From: Dehalococcoidia bacterium
GTDB lineage: Bacteria > Chloroflexota > Dehalococcoidia > Lucifugimonadales > HRBIN23
Direction: 5' to 3'
Length of the DNA stretch: 64,000 bases
NCBI GenBank assembly: GCA_046294495.1
Contig: JBKBKV010000003.1
Location: forward strand, 5,460-69,459
Part shown: positions 1 to 64,000 of the stretch, piece by piece
How positions within the stretch are numbered: position 1 is the first letter of the stretch
Layout of the letters: each line of letters opens with the position of its first letter
Position numbers and translations under genes: made by a program
Notes under the pieces: generated by a model
Seen by the model: only the letters and a program-made list of their open reading frames with translations
Database searches by the model: none
What the model was told of the DNA's origin: nothing

Positions 1-1134
1 CTGGAAGAAGACACCCTGCATGGGCAGATGGAAGCCTGGGATGGCGGCGAGCAGGCGAGCGGCGTAGTGTGCCTTTTGCCATACCAGTTCCGCCACCTTC
101 CGCAGGCCGCGCTTGCCCAAGGATGCCAGATATATGGCTACCCATGTGGCGATAAGGGCTTCCGAGGTGCAGATGTTGCTGGTGGCTTTCTCTCGCCGAA
201 TGTGCTGTTCACGGGTCTGAAGGGTAAGGACATACCCCGTGCGCCCCTGGGCATCCACCGTCTTACCCACCACACGCCCAGGCATCTGGCGCAGGTAGCG
301 CTCCCGGCAGGCAAAGAGGCCCACATAAGGCCCCCCGTAGGATAGGGGAACGCCCAGCCCCTGGCACTCCCCGGTAACGATGTCCGCTCCGTAGTGGCCC
401 GGGGGCTTGAAGAGGGCGCACGCCAGGGGGTCGGCACTGACTACCAGAAGGGCACCCTGAGAGTGGGCGGCCTGGGCCAGGGCCTGCAGGTCCTCTATGT
501 AGCCGAAGAAGTTGGGCCACTGAACAATAAGACAGGCTGTCTGACCGTCTACCCGTGGTGCAGAGGCGGTGGTGGTGGACAGGGTAAGGCCCTGGGGGAG
601 GGTGTAGGTCTCCACTACCTCCCTGTAGCGGGGGTTCAGGGTGTTCAGTAGGGCGATATGGGTGCGCCCTGTTACCCGGCAGGCCATCAGGGCCGCCTCT
701 GCCAGGGCAGAGGCCCCATCATACACGCCGGCGTTGGCCACATCCATCCCGGTGAGCAGGCAGACCATGCTCTGGAACTCGTAGGTGGCCTGGAGGGTGC
801 CCTGGGAGACCTCGGGCTGGTAGGGGGTGTAGGAGGTGAGGAACTCCCCGCGGCTGGCCAGCGCCCGCACGACTGCTGGGATAAACCGCCGATAGGCCCC
901 TGCCCCCAGGAAGCAGGCATAGGGACCAGGGGTGATGTTCTCGTTGGCCAGGGCCTCCAGTTCTCGGCGCAGGTCCATCTCCGCTAGGGGAGGGGGAAGG
1001 TTCAGAGGGGGGTTGCGGTAGGCGGGAGGGATGTCGGCGAACAACTCTTCTGCCGAGGAGACGCCGATGGCCTGGAGCATCTCCTGGCGCTGTTCAGGGG
1101 TTAGGGGCAGGTAGGGGTGGGAAAAGGTGGTCAT
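1..1134 (-). CDS. gcvPA: Glycine dehydrogenase (decarboxylating) subunit 1, GcvPA; 3' end runs off the window
   Basis: Absent from the ORF track because it runs off the edge. My translation of the minus strand from ATG at 1134 gives MTTFSHPYLPLTPEQRQEMLQAIGVSSAEELFADIPPAYRNPP..., a typical GcvPA N-terminus. Lies directly downstream of gcvT-gcvH. Confidence 0.85.
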   Translation of the reverse strand, partial: MTTFSHPYLPLTPEQRQEMLQAIGVSSAEELFADIPPAYRNPPLNLPPPLAEMDLRRELEALANENITPGPYACFLGAGAYRRFIPAVVRALASRGEFLTSYTPYQPEVSQGTLQATYEFQSMVCLLTGMDVANAGVYDGASALAEAALMACRVTGRTHIALLNTLNPRYREVVETYTLPQGLTLSTTTASAPRVDGQTACLIVQWPNFFGYIEDLQALAQAAHSQGALLVVSADPLACALFKPPGHYGADIVTGECQGLGVPLSYGGPYVGLFACRERYLRQMPGRVVGKTVDAQGRTGYVLTLQTREQHIRREKATSNICTSEALIATWVAIYLASLGKRGLRKVAELVWQKAHYAARLLAAIPGFHLPMQGVFFQ

Positions 1135-1155
1135 GGGCGCTCCTTCAGACATAGG

Positions 1156-1566
1156 CTATCCCTTGGCCGCCAAATAGGCCTCATACTCCTGGGCGGTCAA
1201 CAGGGAGCCCAGCTCCTTCAGGTCGGCTGGGCGCAGTTTGATGAGCCATCCCTTCCCGTAGGGGTCGGCGTTCACCACCTCTGGGTGTTCCACCGCCTCC
1301 CGGTTCACTTCCACCACCTCCCCACTCAAAGGGGAGAACAGGTCCGACACTGCCTTCACCGATTCCACCTCCCCCATCTTCCCCATCTGGGTAAGGTGTG
1401 TGCCCGGCTGGGGCACATTCAGAAAGACGACATCCCCTAACTGGTCCTGGGCGAAGAAAGTGATGCCCACCACCGCTATCCCGTCCTCCTGAAGGCGCAC
1501 CCATTCGTGCTCTCGGGTGTAGCGCAGGTCGGATGGGTAGTAGGGCTTGCGCTCCGCAGGGGTCAT
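1156..1566 (-). CDS. gcvH: Glycine cleavage system H protein (lipoyl carrier)
   Basis: 136 aa. Contains YTREHEWV and the lipoyl-lysine context GEVESVKAVSD, and ends in DPYGKGWLIKL. Sits between gcvT and gcvPA. Confidence 0.95.
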   Translation of the reverse strand: MTPAERKPYYPSDLRYTREHEWVRLQEDGIAVVGITFFAQDQLGDVVFLNVPQPGTHLTQMGKMGEVESVKAVSDLFSPLSGEVVEVNREAVEHPEVVNADPYGKGWLIKLRPADLKELGSLLTAQEYEAYLAAKG

Positions 1567-1577
1567 CGCCAGCCTCC

Positions 1578-2696
1578 TTAGCGACTCTGTGAGGGGCGCC
1601 GGGCGTAGAAGGGGAGGGTTACAACCTCTCCACGCACCCGCCGCCCTCGTATATCCACTTCTATGGTGGTGCCCGGCTGGGCACAGGGTGTGGCCACATA
1701 GCCCATGCCGATGTCTCTCCCCAGAGTGGGGGAGAACCCTCCGCTGGTTACAGCGCCCACAACCTTTCCATCACACAGTATAGGGTAGCCGTGGCGGGGG
1801 ATGCCCCGTTCCCGCAGGATAAACCCCACCAGCCGGCGCTGGATACCCAGTCCCTGCTGGGCCAAAAGGGCCTCCCGTCCTATAAATCCTTCCCGCTTCA
1901 GGTCCACGAAACGCTCCAGGCCTGCTTCCAGGGGAGTGGTGGCTGGGTCTATGTCTGTGCCGTGGAGCATCAGCCCCGCCTCTAGGCGCAGAATATCCCT
2001 TGCCCCCAGGCCGCAGGGCTGTGCCCCTAGCGCCACCAGCCCCCTCCACAGGGCCACCCCCCCCTGGGCGGGAAGGATAAACTCCACCCCGTCCTCCCCG
2101 GTGTAGCCAGTGCGCCCGATGAGTGCGGGGTAGGTCTGCCCACCCACCGAAAGGTGGCCTTCCCATACGCCAAAGGGGCGCAGGCCCTCCACCGGGGCCA
2201 GGGAGGCCGCTTTCCAGAAGGCCAGGGGGCCTTGAAAAGCCACCATAGCCGTTTGCAGGGTAGTGTCTGTTACAGACATAGGGGGAAAACCCGCCACCCA
2301 CCGCTGTATCCACTCCACCACGGCCAGGCGGTTGGCGGCATTGCACACCAGCAGGTAGCGGTCATCCCCCGTGCGGTAAAGAACGGTGTCATCAATAATA
2401 CCCCCCTGCTGGTTTAGCAGGAAGCCGTAGCGTGCGCGCCCGGGGCGCATGTCCAAAGCGTCTTGGGTGAGCAGGCGTGCGAGGAGGGGGCCTGCCCCAG
2501 GCCCCTCCAGGCGGATGCGCCCCATGTGGGAGACATCAAAGATACCACAAGCGGTGCGCACTGCCTCCACCTCGGCCAGGATGCCCCTATATTGCAGGGG
2601 CATCTCCCAACCGGCGAAGGGGACCATCCTGGCCCCCAGGGCCAGATGCTCTCTATACAGGCAGGTGTGCAGAAGGGAAGGTGGGGCCTCACTCAC
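1578..2696 (-). CDS. gcvT: Aminomethyltransferase, glycine cleavage T protein
   Basis: 372 aa. LYREHLALGARMVPFAGWEMPLQY and FDVSHMGRIRLEG are typical GcvT motifs. GTG start with an AGGAG Shine-Dalgarno 8 nt upstream. Confidence 0.95.
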   Translation of the reverse strand: MSEAPPSLLHTCLYREHLALGARMVPFAGWEMPLQYRGILAEVEAVRTACGIFDVSHMGRIRLEGPGAGPLLARLLTQDALDMRPGRARYGFLLNQQGGIIDDTVLYRTGDDRYLLVCNAANRLAVVEWIQRWVAGFPPMSVTDTTLQTAMVAFQGPLAFWKAASLAPVEGLRPFGVWEGHLSVGGQTYPALIGRTGYTGEDGVEFILPAQGGVALWRGLVALGAQPCGLGARDILRLEAGLMLHGTDIDPATTPLEAGLERFVDLKREGFIGREALLAQQGLGIQRRLVGFILRERGIPRHGYPILCDGKVVGAVTSGGFSPTLGRDIGMGYVATPCAQPGTTIEVDIRGRRVRGEVVTLPFYARRPSQSR

Positions 2697-2837
2697 GAGC
2701 GCGCTCCTGACGGCAATTTAGTGTAGCGTAACCCTGGTGTAGGGGGGTGTCAAGGCACGGAGACTTGTCCAAGTATCCTCGCCTGCGCTTTTGGGCACAT
2801 CCTTCCATCCCTACCCCCTCCCTCGTCTGGAGGGGGT

Positions 2838-4112
2838 TTAGGGGTGCCATGGTAAGTGGGGTGTGGGCAGGCTCATCTGCACCCGGTGGTATGCCCACTG
2901 CGCCGCTACCCGCACCGCCTTGGGCCACAGGGAGAGGGGGAGGAAGCGGAAGGCTGCCCCCAGGAGTTGGGGGCGTAACAGTTGCGTAAAGGCGCGTCCA
3001 GGGAAGTCTATGTCCCCATAGTCGCGGATAACGGTGGCCAGGTGTTGGTGGCCCAATAGCCGCAGGGCCATAGCCAGTTCGTTGGGGGTTAGGCTCAGGA
3101 ACAGGCGGCGCAGAACAGCTGCCATTCGCACCTCCCTCCCCAGGTGGGCGTTCCACCAGCGCTGGTAGGGGGCTAGGGCACGGGCCGAGCAGTCTCCACG
3201 ACCCAGTGCCTCGGCCGCCACCGTTGCACACCATTGGGCTGCCATAACGCTCGTGTAAATTCCCCCTCCAGAGGAGGGCTTTACCTGCCGGCCTGCATCG
3301 CCCACCAGCATCACCCGGTCGCCCACCAGGGGGCTGGGGACGGCCGGCGCCAGGGGGATTACACCCCCTTGCAGGCGGAGCACCTTTGCCCCCCGCAATG
3401 GTGGGAAATCCTCCAGCAAGTGTTGTAGTAGGCGGCGTGGGTTTACACCCCGGCAGGATGTCCCCACCCCGATGCGGGCTATGCCGTCGCCTGCCGGGAT
3501 GGCCCACCCGAACCAGCCCGGGAAGGTATATGGGTCCAGGGCTACATAGACAAGGGAAGGGTCTAGCCCCTGCACTGCCACCTCGCCCCCCATGGCGTAG
3601 ACAACCTCCTTAGGAGCAGCAAGTGGGGCCGAGCGGCTTACCACCGAGCGAGAGCCATCGGCCCCGACCACCAGGCGGCAGACCACCTCCTCCTCTTTAC
3701 CGTTCCTGCGGAGGCGTAGGCGGAGCATCCCCGTGCCGTTGCGCTCTATCCCTGTGGCGCGGGCACCCGTGAGAAGATGGGCGCCTGCTTCTTGGGCCTG
3801 CTGGGCCAGGGCCACATCCAGCCCCACCCGATCAATAACCAGGGCCTTGGGCTGGGGAGCCACCAGGGATAGCACAACGCCATCTGGCCCATACGCCACT
3901 ACCCCACGCATCTGCCCTTGCACAAGACTAGCCGAAGCGTTGGCGGCCTCCAGGGTGCGAGGGGTAACCAGGCCGGAGCAGTGGCAGGGATGGCCTACCT
4001 GGAGGTGCTCCTCCAGGAGGAGCACCCGAAAGGAGCGCTGGGCCAGCAAGCGGGCAACAGTGGAGCCGGCCGGCCCAGCGCCCACCACCACCACATCAAA
4101 GGTTAGGGACAC
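2838..4112 (-). CDS. FAD-dependent oxidoreductase, geranylgeranyl reductase family
   Basis: 424 aa. N-terminal Rossmann motif DVVVVGAGPAGSTVARLLA followed by CHCSGLV. Length and layout fit the GGR/FixC-like family. Starts 9 nt downstream of the ICL/PEPM gene, so probably co-transcribed. Confidence 0.75.
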   Translation of the reverse strand: MSLTFDVVVVGAGPAGSTVARLLAQRSFRVLLLEEHLQVGHPCHCSGLVTPRTLEAANASASLVQGQMRGVVAYGPDGVVLSLVAPQPKALVIDRVGLDVALAQQAQEAGAHLLTGARATGIERNGTGMLRLRLRRNGKEEEVVCRLVVGADGSRSVVSRSAPLAAPKEVVYAMGGEVAVQGLDPSLVYVALDPYTFPGWFGWAIPAGDGIARIGVGTSCRGVNPRRLLQHLLEDFPPLRGAKVLRLQGGVIPLAPAVPSPLVGDRVMLVGDAGRQVKPSSGGGIYTSVMAAQWCATVAAEALGRGDCSARALAPYQRWWNAHLGREVRMAAVLRRLFLSLTPNELAMALRLLGHQHLATVIRDYGDIDFPGRAFTQLLRPQLLGAAFRFLPLSLWPKAVRVAAQWAYHRVQMSLPTPHLPWHP

Positions 4113-4121
4113 CGCTGGCGA

Positions 4122-5003
4122 CTACCTGCGTCGTGGGGTTGGCGATGGGGCCGGGGTGATGTCTGACACGCCGTAGCGGCGCTCCATTTCGTATATCTGG
4201 GGTAGGCCCAGCAGGCCAGTAACCTCGTCCCGGATCACACTCATCCATGGTATATCCACTGTTCCCTTCCGCTTCAACTGAGTAAAGGCGTCCATCACTG
4301 CCCTGTAGACGACGCCAATGGTCGCCCCGGCGATCATCACCTTGAAGCCCATCCGCTCCACCTCTTTGGCGGGGCGAAGCATGCCGTTATAGAGTTTGGG
4401 GATGTCGGGCAGTTCCCGGGCGTAGGTCTCCAGGTCCTCCTGGGTGCGGATGCCATCCACGAAAACCAGGTCGGCTCCCGCCTGGTAATAGGCTCTACAT
4501 CGGCGGATCGTGTCATCCCAGCCGTTGACGGCAAGGGCGTCGGTGCGGGCGACGATAACGAAGTCTTTGTCCCGACGGGCGTCCAGGGCGGCGCGGATCT
4601 TCTGCACATGCTCCTCCAGGGGCACAACCTGCTTGCCCTCAAAGAAGCCGCACTTCTTGGGGAAGACCTGGTCTTCAATGTGGATGCCGGCTACCCCTAC
4701 CCCCTCGTATTCCCTTACCGTGCGCCACACATTGATGGGGTTGCCGTAGCCTGTGTCGGCGTCGCACAGCACAGGGATGTCCACCGCCCCAGCGATGTAT
4801 TTGGCGTTCTGCACCATCTCTGTCTGGGTTACCAGGCCCACATCGGGGTAGCCCCGGGCGGCGGCGGTGCCGAAGCCTGTCATATACAGGAGGCGGAAGC
4901 CTACCGCCTGGGCGATTTTGGCCTGGTAGGCGTCAAATACAAAGGGCGCCAGGGCAAGGCCAGGACGCTTCAGGAGCCTGCGGAAGCGAGTGGTCGCCTT
5001 CAA
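4122..5003 (-). CDS. Isocitrate lyase/PEP mutase family enzyme (2-methylisocitrate lyase, dimethylmalate lyase or carboxyPEP-mutase-like)
   Basis: 293 aa. Contains DADTGYGNP, GIHIEDQVFPKKCG and ARTDA, the hallmarks of the ICL/PEPM superfamily. TTG start with a GGAGG Shine-Dalgarno. Confidence 0.85.
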   Translation of the reverse strand: MKATTRFRRLLKRPGLALAPFVFDAYQAKIAQAVGFRLLYMTGFGTAAARGYPDVGLVTQTEMVQNAKYIAGAVDIPVLCDADTGYGNPINVWRTVREYEGVGVAGIHIEDQVFPKKCGFFEGKQVVPLEEHVQKIRAALDARRDKDFVIVARTDALAVNGWDDTIRRCRAYYQAGADLVFVDGIRTQEDLETYARELPDIPKLYNGMLRPAKEVERMGFKVMIAGATIGVVYRAVMDAFTQLKRKGTVDIPWMSVIRDEVTGLLGLPQIYEMERRYGVSDITPAPSPTPRRR

Positions 5004-5014
5004 GGGTGCCTCCT

Positions 5015-5536
5015 TTAGGTTGCCGATTTCCCCTGGGTTAGACGAGCCTTCAGGTAGTTATCCAGCCCCCCGGCCATGAGGATCTGGTAAGGGGGGCTAT
5101 CTTTGGGCAGAGGTTCTGCCCCCAGTTCAAGCCCCTTGGTGAGGTTGCGGATCCGCCCGCTCTCCACATCTACCTCGGCCGTGTCCCCCTCCTCAAAGGC
5201 CTGGGAGACCCCAGGGCAGATAAGGACGGGGAAACCGATGTGGATGCTATTGCGGAAGAATAGGCGGGAGGTGGAGTCGGCCACCACGCAGGCGATGCCT
5301 AGCGCCTTAAGCATACGCGCCGCCGGCCTGCTGGAGCCACACCCAAAGTTGCGCCCCGCCACGATGATATCGCCAGGCTTCACCTGCTGTGCCCAGCCTG
5401 GGCGGTTGGCCTCCATACAGTATTGGGCCGCCTCTATGTCGGATATGCCGGGGCGAGCCAGCACCCTGGAGCCAGGCATCATCAGGTCGGTGCTAATGTT
5501 GTCTCCAAACTTCCACACCTTGCCCTGGAAGCGCAT
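5015..5536 (-). CDS. Aconitase-family hydro-lyase small subunit (LeuD/HacB/DmdB-like)
   Basis: 173 aa. GKVWKFGDNISTDLMMPG and AGRNFGCGSSR are typical short LeuD-type swivel-domain motifs. Confidence 0.85.
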   Translation of the reverse strand: MRFQGKVWKFGDNISTDLMMPGSRVLARPGISDIEAAQYCMEANRPGWAQQVKPGDIIVAGRNFGCGSSRPAARMLKALGIACVVADSTSRLFFRNSIHIGFPVLICPGVSQAFEEGDTAEVDVESGRIRNLTKGLELGAEPLPKDSPPYQILMAGGLDNYLKARLTQGKSAT

Positions 5537-5546
5537 AGCCCTCTCC

Positions 5547-6815
5547 TTATAGGAACTCCCTAGGGTCGGTGATATATCCCGTTACCGCCGAGGCGGCCAC
5601 GGTGGCTGGGTTAGCCAAGTAGACGAACGCCTTGGGGCTCCCCATGCGTCCCTGGAAGTTGCGGTTAGAGGAGGAGATACATACCTCCCCATCCCCCATA
5701 ACGCCCATATGCATGCCTGGGCATGGGCCGCAGGTGCTGCTGGTGATAAGGGCGCCCGCCTCGGCCAACACCTGCCAGATGCCCCCCTCCATGCACTCCC
5801 TCCACACCGCCTGGGAGGCGGGGGTGCAGATAAGGCGCACATCGGGGTGCACCTGCCTACCCTTCAAGATGCGCGCCGCCATGCGGAAGTCCTCCACCCG
5901 CCCGTTGGTGCAGGAGCCGATGAAGGCCTGGTCAATCTTCACCCTCTCCCTGGCCACCTGGTCTACAGGGGCGCTGTTGCCAGGGTCGTGTGGGCGGGCC
6001 ACATACGGGGGCAGGTTGGTGAGGTCTATGGTATAGGTCGCCTCGTAGTGGGCATCAGGGTCGGGGCTGACAGGGCGAGGCTCCCGTCTCATCTTCCCTT
6101 TCAGGTAGTCCAGGGTGTGTTGGTCGCAGGGGAAGATGGCGAACTTGGCACCAATCTCCACCCCCATATTGGCTATGGAGAACCGCCCGGGCATGGTGAT
6201 GCTGGCCACCCCTGGGCCTACAAACTCCGCAGACTTGTAGAGGGCCACATCGGTGCCATATATGCCGGCGATATGCAGAATAACATCCTTCCCCACAACA
6301 AACTGGTCGGGGCCCGGCAAGCGCCCCGTTAGCACGAAGCGGATGCTCTCCGGCACGCGAAGCCATACCTCCCCTGTGGCCAGCACCAGGGGGAGTTCCT
6401 CGTTGATGGGGCAGGAGGCCACATTGAAACACCCATAAGAAGTAGAGTGGGAGTCGATGGAGGCGATGAAGTCGCCAGGGGCGATGTAGCCGTGATCGGG
6501 GAAGAGTTGGTGAAGGATGCCGTGGCGCCCCCACTCAAAGAAGTGGGAGATGCCAAACTCCTTGACGAACTTGCGCATCTCCACGGCGGCGTTGGCGGCG
6601 TCCACAGACGGGGGTGGTGCCAGGTGGTCTTCAGTAACATACACGCGGTCCGGGTCCCACACCCGTTCCACGCCCAAGGAGCGCAGACGGGCGCGCAGCC
6701 CCCTAGCCCCGATGACAGCGGTGCCATCTACCTTAGCCCAGATATACTCCCCTGGCTTCACCCGGGGGCGGCCCGAGGCCCGTGCCAGGATTTTCTCTGC
6801 CATTGTTGCGCCCAT
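5547..6815 (-). CDS. Aconitase-family hydro-lyase large subunit (LeuC/HacA/DmdA-like), Fe-S
   Basis: 422 aa. MAEKILARASG N-terminus, IGSCTNGR and STCGPCPG cluster-ligand motifs, and SSSNRNFQGRMG. The true start may be the second Met, at 6803. Confidence 0.9.
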   Translation of the reverse strand: MGATMAEKILARASGRPRVKPGEYIWAKVDGTAVIGARGLRARLRSLGVERVWDPDRVYVTEDHLAPPPSVDAANAAVEMRKFVKEFGISHFFEWGRHGILHQLFPDHGYIAPGDFIASIDSHSTSYGCFNVASCPINEELPLVLATGEVWLRVPESIRFVLTGRLPGPDQFVVGKDVILHIAGIYGTDVALYKSAEFVGPGVASITMPGRFSIANMGVEIGAKFAIFPCDQHTLDYLKGKMRREPRPVSPDPDAHYEATYTIDLTNLPPYVARPHDPGNSAPVDQVARERVKIDQAFIGSCTNGRVEDFRMAARILKGRQVHPDVRLICTPASQAVWRECMEGGIWQVLAEAGALITSSTCGPCPGMHMGVMGDGEVCISSSNRNFQGRMGSPKAFVYLANPATVAASAVTGYITDPREFL

Positions 6816-6942
6816 TCCGCCTTTTCCCTCCCCTTTAGAGTAGGGCTTGCCGTAACCCGCTAGGCAGGGCCAGCCCCGCCACGATTGTGGCCGAAGGGGG
6901 TGTATCTGTCAAGGGCTGGGGCGCATCCCCCGGGCTCGGAGC

Positions 6943-6979
6943 GGGCTTCTGGTTGCCTTATACTAGGGGCCAGAAGCCC
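6943..6979. promoter_or_regulatory. Perfect 10-bp inverted repeat (GGGCTTCTGG N17 CCAGAAGCCC) 22 nt upstream of the SDR start
   Basis: Read directly from the sequence: arms at 6943-6952 and 6970-6979. The 17-nt loop contains TTGCCTTATACT. Function (operator or 5' UTR hairpin) is unknown. Confidence 0.5.
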
Positions 6980-7001
6980 TATAGATAGGGAGGAGGCATA
7001 T

Positions 7002-7766
7002 ATGCGTTTGGCTGGACGCTGCGCCCTGGTAACCGGTGGCTCCAGGGGGGTGGGGCGTGGGGTGGCCTTGGTGCTGGCCCAGAATGGGGCTGATGTGGCC
7101 ATCCTCTACCGACGGGATAGGGATGCCGCGCACGAAACCGTGCAGGCCATCCGTGCCCTGGGCCGACGCGCTGAAGCCTTTCAGGCCGATGTGTCCGACT
7201 TTGCCCAGGTCAAGGAGGCGTTGCCACGGGCTATTGAGTTCTTGGGCAAGGTGGATATCCTGGTGAACAATGCGGGCATAGCCTCCCGGGGCAACACCCT
7301 GGCCGACACCGATGTGGAGGAGATGCACCGCGTCCTGGGGGTGCACTTCTTCGGGGCGTTCTACTGCACCAAGTTGGTGCTCCCCAGCATGCGCCAGCAA
7401 CCACGGGGCGACATCTTCTTCATCTCCTCCAGAGCCACCCAGAACTTCGCCCCCCGCCATGTGCCATACGCCGCCGCCAAAGCCGCCATGGAGGCCATGG
7501 CCCGTTGTTTGGCCAAGGAGGAAAGGGAGCACAACATCCGTGTGAATGTGGTCGCCCCCGGCTTGGTGGAGACGGAGATGGGGCGCCGTCTGGTGCGTGC
7601 CACCCGGGGCGTGCAGGACATCAAGGAACTCTACCCCCAGATGCCCTTCGGGCGTGTCATCCAGCCGGAGGACATCGGACGCCTTATCGCCTTTCTGGCC
7701 TCCCCGGAGGCGGAACTCATCTCAGGGCAGGTCATCTACATAGACGGAGGGGGCATGGCCGGCTGA
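7002..7766 (+). CDS. Short-chain dehydrogenase/reductase (FabG-like)
   Basis: Track ORF 6885..7766 trimmed to ATG 7002, which follows GGGAGGAGG. Contains TGGSRGVGRG, NNAG and the catalytic Y..AAK (YAAAKAA). Confidence 0.85.
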   Translation: MRLAGRCALVTGGSRGVGRGVALVLAQNGADVAILYRRDRDAAHETVQAIRALGRRAEAFQADVSDFAQVKEALPRAIEFLGKVDILVNNAGIASRGNTLADTDVEEMHRVLGVHFFGAFYCTKLVLPSMRQQPRGDIFFISSRATQNFAPRHVPYAAAKAAMEAMARCLAKEEREHNIRVNVVAPGLVETEMGRRLVRATRGVQDIKELYPQMPFGRVIQPEDIGRLIAFLASPEAELISGQVIYIDGGGMAG

Positions 7767-7840
7767 CCCAATATGCCCAGAAATTGGGGGATAGCCCTCT
7801 AGAGTGCATCGGGTAGGGAAAGCCTATAATTCACCTTGCT

Positions 7841-8554
7841 ATGGCTACAATCCTGCTGGTAGACGACGAAGAGGCTGTATTGGAAATGCTGGAGGCCTGC
7901 TGTCAGGAGGCGGGCTACCAGACCCTCACGGCTGTCAACGGCAAGGAGGCCTTGCGGCTCTTCTTCCAGCACCACCCCGACCTCGTGGTGACCGATATCC
8001 GCATGCCCGTGATGGACGGGTTTGAACTCATCTCCCGCATTCGGGAGGTATCAGAGGCCCCTATCATCGTCCTCAGCGCCCTGGGGCGGGAGGAGGAGAA
8101 GGTGCAGGGGCTACGCCTGGGGGCGGATGACTACATCGTGAAACCGGTGGGGATGAAGGAGTTGGCGGCCCGCATAGAGGCGGCCCTGCGCCGTGCCCAA
8201 CTCCCCCCCATTTCCCGCCAGGGGGTCTACACCGATGGGGTGCTCACCATCCATCTGGAGCGCCAAGAGGTGTATGTGCGCGGGCAGAAGGTGAACCTCA
8301 CCCCCAAGGAACTACGCCTGTTAGTATATCTGACGCAGAACGCGGGCAAGGTGGTCCCGGTTCGGGAGCTGCTGGCCAAGGTGTGGGGGTCCACCTACTA
8401 CGCCGAAGAGAGTGTGAAGTGGCACATAGCCAGCCTACGCCGCAAGATAGAAGATAACCCCCACGAGCCACGCCTCATTGTAACCGTGTGGGGGTCAGGC
8501 TACCGCTACGACAGGCCCGCCCCTTCTCTCTCGCCTGTCAGTTCACCCATGTGA
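7841..8554 (+). CDS. OmpR-family response regulator (receiver plus winged helix)
   Basis: 237 aa. Receiver region ILLVDDE...DLVVTDIRMPVMDG, C-terminal TPKELRLLVYL...VWGSGYRY. A TATAAT hexamer at 7825-7830 lies only 10 nt before the ATG with no Shine-Dalgarno between them. Confidence 0.9.
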   Translation: MATILLVDDEEAVLEMLEACCQEAGYQTLTAVNGKEALRLFFQHHPDLVVTDIRMPVMDGFELISRIREVSEAPIIVLSALGREEEKVQGLRLGADDYIVKPVGMKELAARIEAALRRAQLPPISRQGVYTDGVLTIHLERQEVYVRGQKVNLTPKELRLLVYLTQNAGKVVPVRELLAKVWGSTYYAEESVKWHIASLRRKIEDNPHEPRLIVTVWGSGYRYDRPAPSLSPVSSPM

Positions 8555-9994
8555 GGCGGCCAACGCCACCGCCCTGCTCGCCTCTACAGGAAACTCCAGG
8601 AGCACCTCGGTCCCTTCGCCTTCTTCGCTCATCACGCTGATACGCCCGCCGTGCTCGGTAACGATGCGGTGGCAGATGTAGAGGCCCAGGCCTGTCCCTT
8701 TGCCCGGCTCCTTGGTGGTAAAGAAAGGCTCGAAGAGGCGTGCCTGCGCCTCTTTGGGGATGCCCACCCCACTATCCTTCACCAACGCCTTCACCTTGTC
8801 TCCTTCAGCCCAGCACCGTATCAGGATGGTGCCCCCGTGGGGCATGGCATCCCGTGCGTTCAGTAGCAGGTTGATGAACACTTGCTGGAGGTTGTTGGCC
8901 ACCCCCTGGATGGGTGGCACCTCCTTATATTCTTTGTAGACCTCTACGCCCTGCTGGGTTACTTCTTTCCCCACCAGGTCCAGGGCTACCTCAATTACCT
9001 CTGGGAGGTGCACCGGCTCGGGGGTGCCCTGGGTCCGTGCGAAGGTCAACAGTTCCCGAATAATTTGGGAGGCGCGCTGGGCCATAGTGTGAATGGTAGC
9101 CAGATATTCTTTGGCCTTCTCAGAAGCCAGGTGCCTCTCCGGAGCGCGCAGGAGCAGTTCCGCCCTGCCCTGAATGGCGAAGAGGGGGTTGGCGATTTCG
9201 TGGGCTATCCCTGCCGCCAGAGTGCCCACCGACGCCATCTTGGCCGACTGGACCAGTTGGGCTTGGGTGGCCTTCAGTTCCTGCATCTGGGCCTGGAGTT
9301 GCTGGGCCAGGCGGATGTTGGTGCGTGCCTCCTGGACGCTGCGGCTCAGAGCCAGGTAGGTGAGGGCCAAAGGCACCGCCAGGAGGGCAATGGCCCACCA
9401 CGCCTGCTGCAGCAGAGTAGCCCCCAGGAACCCCAGCACCAGGCTCCCTACCTCTTGCAGGCTGTCTAGCACCCAGGTCTTCCGCCAGGTCATCCAGAAG
9501 GAAGGCCCCTTGCGCAGGGAGACCATGCCCCACATCAACAGCAGGTTGGCACCATAGAGGAGGCCTCCTGCCAGGAAGGCTATCCCCATTGCGGTCGGTC
9601 GCAAGAGGTTAGGGGTGCCCGAAGGGGTAAGGCTCCGAAAGGTCAGCGCACCTAGCCCCACCGCCAGGCTCGTCATTCCCACATTGAAGACGACGACCAG
9701 AGGGCGCCTGCGGAGCCAGGCGTTGGCAGCCAGCGAGCCTGCTGCTCCTGCCAAAACCGCCTGGAGGGGCGGGAGCGAGAGGAGTCCTATAAAGAGGGGC
9801 GCCGCCCCCAGGGAGGCGCTGGCCTGGGGCGATAACTTGAGGGGGAAGACCAGAGCCGCGGCTACGAGGAAGGCTATGGCCGCGGTTACCGTCCCTTGCG
9901 CAGCACCCCATTCACCAGGCCATAGTATCTGGCCTGCTCCGGCGGCAATCCCTCCCAGGATGAAGATACCCAGCACATACCAGCGAGGTTTCAA
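8543..9994 (-). CDS. Sensor histidine kinase with polytopic N-terminal membrane domain
   Basis: 483 aa. About 6-7 predicted TM helices, then H-box [11 protein letters not shown]-box LLLNARDAM, and G-boxes DSGVGIP and [11 protein letters not shown] start. The 3' end overlaps the response-regulator gene by 12 nt, convergently. Confidence 0.9.
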
Positions 9995-10065
9995 CTTATG
10001 GCCTCTCCGTTGCCCTCTCCATCAGGTCGCCAGAAGCCCGGCAGGCCTTCACAGGCAGGCCTGCA

Positions 10066-10542
10066 CTAGCGAACGGTAACCTCACCCTCGACCCAAGAGT
10101 TAGAGGTGCCCTCTGGTGCGGTTACCAACGAACCGTCCAGTGAGATGGGGACGCGCACCGGGAAGTCGGTGTTGGACCTCACCAGCACACGCACCTCTAC
10201 CTCCTTACCCCCACCCCTTTTCTCTGACACTGTGGTGTGGGTTGTAAGGGTCTGGCAGGGGAAGTCGCCGCTGGACTCCTCTACGACCAGGGCCTTCAAG
10301 CCCTTGGGGGCCTGCACCTCCACCAGAATAGGCCCCTGGATGGAGCAGGTAAATGGCCGAGGCCATTCAACCCGAACAGAGAGGATATGCCCACCACGCA
10401 GACTAATCAGGGGGTCAACATCGTCCCATTCTATCCAGCCGCTGGCGATAGCCGGCACCAAGAGCCAACCCAGCACCGCCACAAGGACGGCCGGGAAGGT
10501 CCATCTCCGCAGGGGCTTCCACGCCCGCGTCCCGTTGTGCAT
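10066..10542 (-). CDS. Hypothetical membrane-anchored protein, last gene of the pilus gene string
   Basis: 158 aa. N-terminal TM helix (FPAVLVAVLGWLLVPAIA) followed by a beta-rich region. No recognisable motif. Confidence 0.5.
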   Translation of the reverse strand: MHNGTRAWKPLRRWTFPAVLVAVLGWLLVPAIASGWIEWDDVDPLISLRGGHILSVRVEWPRPFTCSIQGPILVEVQAPKGLKALVVEESSGDFPCQTLTTHTTVSEKRGGGKEVEVRVLVRSNTDFPVRVPISLDGSLVTAPEGTSNSWVEGEVTVR

Positions 10543-10916
10543 GTCTCCTCCTCTTGGCGAATTTTAGGGCCTATAGGCACCGGCGTCCTCGGCATGCCTG
10601 GCCCCACTGTAGAGTGCGCAAGGTGTGTAAAAGGTGTGGAGGTGGTAAGAAAACGGTAGTCCCACATTGACGGCATAGCATGGGAGGTGTCAGGGCACTC
10701 CTGGTTTCGGGCAGATATAGGCGCAGGGACCGCCTGCCCTTTACCCCTTTCCTTTTTTCCTTTCCACCGGGGCAATGCTAGCCCCGGTGTGGGGGGATGC
10801 GTTGCTCCGCTGGGCTACTGCCCACCTGTGGGCGCTGTAACACCTTTGCGCCACGCAGGTGGGCAGGGCTGCGCCATAGATCCCCCAGGGAGGCCGCGGG
10901 CACACATCAGCACCCG

Positions 10917-11318
10917 CTACGGACAGGTCTGTGCACTGGTGTATTGCGCAGTTACCTTTCCGGTGGCGTCCCAGCAGTAGTAATACTTGGTGGGGTTCGC
11001 TCGGAGGTAGTTGGAGAGGGCGGTGCTGGTGCCGTCGGGCAAGGCGGTGAAGTCGTTCACTGCGGTATTAGGGGCCGCGCGGGCTGTAACGCTGGTAATG
11101 GCCTTATCGGCCATCATACTGTCCATTGCCGCCTGGACATTTTGCATCTCGGCCGCTTTTGCCCCCTCCTCGCCCTTGCTGGCGAACTTGGTTACCGCCG
11201 GAATAACGGCGGCGGCCAGGCCCACAATGATGCCTACCACCACCAGTAGTTCCACAAGGGTAAACCCCGCTTGCTGGTGGCACAGGCGTGCAAGCAGTTT
11301 TGCTCCGTATCTCCTCAT
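10917..11318 (-). CDS. Type IV pilin / pseudopilin (prepilin-type N-terminal cleavage/methylation domain)
   Basis: 133 aa. Class III signal ...HQQAG|FTLVELLVVVGIIVGLAA with F+1 and E+5. GGAGGAGG Shine-Dalgarno. Confidence 0.85.
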   Translation of the reverse strand: MRRYGAKLLARLCHQQAGFTLVELLVVVGIIVGLAAAVIPAVTKFASKGEEGAKAAEMQNVQAAMDSMMADKAITSVTARAAPNTAVNDFTALPDGTSTALSNYLRANPTKYYYCWDATGKVTAQYTSAQTCP

Positions 11319-11446
11319 GGCCTACACCTCCTCCAGTAGGTTTGTATGCATTACCATATCCCATCTTCAGGGTAGGGTGCCCACGCCCACCCTCCATCGT
11401 CCTTTTGGCGCAGGAAGCATTGGACTTTTGTCCACTGCCATCTGCG

Positions 11447-13006
11447 TTACTTGTGCTCCTGGGAGGTGCCCACCAGGGCCTTTATCTGAAAGGCGATCAT
11501 CCCCTGCTCCCCCCCGCTTCCAGACGCGTCCATCCGCAGGAGACGCACATCCTGGAAAAGGCCGGAGAGGCGCAGTCCCGTTGCGTAGCGGATGGCCGCT
11601 TCATAGGTGGTGGCCGTCCCGGCCAGGGAAAAAACCTCGCTCTGCAGGCTTACGCCCGACACTTGCACCCCCGCCTCCAGGGCAGTGTTGGTGATGGCCT
11701 CCAGGCGAGCCAGGAGGGCTTCCCGCTCCTGGCGAAGGGTGCGCAGGAGGGATTGGACGGCCGAAGTCTGTTGCTCCAGGCCCCTGGCCTGGCGTTCCAG
11801 GGTGGCTGCCTGGGCTGCGGTGAGGCGCAGGAGACGGTGGCGGGCCTGTATCTCACCCACAAGGGACGACAGGCGCGCCTTCTCCTCCCCAACCCTTGCC
11901 ACTTGGCCTGTGACCCACAGGGCAGATACCCCCAGCGCGAGCAGGGCTGTGATGGCAAGGGCAGAGGTGAGGGGGAATGGCCGGGGACGGTAGCGCGCAG
12001 GGAGCATATTGGGAACCAGGGCACCTGCTCTCCCCAGGTGGTTAGCCGATACAGCCCTATGGGCCAAAGCCAAGCCCAGGTTGACGGCATAGGCGGCGGT
12101 TGGGAAGTCGGCGGGATGGAATGCCGGCACAGCCAGGGTCTGAAGGGGATACTTCAGGAGCCGTTGCAGGGCTGGGGTGAGCCAGGCCCCTCGCTCCGGG
12201 TTACCCACGAGGACGACAGGCAAAGGCTTTCCCTCCTTGCATCCGCTATTTCCCCGCACATAGGCTTGGGCCTGCTTCACAGCGTCGGCAATCAGGATAG
12301 CCTCCCTATGGCTATCAAAGCCGTCTCCGGGCAAGGGCAACCGATAGACCACCTTAGGCATCCATCCCACGACCGGGACGATGGCGGTGTCCTGCTCACC
12401 CAGGTAAACTACCAAGCCCTGGCCTACAAGGGCAGCCAGGGCCACCTCTTTGGGGTAAAGGGCCTTGGGGTGCACACCCGCTTTCTGGAGGCGATGCATA
12501 TGGCTATCCAAGGCCTCCCTGGACGCTACTGCGGCCAATATGCTCTCGCCCGTGCCGTTGCCCACCGGCCTCCACGCCAGGTCCATCTCCCCCAACCTAA
12601 ATGGGAAGGCCTCCTGGGCCTCCGTCTGCACGATCTGTGCAAGGTGGCGTGCTGGCACCTTTGGAAGGGCCATAACCCTGGTCAAGGCGGTGCCCAGGGG
12701 CATGTCGCTGACGATGCGCCCCTTGCGCACTCCCATCTCCCGCAGGAGAGAGCGCACAGTATGGGGGCCCTCCCCCAGACGCACCGTCCCCCAGCGCACC
12801 ACCTCGCCCCCCTTGAATATCACCACCCGGACCGTGTCGCCATCCACGGCGAGGGTAACGGTGGTGCGCCCCACGAGGCGGCATACCAAGCGGTTCATCC
12901 TACGCCAGGTGGAGCGCGCGGCGCGAAAGGCCTGCCTGGCCAGGACGCTGCCCGCCTTTCGGATGGATGTTGGCACGGATGCCCACGACCTTCCCGGCCT
13001 GGCCAT
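11447..13006 (-). CDS. Fused PilM-like (actin-fold) / PilN-like pilus assembly protein
   Basis: 519 aa. The N-terminal ~340 aa resemble PilM (TVTLAVDGDTVRVVIFKGGEV...). A TM helix follows (LTSALAITALLALGVSALWV), then a coiled coil and a C-terminal alpha/beta region as in PilN. Call rests on gene position and architecture. No HMM was run. Confidence 0.7.
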   Translation of the reverse strand: MARPGRSWASVPTSIRKAGSVLARQAFRAARSTWRRMNRLVCRLVGRTTVTLAVDGDTVRVVIFKGGEVVRWGTVRLGEGPHTVRSLLREMGVRKGRIVSDMPLGTALTRVMALPKVPARHLAQIVQTEAQEAFPFRLGEMDLAWRPVGNGTGESILAAVASREALDSHMHRLQKAGVHPKALYPKEVALAALVGQGLVVYLGEQDTAIVPVVGWMPKVVYRLPLPGDGFDSHREAILIADAVKQAQAYVRGNSGCKEGKPLPVVLVGNPERGAWLTPALQRLLKYPLQTLAVPAFHPADFPTAAYAVNLGLALAHRAVSANHLGRAGALVPNMLPARYRPRPFPLTSALAITALLALGVSALWVTGQVARVGEEKARLSSLVGEIQARHRLLRLTAAQAATLERQARGLEQQTSAVQSLLRTLRQEREALLARLEAITNTALEAGVQVSGVSLQSEVFSLAGTATTYEAAIRYATGLRLSGLFQDVRLLRMDASGSGGEQGMIAFQIKALVGTSQEHK

Positions 13007-13593
13007 TACCTGCCTCCCTTGCCCTGCGTAGGCTGTGGCGATAGGTAGACCATTAGTTGCAAATGTGCTGCCGGGGACTGGGCGATGTCGGAGAAGGAGG
13101 CGGAGACGAGAGCGGAGTTAGGGAGGTGCATACCCAGGCGGGAGAGGAAGCCCGATAGGGCCGCCGGCTCGCCTCTAAGCCCCAGGGTAACAGGCTGGGC
13201 CACATACTGAACGCCCTCTAGGCTATTGCTTTGGGTGTCGCCCAGAGCCACGGAGGTCAGGGAGACCCCCGCTTCCTTGGCTGCTGTTACCAATGCCTGC
13301 ACCAGGTCTTCAGGGGTGGCGAGAAGGAAGGGTTGGACGGCCTGCCGCCACTGGCGCTCCCTTTCTGCTACTTCCCTTGCGCGCTCTTCGGCGTTGGGGG
13401 TGTGGGGAGGGGCAACTCCCACTCCCTGACGCGCTTGGATGGCAAGGCTAGCCACCTGTTGGGAGCCACTCCACCAGCGCATCCCCAGCAGGGCGTTGTA
13501 GGCCACCAGGCCCAGGGCCACCAGGAGGGCCATGGCCGGCCACGCCCCCAGGGGGCGTAGGCGTCGCCAGAGAGGGAGAGGCCCTGCCGCCAT
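13006..13593 (-). CDS. PilO-like bitopic pilus assembly protein
   Basis: 195 aa. One TM helix (AMALLVALGLVAYNALL), a short coiled coil and a C-terminal alpha/beta domain. Lies between pilC and pilMN. Its stop overlaps the pilMN start. Confidence 0.5.
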   Translation of the reverse strand: MAAGPLPLWRRLRPLGAWPAMALLVALGLVAYNALLGMRWWSGSQQVASLAIQARQGVGVAPPHTPNAEERAREVAERERQWRQAVQPFLLATPEDLVQALVTAAKEAGVSLTSVALGDTQSNSLEGVQYVAQPVTLGLRGEPAALSGFLSRLGMHLPNSALVSASFSDIAQSPAAHLQLMVYLSPQPTQGKGGR

Positions 13594-13610
13594 AGCATTC
13601 CTTCCTTGTC

Positions 13611-14819
13611 CTATCGCAGTGTATCCAGGCCCGAGTAGATGGGCGCAAACATGGAGAAGGCGATGACGCCCACAATGGCCCCCACTGCCACAGTGGAGAG
13701 GGGTTCTAGTAGCCCTATAAGGGCGTTGAGGCGGTCCTCCAACTGCTTCTGGTAGACCTGCGAGGCGTCTCTCAGGGTGCGATGGAGGGAGTTGCTCTCT
13801 TCTCCTATCAGCACCAGTTCCACGAAGAGGGTCGGGAGGAAGGTGTGGCGCTTCAGAGAAGGGGTAAGGCCCCGCCCACCCATTAGGCCCTCCTCGGCAT
13901 TGCCAAAGGCCTGGCGTATGGCCCAGTTACGGCACCCCTCCTGGCCCAGGTGCAAGGCGGTGAGCATGGGCACCCCCGCCTCCAACAGCATGGCTACCGT
14001 TCGGGAGAAGCGGGAGAGTTCTCCTGCCATTACCAGGGTGCCTATCACGGGGAGACGGAGCATGGCCCGGTCCAGCCTGTAGCGCCCCCAACGGGTGCGG
14101 CGGACCGCCATTAGCGCGGTGGGGAGGGCGAGCGCCCCCAGGAAAAAGGGCAGGAAGTTGTTCCTTATGCCTCCCACCAGAGCCAGGGTGAGGCGTGTGG
14201 CAAGGGGAAGGTTTGCCCCCATCTGCTCAAACACCTTCAGCAGAGGGGGGAGGGCAACGGTTACCAGCACTCCTAGGGTAAGCATGGAAAGGCCCATAAT
14301 GGCCAGCGGGTAGGTCAAGGCGCGCACCACCTTCTGCCTGGCCTCGTGTTCCTTCTCCAGGATGTCGGCCATATGCTCCAGGGCGGGGGCGAGGCGGCCG
14401 GTATGCTCGCCAGCCCGCACTACACTCACAAAGAGTGGGCTGAATACCTGGGGGTGTTGGGCCAGGGCTGTGGAGAGGCTCCCCCCGGCATCCAGCGTTT
14501 TGGCGATGGCCGAAAGGGTGCGGCGGAAGCGGGGGTTGCGTGCCTCTTCCTGCAAGAGTGCCAGTATCCGAAGCAGGCTTCCCCCGCTGGCCAGCATGGC
14601 GGCCAGTTGCCGGGCGAAGCGCACCAGTTCCGGCGTCTTCACCTGGAAGAGGGTGGGGAAGAGGTCTTCCAGGGGAGGGAGGCGCCGCGCCGGTGCAATG
14701 CGCAGGGGTTTATAGCCCTGTTGGAGCACGAGGCCGCGAGCCTCGGCTATATCCTGGGCCTCCACCTGGCCCCTCACTATCCCTGAGTGTCTGCTGTAAG
14801 CCTCGTAGCGGAAGTGCAT
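13611..14819 (-). CDS. pilC: Type II secretion system F family platform protein (PilC)
   Basis: 402 aa. Duplicated GspF architecture, with the soluble repeats (LAAMLASGGSLLRIL, and LLEAGVPMLTALHL in the second repeat) flanked by TM segments. Immediately downstream of the ATPase. Confidence 0.9.
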   Translation of the reverse strand: MHFRYEAYSRHSGIVRGQVEAQDIAEARGLVLQQGYKPLRIAPARRLPPLEDLFPTLFQVKTPELVRFARQLAAMLASGGSLLRILALLQEEARNPRFRRTLSAIAKTLDAGGSLSTALAQHPQVFSPLFVSVVRAGEHTGRLAPALEHMADILEKEHEARQKVVRALTYPLAIMGLSMLTLGVLVTVALPPLLKVFEQMGANLPLATRLTLALVGGIRNNFLPFFLGALALPTALMAVRRTRWGRYRLDRAMLRLPVIGTLVMAGELSRFSRTVAMLLEAGVPMLTALHLGQEGCRNWAIRQAFGNAEEGLMGGRGLTPSLKRHTFLPTLFVELVLIGEESNSLHRTLRDASQVYQKQLEDRLNALIGLLEPLSTVAVGAIVGVIAFSMFAPIYSGLDTLR

Positions 14820-14822
14820 GGC

Positions 14823-16655
14823 CTAATCCAGGTTTGCCAGCACGCGCATCACCTCATAGGGTGTGGTGATGCCCTGCTTCACTTTGAGCATGCCCTCCCG
14901 GCGCAGGGGGACCATTCCCTCCTGCAGGGCCTGCTCCCAGAGGCTGGAGCGAGGCTCGTCGGCCAGGAAGCGCTGACGCAACCCGTCAGACATAACCAAC
15001 ACCTCAAACACCCCTGTGCGCCCCCGGTAGCCTGTATGGGCACAAAGGTTACAGCCGGAACCGTAGAAGAACTCCCGCCTCTTTTCCCCCACCTCGGCGG
15101 CATAGGCCTGCTGTTCGGCCAGGGGGCGTGGAATAAGGGTCTTGCACCCGTTACACACCACCCTAACCATACGCTGGGCAGCAATCCCGGCCACCGCTGA
15201 AGCGATAAGGTAGGGGGCTACACCAAGGTCGCGCAGGCGCAGGAGGGCCGAGACTGAATCGTTGGCGTGCAGAGAGGTGAGCACCAGATGGCCCGTCAGG
15301 GCCGCCTGGGTGGCGATGACCGCCGTCTCCTGGTCTCGGATTTCCCCTACCATAATGACATTGGGGTCAAGGCGCAGGATGCTCCGCAGTTGGGTGGCAA
15401 AGGTTATGCCAGCCTCTGGATGCACCTGCATCTGGTTGACCCCGCTGATTCGGTATTCCACCGGGTCTTCAATGGAGATGACATTCTGCTCTCGCCGCTC
15501 CATGTGCAAGATGGAGGCGTAGAGGGTGGTGCTCTTGCCGGCGCCGGTGGGGCCGCAGACGATGAGCATGCCATAGGGGAGTCGCAGGAGACGGCGGTAG
15601 CGCTCCAGGGCGTGTGGGCTCATGCCCAACTGGTCCAGTCCCAGCAGGGTAAAGCGCTTGTCCAGCAGGCGGAGCACCGCCATCTCCCCCAGCACCGTGT
15701 TGCTCACCGCCACCCGCACATCTACCCTCTGGTTCTGCCCTTCAAAGGTGAAGTGGCCGTCCTGGGGGCGTCGCCGTTCGGCAATGTTCATGCCCGACAT
15801 CACCTTCAGACGAGAAAGGAGGCTGGGGTGCAGGTCCAGAGGGAGAGGCATCACATCGTGCAGGATGCCATCTATGCGGAAGCGAATGCGCACTGCGTCC
15901 TCCCCAGGCACAATGTGGATGTCCGAAGCGCGGTCTTGCAGGGCCTTCTGCACCAGCATGTCAATAACCTGGGCTGGGGAGGCCACAGGATACCCGCGCG
16001 CCCCGCGGGGAGGTGCTGTCCCCTCCTTGCCGGCCGCCTGCACCTCTTGGGCGCGGCGGTAGGCGATGTCTATATGCTCCTGGATATCCTCGGGAGTAGC
16101 CACCACAGGCTCAACGGCACACCCGCTCCGCACGCTGATGTCTTGGAGTGCCTGGAGGTCTGTGGGGTCGGGAACGGCAACGGTGAGGAGGCTACCCCTC
16201 TTCTCCAGGGGGAGGGCCACATAGCGCCTGGCCACCTCCTCCGGGAGAAGGGCCACCGCCTCAGGCTCAATGCCCTGGGAGCGCAAGTCTAGCATGGTAA
16301 CCCCCAGGTAGACCGCCGTGAGGATGGCCAGGTCGCGGGAGAATACGAGCCCATCCCGCACCAGAACTCGCCATAGGGGGCGCCCCTCCCGCTTAGCCGT
16401 CTCCTGCGCCTTGTCCACTTGCTCCGGGGCCAGCAGGCCGGCGTCTATAAGCATATCCGCCAAGGTGAGGGGCTGAGGGGCAGGGGGCGTTACAGGGGTG
16501 TCGCCATCAGGGTCAGGTGGGCCTTGCACCCCATCCACGCCGGGTGCGGGGAAAGGCCCCTGGCCCGGCCTTTCATCCAGGGCGCGTGCAGTGGGCAGGG
16601 AGGTTTCACGGCTTTCCCGCCTCCCGTTGGTGGGAGAGTCTCTGGGCACGGTCAT
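14823..16655 (-). CDS. pilB: Type IV pilus assembly ATPase (GspE/PilB family) with disordered N-terminus and MshEN-like domain
   Basis: Track ORF starts at 16775 and would overlap the upstream gene by 55 nt. I prefer ATG 16655 (MTVPRD...). Contains Walker A GPTGAGKSTTL, GEIRD, and the tetracysteine CNGC...CNLC. Confidence 0.9.
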   Translation of the reverse strand: MTVPRDSPTNGRRESRETSLPTARALDERPGQGPFPAPGVDGVQGPPDPDGDTPVTPPAPQPLTLADMLIDAGLLAPEQVDKAQETAKREGRPLWRVLVRDGLVFSRDLAILTAVYLGVTMLDLRSQGIEPEAVALLPEEVARRYVALPLEKRGSLLTVAVPDPTDLQALQDISVRSGCAVEPVVATPEDIQEHIDIAYRRAQEVQAAGKEGTAPPRGARGYPVASPAQVIDMLVQKALQDRASDIHIVPGEDAVRIRFRIDGILHDVMPLPLDLHPSLLSRLKVMSGMNIAERRRPQDGHFTFEGQNQRVDVRVAVSNTVLGEMAVLRLLDKRFTLLGLDQLGMSPHALERYRRLLRLPYGMLIVCGPTGAGKSTTLYASILHMERREQNVISIEDPVEYRISGVNQMQVHPEAGITFATQLRSILRLDPNVIMVGEIRDQETAVIATQAALTGHLVLTSLHANDSVSALLRLRDLGVAPYLIASAVAGIAAQRMVRVVCNGCKTLIPRPLAEQQAYAAEVGEKRREFFYGSGCNLCAHTGYRGRTGVFEVLVMSDGLRQRFLADEPRSSLWEQALQEGMVPLRREGMLKVKQGITTPYEVMRVLANLD

Positions 16656-16720
16656 TTGCCTTCTCGCTGGGTGAGCAAGGTGGGCTAGCCCCAGGGGTGC
16701 TCCATGGGGGTGTCTTCCCC

Positions 16721-17392
16721 TTACGCGGCCGCCAAGCCTCTTTCCGCCTCCCTGCCCAAGCACACCTCCAGGCAAGACCCTTGCGCCTGGGCAAGGTCAG
16801 CCAGGGGTTGGGCATGGTTTACCCCTGTCATCTGCCGAAGGAGGGCCAGCAGGGGGAGAGGTTCCCGCAGAGTCAGCCACAGGTTGACGCTTCCGCCCAA
16901 GGGGTCGCTAACCAGGCGCACCAGGCGCACCTCGGGGCGCTGGCAAAGGGCGCGAACAAAGTGCACCACACCCCGCGCATCCCGGTTGGCGCGTATGCGC
17001 ACTTGGACAGCACCTTCGTATAGGTGCTCCTGGGCAGCAGGAGGGGCCTTCTCCTCTTGCCTTGTGGAGGGGCCTGCCACCTCGGCATAAGGCTGACTTG
17101 GGAAGGCAGGCCCTTGCGCCAACGAGGGGAAGGGGAAAAGGACAGGAGCACTGGAGGCCGGGGGGCCTCCTTCAACGGGGACACGGAAAGGCAGCACAAG
17201 GCCCGCGGCCCCACTCGCTGTATGGGCCGAGGTGATGTCCGTGCTACCTGTGCGTCTCCCGTGCATGGGTCGGATAGCCTCCAGGGCGGCCTCCACCTGG
17301 CGGGCCACCTGCCTGGTGTAATCCTCGTAGCCCCGAGGGGCTTTTTCCCCGTCAGGAGGTAGGGTTTTCCGGTTGTTCAGAATGCTCGTCAC
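16721..17392 (-). CDS. Hypothetical protein between the LuxR-type gene and pilB
   Basis: 223 aa. The N-terminal half is P/A/G-rich and looks disordered. The C-terminal ~90 aa look folded (VQVRIRANRDARGVVHFVRALCQRPEVRLVRLVSDPLGGSVNLWLTL). No known motif. Confidence 0.5.
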   Translation of the reverse strand: MTSILNNRKTLPPDGEKAPRGYEDYTRQVARQVEAALEAIRPMHGRRTGSTDITSAHTASGAAGLVLPFRVPVEGGPPASSAPVLFPFPSLAQGPAFPSQPYAEVAGPSTRQEEKAPPAAQEHLYEGAVQVRIRANRDARGVVHFVRALCQRPEVRLVRLVSDPLGGSVNLWLTLREPLPLLALLRQMTGVNHAQPLADLAQAQGSCLEVCLGREAERGLAAA

Positions 17393-17428
17393 TGCTTCCC
17401 TCCTGGTATGCGGTAGGCTCTAGCGTTG

Positions 17429-17914
17429 TTAGATAGCCAGCCACCCAAGACGCACGGCAGTAACTACTGCGTGGGTTCGGTCGCTGGCCTGGAGTTTGGT
17501 CATAACCCAGGTGAGGTGTTGTTTCACGGTGCGCTCGGAGATGCCCAGGTGGTGGGCGATGCGTTTGTTGGAGTAGCCCTCTGCCACCAGGGCCAGCACC
17601 TGGCGCTCCCGCTGGGTCAGGGGGCGCACATCCCGGGGCAGGCGACTCGCCTGCCGAGGGCGGATCACCACCCCTCCATTGATGTGGACGATGCTCAGCG
17701 GGAAGTCCCCGGTGGAGTCTGCCGGGATAGGATAGGGCGCCGCTGGGGTGGGCTGCAGAACCTGGGGTGCCACCGACATTGCCATGCCTGGTCTCCTTCT
17801 GTTGGCCGTTGGGGGGAACCTGCTACCCCCGCCTTGCCCATAGCCTAACGCCCTCGCGGTGTGTAAAGGGTTTGGGCTTGTTGAAATCTTCATTAGCAGA
17901 CGGCCCCTGGACAT
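17429..17914 (-). CDS. LuxR/FixJ-type HTH transcriptional regulator with no receiver domain
   Basis: The C-terminal 65 aa, LTQRERQVLALVAEGYSNKRIAHHLGISERTVKQHLTWVMTKL, form a canonical LuxR_C HTH. The N-terminus is uncertain: an alternative start is MAMSVAPQ... Confidence 0.75.
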   Translation of the reverse strand: MSRGRLLMKISTSPNPLHTARALGYGQGGGSRFPPTANRRRPGMAMSVAPQVLQPTPAAPYPIPADSTGDFPLSIVHINGGVVIRPRQASRLPRDVRPLTQRERQVLALVAEGYSNKRIAHHLGISERTVKQHLTWVMTKLQASDRTHAVVTAVRLGWLAI

Positions 17915-18180
17915 TGGCCGGGGCGCCGCCTTCCGTCTGCTGGTCCCCCAAAGCCTTTTGCCGCCAAGGGCTACTTTAGGGTGTGGGGAGCGCGGGCGAT
18001 ACCAGGACTACACCCAAAGGGCCTGAAACGCCCCCCACAACCCCTGAGTAGAACCCGCCCCCTAAGAATGGAAAGGCCCCCCTCAAGGACACACAGGGAA
18101 TACCCCCTTTGCCCGTCTTGCGACTATTGGACGATGCGAGGCAAAGGGGTAGGGGATAGGATGGCAGAGGAGGGTATGGG

Positions 18181-18543
18181 ATGACGCTAAGAGGTGAGGC
18201 AGGGTCAGCCCTGGCAGAGACGGTTATCGCTGTGATGCTCTTCTCTGCTCTGGGCACGGCGGTGCTGGCAGGGGTCTCTACTCTTTACTCCTCCGGTGCC
18301 CGCACCGAAAGCCAGGCCATAGCCGAGCAGGTGGCCCGAAGCCAGATGGAGCGTGTTTTTGCCTCCTCTTACCTATCTCCACCAGCAAACTATCCAACGG
18401 TGGATGTGCCTGCTGGCTACGGCGTAGAGGCGGTAGCCCAGCCCTACGGCGCCGGGGACCCTCGTTTAGAGAGGGTCGTTGTGCGGGTGAGCCACGCCGG
18501 CCGAGAGGTGCTGGTGCTAGAAACCCTGCGCTCCCAGCCCTAG
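18181..18543 (+). CDS. Minor pseudopilin (prepilin-like N-terminus)
   Basis: 120 aa. ...GEAG|SALAETVIAVMLFSALG has E at +5 after the Gly, followed by a hydrophobic helix. GGAGG Shine-Dalgarno. Confidence 0.55.
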   Translation: MTLRGEAGSALAETVIAVMLFSALGTAVLAGVSTLYSSGARTESQAIAEQVARSQMERVFASSYLSPPANYPTVDVPAGYGVEAVAQPYGAGDPRLERVVVRVSHAGREVLVLETLRSQP

Positions 18544-18552
18544 GGGAAAAAG

Positions 18553-19065
18553 ATGAAAGGGTTGTGGCGCAACCTAGTGGGCTTGCTCCCATTCTTGGCT
18601 GCAGACGCCTACGGCTCCACCCTGGTAGAGGTAGTAGTAGCAGTAGGCATCACCACTTTGGCCGTGGGTATGGTAGGTAAGGGCATTTTCCAGGTCTTCT
18701 CCCTGGAGAGGTCGTGGCGAGAGCGTATAACAGCCACCCGAGAAGTGCGCCAGGCTTTTACATGGTTCGCCAGAGATGCCCTGAACACCAGTTCCCTTAC
18801 CTTGCAAGACGGCGCTCCTCCTGCCCAGGCCGTTACCCTCTCCTGGACAGATCGCAACGGTGCCCTCCATAGCGTAACCTACTCCCTTTCCGGGGGTCTG
18901 CTGGTGCGGGAGGAGAGCGGTGTCCAAGGCGTCCTGGCCCGAAATGTAACGGCGGGGGGCTTCTCCCTGTCTGGGGGGGTATTAACCTTCCAACTGGAGG
19001 TGCAGACACCCAGGGGCATAGCGAAGGAGGGCGCTCTGCAGACTTACCTGCGGAGGCTGGAATGA
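18553..19065 (+). CDS. Minor pseudopilin (GspJ/PilW-like)
   Basis: 170 aa. ...AYG|STLVEVVVAVGITTLAV has E at +5. Its stop overlaps the next gene's start. Confidence 0.6.
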   Translation: MKGLWRNLVGLLPFLAADAYGSTLVEVVVAVGITTLAVGMVGKGIFQVFSLERSWRERITATREVRQAFTWFARDALNTSSLTLQDGAPPAQAVTLSWTDRNGALHSVTYSLSGGLLVREESGVQGVLARNVTAGGFSLSGGVLTFQLEVQTPRGIAKEGALQTYLRRLE

Positions 19066-20348
19066 TGCGCCGCCTCGCCACGGGGCAAGGGGGGACGATG
19101 CTGGTGCTTGTACTCGCCTTTATGGCTCTGGCAGTGCCACTGGTGAGCGCTGCCCTGGGGCTGGCCAGCACCCTGGCTCGGGACTCGGCCCTGAAGACCC
19201 GTATGGCCAAGAGCCAGTATGCTGTCCTGGGAGGGGGGGAGCACGCCTTCTACCGCCTGCGCTATGAGCCGGGCTATGCGGAAAGCATCCCCCAGGACAC
19301 CCCCCACACCTACACCCTTATTCTGAACGGCCGGGAGGTGTCGGTGTCGGTGCGTCGTCCCACAGACCCCATCGGCCCACCTCCCCCGCCCGGGGCAGAT
19401 AGACAGCCCAGGCTCCAGGCCAGCAAGGAAGTTACCCCCACCTTCGCCCCACCCAACACCCTCACCTCCTTTACCTACACCATTACCGTTCAAAACAGAG
19501 GGGGGACAGTGGCTACTTTGGATAGCATCCACGACACCTTGCCCCCGGGCTTTACCTATATGGCCGGCTCCACCCAGGGCGTTACCACCAGCGACCCCTC
19601 TTTAGATAATGATGATGGCGTCCTAACCCTTACCTGGGATGTATCCTCTCTACGGGTCCGCCTCCAGCCGGGGGAGAGTGTAACCCTCACCTTTACTGCC
19701 CAGGCTAGTGTGGCCCAGGGGAACTACTGCAACGAGGCGTGGGTAGACCCTGGGGGCTACCGCACCAGCAGTGGCAAGACGGCCAAGGTGAGGGTCGGCT
19801 CTCCCCAAAATGACCTATGCACAGGCCCCGCTGTCGCCATTAGCAAGGACGCCTCCACAGCCTCCCAGTCCCGCTCATCCGACATTGTGATAGGCACTGG
19901 AGGCGTGCTGACCTACACAATCACCGTGCAGAACATAGGCTCTGTTGCCCTGAACCTGGGGCGTGTGCGAGACTTCCTGCCCCCCGGTTTCACCTATATG
20001 CCCGGCTCCACAGGGGGGGACTTTACCACTGCCGACCCCTCCATAACCCAGTTCCAGGGGGGCCAACGCCTGGACTGGACTTTCACCCCCAGGAAGCGCA
20101 TTCAGCCCGGGGAGAGCAAGGCCCTGTTCTTCCAGGTCAGGGCTACCAGCATACCTGGGGAATACTGGAACGAGGGGCAACTGACTTTCAATGAGTTTGA
20201 TGCCCCCGTAGCCATCTGGCCCACGGCCCGCGTAACTGTGATAGAGATGTTCCAGGTCTCCGCCACCGACGGGGAGAGCACCCACCTCCGGGAGGCGTGG
20301 TTAGCCCAGGACGGCCCTGTTACAAGCCACTGGGAACTGGTCCGCTAG
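19062..20348 (+). CDS. Large pilus-associated protein with two DUF11-like (Ig-like conserved repeat) domains and a pseudopilin-like N-terminus lacking E+5
   Basis: 428 aa. N-terminus GQGG|TMLVLVLAFMALAVPLV. Internal duplication: TYTITVQNRGGTVATLDSIHDTLPPGFTYMAGSTQG versus TYTITVQNIGSVALNLGRVRDFLPPGFTYMPGSTGG. Confidence 0.7.
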   Translation: MMRRLATGQGGTMLVLVLAFMALAVPLVSAALGLASTLARDSALKTRMAKSQYAVLGGGEHAFYRLRYEPGYAESIPQDTPHTYTLILNGREVSVSVRRPTDPIGPPPPPGADRQPRLQASKEVTPTFAPPNTLTSFTYTITVQNRGGTVATLDSIHDTLPPGFTYMAGSTQGVTTSDPSLDNDDGVLTLTWDVSSLRVRLQPGESVTLTFTAQASVAQGNYCNEAWVDPGGYRTSSGKTAKVRVGSPQNDLCTGPAVAISKDASTASQSRSSDIVIGTGGVLTYTITVQNIGSVALNLGRVRDFLPPGFTYMPGSTGGDFTTADPSITQFQGGQRLDWTFTPRKRIQPGESKALFFQVRATSIPGEYWNEGQLTFNEFDAPVAIWPTARVTVIEMFQVSATDGESTHLREAWLAQDGPVTSHWELVR

Positions 20349-20666
20349 GCGAGGCCCCCTGCTCCGCTTAAAAGAGACAGTGTGGCCCACACCCCTTACT
20401 ATTGGTCGGCCGCTTTGTAGTGGGCCAGTAGGTGGTTGCCACTCCCCACAGCCCACTCGGCGCTGGTGCCCCAGCAGGCGGCTGCCCAGGGTGCCCTTGT
20501 CCAGAACATCTTTGGTATCCACCTGGGCAGGGAGAAGGGGCGCTCCCGGGCCCAGTGGGGGGTAAAAGGCCCCCCTCCTGGGCTGGTTTCCGCCCTCTCT
20601 TTTCAACCATCCCTCCGATAACTCACCCACTCGGTAACGATCTCCTGGGGCAAAAACCGCATTGCC

Positions 20667-20695
20667 TTGACACTCCCTACTACTTGTGATATACT
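20667..20695 (+). promoter_or_regulatory. Sigma-70-type promoter for etfBA (TTGACA N17 TATACT)
   Basis: TTGACA at 20667-20672, a 17-nt spacer, and TATACT at 20690-20695 with TGTGA just upstream. Lies 65 nt before the preferred etfB start. Confidence 0.5.
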
Positions 20696-20760
20696 GCACA
20701 GGCTGAGACCTCGGCTCTTTGGGCAATTGGGTTTGCCAAGCCCATTACAAGGAGGCGGCC

Positions 20761-21567
20761 GTGCCCCTGGCTATCGTGGTAACCGCCAAGCAGGTGCTGG
20801 ACCCCGAAACCCCCGCCTCTGCCCTCCAGATAGACCCCGCTCGCAAACGGATGGTCGCCCCAGCCAATGTCCCCCCTGTCGTTAACGGCTTTGACGAGAA
20901 CGCTGTAGAGGCAGCGCTGCGTATAAAAGACGCCTTGGGGGCGCCCAATGTGAAGGTAACCGTTCTGTCGGTCGGCAAGGCGTTTGCCCTGGATGTTATC
21001 AAGAAACCCCTGTCTATGGGAGCCGACGAACTGGTGTTGGTGCAAGACGACGCCTGCGACAACCTGGACGCCTTCCAGACGGCGCGGGTCCTGGCGGCGG
21101 CCATCAAGCAGATGGGCACAGTAGACCTGGTGCTCTGCGGGCGGCAGGCCTCGGACTGGGACCAGTCCCAGGTGCCTCTGGCCCTGGCCGAGTTTCTGGG
21201 GCTGCCCTGCGTGCACATCACCAAGAAGGTGGAGGTGAAGGACAAGACGGTGCTGGTAGAGCGGGTAATTCCCGACGGCACAGAAGTTATCCAGGTGCAT
21301 CTGCCCGCTCTGATTACTGTCAGCAACGAACTAGGCCAGCCCCGTTACCCAACCCTGCGGGGAATTATGGCCTCCACCCGCAAACAGCCCATCGTTCGCA
21401 AACTGGCAGACCTGGGCCTCAACCCGGCTGACCTGGCTCCCAAGGTTGAGTTGTTGGACCTGTTTATCCCCATCCGCCAGAAGAGGTGCGAGATCGTCTC
21501 TGGGGACAACGACGAGGAGAAGGGGCGGAACTTGGCCCGGCGCCTTCGGGAAGCCAAACTTATCTAG
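20761..21567 (+). CDS. etfB: Electron transfer flavoprotein beta subunit
   Basis: The track starts at TTG 20719, which falls inside the predicted leader. GTG 20761 lies 5 nt after AAGGAGG. VPLAIVVTAKQVLDPETP... and DLVLCGRQASD are typical of EtfB. Confidence 0.9.
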   Translation: MPLAIVVTAKQVLDPETPASALQIDPARKRMVAPANVPPVVNGFDENAVEAALRIKDALGAPNVKVTVLSVGKAFALDVIKKPLSMGADELVLVQDDACDNLDAFQTARVLAAAIKQMGTVDLVLCGRQASDWDQSQVPLALAEFLGLPCVHITKKVEVKDKTVLVERVIPDGTEVIQVHLPALITVSNELGQPRYPTLRGIMASTRKQPIVRKLADLGLNPADLAPKVELLDLFIPIRQKRCEIVSGDNDEEKGRNLARRLREAKLI

Positions 21568-21579
21568 CAGAGGTGCACC

Positions 21580-22563
21580 ATGCCAGGTGTCCTTATCTTC
21601 GCTGAAGTGGTTGACGGTAGACTGTCTTCTATCGCTAAGGAACTCCTGGCCGCCGGCCATCCCCTTGCCCAGGCCCTTGGGGAGCCTCTGGCTGCCTTTG
21701 TCCCCGCCGAGAAGGGGGCAGAGGCCGCCAAAGAGGCAACCGCCTTCGGGGCGGAGCAGGTGTTCGTGGCGGAGCACCCCCTCTTGAAAGAGCCCCACCC
21801 CGATTACCACTTGGCTGCCCTAGAGGGGGCTGTGAAGCAATTGAGCCCCTCTGCCGTCCTCCTGGGCAAGACCCCCTTGGGTATCAATGTGGGGCCACGC
21901 TTGGCCTTCCGTATGGGTGTAGGGGTTGCCCAGGATGTGGTCTCCCTCAAGATAGAAGGGGGGGCCCTTATCGCCGAGCGCCCCGTTTACGGGGGCAACG
22001 CTATGGCCAGGGTTGCCCTGCGCCACAAGCCTTTCGTGGCCACGGTTCGCCCAAAGGCCTTTGAACCCCTTGAAGCTAACCCTGGCAACACGGCGGTCGT
22101 GCAGAGCCTCCCCGTAGCCCTGGACCCCCAGAGCGTCAAGGTCAAGGTGCTGGAGCGAAAGAAAGTTGAGGCAACAGGCATTCGCCTGGAAGACGCCCGG
22201 GTCGTGGTGGGCGGAGGGCGCGGGCTGGGGGGCCCCGAACCTTTCCAGCAACTGGAGGAACTGGCCCGCTTGCTGGGTGGAGCGGTGGGCGCCTCACGGG
22301 CCGTGTGCGACGCCGGCTGGCTGCCCTATCAATACCAAATTGGCCTCACCGGCAAAACTATAACCGCCGACCTCTACATCGCCATCGCCATCTCCGGGGC
22401 GAGCCAGCATATGGCCGGCGTCTCTACCGTGAAGAATATCGTGGCTATCAACAAGGACGCCGACGCCCCTATCTTCCAGGAGGCTCGCTTCGGCGTCGTG
22501 GGCGACTGGAAGAAGGTGCTACCTGCCTTCACCGACGAAGTGCGCAAACTCCTCCAGCCATAG
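21580..22563 (+). CDS. etfA: Electron transfer flavoprotein alpha subunit
   Basis: 327 aa. C-terminal FAD-binding motifs [29 protein letters not shown]. Confidence 0.95.
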
Positions 22564-22611
22564 CACCAACCAAGCGATGGGACCATATCAGCGGACGGGG
22601 GAGGTGTAACC

Positions 22612-23049
22612 GTGGACATGGAGTTCACCATAGACCTGCAAAGGGTGCGCTCGGGGCTGGAGCAGGCGGATGTGGTCTCCCTCTTCTTCCCCCGCCTGCG
22701 AAAGACATTGGTGATTGACTTCCGGTGCACAGCCGATGAGCCCCCACTAGTGCGCATCGCCCCTATGACCAGTTCCTTAGCGGAACGGCTTCGCAGTGTG
22801 CGCCGTATGCGCCCCCATTGGCCACGCCCCAAGAAACTTATGGCGATCCCCTGGCCTCGCTATGTGGACAGCCTCTTCCGTCTCCAAGTGGCCGATGCCC
22901 TTCTAGGGCGAGTGGCTTCCTGTGGGCACCCTGAGGCTGTGAAGCAGTGTCGTCTTGCTCTTGAGGAACTGCGCCGGCTGGAGCGCCGGGAACTGGGGGC
23001 GGTCATCCGCGGGGACAACTACCACACAATTTGGGCACGCAAAGCATAG
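22612..23049 (+). CDS. Hypothetical protein
   Basis: 145 aa. GTG 22612 or ATG 22618, after GGGGGAGG. No recognisable motif. Confidence 0.5.
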
Positions 23050-23070
23050 CCAGCCCAGGCCAGCCCCCCC

Positions 23071-23577
23071 ATGTATCTGATACTGGTTATCCTACATCTG
23101 CTGGGGGCAGTGATATGGTTCGGGGGTATCCTCTTCATAGCCCTGGTGCTGGTGCCTGTGAGCCGCGCCTTTGGAGACACAGGTAACGCCCTGGTGCGGG
23201 CTGTGGGCAGGCGCTTCCTGTGGGTTGCCTGGCCGGCTATTGCCCTCGCCGTGGCGACGGGGATTGTGCTGGGCTTCAACCGGGGCTTTCTGGAGGCGCT
23301 GTTTACCGGTTCCCTTTTTGATTTTCCCCAGGGGGGCCTGTTCACCCTAAAGGTGCTCCTGGTGCTGGCCTCCCTGGTGCTGGAAGCCCTCCACGACTGG
23401 GTGGTGGGGCCACGAGGCGGACGACTAGAGCGCGCTGCCCTTGCCACTAACCCACCCGACCCGGCCCTGCTGGCTAAGGCCCAGGCCATGCGCCGGGCCA
23501 CCGCACGCATCGCCAGCGTCAACGGCGGGGTGGTGCTGGCTATTGTTATCATAGGCGTGTGGTTGAGTAGGGGATAA
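23071..23577 (+). CDS. Integral membrane protein, CopD-like (four TM helices)
   Basis: 168 aa. HLLGAVIWFGGILF resembles the first helix of CopD/YcnJ-type domains. Weak, motif-level call only. Confidence 0.5.
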   Translation: MYLILVILHLLGAVIWFGGILFIALVLVPVSRAFGDTGNALVRAVGRRFLWVAWPAIALAVATGIVLGFNRGFLEALFTGSLFDFPQGGLFTLKVLLVLASLVLEALHDWVVGPRGGRLERAALATNPPDPALLAKAQAMRRATARIASVNGGVVLAIVIIGVWLSRG

Positions 23578-23766
23578 AAGGGAAGAAAAGGGGCCTTCCC
23601 TAAGGGCAAGTATCTCCCTGTGAAATGCCCGCTCGCTCCCTTGCACCCGCCACCGCCTTGCGCTAGGCTTATATGAACCTAGCCGCTTTAGCACGGCCCA
23701 GCCCCTGAGTGCCGCCGCAACATAGTGCGATACACACTGCACCCAACTGCGCAAGAGGTTTAGGGT

Positions 23767-25146
23767 ATGTATCAGTCCAGCACGCCCAGCCCCCAGGGGG
23801 TATGGGAGAGGGTGTTGGGCCTGCTCCAGATAGAGGTGGCCCGAGGCACTTACGAGGCCTTTCTGCGGGAGACGGTGGGCCTTGCGCTGGATGGGGAACG
23901 CTTTGTTGTCGGCACGCCCAGCCCCTTTGCCAAGACATACCTGGAACAGCGCGCCTACGGCCTGGTGCGGGATGCCCTGGAGCGCACCCTGGGACGCCCG
24001 GTAGAGGTGGAGTTCCGTGTTGTGCCTAAAGGCCTGGGATATGCAGACAGGGGCGCCCATCCCCCCAACATACCTGCCCCCCACGCAGACGCCCGCGGGG
24101 AATCATTAGGAACGCCTCTCAACACCCACTATACCTTCGCCACTTTCATCGTGGGGGAATCCAACCGCTACGCCCATGCCGCTGCTGTAGCCGGGGCCGA
24201 GCACCCCGGGACGAAATACAACCCCATTTTCATCTATTCCGATGTGGGGCTGGGCAAAACCCACCTCCTCCACGCCATTGGCCACCGCTGTCTGGAGCGG
24301 GGCATGCGCGTCCTCTACACCAGCGCCGAGCAGTTCACCAACCAGTTCATTCGCTCTATCCGTGAGGGGCAAGGGGAAGCCTTCCGCCTGCAGTTCCGGA
24401 GCATAGACATCCTGCTGGTAGACGATGTGCACTTCCTCATCGGCAAGGAGCAGACCCAGGAGGCCTTCTTCCACATCTTCAACGAACTACACAACGCCAG
24501 CAAGCAAATTGTCCTCACATGCGACCGTCCCCCAAAGTCCTTGCGCCCGCTGGAGGACCGCTTGCGCTCCCGCTTCGAGTGGGGCCTGGTAGCCGATATC
24601 CAGCCCCCTGACCTGGAGACACGCCTGGCCATCCTCCGCGCCAAGTCGGAAGCCCTGGGCCTGGCGGTGCCTTCCCCTGTGCTAGACTTCCTGGGTAAGC
24701 GCATCTACCGATCTATCCGGGAACTGGAAGGGGTGCTCAACCGCTTGGCGGCCCTGGCCGACCTGACAGGGCGTCCCATTACCCTGGACCTGGCGCAACA
24801 AGCCCTGGTGTTGCCCGGCACCCGCAACGAGCGCAGACCCCTGGACCCGGAAGAGGTGGTGAGTATGGTGGCCCAACACTTCGGTCTGGAGCCAATGACC
24901 TTGAAAGGCCCCCGAAGGGACAAGACCACCGCTACCGCACGACATATCGCCATGTTCCTGCTGCGAGAGGAGGCCCAGCGCCCCCTCACCGAAATCGGGC
25001 GCTTGCTCGGGGGCAAAGACCATACCACCGTCCTCCACGCCTGCGAGAAGGTGCGCCTGCAAATGGACACCGACCCCCAGGTGCGCCACGCCCTCTTGAC
25101 CCTGCGGGAGCGCCTCCAGCGGATTGGGGGCGCCCCTGAAGGGTAA
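23767..25146 (+). CDS. dnaA: Chromosomal replication initiator protein DnaA
   Basis: 459 aa. Walker A GLGKTHLL, Walker B LLVDDVHF, sensor and box VII regions, and the C-terminal DNA-binding helix-turn-helix (ARHIAMFLLRE...GGKDHTTVLHA). Confidence 0.95.
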   Translation: MYQSSTPSPQGVWERVLGLLQIEVARGTYEAFLRETVGLALDGERFVVGTPSPFAKTYLEQRAYGLVRDALERTLGRPVEVEFRVVPKGLGYADRGAHPPNIPAPHADARGESLGTPLNTHYTFATFIVGESNRYAHAAAVAGAEHPGTKYNPIFIYSDVGLGKTHLLHAIGHRCLERGMRVLYTSAEQFTNQFIRSIREGQGEAFRLQFRSIDILLVDDVHFLIGKEQTQEAFFHIFNELHNASKQIVLTCDRPPKSLRPLEDRLRSRFEWGLVADIQPPDLETRLAILRAKSEALGLAVPSPVLDFLGKRIYRSIRELEGVLNRLAALADLTGRPITLDLAQQALVLPGTRNERRPLDPEEVVSMVAQHFGLEPMTLKGPRRDKTTATARHIAMFLLREEAQRPLTEIGRLLGGKDHTTVLHACEKVRLQMDTDPQVRHALLTLRERLQRIGGAPEG

Positions 25147-25251
25147 AGGGAGAAGACACCCCTGGCAAAAGCCTTACAAAGGGGCTTCACTTGCCCTTTA
25201 CGCCACGCCAGAAAAGGCTTATTATAAAGCCTAAACCCGAGGAGGATAAAG

Positions 25252-25851
25252 ATGCGTAAGGCGTTGCCCTTCCTTGTCGTGGCTATTGCCTTGCTGGGCC
25301 TGTGGAGCACACCCGCCTACGCCCAACCCCAGGTGATGCGCTTCGCAGGCGCCGTTACCATAGAGGGACGCCCTGCCCCCGATGGCACGCGGGTGGTGGC
25401 CGAGGTGCAGGTGGGCGGCGCCTGGCGCGAGGCGACCTCCGTCACGACCACCAACGGGTATTACACGCTGACCATTGGCCTGGCCCCCGGTGAATCCTTC
25501 CCCACAGGTGCCCCCATTCGCTTCCGCGTGGGCCAGTGGGTAGCCGACCAGACCACCACCTGGGAGCCTGGTGCTCTTCGCCCCTATTTCAACCTCTCCG
25601 CCTTTGCACCCCCTCCACCCCCCCAGCAGGCCTGGCAGGGCCTCCAACGCGCCCTGGTGCGGGCATGGAGTTATGAAGACCCACGCAACCCTCGCTTCTT
25701 TGACTTCGCTGACCCTGGCCGAAGCAACCTTACCACCCTCCAGCGCAACCGTGCCTACTTCCTCTTCCTCACAGAAGACACAACCCTGGAGTGTCGGGGG
25801 GTTACCTATACCCTGCGCCGGGGCTGGAACCTCTTTGCGTGGACCTGTTAG
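25252..25851 (+). CDS. Secreted hypothetical protein
   Basis: 199 aa. Signal peptide MRKALPFLVVAIALLGLWSTPAYA|QPQ. Strong GGAGGA Shine-Dalgarno. Confidence 0.6.
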   Translation: MRKALPFLVVAIALLGLWSTPAYAQPQVMRFAGAVTIEGRPAPDGTRVVAEVQVGGAWREATSVTTTNGYYTLTIGLAPGESFPTGAPIRFRVGQWVADQTTTWEPGALRPYFNLSAFAPPPPPQQAWQGLQRALVRAWSYEDPRNPRFFDFADPGRSNLTTLQRNRAYFLFLTEDTTLECRGVTYTLRRGWNLFAWTC

Positions 25852-25870
25852 GGGGTGAGGGCAAAACCGC

Positions 25871-26641
25871 CTAGGGGCGCATGGCGCGTCGCAAGGTGTG
25901 CACAGCGAACAGGCGCAGGTATCCCAAGGTGGTGGACATCTTGGGCAGTTTGGAGACCCCGTGACGCCGGGGCTGGAAGACGATGGACACCTCGGTTAGC
26001 AGGAAGCCACGCCTAGCGGCGCACAAGATAGCCTCCGGGGCAAAGGAGAAGTCGTTGGCCCTGGTCTCCTTCGCCAGCACCTCCACCACCTCCCGGCGGT
26101 AGAGGCGGTAGTTGGAGGTGATGTCCGTCAAGGAGACACCTGTGAGGAGTGGGAGCGCCCGGTTGGTCAGACTGCTGGCCCAGCGCTTCCACCAGGGGAG
26201 TGCCTCCACCCGCTTCCTGTTCAAGTAGCGGGAGCCAACCACCACATGTGCACCTGTCTGCCGATACGCCTCCAGGAAGCGGGGTAGTTCCTCCGGGGAG
26301 TGGTTCAGGTCGCAGTCCATAGTGGCCACCAGGGACACATCAGGGGACAGTAAGCGGAAGCCCTCCCGCAGGGCGTTGCCGAAGCCCCGCCGGCGGGGCA
26401 CCCACGAAACCTTCACCCGCCCTCCAGGGAGGCCCTGGGCGAACTCATCTACCCACTCGCGGCTGCCGTCGCTCCCTTCTATCACCAATACCATCTCCCA
26501 GGGCAGGCCCAGGGCGTCCAGGGTGCGCTGAAGACGGGGCAGAAGGACCACTAGATTGGCCCTCTCGTTGTAGGCCACCAGAACAGTAGCCACTTTCCCT
26601 GCTGTGGGCACCGATACCTGCCCCCTGTCTGTTTCCATCAT
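25871..26641 (-). CDS. Family 2 glycosyltransferase (polyprenol-phosphate mannose/glucose synthase-like)
   Basis: 256 aa. VLVAYNERANL near the N-terminus, the DxD-like MDCDLNH, and the layout of DPM1-like GT2 enzymes. Confidence 0.85.
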   Translation of the reverse strand: MMETDRGQVSVPTAGKVATVLVAYNERANLVVLLPRLQRTLDALGLPWEMVLVIEGSDGSREWVDEFAQGLPGGRVKVSWVPRRRGFGNALREGFRLLSPDVSLVATMDCDLNHSPEELPRFLEAYRQTGAHVVVGSRYLNRKRVEALPWWKRWASSLTNRALPLLTGVSLTDITSNYRLYRREVVEVLAKETRANDFSFAPEAILCAARRGFLLTEVSIVFQPRRHGVSKLPKMSTTLGYLRLFAVHTLRRAMRP

Positions 26642-26764
26642 ACAAGCCGGCGCCCTCTTTGTTAGAATAGGGTTAGGCCTTCTCCATATGCCTCAGGCTG
26701 GCTATCCCCCGTTATACCATGGCCCTGCAGGCGCTGAAGGTCTTGCCAGGCCGGGGGTATCCCT

Positions 26765-26793
26765 TTGCTAGGCGTAGCGTTTTCTAGTATGAT
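26765..26793 (+). promoter_or_regulatory. Sigma-70-type promoter for ftsH (TTGCTA N17 TATGAT)
   Basis: TTGCTA at 26765-26770, a 17-nt spacer, and TATGAT at 26788-26793. Lies 20 nt before the ftsH ATG. Confidence 0.45.
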
Positions 26794-26813
26794 AGAAAGA
26801 GGTTGAGGGTGGG

Positions 26814-28769
26814 ATGAGCGCACGCTTCATTCGCAACGGCTTTATCTGGCTCCTGATTATTGTTGCCGTGATTGTCATCATCACCACGGTGCTCCAGCCC
26901 GGCTACGGCAACAAAGAAGTGCCCATCAGCACGGTCATTGATTGGGCAAAGCAGGGGCGCGTTACCTCTATAGAAGTGCGCCGGGATGACCTTACCGTAA
27001 CTACCCAGGACGGGCAGACCTTCCGCTCCCGCAAGGAGGAGGGGTTCAGCCTGGTGGAGACCCTTACCCGTGAAGGTGTGGCAACGGGCGACGGCGGTGT
27101 GAAGGTTATCGTCAAGGGCGGCGGGAGCCTGGGGAGTTTCCTCAGCGTGGCGTTGAACTTCCTGCCCCTGCTCCTCTTCGCCTTTTTCCTACTCTTTATG
27201 CTTCGCCAGGCCCAGGGGTCGTCCTCTCAGACCCTAACCTTCGGGCGGAGCCGTGCCCGCCTCTTCATGGCCAACCGCCCCACCGTTACCTTTGCCGATG
27301 TGGCCGGTGTGGACGAGGCCAAGCAGGAACTCCAGGAGGTGGTGGAGTTCCTGAAGTATCCGGAGCGTTTCGCTTCCCTGGGGGCACGCATCCCACGGGG
27401 GCTGCTGCTGGTAGGCCCCCCAGGCACAGGGAAGACCCTCTTGGCCCGTGCCGTGGCCGGCGAGGCGGGAGTGCCCTTCTTCTCCATTAGCGGCTCCGAG
27501 TTCGTAGAGATGTTTGTGGGTGTTGGGGCCTCCCGGGTGCGCGACCTCTTTGACCAGGCCAAGCGCAATGCCCCCTGCATCGTTTTCATTGACGAAATAG
27601 ACGCCGTAGGGCGACACCGTGGGGCTGGCCTAGGGGGCGGCCACGACGAGCGGGAGCAGACCCTCAACCAAATCCTGGTGGAGATGGACGGGTTTGACTC
27701 CTCTACCAACATTATTGTGATAGCGGCCACCAACCGCCCCGACATCCTGGACCCCGCCCTCCTGCGCCCGGGGCGCTTTGACCGGCGGGTGGTGCTGGAC
27801 CTGCCGGATGTGCAGGGTAGGCTGGCGGTGCTGAAGGTGCACACGCGGGGCAAACCTCTGGAGAGCGATGTCTCCCTGGACCTTATCGCACGCCAGACCT
27901 CTGGCTTCAGCGGGGCCGACCTGGCAAACCTGGTGAACGAGGCGGCCATCCTGGCCGCCCGTCGCAACAAGAAGACCATCGGCGTGCGGGAGTTCGCCGA
28001 GGCCATTGACCGTGTGGTGGCAGGCCCGGAGCGTAAGAGCCGCGTTATATCACCCAAGGAGAAGGAAATTACCGCCTACCACGAAGCCGGCCACGCATTG
28101 GTGGCCCGCATGCTCCCCAATGCCGACCCTGTGCACAAGATCTCCATCGTTGCCAGGGGGATGATGGGGGGATACACCCGCATGGTGCCCCAGGAGGACC
28201 GCCACCTGTGGACACGCGCCCAGTTTGAGGCCATGCTGGCGGTGGCCCTGGGTGGTCGTGTTGCCGAGGAGTTGACCTTCGGGGAAATCACCACCGGGGC
28301 CAGCAACGACCTGGAACAGGCCACCCGCCTGGCACGGGCCATGGTCACCCGCTACGGTATGAGCCAGCGCCTGGGCCCCAGGGTTTACGGCAAGCGCGAG
28401 GAGCTGGTCTTCCTGGGCAAGGAGATCGCCGAGCAGAGGGACTACAGCCCCCACACCGAGGAGCTGATTGACGAAGAGGTGAACACCCTTCTGCGCCAGG
28501 CAAAAGAGCGGGCCGAGGCTATCCTCCGCGCCCACCGCGCCAAACTAGACCAGATCGCCCGCTACCTCATTCAGTATGAGACGGTGGAAGGGGAGGACCT
28601 GGAGCGCCTCTTCACCGCCCCGCCCGAGGCCGAGGTGAAGCCCGCCGGTGTTGCGGCGCCTGCCCCACCGGAGACACCCAGGGTGCCTGCCTCCGTCCCC
28701 GGCTCCCTCCCCTCCCCCGCCAAACAGAAGCCCCCCCCGGAAGGCCCTGCCCCCGCCCCAGCGGGCTAA
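26814..28769 (+). CDS. ftsH: ATP-dependent zinc metalloprotease FtsH
   Basis: 651 aa. Two N-terminal TM helices, Walker [12 protein letters not shown], Walker B FIDEIDA, SRH region, zinc site HEAGHAL, and a Pro/Ala-rich C-terminal tail. Confidence 0.97.
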
Positions 28770-28885
28770 TAGGGGTCTCCTTACAAGGTTCGTGTGGGGT
28801 GCGGTGTCGCTGGGCAGATGTGGCGCGTGAAACAGCGCTAGGTAATAATGGGGTTAGATATCGCACCACCGTTCCCCCTGGGCAC

Positions 28886-29167
28886 CTAAGGGGCCGACAT
28901 GGGTAGCGTAGTCTCTTTGGCCTCCCCCTCCAAGGGCAGCTCCCTGTAATACAGGCCCCACTTCTGCATCAGGGCCTGCACCGCCGGCTCCTCCAGGCGC
29001 ACCAGCTCCCGCAGGAAGCCCGCCAGGGCGTGGGCGTGGAGCATGTCATCACTGCACACCCACGACCCCTTGCCCCGCACCGCATAGAGGACCCCATGCT
29101 GATGGGGACACCCTATCTCCACCCTCACACTCTCGCGTCCAGGCTTTTCAACTATGCCGTAGGCCAT
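28886..29167 (-). CDS. Small hypothetical protein immediately downstream of rtcB
   Basis: Track ORF 28886..29347 overlaps rtcB. Trimmed to ATG 29167 (MAYGIVEKPGRESVRVEIGCPHQHG...), which follows AAGGAGAAA and lies 25 nt after the rtcB stop. 93 aa. Confidence 0.45.
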   Translation of the reverse strand: MAYGIVEKPGRESVRVEIGCPHQHGVLYAVRGKGSWVCSDDMLHAHALAGFLRELVRLEEPAVQALMQKWGLYYRELPLEGEAKETTLPMSAP

Positions 29168-29192
29168 TCCGTTTCTCCTTTGGGGTGCTCGC

Positions 29193-30653
29193 TCACCCCT
29201 TGGTAACCCCGATAGGGCGCATGCGGGCCACCTTGTAGGCCAGCCCTGCCTGGTGGCACACCTCCACCACATCAGCCACATCCTTGTAGGCAAGAGACGC
29301 TTCCTCGGCCAGGGAGGCCCAGGACTCGGCCCGCACGATGATGCCACGCTCCCGCAGTTCCTGGCGAATGTCGTGCCCTTTCATAAGGCGCTTGGCGGCC
29401 GCCCGGCTTTCCCGCCGTCCAGCACCGTGGCAGGTGGTGCCGAAGCTCACCTCCATGGCGTGTGGAGAGCCCACACAGAGGAAGGAATAACGCCCCATGT
29501 CCCCAGGGATGATAACCGGCTGGCCCACCTCCCGATAGCGGGCTGGGATATGGGGATGGCCAGGGGGGAAGGAGCGTGTAGCACCTTTGCGATGCACACA
29601 GACACGCATACGCCGTCCGTTGATGGTATGTTCCTCTATCTTGGCGATGTTGTGGGCCACATCGTAGACCTGGTGTATGCCCATGTCTTCCCAAGTCTTA
29701 CCGAGGACCTTCTCAAAGGCTTCCCGCACCCAATGGGCGATGACTTGGCGGTTGGCCCAGGCGAAGTTGGCGGCACACCGCATAGCCGCCAGGTAGTCTT
29801 TCCCCTCCGGGGAGTTGATGGGGGCGCAGGCCAGTTGACGATCGGGCAGGGTAATGTGATATTTGCGCATAGCCCCATCCATAACCTTCAGATAGTCATC
29901 GCATATCTGGTGGCCAAAGCCCCGGGATCCGCAGTGAAAGAGGATGGTTACCTGCCCTACCCGCTCAATGCCAAAAGAGCGGGCTATCTGCTGGTCGTAG
30001 ATCTGGTCCACCACCTCCACCTCCAGGAAGTGGTTGCCGGAGCCCAGGGTGCCCAGTTGGTTGGCGCCACGCTCCCGAGGGCGGTGGCCTACAGCCTGGG
30101 GGTCAGCCCCTGCGATGCATCCCCCCTCTTCGCACGCGTCCAGGTCGTCGGGGTGTCCATAGCCGTGCTCCACAGCCCAGCGTGCCCCCTTGACCATCAC
30201 CTCGTCTATCTCCTGGCCCCGCAGGCGCAGTTTGCCAGCTGCCCCAACGCCCGTGGGTATGCGCTCGTATAGCACATCCACCAGACGCTCCAGCACAGGG
30301 CGCACATCCTGTTCTGTTAGGTTGGTGCGCAAGAAACGCACCCCACAGTTGATGTCAAACCCAACACCCCCTGGTGAGATGACCCCCTCCCCATCCACCT
30401 GTGTGGCCGCCACGCCACCCACTGCAAACCCATACCCCCAGTGAATGTCGGGCATGGCTAGAGATGCGTAGACAATCCCGGGAAGGAAGGCTACATTGGC
30501 CACTTGCTCCAGGGACTGGTCTTTGGTGATGTCTTCTAGCATCTTTTCGTCGGCGAAGACGATGCCCGGAACCCGCATACCCTCTTTATAGGAGGTGGGC
30601 ATTTCCCAGCGGTAGTCGTCTATTTTGCGTAGGATGCGTTTCCAGTCGGCCAT
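29193..30653 (-). CDS. rtcB: RNA-splicing ligase RtcB
   Basis: Trimmed to ATG 30653 (MADWKRIL...), which follows AAGGAAG. Contains DIHWGYG, GSGNHFLEV, HCGSRGFGHQ and the C-terminal HRP...KG typical of RtcB. No intein-sized insertion. Confidence 0.95.
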   Translation of the reverse strand: MADWKRILRKIDDYRWEMPTSYKEGMRVPGIVFADEKMLEDITKDQSLEQVANVAFLPGIVYASLAMPDIHWGYGFAVGGVAATQVDGEGVISPGGVGFDINCGVRFLRTNLTEQDVRPVLERLVDVLYERIPTGVGAAGKLRLRGQEIDEVMVKGARWAVEHGYGHPDDLDACEEGGCIAGADPQAVGHRPRERGANQLGTLGSGNHFLEVEVVDQIYDQQIARSFGIERVGQVTILFHCGSRGFGHQICDDYLKVMDGAMRKYHITLPDRQLACAPINSPEGKDYLAAMRCAANFAWANRQVIAHWVREAFEKVLGKTWEDMGIHQVYDVAHNIAKIEEHTINGRRMRVCVHRKGATRSFPPGHPHIPARYREVGQPVIIPGDMGRYSFLCVGSPHAMEVSFGTTCHGAGRRESRAAAKRLMKGHDIRQELRERGIIVRAESWASLAEEASLAYKDVADVVEVCHQAGLAYKVARMRPIGVTKG

Positions 30654-30720
30654 AGGCACTTCCTTATGGGGTTGCCTTGTCAGCCACACAGGGCGCTGGG
30701 GTGCCGACGCCCTTGCTTTT

Positions 30721-31983
30721 TTATCCTTCAAGGAGGCGCAGGAAGCGGCGCTCGCTTCTGAAAGGCCCCACCACTGCCAGGTTGGAGCGCTTGGGAACGA
30801 TGAGGTGCTGGGCTACCCTCTGGACATCCTCCGGCGTTACTGCCTCTATCTTCTGAACCACCTCATCCGGTGTTAGGACGCGCCCCAAGAGGGTCTCCTG
30901 GCTCCCCACCCAGAAGGCTACGGCGCGGGTGTCCTCCAGCCGTAGAAGGAGGCGCCCCTTGACCAGTTCTTTGGCCTTCTGGAGTTCCTCGGGGGAGACC
31001 CCCTGCCGCAGGCGGAAAAGTTCCTCCAACACCACCTTGAACGCCTCTTCAGCGTTGGAAGGCTCTACCCCCAGGGAGATCGTCCAGGCGCCGCAGTCTT
31101 TGTAAGGGACTACTCCGCTGGACACATCGTAGACCAGGCCGCGCTTCTCCCGCAGTTCCAGGAAGAGGCGGCTACTGGTTCCCTCTCCAAGCAACACGCT
31201 CAACAACTCCAGGGCATAGCGGTCGGGGTGGGAGTAGGGGAGGGCACGCAAGGCGAAAGCCAAATGGGCTTGCTCGGTCTTGCGCCACCCGAGGGATACG
31301 CGGGGACTGTCCTGCCCATCCCGGACGGGGGGGCAGACACCGGCGGTCCCCACGGGCCATCCCGCCACCAGAGAGGCGACCTGCTCTACAGCCTTTTCTC
31401 CATCTACAGCCCCGGACACAACGCACACCGTATTGCTGGAGACATAGTGCTGTGCCACCAGGTCCAGCAAGGTCTGGCGGGTAAGTGAAGCGACAGACTC
31501 GGGCGTGCCCCCTACATCCCGACCCATAGGCTGGTCGGGCCAGAGGGTGGTGTCCAAGAGGTAGTGCACATACTCGGCAGGATTATCCTTGCTGGAGGCC
31601 AGTTCCTCCAGAATTACCCCCCTCTCTTTTTCCACATCCTCCGGTGCGAAACGGCTGTGCAGGAGCATATCGGCCAGGAGGTCCAAGGCGTGGGAGAAAT
31701 GGGGGCTAGCCACCTTGGCCCAGTAGACGGTGGTCTCCCGGTCGGTGCTCCCGTTCATAAACCCACCTACGCCCTCAATGGCCTCGCTGATATGCCGGCT
31801 CGTGGGGCGCCGCTGGGTGCCCTTGAAGAACATATGCTCTGCAAAATGGAAAGCCCCTCCCACCTCGTCCGCCTCGTAGCGCGACCCGGCGCCGATGAAG
31901 AAGGCCACAGTTACCGACCGAGTATGAGGCATCGGGCACACAAAGATGCGAAGTCCGTTATCAAGGGTATACTTCTGGAACAC
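30721..31983 (-). CDS. M16 family zinc peptidase (pitrilysin/insulinase-like)
   Basis: 420 aa. Inverted zinc motif HFAEH followed by MFFKGT. GTG start. Confidence 0.9.
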   Translation of the reverse strand: MFQKYTLDNGLRIFVCPMPHTRSVTVAFFIGAGSRYEADEVGGAFHFAEHMFFKGTQRRPTSRHISEAIEGVGGFMNGSTDRETTVYWAKVASPHFSHALDLLADMLLHSRFAPEDVEKERGVILEELASSKDNPAEYVHYLLDTTLWPDQPMGRDVGGTPESVASLTRQTLLDLVAQHYVSSNTVCVVSGAVDGEKAVEQVASLVAGWPVGTAGVCPPVRDGQDSPRVSLGWRKTEQAHLAFALRALPYSHPDRYALELLSVLLGEGTSSRLFLELREKRGLVYDVSSGVVPYKDCGAWTISLGVEPSNAEEAFKVVLEELFRLRQGVSPEELQKAKELVKGRLLLRLEDTRAVAFWVGSQETLLGRVLTPDEVVQKIEAVTPEDVQRVAQHLIVPKRSNLAVVGPFRSERRFLRLLEG

Positions 31984-32124
31984 AGGTTCACCTTTATGGG
32001 GATTTCATATTCTATTGTAGTAAGAAAAACGGGACAGGCACAAGGGGCCAGGTAACGGTGTATAAGTCTCACCCCTGAAAGGGGGGGCCATCCGCCCAGT
32101 ATTGTGAGCCAGGTCGGGCCAGGT

Positions 32125-32712
32125 CTATGGGGCCACCCCCAGGAAAGGCTTCAGGGCGCCCATAATGTCTTCCACACGCATAGGCCCCACGAACTTCTTC
32201 ACCACCGTTCCCTGTGGGTCAACGATGAACTTCTCCGGGATGCCCGTTACCCCATAGTCTAGGGCGATGCGCCCTTTGCTATCCATCCCGTTCGGGTAAG
32301 GAACCTGGAAGCGTTCCAGGAAAGCATAGGCGTCGCTTTCCCTGTCCCACACATTGATGCCGATAAACTCTACAGGAAGGCCCCGAGCGCGCAGGTCGCG
32401 ATAGGCCTGGGCCAGGGCGGGGGCCTCAGCGCGGCAGGGGGCGCACCAGGATGCCCAGAAGTCTAGCAGGACTGCCTTCCCGCGCAAAGAGGTGAGCCGC
32501 ACCTCTTGGCCGGCAGAGGTTGTTATGGAAAAGTCGGGGGCAGGGCGAGGGCGGATGGCCACCTCCCCCAGCGCGGTGCGGACGGCTACATTGGCTGGGA
32601 GGCCTCCGCTGCGCCCTAGCGCCCACGCCAGCACCCCTACCAGGGCTAGGAAGGGGGGCAAAAAGACAAGTAGGAACACCCAACGCCGACGCATCATTTT
32701 ATTTTTATTCAA
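32125..32712 (-). CDS. Thioredoxin-fold thiol:disulfide oxidoreductase (CcmG/DsbE/ResA/TlpA-like)
   Basis: 195 aa. N-terminal TM anchor and WASWCAPC active site. The true start may be the ATG pair at 32697 (MMRRRW...). Confidence 0.85.
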   Translation of the reverse strand: MNKNKMMRRRWVFLLVFLPPFLALVGVLAWALGRSGGLPANVAVRTALGEVAIRPRPAPDFSITTSAGQEVRLTSLRGKAVLLDFWASWCAPCRAEAPALAQAYRDLRARGLPVEFIGINVWDRESDAYAFLERFQVPYPNGMDSKGRIALDYGVTGIPEKFIVDPQGTVVKKFVGPMRVEDIMGALKPFLGVAP

Positions 32713-33727
32713 CTCCCTGTGCGGGCGCCGGGCGTTGACGGAGCGCCCATATCAAGATACCCAGCAGAATTACCCCCAGGAGTGAGGCAGGGAGGGCTAC
32801 CACCAGGGGGGGCCGTTCCAATGCCTCAAGCACCCGCAGGGGCCAGCGAGGCTGGGGAAGCCCCACAATGCGGAAGGAGACCACCCCCCCTGCCTCTATA
32901 CCTTTGCCCTCCAGGATGCGGTAGGTCTTCCCCCCGATGCTGGCCGGCTCCTGCGCCTCCAGGAGTGGGCTTTCCACTCGGGCAAGGTCTTCGGGAAGCA
33001 TCAGCCGGAAGACATCGGCCCCGTGGGGCATATCCAGGGCGAATTCCACCCCCTCGCCCTGGTAGACCAGCCGATAGGTGAAGAGGACCTCGTAGCGCCC
33101 CGGAGGGATGGGGGAGGTCAAAGCGAACCCTTGCGCTAACTGCACCACCTCCCCACCCGGGGGGAAAGTAGCCGCCACATCCAGGCCCTGGGCCTGGGAA
33201 GGGATGGAGAAGCGTAGAAGGCTTGGGGGCATCTGGCCCATATCGGGCACCGCGGTGCGATCGGTGGGGTTCTCTATCTGCACCGCCTCCAGGAACTCCA
33301 GGAGCCGACGCCGTGGGTCGGCTCCAGTGGCCACGAGAGTAACCGAAAGGAGGCGCAGATTTTGCGTGCCTGGCGCCTTCTCGTAAATCGTGAGCGTCAG
33401 GGGCTTCGCCCACGCCTCCTGGCCCTGGGCAATAGCGGTATATACTACCCCCTGGTATGCAGTGCTGGCAAGGTAGGCCAGGTCTAGCCCCAGGGGCACC
33501 CCCTCAAAGCGGAAAGTGCCATCGGCTCCAGCAGTGGCAGTGCGGGTATCCACCAATCTCCGCTGGCGCACAATCTCCAGGGTAACGGGCAACCCGGCGG
33601 GCACCTGGCCCCCGCCCGTGCCGTTGACGATGCGCCCCTCCACAACACCCCCCTCCTGGGCGTGGAGGAGGTGGAAAGGCAAAAGGGTTAGCACCAGCCC
33701 CAGCATCAGGGCAACAGCCCCTTTCAT
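32705..33727 (-). CDS. Exported hypothetical protein with C-terminal TM anchor, embedded in the ccm cluster
   Basis: 340 aa. Signal peptide (LLPFHLLHA|QEGG). The N-terminal stretch VVEGRIVNGTGGG...TATAGADGTFRFEGVP resembles a carboxypeptidase-regulatory-like beta domain. C-terminal TM helix LPASLLGVILLGILIWAL. ATGA overlap with the upstream gene. Confidence 0.6.
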   Translation of the reverse strand: MKGAVALMLGLVLTLLPFHLLHAQEGGVVEGRIVNGTGGGQVPAGLPVTLEIVRQRRLVDTRTATAGADGTFRFEGVPLGLDLAYLASTAYQGVVYTAIAQGQEAWAKPLTLTIYEKAPGTQNLRLLSVTLVATGADPRRRLLEFLEAVQIENPTDRTAVPDMGQMPPSLLRFSIPSQAQGLDVAATFPPGGEVVQLAQGFALTSPIPPGRYEVLFTYRLVYQGEGVEFALDMPHGADVFRLMLPEDLARVESPLLEAQEPASIGGKTYRILEGKGIEAGGVVSFRIVGLPQPRWPLRVLEALERPPLVVALPASLLGVILLGILIWALRQRPAPAQGVE

Positions 33728-34047
33728 TGACGCTCGCCTCCTTGGGGTTGCTCACCTGCGCGGGCTGGGACACCCCCTTTCTGCTCTTGCAACGCCTTCA
33801 GCACTAGGGCCGCCTCGTAGCGCAGAGATGCAAAGCGCCGCTGGGCATCTGGGGCAGGGATGCGCCCCAAATCGGTGTCAGTTTGCAAAGCGACCATCTC
33901 ATCCAGCAGGGCGTGCCAGCGCGCCTCCAGGGCCAACAAGTCTTCTGGCGACCCCCGAGGCTGGGGACGCCAACGCCGTCTCCAGAGGGGCCACAACACC
34001 ACTACCCCGCTTACCAGGGCTAGCAGGAACCCTACCAGCAGAGCCAA
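33724..34047 (-). CDS. Small membrane protein resembling the N-terminal module of CcmI/CycH
   Basis: 107 aa. MALLVGFLLALVSGVVVLWPLWRRRW followed by an amphipathic helix region, as in the CcmI N-terminal segment. No TPR domain. Confidence 0.5.
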   Translation of the reverse strand: MALLVGFLLALVSGVVVLWPLWRRRWRPQPRGSPEDLLALEARWHALLDEMVALQTDTDLGRIPAPDAQRRFASLRYEAALVLKALQEQKGGVPARAGEQPQGGERQ

Positions 34048-34056
34048 ACCACTCCT

Positions 34057-36060
34057 TTAGGGACGCACCGTCTGGGGGAGTGGCCCCTCAAGTCCGTAGG
34101 CCATTGCAGGGGCAAAACGGCGCTGCGGCCATAGGGAGACCACCACTCCCAGCACCGCTAGAGGCCCCGCTAGGAACCACATCCACCACACCATAGGGTT
34201 CACCATAATGCGGAAGAGCACGCTCCCGTCGTCTTGGAACTCGCTGGCGATAATGTAGAGGTCTTCCCAGGGCGTGGAGCGTATTGCCGCCCGCGTCGCC
34301 GACACCGCCCCAATGGGCGAGTTGGGGAAAAAGGCGGTCCACGGCGTATACAGCCCCACAAACCTCCCGCCTCGGTAAACAGCAAGGGTAGCCAACTGCT
34401 CCTCCCTGTCCCCCCTCTCCTGGTGGCGTGTCGCCAGGAAGTGCAATGTCCACCCCTCCACCACCACCTCTTCCCTCGGCTTCAAAAGCACATCCCGCTG
34501 GACGCTGTAGAAGGTAGAAGCGGTAACTCCCAGCCCCAGCACCACGATGCCCAGGTGCACAAGGTAGCCACCATAGCGGGGGCGATTGCTCATAAGCAGG
34601 CGCAGGAAAGCGGCTAGCCACCCCTCCCCTTTGCGATGGCGCACCCAGGTGCCGTGCACCCACTCCTTCAGGATGGCCACCGCCACCATGCCCAAGATGG
34701 CGAAAGAGACCACCGCATAAGGCTTGCGCACACCCACGGCCAAAAGAAGCGCTGCCACACCCACAGCCGTGGCCCCCGGCACCAGCAGGGCTTCCTTGAG
34801 AGACGCCACGCTGGCACGGCGCCAGGGCAGAAGTGGCCCCAAAGCCATAAGGAAGAGCAGAGCCAGGAAAAGGGGACCATTGATACGGTTGTAGAAGGGT
34901 GCACGCACCGTAACAACCTCCCCAAAAAACAACTGGGAGAAGAGGGGGTAGATCTCCCCCCATAGGGTGGTGAAGGTGATGGCCAGCAACACAAGGTTGT
35001 TATACAGGAAGGCTGCCTCCCGCGACCAGGAGGACTCCAGGCCCCCTCCCACCTTCAGGGTGGGGGCACGCCAGAAAAGCAGGAGGGCTGCTCCCCCCAC
35101 TACCCCGGCCATAAAGGCCAGGAACACCCACCCCATGGTGGACTGGGCGAAGGAGTGCACCGACGGCACTGGCCCACCACGATTCATAAAAATGCCGAAA
35201 AGGGCCAGCCCCATGGCGATGATGAGCAGTGCGAAGTTCCATGTGCGGAAGAGACCCCGGCGCATCTCCACCATGGCCGAGTGGATGAAGGCAGTCATGG
35301 CAAACCAGGGCATAATGCCAGCGTTTTCTACCGGGTCCCACGCCCAGTAGCCCCCCCACCCCAGGATGGTATACGCCCACCACCCCCCAAACAGGTTGCC
35401 AAGGCTCAGCAGGAGCCACACCACCAGCCCCCAGGGACGCCCGGCGTCCAACCACGCCGACCCCTTCTGCCCCACCAGCAGTGCGCCCATAGCAAAGGCG
35501 AAGGGGACGCTCACCGACACCAGCCCGGTCATCATGGCCGGAGGGTGAAAGAACATCCCGTAGTGTATCAGCAGGGGGTTGATACCCCGCCCATCAGGGG
35601 GGGTAAAGGGGAGGCGGGCAAAGGGGTTGGCCAGAACCAGATTTACTGCTAGGAGGAACACCACAAACAAGCCGAGAATGCCCGCCGTGTAAGGAAGGAA
35701 AGACACTGTGCGTTGGGGAGCAAAGCGCACCGCTAGCACCGTCAGTAAAGCCATTACAAAGGCGAGGAAGAGCATGGACCCCTGGTTGCCTGCGTAGAAA
35801 GCCACCCAGGTCAGGTACCAGTCTAGGGCACGGTTGCTGTTTTCAAAGACATACCGCACCGAAAAGTCCCGCCCCAGGAACGCCCCAATAAGCCCAGCGA
35901 TAGACACCCCCAGAAGTATGGGCAGGAGATAAAAGGCCCTGCGAGCGCTCTCCACCAGCAGGGGATTACGCCTCCACGCCCCCAGGAAGGAGCCTGCCGC
36001 CCCATAGCAAGCCAGGGCCAGTGCCAGGACCATGCTGATAAGGCCGATGTCAGCTGCCAT
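34057..36060 (-). CDS. ccmF: Cytochrome c-type biogenesis protein CcmF (heme lyase component)
   Basis: 667 aa, polytopic. WWD heme-handling motif LGWGGYWAWDPVENAGIMPW. Confidence 0.9.
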   Translation of the reverse strand: MAADIGLISMVLALALACYGAAGSFLGAWRRNPLLVESARRAFYLLPILLGVSIAGLIGAFLGRDFSVRYVFENSNRALDWYLTWVAFYAGNQGSMLFLAFVMALLTVLAVRFAPQRTVSFLPYTAGILGLFVVFLLAVNLVLANPFARLPFTPPDGRGINPLLIHYGMFFHPPAMMTGLVSVSVPFAFAMGALLVGQKGSAWLDAGRPWGLVVWLLLSLGNLFGGWWAYTILGWGGYWAWDPVENAGIMPWFAMTAFIHSAMVEMRRGLFRTWNFALLIIAMGLALFGIFMNRGGPVPSVHSFAQSTMGWVFLAFMAGVVGGAALLLFWRAPTLKVGGGLESSWSREAAFLYNNLVLLAITFTTLWGEIYPLFSQLFFGEVVTVRAPFYNRINGPLFLALLFLMALGPLLPWRRASVASLKEALLVPGATAVGVAALLLAVGVRKPYAVVSFAILGMVAVAILKEWVHGTWVRHRKGEGWLAAFLRLLMSNRPRYGGYLVHLGIVVLGLGVTASTFYSVQRDVLLKPREEVVVEGWTLHFLATRHQERGDREEQLATLAVYRGGRFVGLYTPWTAFFPNSPIGAVSATRAAIRSTPWEDLYIIASEFQDDGSVLFRIMVNPMVWWMWFLAGPLAVLGVVVSLWPQRRFAPAMAYGLEGPLPQTVRP

Positions 36061-36583
36061 TTAGTTCCCCCTGGTCCTTTTGGGAGGGTGATGCACGGCG
36101 CCGGGCCATCCGCTCCTGGAAAGCCCTGTCCACCTCCTCTAGATAAGGCACTAGCGCATCCTGTGGGACTTGAGGGGGCGAGCCAGCCTGGAGTGTGGTG
36201 GCGCCCCGTGTGGCATACCAGAGGAGGAAGACGGCCACTAACACCCCTACCGGGGGCAAGAGCCAGGCGAGCCAGTGCCCCCCGCGTGCCGGTGGTGCTG
36301 CCAGCACCCCAGGGCCAAACCGCTCCACAAAGAACTGGAGGATCTCCTGCTCCTTTTTCCCCTGTGCCAGCATCTCCCGCACCACCTCCCGCATCTCCTT
36401 GGCCTGGGTAGCGCGGGACTGGTCAATGGTCTCGCCAGGGCAAACAGGGCAAATGAGTTTTCGGTCAATAGCCTGGGCTTGCATTTCTAGGCTGGCTGGT
36501 GTGGGGCGACAACCCCACACCCCCAGGGCCAGCAGGCCCAGCAAGATGGCAAATCTCACCAGGATGGAATACCCCCTCTTCAC
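36050..36583 (-). CDS. ccmH: Cytochrome c-type biogenesis protein CcmH
   Basis: 177 aa. Signal/anchor sequence, CXXC motif LICPVCPGETIDQS, and a later TM helix. Overlaps ccmF by 11 nt. Confidence 0.85.
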   Translation of the reverse strand: MKRGYSILVRFAILLGLLALGVWGCRPTPASLEMQAQAIDRKLICPVCPGETIDQSRATQAKEMREVVREMLAQGKKEQEILQFFVERFGPGVLAAPPARGGHWLAWLLPPVGVLVAVFLLWYATRGATTLQAGSPPQVPQDALVPYLEEVDRAFQERMARRRASPSQKDQGELNGS

Positions 36584-36630
36584 TACACCCCCCTACCTTC
36601 ACAGGTTATCACATCACGGGGGTGCTCTCC

Positions 36631-36659
36631 TTGTTTTTGTGAAAAATTTCCCCTAATAT
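36631..36659 (+). promoter_or_regulatory. Candidate promoter for the MMPL gene (TTGTTT N17 TAATAT)
   Basis: An AT-rich island in a GC-rich background. TTGTTT at 36631-36636 and TAATAT at 36654-36659, 28 nt before the ATG. Confidence 0.4.
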
Positions 36660-36687
36660 TCTACGCTAGAGCCGGCAGTGGGTATCG

Positions 36688-38892
36688 ATGCTTTATCGCT
36701 GGGGCCTCCTCGTTGTCCGCTGGCGATGGCCTGTCCTGACCATCTGGATAGCCCTTTTCTTGCTGGGCTTACCCTTTGCCCCAAGGGTGTCTGGGTTGCT
36801 GAAGAGCGGCTTCGGGAGGGCCGATGTGGAGTCCGAGCGTGCCCTGAATCTGCTAAAGGAACGCTTCGGCTTCGCTGAGGCATCCATCACCTTCGTGTTC
36901 CAACACCCCACACTCCGCGCTACCGACCCTGCTTTCATTGCCCTGGAGGAGCAAGCCCTCTCTCCATTGCGCAACGCCCCGGGGGTGCAGCGCATCGTTA
37001 CCCATTATACCAGCGCTAATCCCCGTATGGTCTCCTCCAACGGGCACACCGCCTATGCCCTGGTGCTCCTGAAAGGGAGCATTGACGAGGCCATGGACGC
37101 CTACCGTGACCTGCGCCCGCTGGTGCAAGCGCCGCAGGAGATGCGTATCTGGGCTACCGGAGGCATTCCCATCTTCGCAGACCTGAACCAGGCAGCGGAG
37201 CGGGACCTGCGCAGGGCCGAAGTGGTTACCCTGCCGGTGGTGCTCGTAGCCCTGGTCTTCGTGTTCGGAGGGCTGGTGGCGGCTGCTCTTCCTCTCCTTA
37301 TCGGTGCCACCAGTGTTGCCATTACCCTTGCCCTTATCGCCCTGCTAGCGCGCACCGTGGATATGTCCATTTTTGTAGGGAACATTGTAACGGTGCTGGG
37401 CTTAGGCGTGGCTGTGGACTACGCCCTGCTGGTGGTGAGCCGTTTCCGTGAGGAGGTAAACCTCCGCCCTAAAGAGGAGGCCATTGCCATCACCGTGGAC
37501 CGGGCGGGGCGGGCCTTGCTCTTTTCGGGTTTCACCACCGTGGTGGGGCTGTCGGGGCTTTTGCTTTTCCCTTATATGATGCTCCGCTCCCTGGGAGTAG
37601 GGGGAATGCTGGTGGTGGGCATTAGCATGGCGGCGGCACTAACGGCTCTGCCGGCGTTGCTAGCCACTGTGGGCAAGGGGGTCAATGCCATCCCCGTTCT
37701 CCCCTTGCGAGAGGTGCAAGAGAGGTGGTGGCACCGCCTGGCTCTGGCTATTATGGGCCGTCCCTTCGTGGTGATAGCCGCTGTGGGGGCGTTTCTGATT
37801 GTGCTTGGGCTTCCCTTTCTGCGGGTGCGCATAGGGGCGCCGTGGGCGTCCATCCTCCCCCAGGGGGCAGAGGCCCGCCAGGGGTGGGAGGTGCTGGCGA
37901 AGGAGTTTGGGGAGGGGGAGTTGGCCCCCATTGCCGTGGTCATCCAAGACCCCCAGGGGGTGTTGCGTCCACAGGCGGTGGAGCGCCTTTACGACTTCGC
38001 CCATGTCCTGGCGCAGGACAGCCGCGTGGAGCGGGTGGAGAGCATCGTTACCCTTGACCCCCGCCTCACCCGGGAGCAGTATGCCCTTCTATACGCTAAC
38101 CCTCAGGCCATCCCTTCCCCTGAAGTGCGCGCTGCCCTTGAGAGTATGGTCCGCCCCGACACCACCTACCTCAGGGTAGTCAGCAAATACCCGCCACTGT
38201 CCGACGAGACGAAGGCCCTTGTGCAGCGCATCCGCCGGGAGGGGCCGGCCTATGGGCTACAGGTTTCAGTAACGGGGGCCACCGCAGACATTATGGACGC
38301 TGTTGACCTGATGTATGGAAAGTTTGTGTGGGTAGTGGCGTATGTGGCTGGAGCCATATACCTGTGCCTGCTTCTTTTGTTCCGCTCCCTGGTGCTCCCA
38401 TTGAAGGCGGTTGTTATTAACACCTTGAGTATCCTGGCCAGTTATGGGGCACTGGTGTTTATCTTCCAGGAGGGGCACTTCAGCAGTATCCTGGGCTTCC
38501 AGGCCGAGGGGTATACCGAGTCCACTATCCCTATACTCCTTTTCTGCATCCTTTATGGTCTGAGCATGGATTATGAGGTGTTTCTGCTGGCGCGAGTCAA
38601 GGAGATATACGACGAAACGGGGGACAACACCCACAGCGTGGCGCTGGGCCTAGAGAAGACGGGACGCATCGTTACCAGCGCCGCCCTCATCCTCTTCCTG
38701 GTGAACATCTCCTTTGTAATAGGGGATGTGGTGCTCGTCAAAGCCCTGGGGGTGGGGATAGCCCTGGCTGTGCTCCTGGATGCCACGGTGGTGCGGGCGC
38801 TGTTGGTGCCAGCCACCATGCGGGTGCTGGGAGAGTGGAACTGGTGGGCGCCTATGTGGATGGGGGGAAAACGCCAAGGGGGCACCGTATAG
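36688..38892 (+). CDS. MMPL/RND-superfamily membrane transporter
   Basis: 734 aa. Two 6-TM bundles, each preceded by a large extracytoplasmic loop. Contains GVAVDYALLVVSRFREE and GLSMDYEVFLLARVKE, typical MMPL motifs. Confidence 0.9.
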   Translation: MLYRWGLLVVRWRWPVLTIWIALFLLGLPFAPRVSGLLKSGFGRADVESERALNLLKERFGFAEASITFVFQHPTLRATDPAFIALEEQALSPLRNAPGVQRIVTHYTSANPRMVSSNGHTAYALVLLKGSIDEAMDAYRDLRPLVQAPQEMRIWATGGIPIFADLNQAAERDLRRAEVVTLPVVLVALVFVFGGLVAAALPLLIGATSVAITLALIALLARTVDMSIFVGNIVTVLGLGVAVDYALLVVSRFREEVNLRPKEEAIAITVDRAGRALLFSGFTTVVGLSGLLLFPYMMLRSLGVGGMLVVGISMAAALTALPALLATVGKGVNAIPVLPLREVQERWWHRLALAIMGRPFVVIAAVGAFLIVLGLPFLRVRIGAPWASILPQGAEARQGWEVLAKEFGEGELAPIAVVIQDPQGVLRPQAVERLYDFAHVLAQDSRVERVESIVTLDPRLTREQYALLYANPQAIPSPEVRAALESMVRPDTTYLRVVSKYPPLSDETKALVQRIRREGPAYGLQVSVTGATADIMDAVDLMYGKFVWVVAYVAGAIYLCLLLLFRSLVLPLKAVVINTLSILASYGALVFIFQEGHFSSILGFQAEGYTESTIPILLFCILYGLSMDYEVFLLARVKEIYDETGDNTHSVALGLEKTGRIVTSAALILFLVNISFVIGDVVLVKALGVGIALAVLLDATVVRALLVPATMRVLGEWNWWAPMWMGGKRQGGTV

Positions 38893-39021
38893 CCCCGGAC
38901 ACGGCTTTGGTTACACCCTTGCCAAAAATCCCTCCGCTGTGCTCGCAATGACAGACGGCAGCTTCCTGACGCTATTGCCATCCTGTTTGCGCTCTGTTTA
39001 CACATCCTTTACAACACGCCC

Positions 39022-39050
39022 TTGACAACCCAGCACTGACCACCTATAGT
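39022..39050 (+). promoter_or_regulatory. Sigma-70-type promoter for the ABC importer operon (TTGACA N17 TATAGT)
   Basis: TTGACA at 39022-39027, a 17-nt spacer, and TATAGT at 39045-39050. Lies 56 nt before the ATG. Confidence 0.5.
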
Positions 39051-39106
39051 GTGGGCAGCACAATACCCGCTCACCGCTCCGGCACGAGCAGTAAGAAGGA
39101 GGGGGA

Positions 39107-40870
39107 ATGCAACAAGGCAAGGGAAGTCCTTTGGCTCGGTTCCTTATTTTGGCCGTTACTTTAGGGGCCATCGGGTTACTGATGGCATGCCGCCCAGCAG
39201 CAGCACCTACCCCTACCAAGGCCCCTGCAACACCGGTCCCCACTGCCCCGGCGCCCACCGAGGCCACCCCTGTGATTCGTGTTGAGACCCCCACCCCCAC
39301 TCCACCCGCCGAACGGCCCCAGTATGGTGGCATCTTTCGCACCCACGCCGGAGACGACCTGGTGCACTTTGACCAGATGCTTCAGAACACCGTTCGCACC
39401 CAACAGCGAGTAGGCCCCTCCTACAACCGCCTGATGCGCTTCTCTTTCTTTGAGGTGGGCGTCATCGTGCCCGACCTGGCAGAGCGCTTTGAGGTGAGCA
39501 AAGACGGCCTCACCTACACCTTCTTCCTGCGCCCGGGCGTCAAGTTCCACGAGATTCCCGGCGTCCCCGGGAGCGGCACCGACCTGGACTGCCCCGATGT
39601 AAAGCACACCTTGGACAAATACCGCAACCCCGAACAAAGCAAGCGGGCGGGCGACCTGGCCGCCGTCAGTAGTATAGAGTGCAACCCGGCTGAACCCCTC
39701 AAGGTAGTCATCAAACTCAAGACCCCCGACGCCGGCCTGGTGGCCAAGATCTCGGCGGGATGGGCAGGCATTATCCCCAGCGAACTGCCGTGGGAGCGCA
39801 TGAAGGACACGGTTATCGGCACAGGCCCCTATATCTGGCAGGGATACACCAAGGGGCAGAAGAGCGTCTCCAAGAAGAACCCCAACTACTGGCGCAAGGG
39901 CCTCCCCTATATGGATGAAATCCACAACTTCGTGTTCCCCAGGGAGGAGGTCTCCTTCGCCGCCTTCCGCGCCAAACAGCTGGACATGAACTCCTACATG
40001 CAATACATCTACCCCTCCGAGGCCAAAATTCTCAAGGAACAGCACCCCGAGGTGATCGTCTCCTTGCCACCGCGCCTGTGGTGGCACTTCGTCTACGGTA
40101 ACCTGAAGTCCGGGCCGTGGGCCGACCCCAAGGTGCGCCAAGCCTTCAACCTATTCATTGACCGCCCCAAATCAGTGGAAATCCTGGGTGAAGGGGTAGG
40201 CGACTACGGGGCTTGGCAGCCCCCCTGGACCAAGTGGAGTCTCCCCCGGGAGGAACTGGACAAGTTTGTTGGTAAGAAAGACAGTTCCGACATGCCTGCC
40301 CGTCGGGAGCAGGCTAAAAAACTCCTCCAGGAGGCAGGCTATAGCCCCTCCAAGCCACTGAAGATGGTGGTGGATGCCCTGAACACCCGGGAGTCCATGC
40401 TCACACCCACCTACATGCAGGACGAGGCGAAGAAACTGGGCGGGCTGCTGGAACTGACCCTGAACCCCCTGGACAGGGCCGCCTGGAATGACCGCCTGGA
40501 AAAGAGGGCCTTTGAGATGCAGGGGAGCGGCAGTGCGGTGGCCCCTGTTATTGACCCCAGCCTGTTCTATGGCAACTACTTCCCCTGCAACGCCCCGGCC
40601 AACTACATGGGCTACTGCGACCCCGAGTTTGACAAACTCTTCACCCAAATCCTCTCGGAACTGGACGAGGCCAAGCGCCAGCAACTGGTGTGGCAGGCCG
40701 AGCGCAAACTCCTCACCGACCTGCCCGCCATCCTTATCCGCTGGGTGGCCGAGGGTATGGCCTGGTGGCCCTGGGTGAAGAACTTCAAGGATGTGGATCC
40801 CGCCTACTACAACAATGTCACTATGGAAGAGGTCTGGCTAGACCGCAACCACCCCAGTTACCCCCGCTAG
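39107..40870 (+). CDS. ABC transporter substrate-binding lipoprotein, family 5 (peptide/nickel/opine type)
   Basis: 587 aa. Lipobox LLMAC, then a Pro/Thr/Ala-rich linker. The body has family 5 SBP features (YGGIFR..., FHEIPGVPGS, NPNYWRKGLPYMDEI). Confidence 0.9.
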   Translation: MQQGKGSPLARFLILAVTLGAIGLLMACRPAAAPTPTKAPATPVPTAPAPTEATPVIRVETPTPTPPAERPQYGGIFRTHAGDDLVHFDQMLQNTVRTQQRVGPSYNRLMRFSFFEVGVIVPDLAERFEVSKDGLTYTFFLRPGVKFHEIPGVPGSGTDLDCPDVKHTLDKYRNPEQSKRAGDLAAVSSIECNPAEPLKVVIKLKTPDAGLVAKISAGWAGIIPSELPWERMKDTVIGTGPYIWQGYTKGQKSVSKKNPNYWRKGLPYMDEIHNFVFPREEVSFAAFRAKQLDMNSYMQYIYPSEAKILKEQHPEVIVSLPPRLWWHFVYGNLKSGPWADPKVRQAFNLFIDRPKSVEILGEGVGDYGAWQPPWTKWSLPREELDKFVGKKDSSDMPARREQAKKLLQEAGYSPSKPLKMVVDALNTRESMLTPTYMQDEAKKLGGLLELTLNPLDRAAWNDRLEKRAFEMQGSGSAVAPVIDPSLFYGNYFPCNAPANYMGYCDPEFDKLFTQILSELDEAKRQQLVWQAERKLLTDLPAILIRWVAEGMAWWPWVKNFKDVDPAYYNNVTMEEVWLDRNHPSYPR

Positions 40871-40890
40871 CGCTCCCGCGTCCCGTGTGT

Positions 40891-40922
40891 CTGCAGGGGC
40901 GGGGAAATCCCCGCCCCTGCAG
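40891..40922 (+). promoter_or_regulatory. Perfect 14-bp GC-rich intercistronic stem-loop (CTGCAGGGGCGGGG aaat CCCCGCCCCTGCAG)
   Basis: Read directly from the sequence, between the SBP stop (40870) and the permease start (40965). No U-tract follows, so it looks more like an mRNA-stabilising or attenuating hairpin than a full terminator. Confidence 0.6.
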
Positions 40923-40964
40923 GTGGGGTTGGGAAGGTGAGGCGAAAGGAAAGATAACTGAACG

Positions 40965-41924
40965 ATGCGAGCCTTCCTGATTCGGCGTCTACTCCTGGGT
41001 ATCCTCACCGTCTATGGCGTTGCCACCCTTACTTTTGTCCTGATGCGCATCGTCCCGGGCGACCCTGCCCTTATAGCCCTGGCCGACCCTAGCCGTGGAG
41101 AAGCCGTCCCCAAGGCCCAACTGGAGGCCAAGCGACGGGAACTGGGCCTGGACAAGCCCCTGGCCCAGCAATACATCACCTGGCTCGCCAACTCCTTCCG
41201 CTTCAACTTTGGCAAGTCCTCCTGGGGAGGGGGCGATGTGGTAGATGAGTATGTCAGGCGCCTCCCCCTATCCTTGAACATGGCCCTCCTGGCCTTTATC
41301 CTGACCGTTCTGGTGGGCATCCCATTGGGCATCCTCTCGGCCATCAAGCAGGACACCCCCCTTGACTATATCGCTCGCATCATCGCCATTTCGGGCCTTT
41401 CCATGCCTTCGTTCTGGGTGGCGGTGCTCATCATCGTCGTTTTGCTAAGGGTGTTCGGGTGGCTCCCCTCCCTGGACTATGTGCCCATATGGGAAGACCC
41501 AGGGCGCAACCTCACCCAACTTTTCTTCCCCAGTTTCGCCGTGGCCTTCGGCTTCATCGGCGTTGTTACACGGATGACCCGCTCCTCCCTCCTGGAAGTG
41601 CTCAGGGAGGACTACATCCGCACGGCGTGGGCCAAGGGCCTACGAGGGCACACAGTAGTTATGCGCCACGCCCTGCGCAACGCGCTCCTGCCGGTGGTTA
41701 CGGTGCTGGGGCTCCAGTTCGGGTTCGCCGTTGGTGGGCTGGTGGTAGTGGAGGCGGCCTTCAATCTGCCGGGGGCGGGGCGCTTCCTCTTTGAGGCGAC
41801 CCTGCGACGGGACTACAATGTCATCCAGGCCAGTCTCTTTGCCATAGCCCTGTTCGTTACCCTGGCCAACCTGCTGGTGGACATCCTCTACGCCTGGCTG
41901 AACCCCAGGGTGCGTTTGGAGTAG
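40965..41924 (+). CDS. ABC transporter permease (DppB/OppB-like)
   Basis: 319 aa. N-terminus RRLLLGILTVYGVATLTFVLMRIVPGDP, plus an EAA-like loop (TRSSLLEVLREDYIRTAWAKG). Confidence 0.9.
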   Translation: MRAFLIRRLLLGILTVYGVATLTFVLMRIVPGDPALIALADPSRGEAVPKAQLEAKRRELGLDKPLAQQYITWLANSFRFNFGKSSWGGGDVVDEYVRRLPLSLNMALLAFILTVLVGIPLGILSAIKQDTPLDYIARIIAISGLSMPSFWVAVLIIVVLLRVFGWLPSLDYVPIWEDPGRNLTQLFFPSFAVAFGFIGVVTRMTRSSLLEVLREDYIRTAWAKGLRGHTVVMRHALRNALLPVVTVLGLQFGFAVGGLVVVEAAFNLPGAGRFLFEATLRRDYNVIQASLFAIALFVTLANLLVDILYAWLNPRVRLE

Positions 41925-41930
41925 CCCAGG

Positions 41931-42821
41931 ATGCAAAGGCCCGAAGCCGTGGAGAGGGTAGCGCCGCTTCGCAAGGGGAAGGGCTTTTGGGGCACCCTTG
42001 TCCTGGCGGCGCGCCGCAAGCCCCTGGGGACAGCCGGCGCCCTTATCCTCTTGCTGGTGCTGGCGGGGGCAATATTTGCCCCTTACATTGCCCGCCACGA
42101 CCCCAATGCCATTACCACGGCACGCTTGCGCCCCCCTTCCGCCGAGTATTGGCTGGGCACAGACCACCTGGGGCGGGATGTGTTTGCACGGGTTATCTAT
42201 GGGGGGCGTGTATCCCTTCTGGTGGGCTTCCTCTCAACTATCCTGGGCACTGGCACCGGTGCCCTATTGGCCCTGGTGAGCGCCTACTGGGGGAAGGCCT
42301 GGGACAACGCCTTCCAGCGCTTTATGGACATACTCTGGGCTTTCCCCAGCCTGATCATCGCCCTGGTAATAGTAACGGTGCTAGGCTCTAGCACCCGCAA
42401 TGTTATCCTGGCTATCGCCATTGTGGTGGTGCCCCTGGCGGCGCGGGTGATGCGCTCCCAGGTGCTGGTGGTAAAGGAGATGGAGTATGTGAAGGCCGCC
42501 CAGGCACTGGGGGCCAGCACCTGGCGCATCTTATTCTTCCATGTGGCCCCCAACTGCGTGGCCCCTTACATCATCGTCGCTACAGCAACCCTGGGAGGGG
42601 CCATCGTAACCGAGGCGTCCCTCAGTTTCCTGGGGATGGGCATCCCACCCCCAACACCCTCCTGGGGGCGCGACCTCTTCGGCACCGCCGCCAACTACGC
42701 TGAGCTGGCCCCCTGGATTCCCATTGCCCCCGGTGTGGCTCTCAGCCTGGCGGTGTATGGCTTCAACCTTCTGGGCGACGCCGTGCGAGACCTGCTGGAC
42801 CCTCGCCTGCGCGGAAGGTAG
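41931..42821 (+). CDS. ABC transporter permease (DppC/OppC-like)
   Basis: 296 aa. HLGRDVFARVIYGGRVSL and an EAA-like loop (MRSQVLVVKEMEYVKAAQALG). Confidence 0.9.
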   Translation: MQRPEAVERVAPLRKGKGFWGTLVLAARRKPLGTAGALILLLVLAGAIFAPYIARHDPNAITTARLRPPSAEYWLGTDHLGRDVFARVIYGGRVSLLVGFLSTILGTGTGALLALVSAYWGKAWDNAFQRFMDILWAFPSLIIALVIVTVLGSSTRNVILAIAIVVVPLAARVMRSQVLVVKEMEYVKAAQALGASTWRILFFHVAPNCVAPYIIVATATLGGAIVTEASLSFLGMGIPPPTPSWGRDLFGTAANYAELAPWIPIAPGVALSLAVYGFNLLGDAVRDLLDPRLRGR

Positions 42822-42826
42822 CCCCC

Positions 42827-44557
42827 TTACGGGCGCTGGATACGCACATCCAGCACGGCCGCCTGTCCCCTCTCTACTGCCGATAGGCCCCGCTCCAGGG
42901 CTGGGCGCACCTGCTGGGGGTCTTCCACCCGCTCCCCATACGCCCCGCACGCCTGTGCCACCAGGGCATACTCCGGAGAGGGCGATAGGTCGGTGCCTAG
43001 CCACTGCCCCAGGCGCTGGGCGTAACTCTGGGGATAGGCCTCCCGCCAGGAGCGCTTGGTGGCGTGGTGCATCTGGTTGTTGAAGATGACAGTTAGGAAG
43101 GGTGCACGATAGGCCGTGGCCGTCCACAGGGCCGAGGTAGGGCACCCGAACAGGAAAGAGCCGTCCCCCACCAGGGCCACCACCCGCCGCTGCGGGGAGG
43201 CGAGTTTCGCCCCGATGGCCGCCCCCAATGCCCACCCCAGGCTGGAGCCCCCGCTGGTAAACACGGTGCCAGGCTGTGTGCGCATAACCCCCTGCGCCAC
43301 ATACCCCGCATTGGTAACCGTTTCGTCCAGCAACAGGTCCTCTGGAGAGAGCACCTGGTCAATACAGGAGACCAGCCACTCAGGGGCGATGGGGTAGGTG
43401 GTGGACAGGCGTTGGGCGATGCGGCGCGTCTCCTGGCGCTTCTGGAGATGGGCCTCACCCAGGGAGTGCAGGCGCTCCTGGGCACGCTGGCGTTGGGAAG
43501 GGGTAAGGGAGGCGTCCACCGCTTCAACCAGCGCCGGCAGGGCCTTGGCCGAGTCGGCGTGGATACGCAGATGGGCAGGGAAGGTGAAGAGGGGGATGGT
43601 GGACTTCATGGGGTCAATGTCTATCCAGATGACGGTGGCATCGGGGCGGGGCTTCGCCTGGGAAGGGATGTAGGGGACCTCCTCGTCCACGATTAGGACG
43701 ACATCGGCCTCCCGCAGGTATGGTCCGGGGAGGGTGCCGGCCCAAAGGGGGTGGTTGGTGGGGAAGTTCATACGGCAGGACGAGGCGACCACCGGCGCAC
43801 CAAGGCGCTCTGCCAGGGCCACCAGGGGCGCCACCGCCCCAGGGTTGCGCCCCGCTCGTCCCACGATGAGGAGAGGGCGTTCCGCCTTGGCCAGGGCCTG
43901 GGCTGCCTGTGCCAGAGCCGTAGGGTCGGCCTGGGGGGTAACGGGGGTGGAGAGTTCCTGGGGATAAGGGATGGGCACCCCCTCTACCTCCTCCATAAGC
44001 ACCTCGCGCGGGAGTGTGAGGTAAACAGGCCCTGGTGGCTCCGCAGCAGCCAGGGCGAAAGCCCGATTCACCACATGGTGGATGCTCTCATTGCGACGCA
44101 GTTCGTAGTCCCACTTCACGAAGCCCCGCACGCTCATCCCCTGGTCTATCTGCTCCTGAATCCAGTGGATCCAGATGTTGCGGCTCCCGGGCAGTTCACC
44201 TTCTAGGGTTAGTGGGGCGCGCCCTGCACACAATACGATGCCTGCCTTGCCTCTCTGGGCGTTGTGCAGAGCACCCCCCACCTGCAGGGTGCCAATGTCT
44301 ACATGCACCAGCACCACCTGGGGGCGCCCACTGACCATAAAGTGGCCGTGGGCAGCGGACATAGCCACCCCCTCGTGGGGGCAGACCACCACCTCCGGCG
44401 TCTTCCGCCCTTCTACCCGCAAGCGGGCGATAGCCTCCTGAACGGGGAAGGTGTCGGTGCCAGAGTTCAGGAAGATGTAGTCTACCCCGTTGGCGTTGAG
44501 GAGTTCCACAAAGGCTTCAGCACCCGTGCGCACGGGAGCCACTATCCTCTGCGCCAT
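42827..44557 (-). CDS. Thiamine diphosphate-dependent enzyme, acetolactate synthase/benzoylformate decarboxylase-like
   Basis: 576 aa. ThDP-binding motif LVGDGSFLF...VIFNNQ and the three-domain length. Only 30 nt downstream of the vWA gene, with its own AAGGAGG. Confidence 0.85.
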   Translation of the reverse strand: MAQRIVAPVRTGAEAFVELLNANGVDYIFLNSGTDTFPVQEAIARLRVEGRKTPEVVVCPHEGVAMSAAHGHFMVSGRPQVVLVHVDIGTLQVGGALHNAQRGKAGIVLCAGRAPLTLEGELPGSRNIWIHWIQEQIDQGMSVRGFVKWDYELRRNESIHHVVNRAFALAAAEPPGPVYLTLPREVLMEEVEGVPIPYPQELSTPVTPQADPTALAQAAQALAKAERPLLIVGRAGRNPGAVAPLVALAERLGAPVVASSCRMNFPTNHPLWAGTLPGPYLREADVVLIVDEEVPYIPSQAKPRPDATVIWIDIDPMKSTIPLFTFPAHLRIHADSAKALPALVEAVDASLTPSQRQRAQERLHSLGEAHLQKRQETRRIAQRLSTTYPIAPEWLVSCIDQVLSPEDLLLDETVTNAGYVAQGVMRTQPGTVFTSGGSSLGWALGAAIGAKLASPQRRVVALVGDGSFLFGCPTSALWTATAYRAPFLTVIFNNQMHHATKRSWREAYPQSYAQRLGQWLGTDLSPSPEYALVAQACGAYGERVEDPQQVRPALERGLSAVERGQAAVLDVRIQRP

Positions 44558-44587
44558 TGCGGCCTCCTTATCCCGTGCCCTGGGGTG

Positions 44588-46621
44588 TTACGCCAGCAGA
44601 CGGCGACGGCCGGTGAGGTAGTCCACCAGCATATACTGGCCCAGGCGCTCCGGGCTGGTGTAGAACACCCGCCCCCGGTTGATGCGGGTCATCTGGTCTA
44701 CGAAGTCCATTAGATAAGAGTTACGGTCCAGCATAAAGGTATTGATGATGATGCCCTTACTGGTGCACCGCTTCACCTCCTTCAGGGTCGCGCGGATAGT
44801 GTGCGGGCTAGGTGGATACTGGAGGAACAACTGCCCCCCCTCCAGGTGGGCAGTTGGCTCCCCGTCGGAAATCATCAGGATCTGGCGGGTTCCGTTGCAT
44901 CGGGCTAGCAGTTTCTGGGCGAGCATCAGCCCGTGCTGGATGTTGGTGTAGGGGTCAAACTCGTCCCAAGTCAGATAGGGAAGCTTCTCGGGCTTTATTT
45001 CCCGTGCATAAGTAGAAAACCCTACGATGTGGAGGCGGTCCCTAGGGAACTGGGTGCGAATGAGGTTGTCCAGCGCCATGGCCACCTTCTTGGCCGCTAG
45101 GAAGTTGCCCCGCATAGCCATAGAGAGGGAGAGGTCTATCATCAGCACCGTGCTGGACTGAACGAACTGCTCCATCTGGTAGACCTCAAAGTCCTGTAGG
45201 CGCACCCGTATAGGGGTATGGGGGCCTTCTCGGAAAAGGGCGTTGAAGAGGGTGCGTTGCAGGTCGGGGTCAAAGGGGTCGCCGAACTCCCAGGCCTTGT
45301 TTTCGTAGGTGCGCTCGCCTGGCCCGAAGCGCCATCGGGAGATGTGCTGCCCGCTGCGGTCGCGCCGAATGTAGGTAAAGATCTCATACAGGGCCTTCTG
45401 CCCTAGCTTGCGCACCCCCTTGGGGGTTAGTTCCAGGCGGCCACCAACCCTCCGTATGTAGCCGGCCTGTTCCAGCACATCGGCCAGGCGCTGCAAGTAG
45501 GCTGCCTCCTGTGCAGTTTCTGGGCCTAGCACCTGCTCCATAAGGGCCATGTCCAGGCCCCCGGGTGTGGCCCCCTGCTGGAAGCGGCGCAGTTGGCGCT
45601 CTAACTCGTCCATCTGCTGGAGGCGCTCCATCACATCCAGGGCTTGGGGCAGGTCCAGGGGCTCCTGCCCTTGAAAGGGGTATTCCCGGCGCAGAGGGCC
45701 CATGGGGAAGAGGTCTTCAAGGTTGAAGGCCATGCGGGCCAGTTCCTGAACTAACTCCTGGTCCTGTAGGGCCTGCTCCAGCACCTGCTCCAACTGGCGA
45801 CGCTGTTCTGGGGAGAGGCTCTGCAACAGGGACTGCAGGTTGGCCGCCTGGCGCTGGAGGTGCTCCACCAGTTCCTCCAGGGTAGTAGGGGGCTGGCGGC
45901 CGAAGAGGTGGTTCCATTGCTCCAGGAACTGCTGGAAGTTGGGCTGTCCCCCCCGACGGCGCTCTTCCAGGAGGCGGTTCAGGTCCTTAAGAAACTCCTT
46001 GAGGCGCTGGATGTCCTGTGGGCCTAGCCTTTGCAGACCCTCCAGCAGGTCTTGGAAGGTGCGCTGTAACACCTGTTGTTGCAGGGATTGGAGCAAGCGG
46101 TCAAAGCGCTCTTTGGCCTCCGGGCTGGTGAACTCGTAGTCTTTCAGGCGCTGGATAGCCGAGGCCGGCTCTGGGGGAAGGGTGTCAAGGAACCGGTGGG
46201 CCTGCTCCAGGGAGCGCTGGAGGCGGCGCAGGAGGTCCGCCTCCAGGCCCCCGCCCTTTCCCTCCTGCTGAATGCGTTGCAGTTTCTCCGCCATCTCCTG
46301 GCTTCGGCGGGCCAGGGCCTCCCGCTCCAGGCGCAGGATATCTTCCAGTTCCTTCTGGATATTCCCTAGCACCGAAGAGAGGTTGTATCGGTCCAGCACC
46401 TCCTGCCGACGCTGGCGCAGGCGCTGGAGGAGTTCCTGAACGCCAGGGAGGCGCTGGCCGTAGCGCCCCCGCAGGCCACGCTGTAAAAGGGAACGGAGGG
46501 CGGTGCCCACATCCCCCTGCCCCATGAGGCTTTCGGAGAGTTGCTCCATAACATCATCCTCGTGGAGCGGAAACTCGGCCTGGGTGCCGTCCCAGCGGGA
46601 ATACCTGTAGAAAAGCATCAT
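44588..46621 (-). CDS. vWA-domain protein with long helical Q/L/E/R-rich N-terminal region
   Basis: 677 aa. N-terminus MMLFYRYSRWDGTQ. About 450 aa are coiled-coil-like. The C-terminal vWA domain has an intact MIDAS start (VLMIDLSLSM) and ...ILMISDGEPT. Confidence 0.85.
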   Translation of the reverse strand: MMLFYRYSRWDGTQAEFPLHEDDVMEQLSESLMGQGDVGTALRSLLQRGLRGRYGQRLPGVQELLQRLRQRRQEVLDRYNLSSVLGNIQKELEDILRLEREALARRSQEMAEKLQRIQQEGKGGGLEADLLRRLQRSLEQAHRFLDTLPPEPASAIQRLKDYEFTSPEAKERFDRLLQSLQQQVLQRTFQDLLEGLQRLGPQDIQRLKEFLKDLNRLLEERRRGGQPNFQQFLEQWNHLFGRQPPTTLEELVEHLQRQAANLQSLLQSLSPEQRRQLEQVLEQALQDQELVQELARMAFNLEDLFPMGPLRREYPFQGQEPLDLPQALDVMERLQQMDELERQLRRFQQGATPGGLDMALMEQVLGPETAQEAAYLQRLADVLEQAGYIRRVGGRLELTPKGVRKLGQKALYEIFTYIRRDRSGQHISRWRFGPGERTYENKAWEFGDPFDPDLQRTLFNALFREGPHTPIRVRLQDFEVYQMEQFVQSSTVLMIDLSLSMAMRGNFLAAKKVAMALDNLIRTQFPRDRLHIVGFSTYAREIKPEKLPYLTWDEFDPYTNIQHGLMLAQKLLARCNGTRQILMISDGEPTAHLEGGQLFLQYPPSPHTIRATLKEVKRCTSKGIIINTFMLDRNSYLMDFVDQMTRINRGRVFYTSPERLGQYMLVDYLTGRRRLLA

Positions 46622-46624
46622 ACA

Positions 46625-47830
46625 CTACCCCTTATGGCCTCTGCCCATCGCATACGCCGGGGATGAGGGCGCCTCCTCCATACCCAGTTCCCGGCGCATA
46701 ATCCCACAATACTTTGGCTCAATATCCACCAGGATGAAGCGCCTCCCCAGCCTCTGGCAAGCCTTCCCTACCGTGCCAACACCGGCGAAAGGGTCGAGCA
46801 CCACATCCCCAATGAAGGAATAATAGCGCACCAGTCGCTCCACCACCTGCAGGGGGAAAACAGCCGGATGCTCCGGGTGGTGCGCAGGGCGAGCATACCA
46901 CACATTGGTTACCTCATACCCGTCGTCAATACGCGACGCCTCTACCGCCTCTCTATCGGGATGGCTACGGATGTTCCAGTCAATAAGCCTCTGGGTGTGT
47001 TTGCGGTAGACAAGGAAGTATTCGGTAACGGGAACGGGTTTGTATTGCAGGGGATGGCGGTCCGCGGCGAAACGCCTGCCCCGTCCAGTGTTCCACCCAG
47101 CCCCTTCGGGCTTCACCCAGATGATGTCGTCCAGGAAGTCAAAGCCCAGCCGCTCCAGGATGGCGTTGATATGGAAAGGCACCGGGATGCGCTGGCTAGG
47201 GTGCTTACGGGTAGGGCGGCGCACCAGCACCGGGGAGGCGTTCACGATGAGGAAGCGCCCCTCTGCCAGCACCCGATGGCACTCTCGGAAGACTGCCTCC
47301 AGCGTCTCCAGATAATGCTGGTAGGTGGCGAACTCCCCGTATTGTGGCTTGGCGTTGTAGTAAGGGGGGGAAGTCAGCACTAAATGCACATACCCCTCTG
47401 GAAAGGCCCGCAGCACCTGGCGCGCATCGCCACAGATAACCTGGCTGGGGAGGGGGTCAATGACAAGGGGGCGCTCGGTTGGGGGGGCTGTGGGAAGGGG
47501 ATGGGCCTTGGCATATCCCAGGCGAGCCAGGATGATACCTGGCGGAGTAGCCTGCACTACCTCTCCATTGGCGCACCCCACCATCACCTCCCCCACCACC
47601 ACGCCCCCATCTGGGGCCATTAGGGACACCCTCCACGCTCCGTAGCGGTCGTCCACCTCTGGCAGGCCCGGGGCTAGGGCGGCTTGGGGTGGGAGGTTCT
47701 GTGCCACCCACTGGAGCACCCGCTCCCGCGCCTGCTGGGCTGTGGCCACTTGCCCCAAGCGGGCGGCAAGGCGGTTCACCCTTTTCCCACGCCGTGGGAA
47801 AACAGACACAACCATGCCCACCTCTTCCAC
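46625..47830 (-). CDS. Beta-class DNA methyltransferase (N4-cytosine or N6-adenine) with uncharacterised ~130-aa N-terminal extension
   Basis: Motif IV LVLTSPPYYN precedes motif I VLDPFAGVGTVGKA, which is the beta-class order. The start is GTG 47830, or more likely ATG 47815, which follows GAAGAGGTGG. The stop lies 3 nt before the vWA start. Confidence 0.9.
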   Translation of the reverse strand: MEEVGMVVSVFPRRGKRVNRLAARLGQVATAQQARERVLQWVAQNLPPQAALAPGLPEVDDRYGAWRVSLMAPDGGVVVGEVMVGCANGEVVQATPPGIILARLGYAKAHPLPTAPPTERPLVIDPLPSQVICGDARQVLRAFPEGYVHLVLTSPPYYNAKPQYGEFATYQHYLETLEAVFRECHRVLAEGRFLIVNASPVLVRRPTRKHPSQRIPVPFHINAILERLGFDFLDDIIWVKPEGAGWNTGRGRRFAADRHPLQYKPVPVTEYFLVYRKHTQRLIDWNIRSHPDREAVEASRIDDGYEVTNVWYARPAHHPEHPAVFPLQVVERLVRYYSFIGDVVLDPFAGVGTVGKACQRLGRRFILVDIEPKYCGIMRRELGMEEAPSSPAYAMGRGHKG

Positions 47831-47843
47831 CCGCAGCCGGGGG

Positions 47844-49247
47844 TTATCCCTTGTAGCGGAAGCGCCCTTCTACCCGGTCACGATTGAGGCGTCGGTTGAG
47901 GTGCAGGCTCTCCAGCACGAACTCCACCACTGAAGCGAAGAGAGCCTCGTTTTCCTGCACTTGGAACTTGCGCAGGGCTGGCTCAAAGCCCTCTATCCCC
48001 CTCAGTTTCTCCACATACACGAAGGAGGGGATGGCGGTGCCAGTCTCCACAACCAGGCCCTCCTCAAACTTCTGCACCAGGGGGTCGAACTCCCGCACAT
48101 TGAAGGTGCGGTTGAAGGTGTTCAGGACGGCCTTCTTCAGCAGTTCCTCAATGATGCGCCCCTCTCGCCCTTCTTCCACCGTCTCTAGTTCCAGTTTGCC
48201 AGCAGTAGAGGCGAAGATGAAGGGGAGGTCGCTTATGCGGGGCACCGCTACCCCTTCGTTGTAGCGAATGGCACGGCGCAGGGCGGCTGCCAGAAGGGTC
48301 TCGTAGTTGGATATAGTTACCCGCACCGACACCCCAGAGCGCTGGTTGATATCTGGGCTTCGCCTGGCCAGTGTGGTAAACTCGGCGACTATCTCCTTCA
48401 TAAATCCGGGCACTTGCACCCTATCGTCCATATCGGGGAAGTGCACCCGCTCCTGCTCCACGATGGCCAGTTCGTCCTCCAGGGTGCGAGGATAGTGGGT
48501 GCGGATTTGGGCGCCATAGCGGTCTTTCAGAGGGGTAATAATGCGCCCACGGTTGGTATAGTCCTCCGGGTTGGCGCTTGCCACCACATACACATCCAGA
48601 GGCAGGCGAATCAGATACCCTCTAATCTGGATATCCCGCTCCTCCAGGAGGTTAAACAAGCCCACCTGGATCCGTTCAGGCAGGTCTGGCAGCTCGTTGA
48701 CGCAGAAGATGCCTCGGTTCACCCTGGGAATAAGACCGAAATGTATGGTCAGTTCGTCGGCCAGGTAACGCCCCTCGGCTACTTTGATGGGGTCTACCTC
48801 GCCGATGAGGTCGGCAATGGACACATCAGGGGTAGCCAGTTTCTCGGCGTAGCGGTGCTCCCGCGGGAGCCAGGAGATTTCTACCTGGTCGCCGTATTGG
48901 GCTACCCGGTCTCGGCACGCTTTGCAGATGGGCTTGTAGGGGTTATCGTTGATTTCGCACCCGGCGATAACGGGCACCTCCTCGTCCAGCAGATACACAA
49001 ACTGGCGGATGAGACGCGATTTAGCCTGCCCCCGCTCCCCCAGGAAAATGATGTCCTGCCCAGCAAGGATAGCGTTCTCTATCTGTGGGATAACGGTGTC
49101 CTCGTAGCCGATGATGCCGGGGAAGAGGCGTTCCCCCTTGCGTAGTTTCTCAATAAGGTTCTTGCGCAGTTCCTCTCGCACCGACAGCACCTGGTAACCG
49201 CTGTGGCGCAGTTCTCCGATGGTCTTGGGTCTCCCCCTATCGGCCAT
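47844..49247 (-). CDS. AAA+ ATPase of the ChlI/BchI-MoxR type with deviant Walker motifs
   Basis: 467 aa. Contains FLGERGQAKSRL (Walker A-like, with Ala in place of the last Gly), GIFCVNELPDL (Walker B-like, with Asn in place of Asp), and VVASANPEDY...GRIITPLKDR. An insert with CxxC (CKAC) is present. The stop lies 13 nt before the methyltransferase ORF. Confidence 0.85.
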   Translation of the reverse strand: MADRGRPKTIGELRHSGYQVLSVREELRKNLIEKLRKGERLFPGIIGYEDTVIPQIENAILAGQDIIFLGERGQAKSRLIRQFVYLLDEEVPVIAGCEINDNPYKPICKACRDRVAQYGDQVEISWLPREHRYAEKLATPDVSIADLIGEVDPIKVAEGRYLADELTIHFGLIPRVNRGIFCVNELPDLPERIQVGLFNLLEERDIQIRGYLIRLPLDVYVVASANPEDYTNRGRIITPLKDRYGAQIRTHYPRTLEDELAIVEQERVHFPDMDDRVQVPGFMKEIVAEFTTLARRSPDINQRSGVSVRVTISNYETLLAAALRRAIRYNEGVAVPRISDLPFIFASTAGKLELETVEEGREGRIIEELLKKAVLNTFNRTFNVREFDPLVQKFEEGLVVETGTAIPSFVYVEKLRGIEGFEPALRKFQVQENEALFASVVEFVLESLHLNRRLNRDRVEGRFRYKG

Positions 49248-49619
49248 TGCCCTTTGCCCCCAATCCTCTGCAGTCTTGACTTCTATTATCCCATATTTGG
49301 GACGCGGGTAGCAGTATCTTGGCAGGATGCTAGCCCCTTGTCAACTGCAGGGTGGAGAGGGCCATCGCTCTGACAACGATGAGTTTTATCTACCCTTCCT
49401 CCTGGACATTATCAGCGCCGAGTGGGCCGCGGAGGGTGGTAACCATCTCCTTGCCCACTACAATGAACTCGCTGTAACTGTTGCCCTTGCGGTTGGGATT
49501 GCCCAGGTAAACCTGGGGCCAGAGCCATCGGGGCAAGTGTCAACCTACACCCCTCAGCACCTCGCTCAGTCCACCCCTCCCACCAACCATATCCGTAACA
49601 GCCCCAGGGCCCTGCCCCC

Positions 49620-49674
49620 TTGGCACCTACAACAGCGCAGTGCTATGCTGGAAGTGAACCCCCACCCAGGGGGG
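49620..49674 (+). promoter_or_regulatory. Candidate csoR-copA promoter (TTGGCA N18 TATGCT) with a GC-rich pseudo-palindrome (CCCCC ACCCA GGGGGG) as possible CsoR operator
   Basis: TTGGCA at 49620-49625, TATGCT at 49644-49649, and the C5-N5-G6 inverted repeat at 49659-49674, 15 nt before the csoR ATG. Known CsoR operators are C-tract/G-tract inverted repeats. Confidence 0.4.
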
Positions 49675-49688
49675 AGGGGAGGGTTAGC

Positions 49689-49958
49689 ATGCTGGCCGAA
49701 GTGCGGGAGGATGTGCTCAAACGCCTTGCATCTGTGCAGGGGCACCTGGAGGGTGTGCGACGGATGGTGGAGCAGGACGCTTACTGCGTGGATGTCCTGA
49801 AGCAACTGTTCGCCGTCCAGCGGGCGCTGGACAAGATTGAACAGGCCATCCTGGACGGCCACCTGAAGACCTGCGTGGTGGAGGGCATCCGGGGCGAACG
49901 CACCCAGCAGGTGCTGAAGGAACTGTCGGAAATCTACGCACTGGCTAACCGCTCATAG
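49689..49958 (+). CDS. csoR: CsoR/RcnR-family metal-sensing repressor
   Basis: Track ORF 49620.. trimmed to ATG 49689 (89 aa). Contains RLASVQGHLEGVRRMVEQDAYCVDVLKQLFAVQRALD, with the C-H-C ligand pattern of copper-sensing CsoR. Confidence 0.85.
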   Translation: MLAEVREDVLKRLASVQGHLEGVRRMVEQDAYCVDVLKQLFAVQRALDKIEQAILDGHLKTCVVEGIRGERTQQVLKELSEIYALANRS

Positions 49959-49968
49959 GAGGAAAGGG

Positions 49969-52542
49969 ATGGATCCTTCCCACAAGAAGGCCACTCTGCC
50001 TATCCAGGGGATGACCTGCGCATCCTGCGTGGCCCATGTTAGCGCAGCCCTCCAAAGGGTCCCCGGTGTGGCAAAGGTAAGCGTGAACCTGGCCACCAAC
50101 CGCGCTTACCTGGAATACGACCCCAACCTGGCCACCGTCAAGGCGATGAAGAAGGCTGTGGACGAGATTGGCTACACCGTTGTGCTGGAGCAGGCCAAGT
50201 TCCAAGTTACTGGTATGATGGGCTCCCACTGGGAGGAAGTTATCAGCAAGGCCTTGGGGGAACTGCCAGGGGTTTACCGCGTGGTGGCCAACGCATCTGC
50301 AGAAAGCGTGCGGGTAGAGTTTGCCCCAGACATCACCAGCAAGGCTGAAATACGGAGGACGATAGAGGGGCTGGGCTACAGCGTTACAGAGAAAGTGGAG
50401 GGCGCCGAGGCTGCCGATCGGGAGCGAGAGGCCCGCCAGAAGGAGATACGCCGCCAGGGGCTGAACCTCCTGGTAACCACCCCTCTGGCCCTGGCGGTTA
50501 TGCTGGGCACCTTCCAGCCCTACTGGGGCCTCTCCCGCGTTGTCCCGGATCTCCTGCACAACAAGGTCGTCCTTTTCCTCCTTACCACACCCCTGATTAT
50601 CGGCCCTGGGCGGCAGTTCTTCGTCAACTCCTTCAACGGTCTGCGCAGGGGCCTCACCGATATGAACCTTTTATACGCCACGGGCATTGGAGCAGCCTAT
50701 CTTATCGCCGTTATCAACACCTTCTGGCCCAACGCCGGCTTTGGCGGACGCATGGCCACCTTCTACGAGGCGGCCGCCCTCCTGACCTGGTTCATACTCC
50801 TGGGGCGCTACCTGGAGGCCGTTACCCGCGGGCGCGCCTCCGAGGCCATCCGCCGACTTATGCGCTTCCAGCCACGGCGGGCGCGCCTGGTGCGCAATGG
50901 GGAAGAGGTGGAGGTGCCGGTGGAGGAGGTGGAGGTGGGCGACCTGCTGGTGGTGCGCCCAGGGGAGCAGGTGCCGGTGGACGGCATTGTGGTAGAGGGC
51001 TACTCCGCCGTGGACCAGTCCATAATCACCGGGGAGAGCATCCCCGTGGAGAAGAAGGCCGGGGACGAAGTTATTGGCGGGACGCTGAACAGGACAGGCT
51101 CCTTTACCTTTCGCGCCACCCGAGTGGGGCGAGAGACGGCCCTGGCCCAGATCATCAAACTGGTAGAGGAGGCCCAGACCTCCAAGGCCCCCATTCAGAG
51201 GCTGGCAGACACGGTGGCCGGGCACTTCATCTTCTGGGTGCATGTGCTGGCCCTGGCTACATTCCTCTTCTGGTATTTCGTTGGGTATGACCTCTGGTTC
51301 AGCCCTAACACCCGCCTTATGCTGACCCCATACACGCTGGCCGGGGCCAGCGCTGTGGGGTTCGCTGTGCTCATCTCCATTGCTGTGCTGGTTATCTCCT
51401 GCCCATGCGCTGTGGGCCTGGCCACTCCGGCGGCCATAATGGCCGGGACGGGCAAGGGGGCCGAGCACGGCATCCTCTTCAAGGGCGCCGACGCTGTGGA
51501 GGCCGCCACTAAGGTGCAGGTTATGGTCTTTGACAAGACGGGCACCCTAACCAGGGGGCAGCCAGAAGTAACCGATGTGGTGGCCAACGGGCTGGTGGAA
51601 AGCGAGGTCCTGCGCCTGGCCGCCGTGGCCGAGGTGCGCTCGGAACATCCCCTGGGGGAGGCCATTGTTCGCGCGGCCCGCCAACGGGGCCTGGCCGTCC
51701 CCGATCCCGATGCCTTTGAAGCCATCCCGGGCCGAGGCGTGGAGGCGCTCAGCAACGGCCACAGGGTGCTCCTGGGCAACCGCCGACTTATGGCAGAGCG
51801 GAGCATCCCTCTGGACAGCCTGGCCTATACCGCCGAGCGGCTAGAGCAGGACGGCAAGACGGCCATGTTTGTGGTGGTGGACGGGCACCCGGCTGGGGTC
51901 ATCGCCGTGGCCGACACCCTGCGGGAGACTACCCCCCTGGCAGTGAAAGAGCTTCAGCGCATGGGCATCCGCGTGGCCATGCTCACGGGAGACAACCGCC
52001 GCACCGCAGAGGCCATCGCTCGGCAGTTGGGGATGGACCGGGTGCTGGCCGAAGTGCTCCCCGGCGACAAGGCCCAGGAGATAAAGCGTCTACAGGAGGA
52101 GGGTTACCGGGTGGCTATGGTGGGCGATGGCATCAACGACGCCCCCGCCCTGGCCCAGGCGGATGTGGGCATCGCCATGGGGGCCGGCACAGATGTGGCC
52201 AAGGAGACCGGCCACATCATCCTGGTAAAAGACGACCTTCTGGATGCGGTGGCAGCGTTGCAGGTGGCCAGGGCCACCATGCGCCTGGTCAAGCAGAACC
52301 TGCTGTGGGCCTTCGGCTACAACACCGCTGCCATACCCCTGGCCTTTGGAATCCTCTACCCCTTTGTCCACCAGATGGTCAGCCCAGAACTGGCGGCTTT
52401 CCTCATGGCCATCAGTTCCCTCTCGGTAACCCTGAACACCCAGCGCATGCGGGCCTTTGTGCCGGGTATCCGTCGTCGCTACAAGGGCCTGCCCACCCCT
52501 GTGCCCCGGGAGGCCCCAGCCCCCGTTGCAACAGGGAGGTGA
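49969..52542 (+). CDS. copA: Copper-translocating P1B-type ATPase
   Basis: 857 aa. N-terminal HMA domain GMTCASCVAHV. A second HMA-like repeat has lost the cysteines (TGMMGSHW). Also CPC motif SCPCAVGLATP, DKTGTLT, and GDGINDAPAL. Confidence 0.95.
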   Translation: MDPSHKKATLPIQGMTCASCVAHVSAALQRVPGVAKVSVNLATNRAYLEYDPNLATVKAMKKAVDEIGYTVVLEQAKFQVTGMMGSHWEEVISKALGELPGVYRVVANASAESVRVEFAPDITSKAEIRRTIEGLGYSVTEKVEGAEAADREREARQKEIRRQGLNLLVTTPLALAVMLGTFQPYWGLSRVVPDLLHNKVVLFLLTTPLIIGPGRQFFVNSFNGLRRGLTDMNLLYATGIGAAYLIAVINTFWPNAGFGGRMATFYEAAALLTWFILLGRYLEAVTRGRASEAIRRLMRFQPRRARLVRNGEEVEVPVEEVEVGDLLVVRPGEQVPVDGIVVEGYSAVDQSIITGESIPVEKKAGDEVIGGTLNRTGSFTFRATRVGRETALAQIIKLVEEAQTSKAPIQRLADTVAGHFIFWVHVLALATFLFWYFVGYDLWFSPNTRLMLTPYTLAGASAVGFAVLISIAVLVISCPCAVGLATPAAIMAGTGKGAEHGILFKGADAVEAATKVQVMVFDKTGTLTRGQPEVTDVVANGLVESEVLRLAAVAEVRSEHPLGEAIVRAARQRGLAVPDPDAFEAIPGRGVEALSNGHRVLLGNRRLMAERSIPLDSLAYTAERLEQDGKTAMFVVVDGHPAGVIAVADTLRETTPLAVKELQRMGIRVAMLTGDNRRTAEAIARQLGMDRVLAEVLPGDKAQEIKRLQEEGYRVAMVGDGINDAPALAQADVGIAMGAGTDVAKETGHIILVKDDLLDAVAALQVARATMRLVKQNLLWAFGYNTAAIPLAFGILYPFVHQMVSPELAAFLMAISSLSVTLNTQRMRAFVPGIRRRYKGLPTPVPREAPAPVATGR

Positions 52543-52545
52543 AGG

Positions 52546-52773
52546 ATGAAAAACGCGGCTCGCCTAAGCGCTCTCATCTACCTGGGCGGCGCCCTCCTGG
52601 TGGCCGGGGCATTCCTGGGTCTGGCAACTCTGAGGGGTGAGCGCTCCTGGGCCAGCCGAGGCATCGGCGCCGCCTGGGTCCTCCTCCTCACCACCATTAT
52701 CCTTATGCCTGTAGTTATCCCCTGGATGAAGAGGCGTATGGCCAACGGAAAGAGAGAAGGAGGTGCACCGTGA
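52546..52773 (+). CDS. Small two-TM membrane protein
   Basis: 75 aa. Starts 3 nt after the copA stop. Two hydrophobic helices. GTGA overlap with the next ORF. Confidence 0.45.
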   Translation: MKNAARLSALIYLGGALLVAGAFLGLATLRGERSWASRGIGAAWVLLLTTIILMPVVIPWMKRRMANGKREGGAP

Positions 52774-53051
52774 AGCGTCTTTCTATTCTGCTTGTCGTCG
52801 CCGTTGCAGCGGTCTCGTTCCTGGCAGGGAGCCTGTGGGGGGGCCGACTGGTTACGCCCCTGAAGGCCGCCACCTTGCGCCAGGAACCCGGCCCACAGGC
52901 ATGCCTGCAGATGATGCAGGGACAGGGAATGGAGCAGTGCCAGCAGTTCCACCAGAAGTGCCACGACTTGATGGGCTCCCAGGGTATGGAGGGGATGCAC
53001 GGCGTGATGATGGGTGCTGGCATGACGGGCATGGGCATGATGGGCCACTAA
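52770..53051 (+). CDS. Exported/anchored Met-, His- and Cys-rich small protein (putative copper-binding)
   Basis: 93 aa. N-terminal hydrophobic segment, then CLQMMQGQGMEQCQQFHQKCHDLMGSQGMEGMHGVMMGAGMTGMGMMGH. GTG start after AGAGAGAAGGAGG. Confidence 0.55.
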   Translation: MKRLSILLVVAVAAVSFLAGSLWGGRLVTPLKAATLRQEPGPQACLQMMQGQGMEQCQQFHQKCHDLMGSQGMEGMHGVMMGAGMTGMGMMGH

Positions 53052-53105
53052 TAGCCTACCCACTGCTTCTGGTATAGTTAGCAGCCTCTAATAAGGAGGT
53101 GAACA

Positions 53106-53291
53106 ATGGTCTTCTGGCGTGTGAAGAAGGAGACCGACCCCGTTTGCGGCATGAAGGTGGATCCCAAGAAGGCCCCTGCCACCTTTGACTACCAGGGGAA
53201 GACCTACTACTTCTGCAGCCCAGGGTGCAAGGCCAACTTCCAAAAGGAGCCGCAGAAGTTCCTGAAGGGTGGCCCACAGGCAATGAGGTGA
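53106..53291 (+). CDS. YHS/TRASH-domain metal-binding protein
   Basis: 61 aa. DPVCGMKVD...YYFCSPGCKANF is the YHS/TRASH cysteine pattern. AAGGAGG Shine-Dalgarno. Confidence 0.8.
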   Translation: MVFWRVKKETDPVCGMKVDPKKAPATFDYQGKTYYFCSPGCKANFQKEPQKFLKGGPQAMR

Positions 53292-53365
53292 CGCTAATTT
53301 TTGCTATAATAAATACGTGGGCACTACCAGGACACCTGCCCACAGGAGGAACACAACTCTAGATT

Positions 53366-53974
53366 ATGCGTTCAAGACAGAAGGACAACTTATCCACCCG
53401 CCCTCGTGTCTCCATCCGCGATATGGAGATAGATGACCTGGCCGCTGTTTACCACCTGGGCGAAAGCCTATTCACTCGCACCGCCCTGCCTGTCCTCTAC
53501 CGCACCTGGGACCCCTACGAGGTTACCTCTGCCTTCAACACCGACCCCGAGTTCTGCCTCGTGGCGGAAGACGAAGAGGGGCGCATTGTGGGCTTCGCTC
53601 TGGGGAGCACTGTAGACAAAGACGGCCCTTCGTGGCGCTACGGCTACCTGGCCTGGCTGGGTGTGAAGGAGGAGTTCCAGGGGCTAGGGGTGGCTCACCG
53701 CCTCCTCCATGAGTTTGAGAGGCGCATGAAGGAGGAAGGGGTGCGCATGCTCATCGTGGACACCGAGGGAGACAATGCCAAGGCCCTGGCCTTCTTCCGT
53801 AAGAACGGCTTCACCCGCCCCACCAGCCATATGTGGCTTACCAAGAGCCTTACCCGTCAGGAGAATGGCTCTTTGAAGCCTCTGAAGCCCCTGGTAATCG
53901 CTCAGGCGAAGGGGCGCGCCCGCCCTAGGAAGGGCACCCCGCCCGCGCCAGACCTGGCCGCAGCGGGCGCCTAG
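53366..53974 (+). CDS. GNAT-family N-acetyltransferase
   Basis: 202 aa. Acetyl-CoA motif AWLGVKEEFQGLGVAHRLL and ALAFFRKNGF. The true start may be the internal Met at MEIDDLAAV. An extended -10 (TGcTATAAT, 53302-53310) lies upstream. Confidence 0.8.
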   Translation: MRSRQKDNLSTRPRVSIRDMEIDDLAAVYHLGESLFTRTALPVLYRTWDPYEVTSAFNTDPEFCLVAEDEEGRIVGFALGSTVDKDGPSWRYGYLAWLGVKEEFQGLGVAHRLLHEFERRMKEEGVRMLIVDTEGDNAKALAFFRKNGFTRPTSHMWLTKSLTRQENGSLKPLKPLVIAQAKGRARPRKGTPPAPDLAAAGA

Positions 53975-54032
53975 CCCCACACCTCCCCTTCCTCACGCTG
54001 AACCTCCGCGCTGCAAAGGGTGAGGGTTGCCT

Positions 54033-55010
54033 CTACAGCCCGAAGTTGTCGGCCACCGCCTTCAGAATAGCAGGCACATCAGGGAGGGCCAGGCGCTCCA
54101 GGTTGCGGGCGTAGGGGGCTGGGGCATCGGCCCCAGATAGGTGGGCGATGGGGGCATCCAGGTAGTCAAAGGCCTCCTGGTGCAGGCGCAGGCCCAGGTA
54201 GGGGCCGATGCCTGCCATAGGCCACGCCTCCTCCACGATGAGGGCGCGGTGCGTCTTGCGCACTGAAGCCGTTGCCGTCTCTATGTCCAGGGGGCGCAGG
54301 GTGCGCAGGTCTATCACCTCCGCCTCCACTCCCTGTTGGGCCAACTGCTCGGAAGCCTGCAGGCATAGGTGCAAACACCGCCCGTAGGAGATAAGGGTCA
54401 GGTCGCGCCCGGGACGCTTCACCTCCGATTTGCCTACAGGCACCTCGTAATATCCCTCGGGGACGGCCCCCCGCGCACCGTAAAGGAGAGCGTGCTCGCA
54501 GTAGAGGATGGGGTTCTGCTCCTTAAGGCAGGCGCGCAGGAGGCCCAGGGCGTCGTAGGGGGTAGCTGGGAAGACCACCTTCAGGCCAGGCACCGATGTA
54601 TACCACCCCTCCAGGCTCTGGGAGTGGGTGGCAGCCAGGCCGGCGCCCCCTCCTGTTACGGTGCGCACCAGCATGGGCACCGCCAGTTGCCCACCCGACA
54701 TGTAGCGCAGTTTGGCGGCGTGGTTGACAATCTGGTCCATGGCCAGGAGGCTGAAGTTGATGGTCATAATCTCCACGATGGGGCGCAGGCCCCCCATAGC
54801 GGCCCCTATGCCCGCCCCCACTATGGCTGATTCGGAGATGGGGGTGTCCCGCACCCGCTCTGGCCCATACTGGCGTAGAAAGCCCTTGGTTACGGCATAG
54901 GCTCCCCCGTAGGCCCCGATGTCCTCCCCCATTAGGAAGACGCGGGCATCGCTCTCCAGGGCCTCCTGGAGGCCTTTGCGGATGGCTTCGCGCAGGGTTA
55001 CTTCGGGCAT
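54033..55010 (-). CDS. 2-oxoacid (pyruvate/acetoin/branched-chain) dehydrogenase E1 beta subunit
   Basis: 325 aa. LREAIRKGLQEALESDARVFLMGEDIGAYGGAY and DTPISE are typical of E1 beta. Confidence 0.9.
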   Translation of the reverse strand: MPEVTLREAIRKGLQEALESDARVFLMGEDIGAYGGAYAVTKGFLRQYGPERVRDTPISESAIVGAGIGAAMGGLRPIVEIMTINFSLLAMDQIVNHAAKLRYMSGGQLAVPMLVRTVTGGGAGLAATHSQSLEGWYTSVPGLKVVFPATPYDALGLLRACLKEQNPILYCEHALLYGARGAVPEGYYEVPVGKSEVKRPGRDLTLISYGRCLHLCLQASEQLAQQGVEAEVIDLRTLRPLDIETATASVRKTHRALIVEEAWPMAGIGPYLGLRLHQEAFDYLDAPIAHLSGADAPAPYARNLERLALPDVPAILKAVADNFGL

Positions 55011-55019
55011 GGCAGGCTC

Positions 55020-55994
55020 CTAGGCATAGATGTCTTGGTAGAGAGACTCTGGGGGTGGCTCAGGGCTGGCGTCGGCGAAGCGGATGGCTTCCTCTACCTC
55101 CGTCTCAACAGCCCGTTCTATTTGAGTCAGTTCCTCCAGGGTAGCGACGGCGTTCTCCAGCAGGTAGCGCTGGAAGGTGGGAATAGGGTCGCGGGCCTTC
55201 CACATCTCCTCCTCACCCCTGTCCCGGTATTCCACCGGGTCGGCCATGGAGTGGCCCCGGAAGCGGTATGTGAGGGCCTCTAGGAAGAAAGGGCCCTTCC
55301 CCTGGCGGGCGTGCTGAACGGCCCGCTGGGCCGACTCCCGCACCGCCAGCACATCCATGCCATCGGTCTGCCAGGCGGGGATACGGTAATGGTCGGCAGC
55401 CTTGAACACATCTCGCCCCCCGGCATAGGTGCGGTCAATGTGGGAGCCCATGCCGTAAAGGTTGTTTTCCAGGAAGAAGACGACGGGCAGTTTCCACAGG
55501 GCAGCCAGGTTGAGGGCCTCGTGGAACTCCCCCTGGTTGAGGGCGCCATCGCCGAAGAAGCATACCGTTACCCGTTCTTCACCCTTCAGTTTGGAGGAGA
55601 GGGCTAGGCCCACAGCGACAGGTAGTTGCCCCCCTACGATGGCATAGCCCCCCATAAAGTTACGGCTGACATCAAACAGGTGCATGCTGCCGCCCTTGCC
55701 CTTGCTACACCCCGTTGCCTTGCCGAAGAGTTCGGCCATAACCGACTTGGGGTCCACACCCCGGGCCAGGGCGTGGCCGTGGTCGCGGTAGTGGGTAACC
55801 ACATAGTCCTCGGAGCGCAGGACACTCATACACCCCACAGCGATGGCCTCCTCGCCGATATATAGGTGCAGGAAGCCTCGTATCTTCCCCAGCATATACA
55901 TATCGGCGCACCGCTCCTCAAAGCGCCGGATCAGGAGCATTTGCCGATAAAAGGAGAGCAAATCAGTCTTATTTACACGCTCTTGCAGTTGCAT
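55020..55994 (-). CDS. 2-oxoacid dehydrogenase E1 alpha subunit (ThDP-binding)
   Basis: 324 aa. YRQMLLIRRFEE, YRDHGH, and the ThDP motif FFGDGALNQGEFHEALNLAALWKLPVVFFLENNLYGMG. Confidence 0.9.
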   Translation of the reverse strand: MQLQERVNKTDLLSFYRQMLLIRRFEERCADMYMLGKIRGFLHLYIGEEAIAVGCMSVLRSEDYVVTHYRDHGHALARGVDPKSVMAELFGKATGCSKGKGGSMHLFDVSRNFMGGYAIVGGQLPVAVGLALSSKLKGEERVTVCFFGDGALNQGEFHEALNLAALWKLPVVFFLENNLYGMGSHIDRTYAGGRDVFKAADHYRIPAWQTDGMDVLAVRESAQRAVQHARQGKGPFFLEALTYRFRGHSMADPVEYRDRGEEEMWKARDPIPTFQRYLLENAVATLEELTQIERAVETEVEEAIRFADASPEPPPESLYQDIYA

Positions 55995-56040
55995 TGCACC
56001 TCCTTACCGAAGGGGCGGGAAGGCAAGGGTGTTCCCCGGG

Positions 56041-56976
56041 CTAGTTCTGACTACATCGTTGCAGGAGCGCCTCCCATTCCTGGTCAACGCGCTGCTGAAT
56101 CTCCTCTACCAGTGGGTGATGCTCCTCCTTGAGGAGGTGTGCGAAGCGCCCCTGGGCCTCCAGCCACGCCCGGATAGGGAGTTTGCGGGCGGGACGGTAG
56201 GAGAGGCGCCAGCGCCCCTGCTCCACCTCATACAGGGGCCAGACACAGGTGTCCGCTGCCAGTTTGCTGATGCGGATGGTCTCCTCTGGCGGATAGCGCC
56301 ACCCCCGGGTGCAGGGTGCCAGCACATTGATGAAGGCAGGGCCGTCCACACTTGCCCCCTTCTGCACCTTCTGCATCAGGTCTTTCCAGTGGTGGGGCGC
56401 TGCCTGCGCCACATAGGGGATGCGGTGGGCTGCTGCAATAGCCGTAAGGTCTTTCCGCCATTGGGGCTTGCCTGGGAGCGCGCTCCCCACAGGGGTGGTG
56501 GTGGTCCAAGCCCAGGAGATGGTGGCGCTGCTGCGCTGGGTGCCCGTGTTCATGTAGGCTTCGTTGTTCAAGCAGATGTAGAGGAAGCGGTGCCCCCTCT
56601 CCATAGCGCCGCTGAGCCACTGTAGACCTATGTCGTAGGTGGCACCGTCGCCCCCGAATACCAGAAAGGCCACACCCTCGGGCACCTCTTTCCCCCGTCG
56701 GCGCAGGGCCTTATACGCCGCCTCAACCCCGCTAATTGAGGAGGCGGCGTTCTCAAAGGCGCTGTGGATGAGGGGGACACGCCACGCCGTCCACGGATAG
56801 CGGGTGGTGGAGACCTCCAGACACCCGGTGGCCAGCGCTACAACGGCTGGCTTCCCCAGGGCGTGCAAGACGAGACGCACGATAACCGACTCGGCGCACC
56901 CGGCACACAGGCCATGCCCTGGGGCCAGCAGGTCGGGCTGGCCCGCCAGGTCGCGCAGAACAAGGGGAACGGGCAT
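56041..56976 (-). CDS. porB: 2-oxoacid:ferredoxin oxidoreductase beta subunit (ThDP/Fe-S)
   Basis: 311 aa. Cysteine ligands GLCAGC...TGC and ThDP motif FGGDGATYDIG...NNEAYMNTG. Confidence 0.9.
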   Translation of the reverse strand: MPVPLVLRDLAGQPDLLAPGHGLCAGCAESVIVRLVLHALGKPAVVALATGCLEVSTTRYPWTAWRVPLIHSAFENAASSISGVEAAYKALRRRGKEVPEGVAFLVFGGDGATYDIGLQWLSGAMERGHRFLYICLNNEAYMNTGTQRSSATISWAWTTTTPVGSALPGKPQWRKDLTAIAAAHRIPYVAQAAPHHWKDLMQKVQKGASVDGPAFINVLAPCTRGWRYPPEETIRISKLAADTCVWPLYEVEQGRWRLSYRPARKLPIRAWLEAQGRFAHLLKEEHHPLVEEIQQRVDQEWEALLQRCSQN

Positions 56977-56979
56977 GCT

Positions 56980-58200
56980 TCACCTCCCTTCCCGCAGACC
57001 TAGCCAGCCGGCAAAGCCAGGGGGTGTGGATGGGTTTACCAGTGAACGGAAGGCAGACTCTATCTGGTCAGGGAGGGCCTCCCGTCCACCAATGCCGTAG
57101 GCCCAACCCACCGTCTTCTTGGGCAGGGCGTGGCAGGCCAGGGCGCTGGCCACTTCGGCAAAGAGGGGTAGGGCAGAGGCTCCAGGGGCCAGGGCCCTGT
57201 CCAGCACGCCTACGGCCTGCACATGGGCCAGAGCGCTGGCCACCTCTTGGGTGGGGAAGGGGCGGAAAGAGCGAATGCGGAGCATCCCCGCTCGCAGGCC
57301 ATCACGGCGCAGGCGGTCCACCACTGCTCGCACGGTTCCGGCGGTGGAACCCAGCACCACCAGCGCCACCTCGGCATCCTCTAAGCGATACGGCTCCACT
57401 AACTTGTAGAAGCGTCCGCTAATCTCGCCGAACTCCTGGAAAAGGCTTTCCAACACCCCTTGCGCACAGGTCATCCCCTCCACCTGGCCCCGCTTATGTT
57501 CCATATGAAAGTCCTGAAAGTCCAAAGCCCCAAAGGTAACGGGGTGATGAATGTCCAGCAGGGTGTGGAATGGCTTGAACTCCCCCACAAAGTCGGCCAC
57601 CACACGGTCTGGCAGGAGCAACGCCCGCTCAAGGCAATGGGTAACGATAAAGCCGTCCAGCACATTGGCCACGGGGAGGAGCACCTGGGGGTGCTCCGCC
57701 AGGCGCACAGCAATGATGGCCTGATCGTAGGCCTCCTGTCCATTCTCGGCGAAGAGCATAATCCAACCTGTGTCCCGCATGCCCATGGCATCGCTGTGGT
57801 CGCACAAGATGTTAATGGGGGCAGAGAGGGTGCGAGTGCACAGATGGAGAACGATGGGCAGACGCATGCCCGAGGCTACCCCCAGCAGTTCCCACATAAG
57901 AGCCAGGCCTGGGCCTGATGTGGCAGTTTGGGCGCGAGCGCCAGCAGCGGCCGCCCCGATGCACACGCTCAGTGCGGCGTGTTCGCTCTCCACGGGGACA
58001 AACTCGGTGTGCACCTGGCCGTTAGCCACGAACTGGCTAAAGGCCTCTGTAATAAGGGTCTGGGGGGTAATAGGGTAGGCGGCCACTACATCGGGGCGGC
58101 TCTGGAGCATAGCGTGGGCTACCAGGGTGCCCCCGTCCATTGCCACCGGCGTCCCTAGGCCGTGCACCTGGGGCGCCCGGGGAGATGTCGCTAACGCCAT
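56980..58200 (-). CDS. porA: 2-oxoacid:ferredoxin oxidoreductase alpha subunit
   Basis: The track starts at 58290 and overlaps porD. Trimmed to ATG 58200 (MALATSPRAP...), which follows AAAGGAGG. AAYPITPQT and FVPVESEHAA are typical of PorA. Confidence 0.9.
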   Translation of the reverse strand: MALATSPRAPQVHGLGTPVAMDGGTLVAHAMLQSRPDVVAAYPITPQTLITEAFSQFVANGQVHTEFVPVESEHAALSVCIGAAAAGARAQTATSGPGLALMWELLGVASGMRLPIVLHLCTRTLSAPINILCDHSDAMGMRDTGWIMLFAENGQEAYDQAIIAVRLAEHPQVLLPVANVLDGFIVTHCLERALLLPDRVVADFVGEFKPFHTLLDIHHPVTFGALDFQDFHMEHKRGQVEGMTCAQGVLESLFQEFGEISGRFYKLVEPYRLEDAEVALVVLGSTAGTVRAVVDRLRRDGLRAGMLRIRSFRPFPTQEVASALAHVQAVGVLDRALAPGASALPLFAEVASALACHALPKKTVGWAYGIGGREALPDQIESAFRSLVNPSTPPGFAGWLGLREGR

Positions 58201-58216
58201 AATCGCCTCCTTTAGG

Positions 58217-58513
58217 CTAGGCGGGGATGCTGACAGGCTCCGCCTCCATTCGGATGCAGGCCTTGGGGCACTCTCGTGCGCAGATGCCACATCCCTTGCA
58301 GTGCCCCAGGTCTATCCCCACCAGTTTGCCGTCTCGCACGATAAATGCGCTGTCGGGGCAGAAGGCCCAGCAGATCATGCAGTGCACACAACGCTCCATA
58401 TCAATGACAGGGCGCAGGCTTCGCCAGGAGCCGGTATCTACCTGCACCGAATTGCCCGGCTCCACCAGCAGGCCACCGGGGGGCTCCTCATACCAGGGGC
58501 GCAGTGGGGGCAT
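58217..58513 (-). CDS. porD: 2-oxoacid:ferredoxin oxidoreductase delta subunit (2x[4Fe-4S] ferredoxin)
   Basis: 98 aa. Two CxxCxxCxxxCP motifs (CVHCMICWAFCPD, CKGCGICARECP). Confidence 0.9.
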   Translation of the reverse strand: MPPLRPWYEEPPGGLLVEPGNSVQVDTGSWRSLRPVIDMERCVHCMICWAFCPDSAFIVRDGKLVGIDLGHCKGCGICARECPKACIRMEAEPVSIPA

Positions 58514-58515
58514 GG

Positions 58516-59118
58516 CTACCTCCCTTCCCAGGCATGGACTTCCTGGTATCCCCGTTCAAAGGCGCGCAGGTTGGCCTCCATCACCTGAGGCCCTAGGCGC
58601 TCCCCCAGGCGCTCCCGTAGGGTCGCCCGCGCTGCCTCCAGGGAGACCAATGGGCGCAAGCGCAGAAGGCTCCCCAGGAGGGGGATGTTGGGTATAGGAC
58701 GCCCCAGAGTAGCCTGGGCAATGCCAGTGGCATCCACCGTGGCGACGGTGGCCTGGGGCCACCCCAGGGAGGCGGCCAGGGCCTCGGGGGATGCCGGGGT
58801 ATTTAGCAGGAGCAAGCCTCCAGGGCGCAGGCCCTGCACCACGGGCAGGCGACCCAGCAGGGTATAGTCCAGCACCACAACGATGTGAGGCTCCTGGACG
58901 GGATAGCGGAAAGGGATAGGGGTGTCGGCGATGCGGGTGTAGGCCACCACCGGCGCCCCCGAGCGCTCGGCCCCGAACTCGGGTAGCGACTGGAAGTAAA
59001 GGTTATCCACCAGGGCTGCCTCGGCCAGGAGGTTGCTGGCCGTAACTACCCCCTGCCCGCCACGCCCGTGCCACCGCACCTCCACCCAGCGCCGACCTAC
59101 ATCGCTACCAGCCTCCAT
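58516..59118 (-). CDS. porG: 2-oxoacid:ferredoxin oxidoreductase gamma subunit
   Basis: 200 aa. VRWHGRGGQGVVTASNLLAEAA and FGAERSGAP are typical of PorG. Confidence 0.9.
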   Translation of the reverse strand: MEAGSDVGRRWVEVRWHGRGGQGVVTASNLLAEAALVDNLYFQSLPEFGAERSGAPVVAYTRIADTPIPFRYPVQEPHIVVVLDYTLLGRLPVVQGLRPGGLLLLNTPASPEALAASLGWPQATVATVDATGIAQATLGRPIPNIPLLGSLLRLRPLVSLEAARATLRERLGERLGPQVMEANLRAFERGYQEVHAWEGR

Positions 59119-59150
59119 GGTAGACGCCTCCCCTCTGCCTTCCTCTTATC

Positions 59151-60536
59151 TTAGATGTGTATCGCCTCGCCCAGGGCGGCCAGGGACGCCTCCTTAAGGG
59201 CTTCCGAGAGGGTCGGGTGGGCGTGCACCAGCCACCCTGTCTCCCGAACTGTGCCCTCTAGCAGGCGGGCTAGGGCCATTTCAGGGAGCAGTTCGGTAAC
59301 CTCCGGCCCCACCATATGAACGCCCAGGATTTCGCCATATTGGGCATCGGCCACCACCTTCACAAAACCCTCGCCCTCTCCCAGAGCCAGGGCCTTGCCG
59401 TTGGCCATGAAGGGGAACTTCCCCACCTTCACCTGATGCCCCGCCTCCTGCGCCTGCTTCTCCGTGAGGCCCCAGGAAGCCACCTGGGGGTTGCAGTAGA
59501 CAGCCCGAGGCATAAGGGTGTAGTCCAGGGGGCGCGTCTCTTTGCCGGCGATGGTCTCCACCGCCAGGATGCCCTGGGCCGAGGCCACATGGGCCAGGGG
59601 CATGCGCCCCGTTACATCCCCGATGGCGTAAATGTGGGGTGCGCTGGTGCGCTGGCGCTCGTCCGTTGAGACCCATCCCCCTTTCTCCACACCGACCCCC
59701 GCCTCCTGTAGGCCGATGCCCTCCGAGTTGGGTTGAACCCCCACGCAAACCAGCACTCGCTGGGCCGTGAGGCTCTGGGTGCCCTGGGGTGTATCCACGG
59801 TGAGGGTAGCCTGGCCCCCGTTTCGCTGGAGGCCTGTAACTTTCGCCCCTGTCTGGAAACGAATGCCCTGCTTTTGAAAGGCCCGTTCCAGGGCCTGGGA
59901 GACCTCCTCGTCCTCGTTGGGGAGCAGGTGAGGGAGGAGTTCCACAATGGTAACCTGGACGCCGTAGGCGTTATAGAGGTAGGCGAACTCGCACCCGGTC
60001 GCCCCTCCACCCACGATGATGCAGGAGGCCGGCAGGTCGCGCCGCTCCAGGGCTTCCCTGCTGGTCAAAACAACTTGCCCGTCCAGGGGTAGGACGGGCA
60101 AGGAGCGGGGGCGGGCACCAGTGGCTACTACTACATAGGAGGCGCTGATAATGCGCCCAGAGGCCTTGAGGGCTACCTGCCCGTTCCCCCGCAGGACGGC
60201 CTCATCCCGTATAACTTCTACCTTGCTCTTGCGCAGAAGGAACTCCACCCCTCGCACCAGGCGTTGAACGACCTGGCGGCTCCGCTCTACGGCCTTGCCG
60301 AAGTCCAGGTGTAGGTTGTCAAAGGCAATGCCCCAATCGCTGGCGTGGCGCACATACTGCACCACCTCGGCGTTGCGGAGCAGGGCCTTGGAGGGTATGC
60401 ATCCCCAGTTCAGGCAGATGCCCCCCACATGCTCCCTCTCCACCAGGGCGGTCTTGAGGCCCAGTTGACCTGCACGAATGGCGGCCACATAGCCCCCTGG
60501 GCCACCACCTATCACCACTAGGTCGTAATCGGCCAT
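59151..60536 (-). CDS. lpd: Dihydrolipoyl dehydrogenase (E3 / L-protein)
   Basis: The track's GTG 60572 lies inside the predicted promoter, so I prefer ATG 60536 (MADYDLVVIGGGPGGY). Contains the redox disulfide CLNWGCIPSK and C-terminal HAHPTLSE. Confidence 0.93.
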   Translation of the reverse strand: MADYDLVVIGGGPGGYVAAIRAGQLGLKTALVEREHVGGICLNWGCIPSKALLRNAEVVQYVRHASDWGIAFDNLHLDFGKAVERSRQVVQRLVRGVEFLLRKSKVEVIRDEAVLRGNGQVALKASGRIISASYVVVATGARPRSLPVLPLDGQVVLTSREALERRDLPASCIIVGGGATGCEFAYLYNAYGVQVTIVELLPHLLPNEDEEVSQALERAFQKQGIRFQTGAKVTGLQRNGGQATLTVDTPQGTQSLTAQRVLVCVGVQPNSEGIGLQEAGVGVEKGGWVSTDERQRTSAPHIYAIGDVTGRMPLAHVASAQGILAVETIAGKETRPLDYTLMPRAVYCNPQVASWGLTEKQAQEAGHQVKVGKFPFMANGKALALGEGEGFVKVVADAQYGEILGVHMVGPEVTELLPEMALARLLEGTVRETGWLVHAHPTLSEALKEASLAALGEAIHI

Positions 60537-60695
60537 GTCTGCCCCCGGCAAGGTATCGTTATAGTCTATCACTTCAGAATACCCTGTCTATAGGTGCTTG
60601 TCTAGGGGCGTGCGGCCCCCCTTTCCCTGCAGGAATACCCCCCGATCCCCCCTTTATGGTAAGATACCAACAGCCCACTTCCCGATGGAGCGTCT

Positions 60696-61901
60696 ATGAC
60701 AAGAGACGCCTTGACAGGTATCACAGTCATAGAGGTTGCGGGAGGGGTGGGGATCGGCTACTGCGGACGCCTCCTGGCCGACCAGGGGGCACGGGTGCTC
60801 CTGGTGGAGCCGCCCCAAGGCTCGCCCCTGCGCCGCTCCGGCCCCTTCCCCGGCGAGATCCCCAACCCCGAGGCGAGCGGCCCCTTCCTCTATCTCGGCG
60901 CTGGCAAGGAGAGCATCACCCTGAACCTACACACGGCCACAGGGCGCTTCCTCTTCCGCCATCTCCTGGAGCGCGCCGATGTTCTCCTGGAGGATTTCCC
61001 CCCTGGGGCACTGGAGGGCCTGGGCCTCGCCCCGGCGGACCTCCAGCGCTCCTTCCCCCGCCTGGTGCACCTGAGCCTTACCTGGTTTGGACACGTTGGC
61101 CCCTACGCCCACTACCAGGGGTGCGACCTGGTGGCCTATGCCGTAAGCGGATACGCCTACCTGACGGGAGACCCCGACAAGCCCCCCCTGAAGGCCGGCG
61201 GAAGGCAAACAGAATACCAGGGGGGTGTCAACGGGGCGGTGGCTGTGCTATCGGCCCTTCTGGGAAGGGACCTCACCGGTCGGGGCCAGTGGATAGACCT
61301 CTCGGTTGTGGAGGCTACCGCCCACACCTTTGACGGGGTAACGGTTTTCCAGATGGCCCAGCGAGGCGTTGTGCCCAGGCGCAACGGCACCCGCCTTATC
61401 CAGCGGGAGCCGCACACCGCCTACCCCTCTACCCTTATTCCCGTCAAAGGGGGATGGGTGCACGCCCACTGGTCGCCCCAGAACCCGGAGGGCCTGGCCC
61501 TCCTGGCCCACAACCCGCGCCTGGCCGACCCAGAGGTGCTGGCCACACCTATGGGCCACGCCGACGAGATAGACGCCCTGCTTATAGAAGGGCTAAAGGA
61601 GTGCACACCCCAGGAGGTGATGGAGCAGGCCCAGGAACTGCGCATCCCTTTCACCGTGGTGCAGGATGTGGCCCAGGTGCTAGACGACCCCCAGAACCGG
61701 GCTATGGGCTTCTTCCCCGATGTGGAGCACCCTGTTGCTGGGCGGTGGCGCATCCCCGCTTCCCCCATCCACTGGGACGATGCGCCTTATGAACCCCGTC
61801 GGGCCCCTCTGCTGGGGGAGCACAACCGGAGGGTGTTTTGCCAGGAACTGGGCCTCTCCCCTCAAGACCTGGTGCGCCTACGGGCAGGGGGTGTGGTATG
61901 A
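60696..61901 (+). CDS. Family III CoA-transferase (CaiB/BaiF/Frc-like), subunit 1
   Basis: 401 aa. GITVIEVAGGVGIGYCGRLLADQGARVLLVE N-terminus and family III length and layout. Confidence 0.9.
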   Translation: MTRDALTGITVIEVAGGVGIGYCGRLLADQGARVLLVEPPQGSPLRRSGPFPGEIPNPEASGPFLYLGAGKESITLNLHTATGRFLFRHLLERADVLLEDFPPGALEGLGLAPADLQRSFPRLVHLSLTWFGHVGPYAHYQGCDLVAYAVSGYAYLTGDPDKPPLKAGGRQTEYQGGVNGAVAVLSALLGRDLTGRGQWIDLSVVEATAHTFDGVTVFQMAQRGVVPRRNGTRLIQREPHTAYPSTLIPVKGGWVHAHWSPQNPEGLALLAHNPRLADPEVLATPMGHADEIDALLIEGLKECTPQEVMEQAQELRIPFTVVQDVAQVLDDPQNRAMGFFPDVEHPVAGRWRIPASPIHWDDAPYEPRRAPLLGEHNRRVFCQELGLSPQDLVRLRAGGVV

Positions 61902-63133
61902 GCCTCTCCCTGGAAGGCGTCCGCATCGTAGACCTCACCCTGGTTATCGCCGGGCCTGTTGCCACACGCGTCCTGGCAGCCCTGGGCGCCCAGGTCATCA
62001 AGGTAGAACCCCCCTGGGGACGCACGGTAGGGCGGGTGCACTCCCTCCCCAGCCTCTTGGGGAGCGCTCGCCCCTATAACGCCAACCCCGCCTTCAACGA
62101 AGTGAACCGGGGGAAGATGAGCATCAGCCTGAACCTCCAGCACCCCCTGGGCAAGGAGGCTTTCCTGCGCCTGGTCTCCGTTAGCGATGTGGTGATAGAG
62201 AACTTCAGCCCCCGCGTTCTCCCCAACCTGGGGCTGGACTACCCCATCCTGCGCCAGCACCGCCCAGATATTATCCTGGTTTCCATGCCCGCCCTGGGGC
62301 ACAAAGGCCCCTGGCGCAACTACATCTCCTTCGGGCCAGGCACCGACGCCCTGGGGGGGCTATCCTCCGTCACCGGTTATGAAGGGGGCCAACCTCACAA
62401 GCCGGGCAACTACTACGCCGACCAGAACTCGGCCTACCATACGGCCTTTGCCGTTATGTGCGCCCTGTATCGGCGGCGGCGCACTGGTAAGGGCGCACAC
62501 CTGCGCATCGCCCTGCGGGAGGCCACCCAGGCCGTCATCGGCGAATACTTCCTAGAACCCCAGATGACGGGGCGTGTCCCCACCCGCATGGGGAACCGCC
62601 ACCCATGGATGGCCCCCCACGGTATCTACCCCTGCAAGGGCGAGGACGCATGGGTGGCTCTCGCCTGCGCTGCCGATGAGCACTTCCGCGCCCTGTGCCT
62701 GTTGATTGGCCGCCCCAACCTGGCTGATGACCCCCGTTTCGCCGACACCCTGTCCCGAAAGAGGAACGAGGCCCTGCTAGACGGCCCCATCAGCCAGTGG
62801 ACAAGCCAGCACACCCCGAGGGAGGCCATGCACCTCCTTCAACGGGCGGGGGTGCCTGCAGGGGCCGTGTTTAAGGCGCCAGAGATGCTGGAGGACCCCC
62901 ACTGGAAGGCTTTAGGATTTGTCCAGGAGGTGGAGCACCCGGAGATGGGGCGGGCATTGCACCCAGGCCTGCCCTGGCGCGCCAGCGAGATGACCCCTCG
63001 CCAAGGTGTGCCCGCACCCTTGTATGCGGAGCATAACGAGGCGGTGCTGCACAGTATACTGGGCCTGGATCCGCAGGTGGTTACCCAGATGCGAGAAGAG
63101 AAGGTAGCACCTGCGGAGCCAATAGGAGGCTAG
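61898..63133 (+). CDS. Family III CoA-transferase, subunit 2
   Basis: The track starts at 61838. Trimmed to ATG 61898, which gives an ATGA overlap with the upstream stop (MSLSLEGVRIVDLTLVIAGPVATRVLAALGAQVIKVE). Confidence 0.9.
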   Translation: MSLSLEGVRIVDLTLVIAGPVATRVLAALGAQVIKVEPPWGRTVGRVHSLPSLLGSARPYNANPAFNEVNRGKMSISLNLQHPLGKEAFLRLVSVSDVVIENFSPRVLPNLGLDYPILRQHRPDIILVSMPALGHKGPWRNYISFGPGTDALGGLSSVTGYEGGQPHKPGNYYADQNSAYHTAFAVMCALYRRRRTGKGAHLRIALREATQAVIGEYFLEPQMTGRVPTRMGNRHPWMAPHGIYPCKGEDAWVALACAADEHFRALCLLIGRPNLADDPRFADTLSRKRNEALLDGPISQWTSQHTPREAMHLLQRAGVPAGAVFKAPEMLEDPHWKALGFVQEVEHPEMGRALHPGLPWRASEMTPRQGVPAPLYAEHNEAVLHSILGLDPQVVTQMREEKVAPAEPIGG

Positions 63134-63179
63134 AGGAGATACTCGCTCACATTACGACAGGAATAGAAAAGGAGGCGCC

Positions 63180-64000
63180 ATGCCCCACCACCTGCGCGAC
63201 AAATACTGCATCGTGGGCGCCGCTACTACCCGCTTCGGCAAGATCCCAGGCGTTAGTGCCCTAGGGTGGACGGTAGAGGCCGCCCGCCTGGCCCTGGAGG
63301 ACGCAGGCATAGACAAGTCCGAGGTGGACGCTGTCCTGTGTAAATATCCACCTACTGGCTTCCAGAGCCTGTGGGCGCACAAAGTAGCCCAGGCCCTGGG
63401 CATCCAGCCACCCGTATGTGCCACCATCGACCAGGCCGGGGCCACCAACATAGGCCTGGTGCAATACGCCATGCTGATGATAGAGGCTGGCCTGTGCCAT
63501 GTGGCCGTTTGTTGTTATGGGGACAACCCAGCCAGCGGCCCCCCAGGCACCTACGCTCGCGCCCGGGGCATTGAGGCAGCCATGGGATGGTTTGGGGTTA
63601 TCCCCGGCTACGCCATGATCGCCCAGCGCCATATGATAGAGTTCGGCACCACCCACGAGCACCTGGCAGCGGTGGCCATCTCCAACCGCAAGTGGGCCTC
63701 CAAGAACCCCAACGCCCACATGCGAGAGCCTATTACCCTTGAGGATTATCATAACTCCCGCTGGGTGTGCTGGCCCTTCCACTTGCTGGACTGCACCCTC
63801 ATCTCCGACGGGGGGGCAGCAGTGGTGGTAACCTCCGCCGACCGGGCGCGCCATCTGCGCAAAAGGCCCGTTTACATCATGGGCATAGGCCAGCACCATA
63901 TCGCTTGGGACCTGCCCAATCGCCCTACCCTGACCACCAGCGGGGCCAAGATATCGGGGGAGATAGCCTTCCGTATGGCGGGCATCAAGCCGCAGGATGT
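63180..64000 (+). CDS. Thiolase-like protein (SCP-x / BbsB-type nonspecific thiolase family); 3' end runs off the window
   Basis: Absent from the track because it runs off the edge. My translation from ATG 63180, which follows AAAGGAGG, gives MPHHLRDKYCIVGAATTRFGKIPGVSALGWTVEAARLALEDAGI...DQAGATN...AISNRKWASKNPNAHMR. Confidence 0.8.
   Translation, partial: MPHHLRDKYCIVGAATTRFGKIPGVSALGWTVEAARLALEDAGIDKSEVDAVLCKYPPTGFQSLWAHKVAQALGIQPPVCATIDQAGATNIGLVQYAMLMIEAGLCHVAVCCYGDNPASGPPGTYARARGIEAAMGWFGVIPGYAMIAQRHMIEFGTTHEHLAAVAISNRKWASKNPNAHMREPITLEDYHNSRWVCWPFHLLDCTLISDGGAAVVVTSADRARHLRKRPVYIMGIGQHHIAWDLPNRPTLTTSGAKISGEIAFRMAGIKPQD

Follow-up and report, generated by a model that had tools for sequence, protein, structure and literature searches.

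Gene layout of the locus

In the window, by which we mean the whole stretch of 64,000 nucleotides that was analysed, the genes for an AAA+ ATPase, a DNA methyltransferase and a vWA protein follow one another in the same orientation on the minus strand. All three open reading frames were found at the coordinates, and with the motifs and spacers, that an earlier note on this DNA had read from its letters. The features of the locus are:

42827..44557, minus strand: ThDP-dependent enzyme, PRK08327 type (NCBIfam NF006203, 5.9e-200)
44588..46621, minus strand: vWA protein, Rv0959-type, second partner of a conserved pair (677 aa ORF; VWA_2, 1.8e-07)
46625..46633, minus strand: right copy of a 9-nt direct repeat, AAGGGGTAG, covering the final two amino-acid codons and stop codon of the methyltransferase ORF
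46625..47815, minus strand: solitary beta-class DNA methyltransferase of the M.CfrBI family (396 aa; N6_N4_Mtase, 2.3e-45)
47844..47852, minus strand: left copy of this repeat, AAGGGATAA, covering the final two amino-acid codons and stop codon of the AAA+ gene
47844..49247, minus strand: ChlI/BchI-like AAA+ ATPase, first partner of an Rv0958/Rv0959-type pair (467 aa ORF; AAA_5, 2e-07)

The stop codon of the AAA+ gene is separated by 13 nt from the GTG of the longest methyltransferase ORF (46625-47830 on the minus strand, GTG start at 47830, 401 aa), that of the methyltransferase by 3 nt from the vWA ATG, and that of the vWA gene by 30 nt from the ATG of the ThDP gene, which is preceded by AAGGAGG. 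The longest ORF and its 13-nt spacer, as given in the earlier note, are a correct reading of the sequence, but the ATG at 47815 is the likelier start. It is preceded by GAGGTG, and close homologues begin at the matching position (P0121 opens with MVASVFPRRGKRVNRL); the true methyltransferase likely has 396 aa and a spacer of 28 nt. The Shine-Dalgarno sequence of the vWA gene does lie within the end of the methyltransferase gene, as had been proposed, with AAGGGG sitting in the right repeat copy (46625..46633).

We infer that the three genes are co-transcribed; a promoter and terminator scan of 42.5-49.8 kb returned counts not above those of shuffled sequence. The ThDP gene, which had been suggested to share the transcript, does not hold its place in the unit, its adjacency not being conserved among the closest relatives: it adjoins the vWA gene in the window and in L090/L091 only, lies 3.3 kb off in bacterium HR23 and is missing from the L001/L002 locus. 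The nearest neighbours of the three genes are an ABC peptide transporter, this ThDP enzyme, a CsoR-like repressor and a copper ATPase. Farther off, an AT-skew anomaly at 34-38 kb corresponds to CcmF and MMPL, large membrane-protein genes on opposite strands.

The AAA+/vWA pair

The AAA+ protein carries both the Walker A motif GERGQAKS and the Walker B motif CVNELPD. The earlier note had singled these out as deviant, and they are indeed present, but they are not peculiar to the locus, GERGQAK and NELPD being invariant in 52 distinct family members and 22 database homologues. Homologues number at least 8000 and go by 'magnesium chelatase' or 'sigma 54-interacting' in their sources; the family is widely spread in single, housekeeping-like contexts, with an identity of 68-75% across Chloroflexota and a dN/dS of 0.03-0.09 between the window protein and its relatives. 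Its best solved relatives are ChlI/BchI and RavA (ChlI first, 1.3e-09). Foldseek, run with an AlphaFold model whose conserved core (residues 134-250) has a pLDDT below 50, gave weak matches to ChlI, RavA and MCM (best E 5e-3), and none of the PADLOC defence models matched the protein. Identification as BchI was rejected on an NCBIfam score of 35.1 bits for TIGR02030 (equivalog cut-off 467), and a BchD reading on 26.6 bits for TIGR02031 (equivalog cut-off 500).

The vWA protein contains MMLFYRYSRWDG and the MIDAS motif DLSLS, in which D496, S498 and S500 are invariant in 22 homologues. Its description as a long helical region followed by a C-terminal vWA domain with an intact MIDAS is upheld by Pfam, the AlphaFold model and Foldseek alike. 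A 100% identical database entry (P0001) bears PF27532 (Mb0984_helical), PF27098 (Rv0959_3rd) and PF13519, the first two assignments coming from the precomputed Pfam table for P0001 and VWA_2 from a local scan; the model shows helices from residue ~21 to 420 and then a C-terminal vWA fold, which Foldseek matched to solved vWA domains. NCBIfam gave no match. PADLOC returned LeoB (1.9e-05) and JetA (0.0036) only; both weak matches fall in the Q/L/E/R-rich helices and probably reflect composition. A vWA-family profile searched against PDB sequences matched only designed helical bundles, again a compositional effect.

Together, the two proteins are a widespread pair of the Rv0958/Rv0959 type, from a very large family. 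In M. tuberculosis the namesakes are a 'possible magnesium chelatase' and a conserved hypothetical vWA protein, which appear in the literature as screen entries only, no functional study having been found. The window vWA protein bears the Pfam domains named after Rv0959 and Mb0984 (PF27098, PF27532), and a ChlI-like AAA+ of ~465 aa lies upstream, an arrangement shared with many loci in Chloroflexota and Actinomycetota; the likeness to Rv0958 is one of type, size and position. Unlike Rv0958/Rv0959, the partners in the window are split by the methyltransferase gene. With BchI/BchD, RavA/ViaA, CbbQ/CbbO and NorQ/NorD the pair shares an AAA+ of the ChlI/MoxR clade and a partner with a C-terminal MIDAS-vWA domain, and presumably it acts as a MoxR/chelatase-like remodelling motor with a MIDAS adaptor. 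It differs from these chelatase and MoxR pairs in a Walker A with AKS, a Walker B with NE in place of DE, and a vWA protein whose ~420-aa helical region is unique and which lacks an AAA-like N-domain; from BchI/BchD it is further set apart by scores far under the family cut-offs.

The methyltransferase and its usual nuclease

In the methyltransferase, TSPPY (153-157) precedes DPFAGVGT (346-353), and this motif order, with a PF01555 match of 2.3e-45, confirms the earlier assignment to the beta-class SPPY enzymes. PADLOC matched it to MTase_II models only (1.4e-106). All 94 family-invariant positions are kept, and dN/dS is ~0.15 at a dS of 0.5-1.1. These sequence comparisons indicate that the gene is under purifying selection, is not junk in three of four lineages, and has some selected role.

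The closest known systems are those of CfrBI/StyI type, whose methylases are from 48% (plasmid) to 57-63% (Chloroflexota) identical to the window enzyme and share with it the SPPY motif typical of N4-cytosine enzymes, the beta-class motif order and the conserved N-terminal GLPEVDDRY domain. In the Chloroflexota methylases P0125 (63% identical) and P0140 (57%), a PF09516 RE_CfrBI gene follows directly downstream, and on enterobacterial 5.7-kb plasmids the 48% identical methylase stands beside a 'CfrBI family restriction endonuclease'. Metagenome loci of the methyltransferase family gave the same picture: an R.CfrBI homologue was found at 64 of the 68 evaluable loci, at 63 of them immediately downstream, leaving 4 of 68 loci that had none. 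Neither AAA+ nor vWA genes occurred beside the methyltransferase-family gene at any of 80 metagenome loci. M.CfrBI is an N4-cytosine enzyme for CCWWGG (PMC6556831), and the window enzyme is likewise predicted to form m4C, probably in CCWWGG, a specificity extrapolated from relatives of 48-63% identity that are partnered by a CfrBI-family nuclease. The window has 92 such sites where 86-119 are expected; there is no marked depletion, and the count speaks neither for nor against a cognate nuclease.

The complete CfrBI-type restriction-modification (R-M) layout is not present here, the gene after the methyltransferase being that of the vWA protein. A tblastn search of the 64-kb window with two R.CfrBI homologues returned nothing better than E = 1.6, so the observation that no nuclease gene lies nearby holds for CfrBI-type homologues across the window, the span for which the enzyme's 'orphan' status is established. 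The window enzyme is unlike CfrBI/StyI-type systems in having no nuclease in the window, in lying inside an unrelated operon, and in an end copied from the host junction. Retention in the window without a cognate nuclease, under purifying selection, is a trait of solitary R-M-derived methyltransferases; unlike Dam and CcrM, the enzyme occurs only in a very narrow clade, in one member of which it has already decayed. BREX and DISARM also combine a DNA methyltransferase with NTPase genes, but none of their signature proteins is present here, and the methyltransferase matches plain Type II M models only.

Origin of the three-gene arrangement

The earlier note had left two readings open: an NTPase-linked methylation or defence module, or a conserved housekeeping pair that an orphan methyltransferase had entered. 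Among 80 species-level loci of the vWA family (Chloroflexota, Actinomycetota, Rokubacteria and Dormibacterota), none had a methyltransferase homologue within 6 kb; this count, a test that the note itself had proposed, contradicts the former reading. An AAA+ gene lay within 6 kb of the vWA gene and on the same strand at 51 of the 80 loci, upstream in 49 cases and downstream in 2, and at 33 of the 80 it stood no more than 60 nt upstream. A divergent ATPase was considered for the 26 species that have no upstream AAA+ and was discarded, since the upstream genes there are unrelated (amidase, DUF2157, isochorismatase, DsbA, CO-dehydrogenase flavoprotein). Elsewhere the same AAA+/vWA junction is filled by other, unrelated genes: two retropepsin-like ORFs in L007, DUF5615 pairs in L023 and L072, a 341-aa ORF with no Pfam match in L026 and an acyltransferase gene in L030.

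The trio was found only in close relatives, with vWA proteins 86-89% identical (L001/L002, L090-L092 and L006). In the nearest relative outside this clade (L003; vWA 76%, AAA+ 88% identical), the AAA+ and vWA genes are 3 nt apart, and at this empty site the junction TACAAGGGGTAG-gct-ATG joins one directly to the other. Each of the four occupied loci (window, L001, L091, L006) has the 9-nt repeat on either side of the insert, and the empty site has it once; the syntenic methyltransferases are the only ones to end in ...KG before the stop. The methyltransferase and vWA genes show a 3-nt coupling because this repeat of the original junction flanks the insert. Co-translation, which had been called almost certain, is a reasonable inference, but the coupling is inherited, the vWA-side junction being the duplicated original AAA+/vWA junction. 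The divergence ranks of the three genes agree, L091 being nearer to the window than L001 for each, which fits a single ancestral insertion. GC3 is 0.72 in the methyltransferase versus 0.73-0.79 in its neighbours, and the absence of a foreign-composition signal in GC or GC3 fits an old insertion. In bacterium HR23, residues ~82-296 of the methyltransferase, SPPY included, are gone, as are 8 further residues and several invariant positions, and the neighbours of the gene are intact (AAA+ 93%, vWA 86-87% identical); to judge from these losses, the HR23 gene is an internally deleted relic.

Very probably, then, a solitary Type II methyltransferase of the M.CfrBI family was inserted into the 3-nt junction of an AAA+/vWA pair in the clade ancestor, the second of the two readings, which distribution, decay and family context support. 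The insertion would have occurred in the ancestor of a small hot-spring Dehalococcoidia clade, by a member of a family that normally supplies the modification half of CfrBI/StyI-type R-M systems. With it, a 9-nt target stretch where the AAA+ ORF ends, AAGGGGTAG, would have been doubled; the copy now supplies the '...KG-stop' of the methyltransferase ORF and leaves the vWA gene with its original ribosome-binding context and coupling. The methyltransferase is therefore most likely a passenger whose expression comes with that of the host operon, and its methylation of DNA (predicted m4C, probably in CCWWGG) most likely does not depend on the neighbouring genes. There is published precedent (PMC2853133) for R-M genes that inserted with duplication of the target; a repeat as short as 9 nt could also reflect microhomology-mediated recombination instead of a true target-site duplication. 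As to the order of events, M may have been inserted alone, or M and R may have been inserted and R then lost.

A dedicated system for NTPase-linked methylation or defence made up of the three genes, in which the methyltransferase marks self DNA and the AAA+/vWA proteins act as sensor or effector, is most improbable. Tight packing, probable co-translation and the purifying selection on a methyltransferase inside the operon would suit such a system, and AAA+/vWA modules occur in some conflict systems. The combination is, however, absent from all 80 loci of the AAA+/vWA family and all 80 of the methyltransferase family, the nearest relative has an empty site, and the methyltransferase family is, in the great majority of its loci, paired with a CfrBI-family nuclease. 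The AAA+ protein is extremely conserved, widespread in single housekeeping-like contexts and without a PADLOC match, no nuclease or other effector lies nearby, and HR23 has let the methyltransferase decay beside intact partners. As far as sequence comparison can tell, distribution largely refutes this reading.

Alternatively, the enzyme might be the M half of a working CfrBI-type R-M system, with the nuclease gene at another place in the genome, beyond the 64-kb window, which we regard as very unlikely. The gene is intact and under purifying selection, an adjacent R gene is also missing at the 4 exceptional family loci, and several short palindromes are strongly avoided in the window. Such avoidance points to heavy restriction pressure on the lineage in general. 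Against this reading, R follows M immediately at 63 of the 64 R-positive loci, the window holds no R.CfrBI homologue and shows no depletion of CCWWGG, and HR23 survives a loss that would be lethal were a cognate nuclease active. It is also highly unlikely that the trio is ancestral to the wider lineage and that in L003-type relatives the 9-nt repeats recombined and cleanly removed the methyltransferase, which would make the empty site secondary. Flanking direct repeats would permit precise excision, and HR23 shows that the loss is tolerated; yet the methyltransferase is missing from all 80 more distant loci, many with the same tight junction, which makes an insertion in one clade far more parsimonious. 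Under either order the methyltransferase is an accessory passenger.

Given permanent co-expression, the preferred reading, insertion of a solitary methyltransferase, would be compatible with a secondary functional link to the AAA+/vWA proteins that is particular to this lineage. A stronger form, in which the captured m4C methyltransferase was domesticated and, as a long-kept obligatory co-transcript of the pair, would provide an epigenetic or protective function, seems to us very unlikely; its expression would then be tied to that of the pair. The repeated arrival of selfish genes between the partners, among which we count the methylase, PIN-like toxin pairs and retropepsin-like genes, could, as a related and likewise very unlikely possibility, mean that the pair itself has a role in genetic conflict. 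With thousands of homologues, M. tuberculosis included, and high conservation, the function of the Rv0958/Rv0959-type pair is the more interesting question.

The locus also carries a caution, in that tight spacing and apparent translational coupling can be a legacy of the insertion site and are not in themselves evidence of a functional system. It offers a clean case, from nature, of an R-M-derived methyltransferase that entered an operon with a short target duplication, and the occupied locus can be compared with an empty site as well as with a decayed copy.

Gene layout and junctions in the window

The locus comprises three head-to-tail genes, here called the trio, followed by a gene for a ThDP enzyme:

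47844-49247, minus strand: AAA+ gene, ORF of 467 aa (Pfam AAA_5)
46625-47830 (longest ORF), minus strand: DNA methyltransferase (MTase) gene (Pfam N6_N4_Mtase, 2e-45)
44588-46621, minus strand: vWA gene, 677 aa (Pfam VWA_2)
42827-44557, minus strand: ThDP enzyme gene, 30 nt past the vWA gene

The positions of the three ORFs were exactly as stated in the earlier note, and the junction sequences confirmed both of its spacers, 3 nt from the MTase stop to the vWA ATG and 13 nt from the AAA+ stop to the first GTG of the MTase ORF. The ATG at 47815, with GAGGTG ahead of it, is a more plausible MTase start than this GTG since close homologues start there, in which case the AAA+/MTase spacer would be 28 nt. 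Every motif quoted in that note was found in the three proteins. The Walker A sequence (GERGQAKS) and that of Walker B (NELPD), which the note called deviant, are invariant features of the family. The residues of the MIDAS, the metal-binding motif of the vWA protein, are likewise invariant across its family. In NCBIfam the AAA+ protein was closest to BchI/ChlI, yet far under the family cut-offs. Over its length the window matches a contig from a Dehalococcoidia MAG at 100% identity.

The AAA+/vWA pair as a widespread family

More than 3000 database entries are homologous to the vWA protein; the one identical to it has Mb0984_helical and Rv0959_3rd among its Pfam domains, which places the protein in the Rv0959 family of Mycobacterium tuberculosis. 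The AAA+ protein, which is nearest to ChlI/BchI and RavA, has at least 8000 homologues; these are annotated "magnesium chelatase", as is Rv0958, the AAA+ partner of Rv0959. In the model of the vWA protein, a helical region of ~400 residues is followed by a canonical vWA fold. Taking chelatase and MoxR systems as a model, we infer that the pair likely acts as an ATP-driven hexamer with the MIDAS protein as adaptor to a client. In the literature found, Rv0958/Rv0959 are mentioned in screens only, and a PADLOC search gave no defence-system assignment for the pair.

The vWA family was surveyed with one genome per species, and the best 80 of 599 confirmed relatives, from Chloroflexota, Actinomycetota, Rokubacteria and Dormibacterota, were examined. 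The earlier note had proposed counting how often an MTase lies beside AAA+/vWA homologues; in none of these 80 loci was an MTase homologue found within 6 kb of the vWA gene. The AAA+ gene ended no more than 60 nt ahead of the vWA gene in 33/80 loci and 61-300 nt ahead in 4; other genes separated the two in 12, the AAA+ gene lay downstream in 2, and it was not within the locus in 29. About one third of the species examined carry an Rv0959-type vWA gene with no AAA+ gene within 6 kb (L015, L019, L028, L037, L046, L060 and ~20 more of the retrieved loci), so that the linkage is frequent and not obligatory; the neighbours of these vWA genes are assorted housekeeping genes. The pair is an old, widespread unit, normally without an MTase.

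Origin and family of the methyltransferase

Among the closest relatives, four MTase-bearing locus types were found: the window, L001/L002 (GCA_025060295.1), L090-L092 (three sequencing runs) and L006 (bacterium HR23), the vWA proteins of the last three being 86-89% identical to the window's. Only this narrow clade has the trio; in the next relative (L003-L005; vWA 76% and AAA+ 88% identical), the AAA+ and vWA genes are 3 nt apart. Bacterium HR23 retains a relic:

L006:3569-4204 (BEHZ01000015.1): MTase relic between intact AAA+ and vWA genes

An in-frame deletion of residues ~82-296 (~215 residues) has taken SPPY and the target-recognition region, a second deletion has removed 8 residues, and invariant positions are substituted, while the reading frame is still open over about 190-210 aa. 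With the MTase decayed and its partners intact, the pair evidently does not need the MTase. Outside HR23, an intact MTase persists under purifying selection (dN/dS ~0.15), more relaxed than either the AAA+ (0.03-0.04) or the vWA gene (~0.09-0.10). The divergence ranks of the lineages are concordant across the three genes, which is what one ancestral insertion would give. In L090 and L091, an MTase lineage of 84% identity, ~330 bp absent from the window lie between the AAA+ and MTase genes and contain a called ORF of 65-76 aa (L090:1357-1554; L091:1753-1983).

The empty site of the L003 type reads ...TAC AAG GGG TAG gct ATG..., and at each of the occupied loci AAGGG(G/A)TA(G/A) still closes the AAA+ gene, the same 9 nt recurring at the very end of the MTase ORF, 3-9 nt ahead of the vWA ATG. 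In the window the copies are:

47852-47844, minus strand: 9-nt repeat, end of the AAA+ gene
46633-46625, minus strand: 9-nt repeat, end of the MTase ORF

Only the syntenic MTases end in ...KG-stop, other family members having unrelated C-terminal tails; the insert is therefore bracketed by a short target duplication, through which the vWA gene has retained its original Shine-Dalgarno context (AAGGGG). Restriction-modification (R-M) genes are known to enter new sites with duplication of the target and without further genes of a mobile element (PMC2853133). The insertion may have brought the methyltransferase half (M) alone, or M together with the endonuclease half (R), which would have been lost later. 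In other lineages, unrelated genes sit between the two partners:

L007:5118-5978: two tandem retropepsin-like aspartyl protease ORFs
L023:916-1665 and L072:3130-3898: DUF5615 (PIN-like) gene preceded by a small partner, the two looking like a toxin-antitoxin pair
L026:4974-5999: 341-aa ORF with no Pfam match
L030: acyltransferase

Genes thus seem to have landed at this junction repeatedly and, judged by these occupants, it is not special to the MTase.

Outside the syntenic clade, MTase relatives are at most 63% identical and come from Chloroflexota, Planctomycetes and archaea. Downstream of each of the two nearest, a PF09516 RE_CfrBI endonuclease gene overlaps the MTase gene end. Of 80 metagenome loci retrieved via a family alignment, 68 extended far enough downstream for evaluation, and 64 of these carry an R.CfrBI homologue, directly downstream on the same strand in 63; no AAA+ or vWA homologue was found among the metagenome loci examined. 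On small mobilizable plasmids from E. coli, Salmonella and Klebsiella, a 48% identical methylase adjoins an annotated "CfrBI family restriction endonuclease". With its SPPY motif, the MTase of the window is consistent with an N4-cytosine enzyme of the beta class. The best solved relative is 2zie, a putative modification methylase from Thermus (2.6e-38). In CCWWGG, it is the outer C that M.CfrBI converts to N4-methylcytosine (PMC6556831). No R.CfrBI homologue was found within the 64-kb window.

The NTPase-linked methylation system that the earlier note had put forward is not supported. The distribution of the MTase, its decay in HR23, its family context and the junction anatomy together support the note's fallback, an orphan MTase inserted into a conserved pair. 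The locus is a solitary M.CfrBI-like methylase plus an Rv0958/Rv0959-type pair, both of kinds already known.

Flanking genes and base composition

Adjacency of the ThDP gene to the trio is limited to the window and L090/L091: in HR23 the gene lies 3.3 kb off, and the L001 locus lacks it. Comparison with L001, where CcmF-like and MMPL genes directly flank the trio, suggests that the transporter and ThDP block (39.1-44.6 kb) between vWA and MMPL/CcmF belongs to the window's lineage only. In a further Chloroflexota locus (L087:6001-10027), an M.CfrBI-like/R.CfrBI pair is directly followed by a ThDP enzyme only 30% identical to the window's, probably a coincidence.

The AAA+ gene has upstream of it, in divergent orientation, an ORF for a CsoR-like metal repressor and one for a copper-translocating P-type ATPase (49620-52542). 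The intergenic stretch of about 370-700 nt must hold the operon promoter; no convincing sigma-70-type site was found. A strong AT-skew swing at 34057-38892 (+0.31, then -0.15) is due to two large genes for membrane proteins, a CcmF-like one on the minus strand and MMPL on the plus strand. Several four-base palindromes are nearly missing from the 64 kb (GTAC 2, ACGT 2, TCGA 8 and AGCT 19, against ~100-217 expected), TTAA and GATC are depleted too, and GGGCCC occurs 11 times vs ~57 expected, which suggests that several restriction systems, of the 4-base-cutter and ApaI types, have exerted long-term pressure on this thermophilic lineage.

Follow-up and report, generated by a model that had tools for sequence, protein, structure and literature searches.

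Why would an operon hold a complete ferredoxin-dependent 2-oxoacid oxidoreductase amid the E1 and E3 genes of a 2-oxoacid dehydrogenase complex, with no E2 gene beside them? This arrangement is found in the 64-kb stretch of Dehalococcoidia DNA analyzed here in full (the window), where seven co-directional genes (lpd, porG, porD, porA, porB, E1alpha, and E1beta) occupy positions 54033-60536 of the minus strand, separated by gaps of 32, 2, 16, 3, 46, and 9 nt (Table 1). ORF and family assignments confirmed the original prediction of seven co-directional genes with spacers of 2-46 nt; the start codon of porA was adopted from the gene call in a near-identical contig (L001). Purifying selection acts on all seven genes (dN/dS of 0.10-0.15) and the cofactor motifs are intact across the operon, on which grounds we judge the genes to be functional.

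Table 1. Features of the operon and its surroundings, with positions in the window
Feature	Position	Strand	Basis
gcvT-gcvH-gcvPA, glycine cleavage genes	1..2696	-	Pfam GCV_T, GCV_H, GDC-P
GNAT acetyltransferase, marks operon end	53366..53974	+	Pfam Acetyltransf_1
pdhB, PDH E1 beta, final gene of the unit	54033..55010	-	NF006667
pdhA, PDH E1 alpha	55020..55994	-	TIGR03182, ThDP motif
porB, beta subunit, predicted ThDP and [4Fe-4S] binding	56041..56976	-	TPP_enzyme_C, PRK11865, motifs
porA, alpha subunit, 406 aa	56980..58200	-	POR_N + PFOR_II
porD, delta subunit, 2x[4Fe-4S] ferredoxin-like	58217..58513	-	TIGR02179, cluster motifs
porG (PorC), gamma subunit, 2-oxoacid:ferredoxin oxidoreductase	58516..59118	-	PF01558, TIGR02175
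lpd, dihydrolipoyl dehydrogenase (E3), 461 aa from ATG at 60536	59151..60536	-	TIGR01350
Promoter-like region upstream of lpd: TAGACA-17-TATTCT, overlapped by TAGACA-16-TAGACT, extended TG	60563..60604	-	consensus scan
Two family III CoA-transferase genes, divergent from lpd	60696..63133	+	PF02515

Lpd passed the cutoff of the lipoamide dehydrogenase model TIGR01350 (573 bits versus 408.8), carries the redox disulfide CLNWGC, an HPT motif and two GxGxxG motifs, and is 88% identical to that of HR23, the nearest genome (dN/dS of 0.10). E1alpha passed the PDH_E1_alph_y equivalog TIGR03182 (463.5 bits, cutoff of 393.85), has the ThDP motif GDG...NN at residue 148, and its best solved relative is human PDH E1alpha (290 bits, versus ca. 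144 for BCKDH), while E1beta, with domains Transket_pyr and Transketolase_C, passed NF006667 (409.5 bits, cutoff of 321). With NCBIfam, neither E1alpha nor E1beta matched any acetoin-family model (E <= 0.001). Judged by these matches, E1alpha is PDH-type, neither acetoin-type nor BCKDH-type; the PDH equivalog and the human structure contradict an acetoin-type E1 working without E2, one of the options initially put forward for this locus.

The four genes in the middle provide all of the subunits (alpha, beta, gamma, and delta) of the oxidoreductase, with the Pfam domains POR, Fer4, POR_N plus PFOR_II, and TPP_enzyme_C as well as ThDP/Fe-S motifs. PorG (PF01558; dN/dS of 0.12) passed TIGR02175 (188.5 bits, cutoff of 81.1), and so did PorD, which has two CxxCxxCxxxC (4Fe-4S) motifs, with TIGR02179 (99 bits, cutoff of 60). 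The top NCBIfam model of PorA (POR_N and PFOR_II) was PorA_Arch, at 434.7 bits under the cutoff of 550, and its best solved relative was 9bt4_B, a PFOR alpha subunit (295 bits); PorB, with a CxxC at residue 24 and the ThDP motif GDG-x26-NN, had PRK11865 PorB as its top NCBIfam model (357.5 bits, under the cutoff of 405). The models PorC (171 bits versus 270) and PorD_Arch (102 versus 120) were missed too. Since the subunits fall under the pyruvate-specific equivalog cutoffs of NCBIfam, the substrate could be another 2-oxoacid. However, despite the missed cutoffs, POR outscores VOR, oxalate oxidoreductase, and the phenylglyoxylate enzyme as an assignment, and pyruvate seems the most likely substrate of PorGDAB. 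An identity as PadEFGHI was rejected (PadG, 289 versus 700 bits; PadI, 205 versus 700; PadE, 128 versus 300; PadF, 72 versus 150), and the flavoprotein beside the por genes is a canonical lipoamide dehydrogenase, not the NAD-binding epsilon subunit of Pad.

Among related Chloroflexota/Dehalococcoidia, 31 loci have contiguous lpd-E1alpha-E1beta-E2 genes and no por, and in one subclade the four-gene por cluster lies exactly between lpd and E1alpha. The window and L160, with lpd, E1a, and E1b 84-88% identical to those of the window, differ by a clean indel of ca. 3.1 kb that is precisely porGDAB: the flanks match as far as the lpd stop codon and again from the E1a ribosome-binding site on. Besides the window, hybrid operons were found in HR23/L002, L163, L164, L175, L177, L081, L084, and L087. 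The PorA/B proteins of the hybrids form one clade (bootstrap of 200/200), and the hybrid order is kept at a divergence of ca. 63% identity in PorA and 68-71% in E1beta. The hybrid may have arisen once or more than once: the larger clade has low internal bootstrap values, and the por-less lineages L003 and L160 are interspersed in it among hybrids. No adjacent E2 was present in two further related loci, L160 (without por) and L175 (hybrid), and in L179, E1a and E1b are parted by an enoyl-CoA hydratase gene. We found no description in the literature of por genes nested in a pdh operon. The locus is a recurrent, unusual gene order and not a new enzyme system.

The missing E2 was searched for in the whole window by tblastn with three E2 proteins as queries (no match at E<=10) and with an HMM built from 18 E2s and run with --max on every stop-to-stop ORF of 30 aa or more (best match, E=9.8). 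Its absence from the operon and the rest of the window, as originally predicted, was thus confirmed, and so was gcvH (1156-1566, with gcvT and gcvPA on either side) as the sole lipoyl protein of the window. In HR23, the E2 lipoyl domain is 1254 nt past E1b on the same contig, E2 being separated from E1beta by a radical-SAM gene on the opposite strand. The MAG of the more distant hybrid L175/L176 has a solitary E2 on a contig other than that of L175, and the MAG of L177 retains E2 in an eight-gene operon, lpd-porGDAB-E1alpha-E1beta-E2. Sample SRR31360862, in which contig L001 matches the window at 99.989% over 8909 nt, also holds contig L173, which encodes a full-length canonical E2 of 393 aa (P0244; lipoyl, E3_binding, and 2-oxoacid_dh domains). 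P0244 shares 84% identity with the E2 fragment of HR23 and 91% with P0242, its counterpart in a sister lineage whose E1a and E1b are 90% identical to those of the window; E2 divergence is on par with E1 divergence, and the E2 and E1 trees are coarsely congruent. The GC content of L173 (62.1%) is close to that of the window (63.0%), and their tetranucleotide correlation (r = 0.970) is within the internal range of the window (0.960-0.980). Considering the shared sample and the matching divergence and composition, the E2 of the window's genome is probably encoded at another locus, the one shown by L173, in which P0244 adjoins an aa3-type cytochrome c oxidase operon on its upstream side (E2-hyp145-COX2-COX1-COX3-COX4). 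This relocated E2 reached 364 bits with TIGR01349 and 104 bits with the acetoin E2 model (cutoff of 307); with no Aco model among the NCBIfam matches of E1 at E <= 0.001 either, acetoin dehydrogenase (AcoABCL) was rejected as an identity.

Hence, of the "distant or unconventional lipoyl carrier" that had been suggested for the E1/E3 pair, the distant part probably holds, as a relocated ordinary E2, and the unconventional part is not supported, given that a canonical E2 occurs in the sample of L001, the sister lineage, and HR23. From the composite-operon reading, what stands is that one operon unites PDH genes and an entire four-subunit POR-family cluster and that E2 is locally absent; an E1/E3 system without a conventional E2 is not supported, the MAG of L175 also having a canonical E2.

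As for transcription, GGAGG-type ribosome-binding sites precede the genes from porG to E1alpha, five of the six downstream of lpd, the site of E1beta being weaker (TAGGAG), and no terminator-like sites were found in the intergenic gaps of the operon. A consensus scan detected promoter-like sites upstream of lpd only, plus one within porA. About 75 nt around the lpd sites are conserved in the window, L160, and HR23, though coding dS is 0.66-1.02, and the aligned position reads TATAAT in L175 and L177. In the porB-E1a spacer of the window there is no conserved promoter-like element; the same spacer in L177 is 228 nt long and could hold an internal promoter. Considering the short spacers, the ribosome-binding sites, the lack of intergenic terminator-like sites, and the conserved region upstream of lpd, the seven genes most likely share one transcript from a promoter upstream of lpd. 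The original prediction allowed for simple juxtaposition if a co-varying E2 were found together with separate transcripts; such an E2 was found, but the evidence favors a single transcript and hence not simple juxtaposition.

We consider it quite probable that the locus encodes the E1 and E3 parts of a conventional PDH complex alongside a conventional POR, that all seven genes are likely to share a transcript, and that E2 is encoded elsewhere. The starting state would be the pyruvate dehydrogenase operon typical of the class, lpd-pdhA-pdhB-pdhC, altered by two changes: the placement of a complete porGDAB cluster precisely between lpd and pdhA, and a rearrangement that parted pdhC (E2) from the operon end. 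E1alpha/beta and Lpd would assemble on a conventional E2 core into an ordinary NAD+-dependent PDH complex, with the glycine cleavage system as a second client of Lpd, and PorGDAB would act independently as a ferredoxin-dependent 2-oxoacid oxidoreductase. With the operon, the cell would have two routes side by side from pyruvate to acetyl-CoA that differ in their electron acceptors; a dual system for one substrate is plausible, and neither an unconventional lipoyl carrier nor E2-free chemistry would be needed. It is conceivable, albeit rather unlikely, that the split of the genes serves regulation, with E2, indispensable to the assembly of any PDH complex, as the gate. In that case, E1, E3, and POR would be co-made from the lpd promoter and E2 along with the products of the aa3-type cytochrome c oxidase genes that follow it, and oxygen would switch the cell between ferredoxin-linked and NAD-linked pyruvate oxidation via E2 gating; in a more radical variant, electrons may pass directly between POR and Lpd.

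The por genes could also have landed in the operon by chance, being transcribed separately or irrelevantly and without regulatory meaning, to which we give a small chance. The pdh operon tolerates other insertions (the enoyl-CoA hydratase gene of L179 and the radical-SAM gene of HR23), the close relatives L160 and L003 do without por at the site, and the porB-E1a spacer of L177 is long; however, the order persists across divergent lineages, and the genes of the window have ribosome-binding sites and lie 2-46 nt apart, with no terminator found in the gaps and no conserved promoter-like element between porB and E1a. A coupling of both enzymes, with Lpd relaying the iron-sulfur electrons of POR to NAD+, would create a POR linked to NAD, comparable to the five-subunit phenylglyoxylate:NAD+ oxidoreductase, and would fit the position of porG directly after lpd in every hybrid and the presence of Pad subunits among the weaker NCBIfam relatives of PorG, PorD, PorA, and PorB. 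We regard it as very unlikely, since lpd is first in all 31 por-less loci as well, so that its adjacency to porG follows from the insertion site; besides, Lpd is canonical and passed the equivalog cutoff for lipoamide dehydrogenase, the Pad subunit that binds NAD is another kind of flavoprotein, and the Pad models are far under their cutoffs (e.g., 289 versus 700 bits). Finally, an E1/E3 pair independent of E2, acting as an oxidoreductase of the acetoin or DCPIP type or with GcvH or another carrier replacing E2, is hardly credible, for even with no E2 in the 54 kb downstream and the 3.4 kb upstream, a gcvH in the window, and no adjacent E2 in L160 and L175, E1alpha and E1beta passed PDH-specific cutoffs, human PDH E1alpha is the nearest solved structure, acetoin-family models are missing from the NCBIfam matches of E1 (E <= 0.001) and far from reached by the relocated E2, and canonical E2 orthologs with the E3/E1-binding domain occur in the four places named above.

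As in the bacterial/mitochondrial-type PDH with heterotetrameric E1 (pdhA-pdhB-pdhC-lpd, the "y" type of TIGR03182), E1alpha, E1beta, and E3 pass the cutoffs, the ThDP and redox-disulfide motifs are in the window, the E2 ortholog combines lipoyl, PSBD, and catalytic domains, and relatives keep all four genes in one operon. In contrast to the usual PDH order, the E3 gene comes first in this bacterial class, and the operon of the window is interrupted by four por genes, with E2 probably at a distant locus, beside cytochrome c oxidase genes. With the four-subunit PorABCD/porGDAB of archaea and Thermotoga-like bacteria (solved as 9bt4), the window shares the four subunits, the gamma-delta-alpha-beta order, a delta subunit with two ferredoxin-type clusters, a beta subunit with a ThDP motif and CxxC, and POR as best NCBIfam and PDB matches; it differs in scoring under the pyruvate-specific equivalog cutoffs and, unlike the stand-alone por of relatives in L080-L159, its cluster lies inside a PDH operon. 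The PDH and PFOR genes of cyanobacteria are not known to share a locus, whereas in the window PDH and POR genes share one operon. According to one study, a PDH complex and PFOR coexist in the aerobe Synechocystis, and PFOR takes over in cyanobacteria when PDH is inactivated under highly reducing aerobic conditions (PMC8887894). Like Synechocystis, the organism of the window is predicted to have both NAD+-dependent and ferredoxin-dependent routes from pyruvate to acetyl-CoA. The E1alpha/beta pairs of AcoABCL and of the haloarchaeal E1-only clusters belong to the same superfamily as that of the window. Some haloarchaeal 2-oxoacid dehydrogenase clusters are without E2 and E3 genes. The lineage of the window has an E2 ortholog, which is PDH-like by its TIGR01349 and acetoin-model scores, and its E1 proteins matched no acetoin-family model of NCBIfam (E <= 0.001). 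References to work on the haloarchaeal clusters are given in PMC8305020.

Directly after E1beta, where relatives have E2, the window has a GNAT gene, which is likewise present in L163, a 96%-identical relative; past it are YHS, copper ATPase, and CsoR genes. Homology of the window with HR23 and with L160 ends at the pdhB stop codon. The CoA-transferase context upstream of lpd is conserved and is also found in L160-L162, all of them without por.

The seven ORFs of the operon, all on the minus strand, are arranged head to tail, and their start codons were refined by comparison with relatives. Profile searches (Pfam/NCBIfam), tblastn and HMM searches bore out the composite seven-gene operon of the original prediction, as well as the lack of an E2 in the window and the presence of gcvH. 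The cofactor motifs are intact in Lpd (CLNWGC, HPT), PorD (two CxxCxxCxxxC motifs), PorB (CxxC and GDG-x26-NN) and E1alpha (GDG...NN). Between the window and the nearest genome, "bacterium HR23" (81% nucleotide identity over 6.6 kb), dN/dS was 0.10-0.15 and dS 0.66-1.02 for all seven genes, indicating purifying selection, which argues that E1alpha and E1beta are not decaying remnants. The best solved relative of E1alpha is human PDH E1alpha (290 bits, versus 144-173 bits for BCKDH-type enzymes), and on sequence grounds E1alpha is PDH-type; an acetoin-type E1 was rejected. For PorA, the closest solved relative is the four-subunit PFOR 9bt4 (295 bits). Pyruvate is predicted as the likely POR substrate, and only as likely because the subunits score below the pyruvate-specific NCBIfam equivalog cutoffs; a Pad-like NAD-linked POR was rejected.

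Genes of the hybrid operon, with window coordinates and supporting family matches
Gene	Product	Position	Strand	Support
lpd	dihydrolipoyl dehydrogenase	59151-60536	-	TIGR01350, 573 bits (cutoff 409)
porG	gamma subunit, POR/VOR family	58516-59118	-	Pfam and NCBIfam
porD	delta subunit, POR/VOR family	58217-58513	-	Pfam and NCBIfam
porA	alpha subunit, POR/VOR family	56980-58200	-	Pfam and NCBIfam
porB	beta subunit, POR/VOR family	56041-56976	-	Pfam and NCBIfam
E1alpha	PDH E1alpha	55020-55994	-	TIGR03182, 463.5 bits (cutoff 393.9)
E1beta	PDH E1beta	54033-55010	-	NF006667, 409.5 bits (cutoff 321)

The nearest genomes are Chloroflexota, most of them annotated as Dehalococcoidia, and the best match to E1alpha among genome contigs was again HR23 (87%). 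Contiguous lpd-E1alpha-E1beta-E2 operons without por genes were found in 31 related loci, and E1alpha-E1beta-E2 in four more; hence, the PDH operon of the class begins with E3 and ends with E2. The por-less locus L160 aligns with the window (identity of 87% for lpd, 88% for E1alpha and 84% for E1beta) along two divergent CoA-transferase genes and lpd, and then again, starting shortly ahead of E1alpha, as far as the stop codon of E1beta; the sole difference across this stretch is ~3.1 kb that correspond exactly to porGDAB. Judged by this alignment, the por genes were inserted into the class PDH operon. A comparison of the spacers around it found neither repeats nor recognizable scars. Other unusual arrangements are an operon interrupted by an enoyl-CoA hydratase gene between E1alpha and an E1beta called at just 245 aa (lpd-E1alpha-hydratase-E1beta-E2; L179, 5708-11260), and the lpd, two tandem E1alpha paralogs, E1beta and E2 of Sulfobacillus and related Bacillota (L039, L042, L044-L047, L053, L054, and others; about 7500-13400).

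The seven-gene order also occurs in HR23, in the close relatives L163 and L164 from Logan (96% and 90% E1beta identity) and in the groundwater MAG loci L175 and L177 (E1beta 68-71%, PorA about 63% identity), and from these sequences we take the hybrid operon to be genuine and conserved. Three short metagenome contigs carry partial hybrids (porGDAB-E1alpha in L081, lpd-porGDAB in L084 and L087). A metagenome scan with PorA returned no relative above 62% at full length, and further hybrid operons surfaced in it. In neighbor-joining trees (Kimura distances, computed in numpy, 200 bootstrap replicates), PorA/B of all hybrids fell in one clade (200/200), which also holds por clusters from other contexts. 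In the lpd plus E1 tree, the hybrids lie inside one 200/200 clade shared with the por-less L160, L003, L004, L174, and L021, the internal support of which is just 12-119 of 200. The simplest reading of these trees would be a single insertion followed by later losses. On another contig (L086, 3100-3582), a por cluster that is a near relative of the hybrid ones continues not into E1alpha but into the beginning of a KorA-like (gamma-alpha fused) 2-oxoacid oxidoreductase subunit, i.e., two OFOR systems in tandem.

No E2 was detected in the 64-kb window, either by tblastn with three E2 proteins of related loci (E<=10) or by an HMM of 18 E2s run with filters off on all stop-to-stop ORFs of at least 30 aa; the same HMM picked up the HR23 E2 fragment with E=5e-38. 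Among the other hybrids, L177 has the full eight-gene operon with E2 last, and in HR23 an E2 lipoyl domain lies 1254 nt past E1beta, behind an opposite-strand radical-SAM gene, where the contig ends. In L175, the 9.8 kb downstream contain no E2, but elsewhere in its MAG (GCA_016210285.1) a different contig carries an E2 by itself (P0264). A protein database search with the 85-aa HR23 fragment missed the real orthologs and gave nothing but short proteins (<=146 aa, <=68% identity). A chimeric query, made of the HR23 N terminus and the remainder of the L003 E2, found three full-length E2s (P0242, P0243, and P0244) that are 84-88% identical to the HR23 fragment.

Contig L173, from Logan sample SRR31360862, encodes P0244, and that sample also includes L001, a contig that matches window positions 49624-58532 with 1 mismatch in 8909 nt. 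The source of P0242 is the SRR277300xx runs, in which L164 and L165 are found as well. The divergence between P0244 and P0242 (91% identity) matches that between the window and L164 (90% for E1alpha and E1beta; PorB, 92%), so E2 co-varies with E1, which the original prediction had named, together with separate transcripts, as grounds for simple juxtaposition. The GC content of L173 is 62.1% (63.0% in the window), and its tetranucleotide correlation with the window, 0.970, is inside the window's own internal range. Considering the shared sample and the matched divergence and composition, the L173 protein is a candidate E2 of the window's genome. The proposal of an E1/E3 pair working without a conventional E2 did not hold, given this full-length E2 in the same sample as a contig with 99.99% identity to the window, and GcvH as a stand-in lipoyl carrier was rejected.

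In L173 (20-5767) and L166 (195-7160), the relocated E2 gene is followed by a same-strand gene for a 145-aa protein without family match and then by aa3-type COX2-COX1-COX3-COX4. A divergent radical-SAM gene lies upstream, and the same gene neighbors E2 in HR23 (85% identity, P0242 lineage). Promoter and terminator scans between the E2 and oxidase genes were uninformative. The best family match of the relocated E2 is PDH E2 (TIGR01349, 364 bits, below the cutoff of 445), and in the E2 tree it groups with those of lpd-pdhAB-E2 operons. The genes after E1beta differ among four contexts: in the window, an opposite-strand GNAT acetyltransferase precedes a copper-resistance cluster; HR23 has the radical-SAM gene there, L175 an HTH regulator plus an MFS transporter, and L160 MoxR. 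The apparent lack of an E2 would be due to relocation of its gene. The copper cluster (49327-53343; CsoR-like repressor, P-type copper ATPase at 49969-52542, small ORFs, and a YHS-domain protein) lies directly past GNAT, at a place taken in relatives by E2 or by different genes, and is a possible marker of the rearrangement.

In long-read Dehalococcoidia MAGs (L008, 12201-13944; also L009-L018, L024, and L038), the E2 match is split around a very long Pro/Glu-rich linker, and in L008 the lipoyl and catalytic parts are separate ORFs in different frames. These E2s are either truly split or a frameshift artifact in repeats. Short lipoyl-only proteins on long ENA contigs (P0002-P0008, 120-131 aa) may be the same thing.

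The spacers of the operon measure, in order, 32, 2, 16, 3, 46, and 9 nt. Apart from E1beta, which has a weaker TAGGAG, every gene downstream of lpd (porG to E1alpha, five of six) is preceded by a GGAGG-type ribosome-binding site. Sequence scans found no terminator-like site in any spacer and intergenic promoter-like sites only upstream of lpd. There, a stretch of ~75 nt with three TAGAC(A/T) repeats is conserved in three lineages (window 60537-60620, minus strand; L160 7500-7584; HR23 960-1044); the repeats could be promoter elements or a putative operator for a regulator. The most economical mechanism involves two conventional enzymes, a PDH complex of E1, E3, and a distantly encoded E2, and a ferredoxin-dependent POR, with the PDH (E1, E3) and POR genes co-expressed from the lpd promoter. 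The hybrid operon probably reflects co-regulation of these two standard enzymes. More speculatively, placing E2 with terminal oxidase genes would gate PDH assembly by oxygen, with POR and E1/E3 co-expressed.

PDH and POR are usually seen as aerobic and anaerobic alternatives, separately encoded and regulated. In open-access text, no description of a pdh operon with por genes nested in it turned up, nor did anything relevant on HRbin23. The components appear to be ordinary members of known families, and what is new is the architecture, namely, the por insertion and the recurrent detachment of E2. Since the enzymes seem conventional, the significance of the locus lies in regulation and evolution, not in mechanism. 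The conserved nested operon implies that some facultative Chloroflexota would co-express PDH and POR. One study describes PDH and PFOR side by side in aerobes, where PFOR takes over once reducing conditions have inactivated PDH (PMC8887894); as in these aerobes, both routes would occur in one organism here, and co-expression would agree with the recent evidence of PFOR working in aerobes under PDH inhibition. Because E2 has been repeatedly detached in this clade, the whole assembly needs to be searched before a seemingly "E2-less" PDH locus of a MAG is taken as a missing or novel function.

Lpd presumably doubles as the L-protein of the glycine cleavage system, the operon of which is found at 1-2696 on the minus strand (gcvT 1578-2696, gcvH 1156-1566, and gcvPA 1-1152, which runs past the window edge); in the proposed mechanism it would serve both systems. 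The window also codes for another 2-oxoacid-handling enzyme, a 576-aa acetolactate synthase-like ThDP protein (42827-44557, minus strand) with TPP_enzyme_N/M/C domains.
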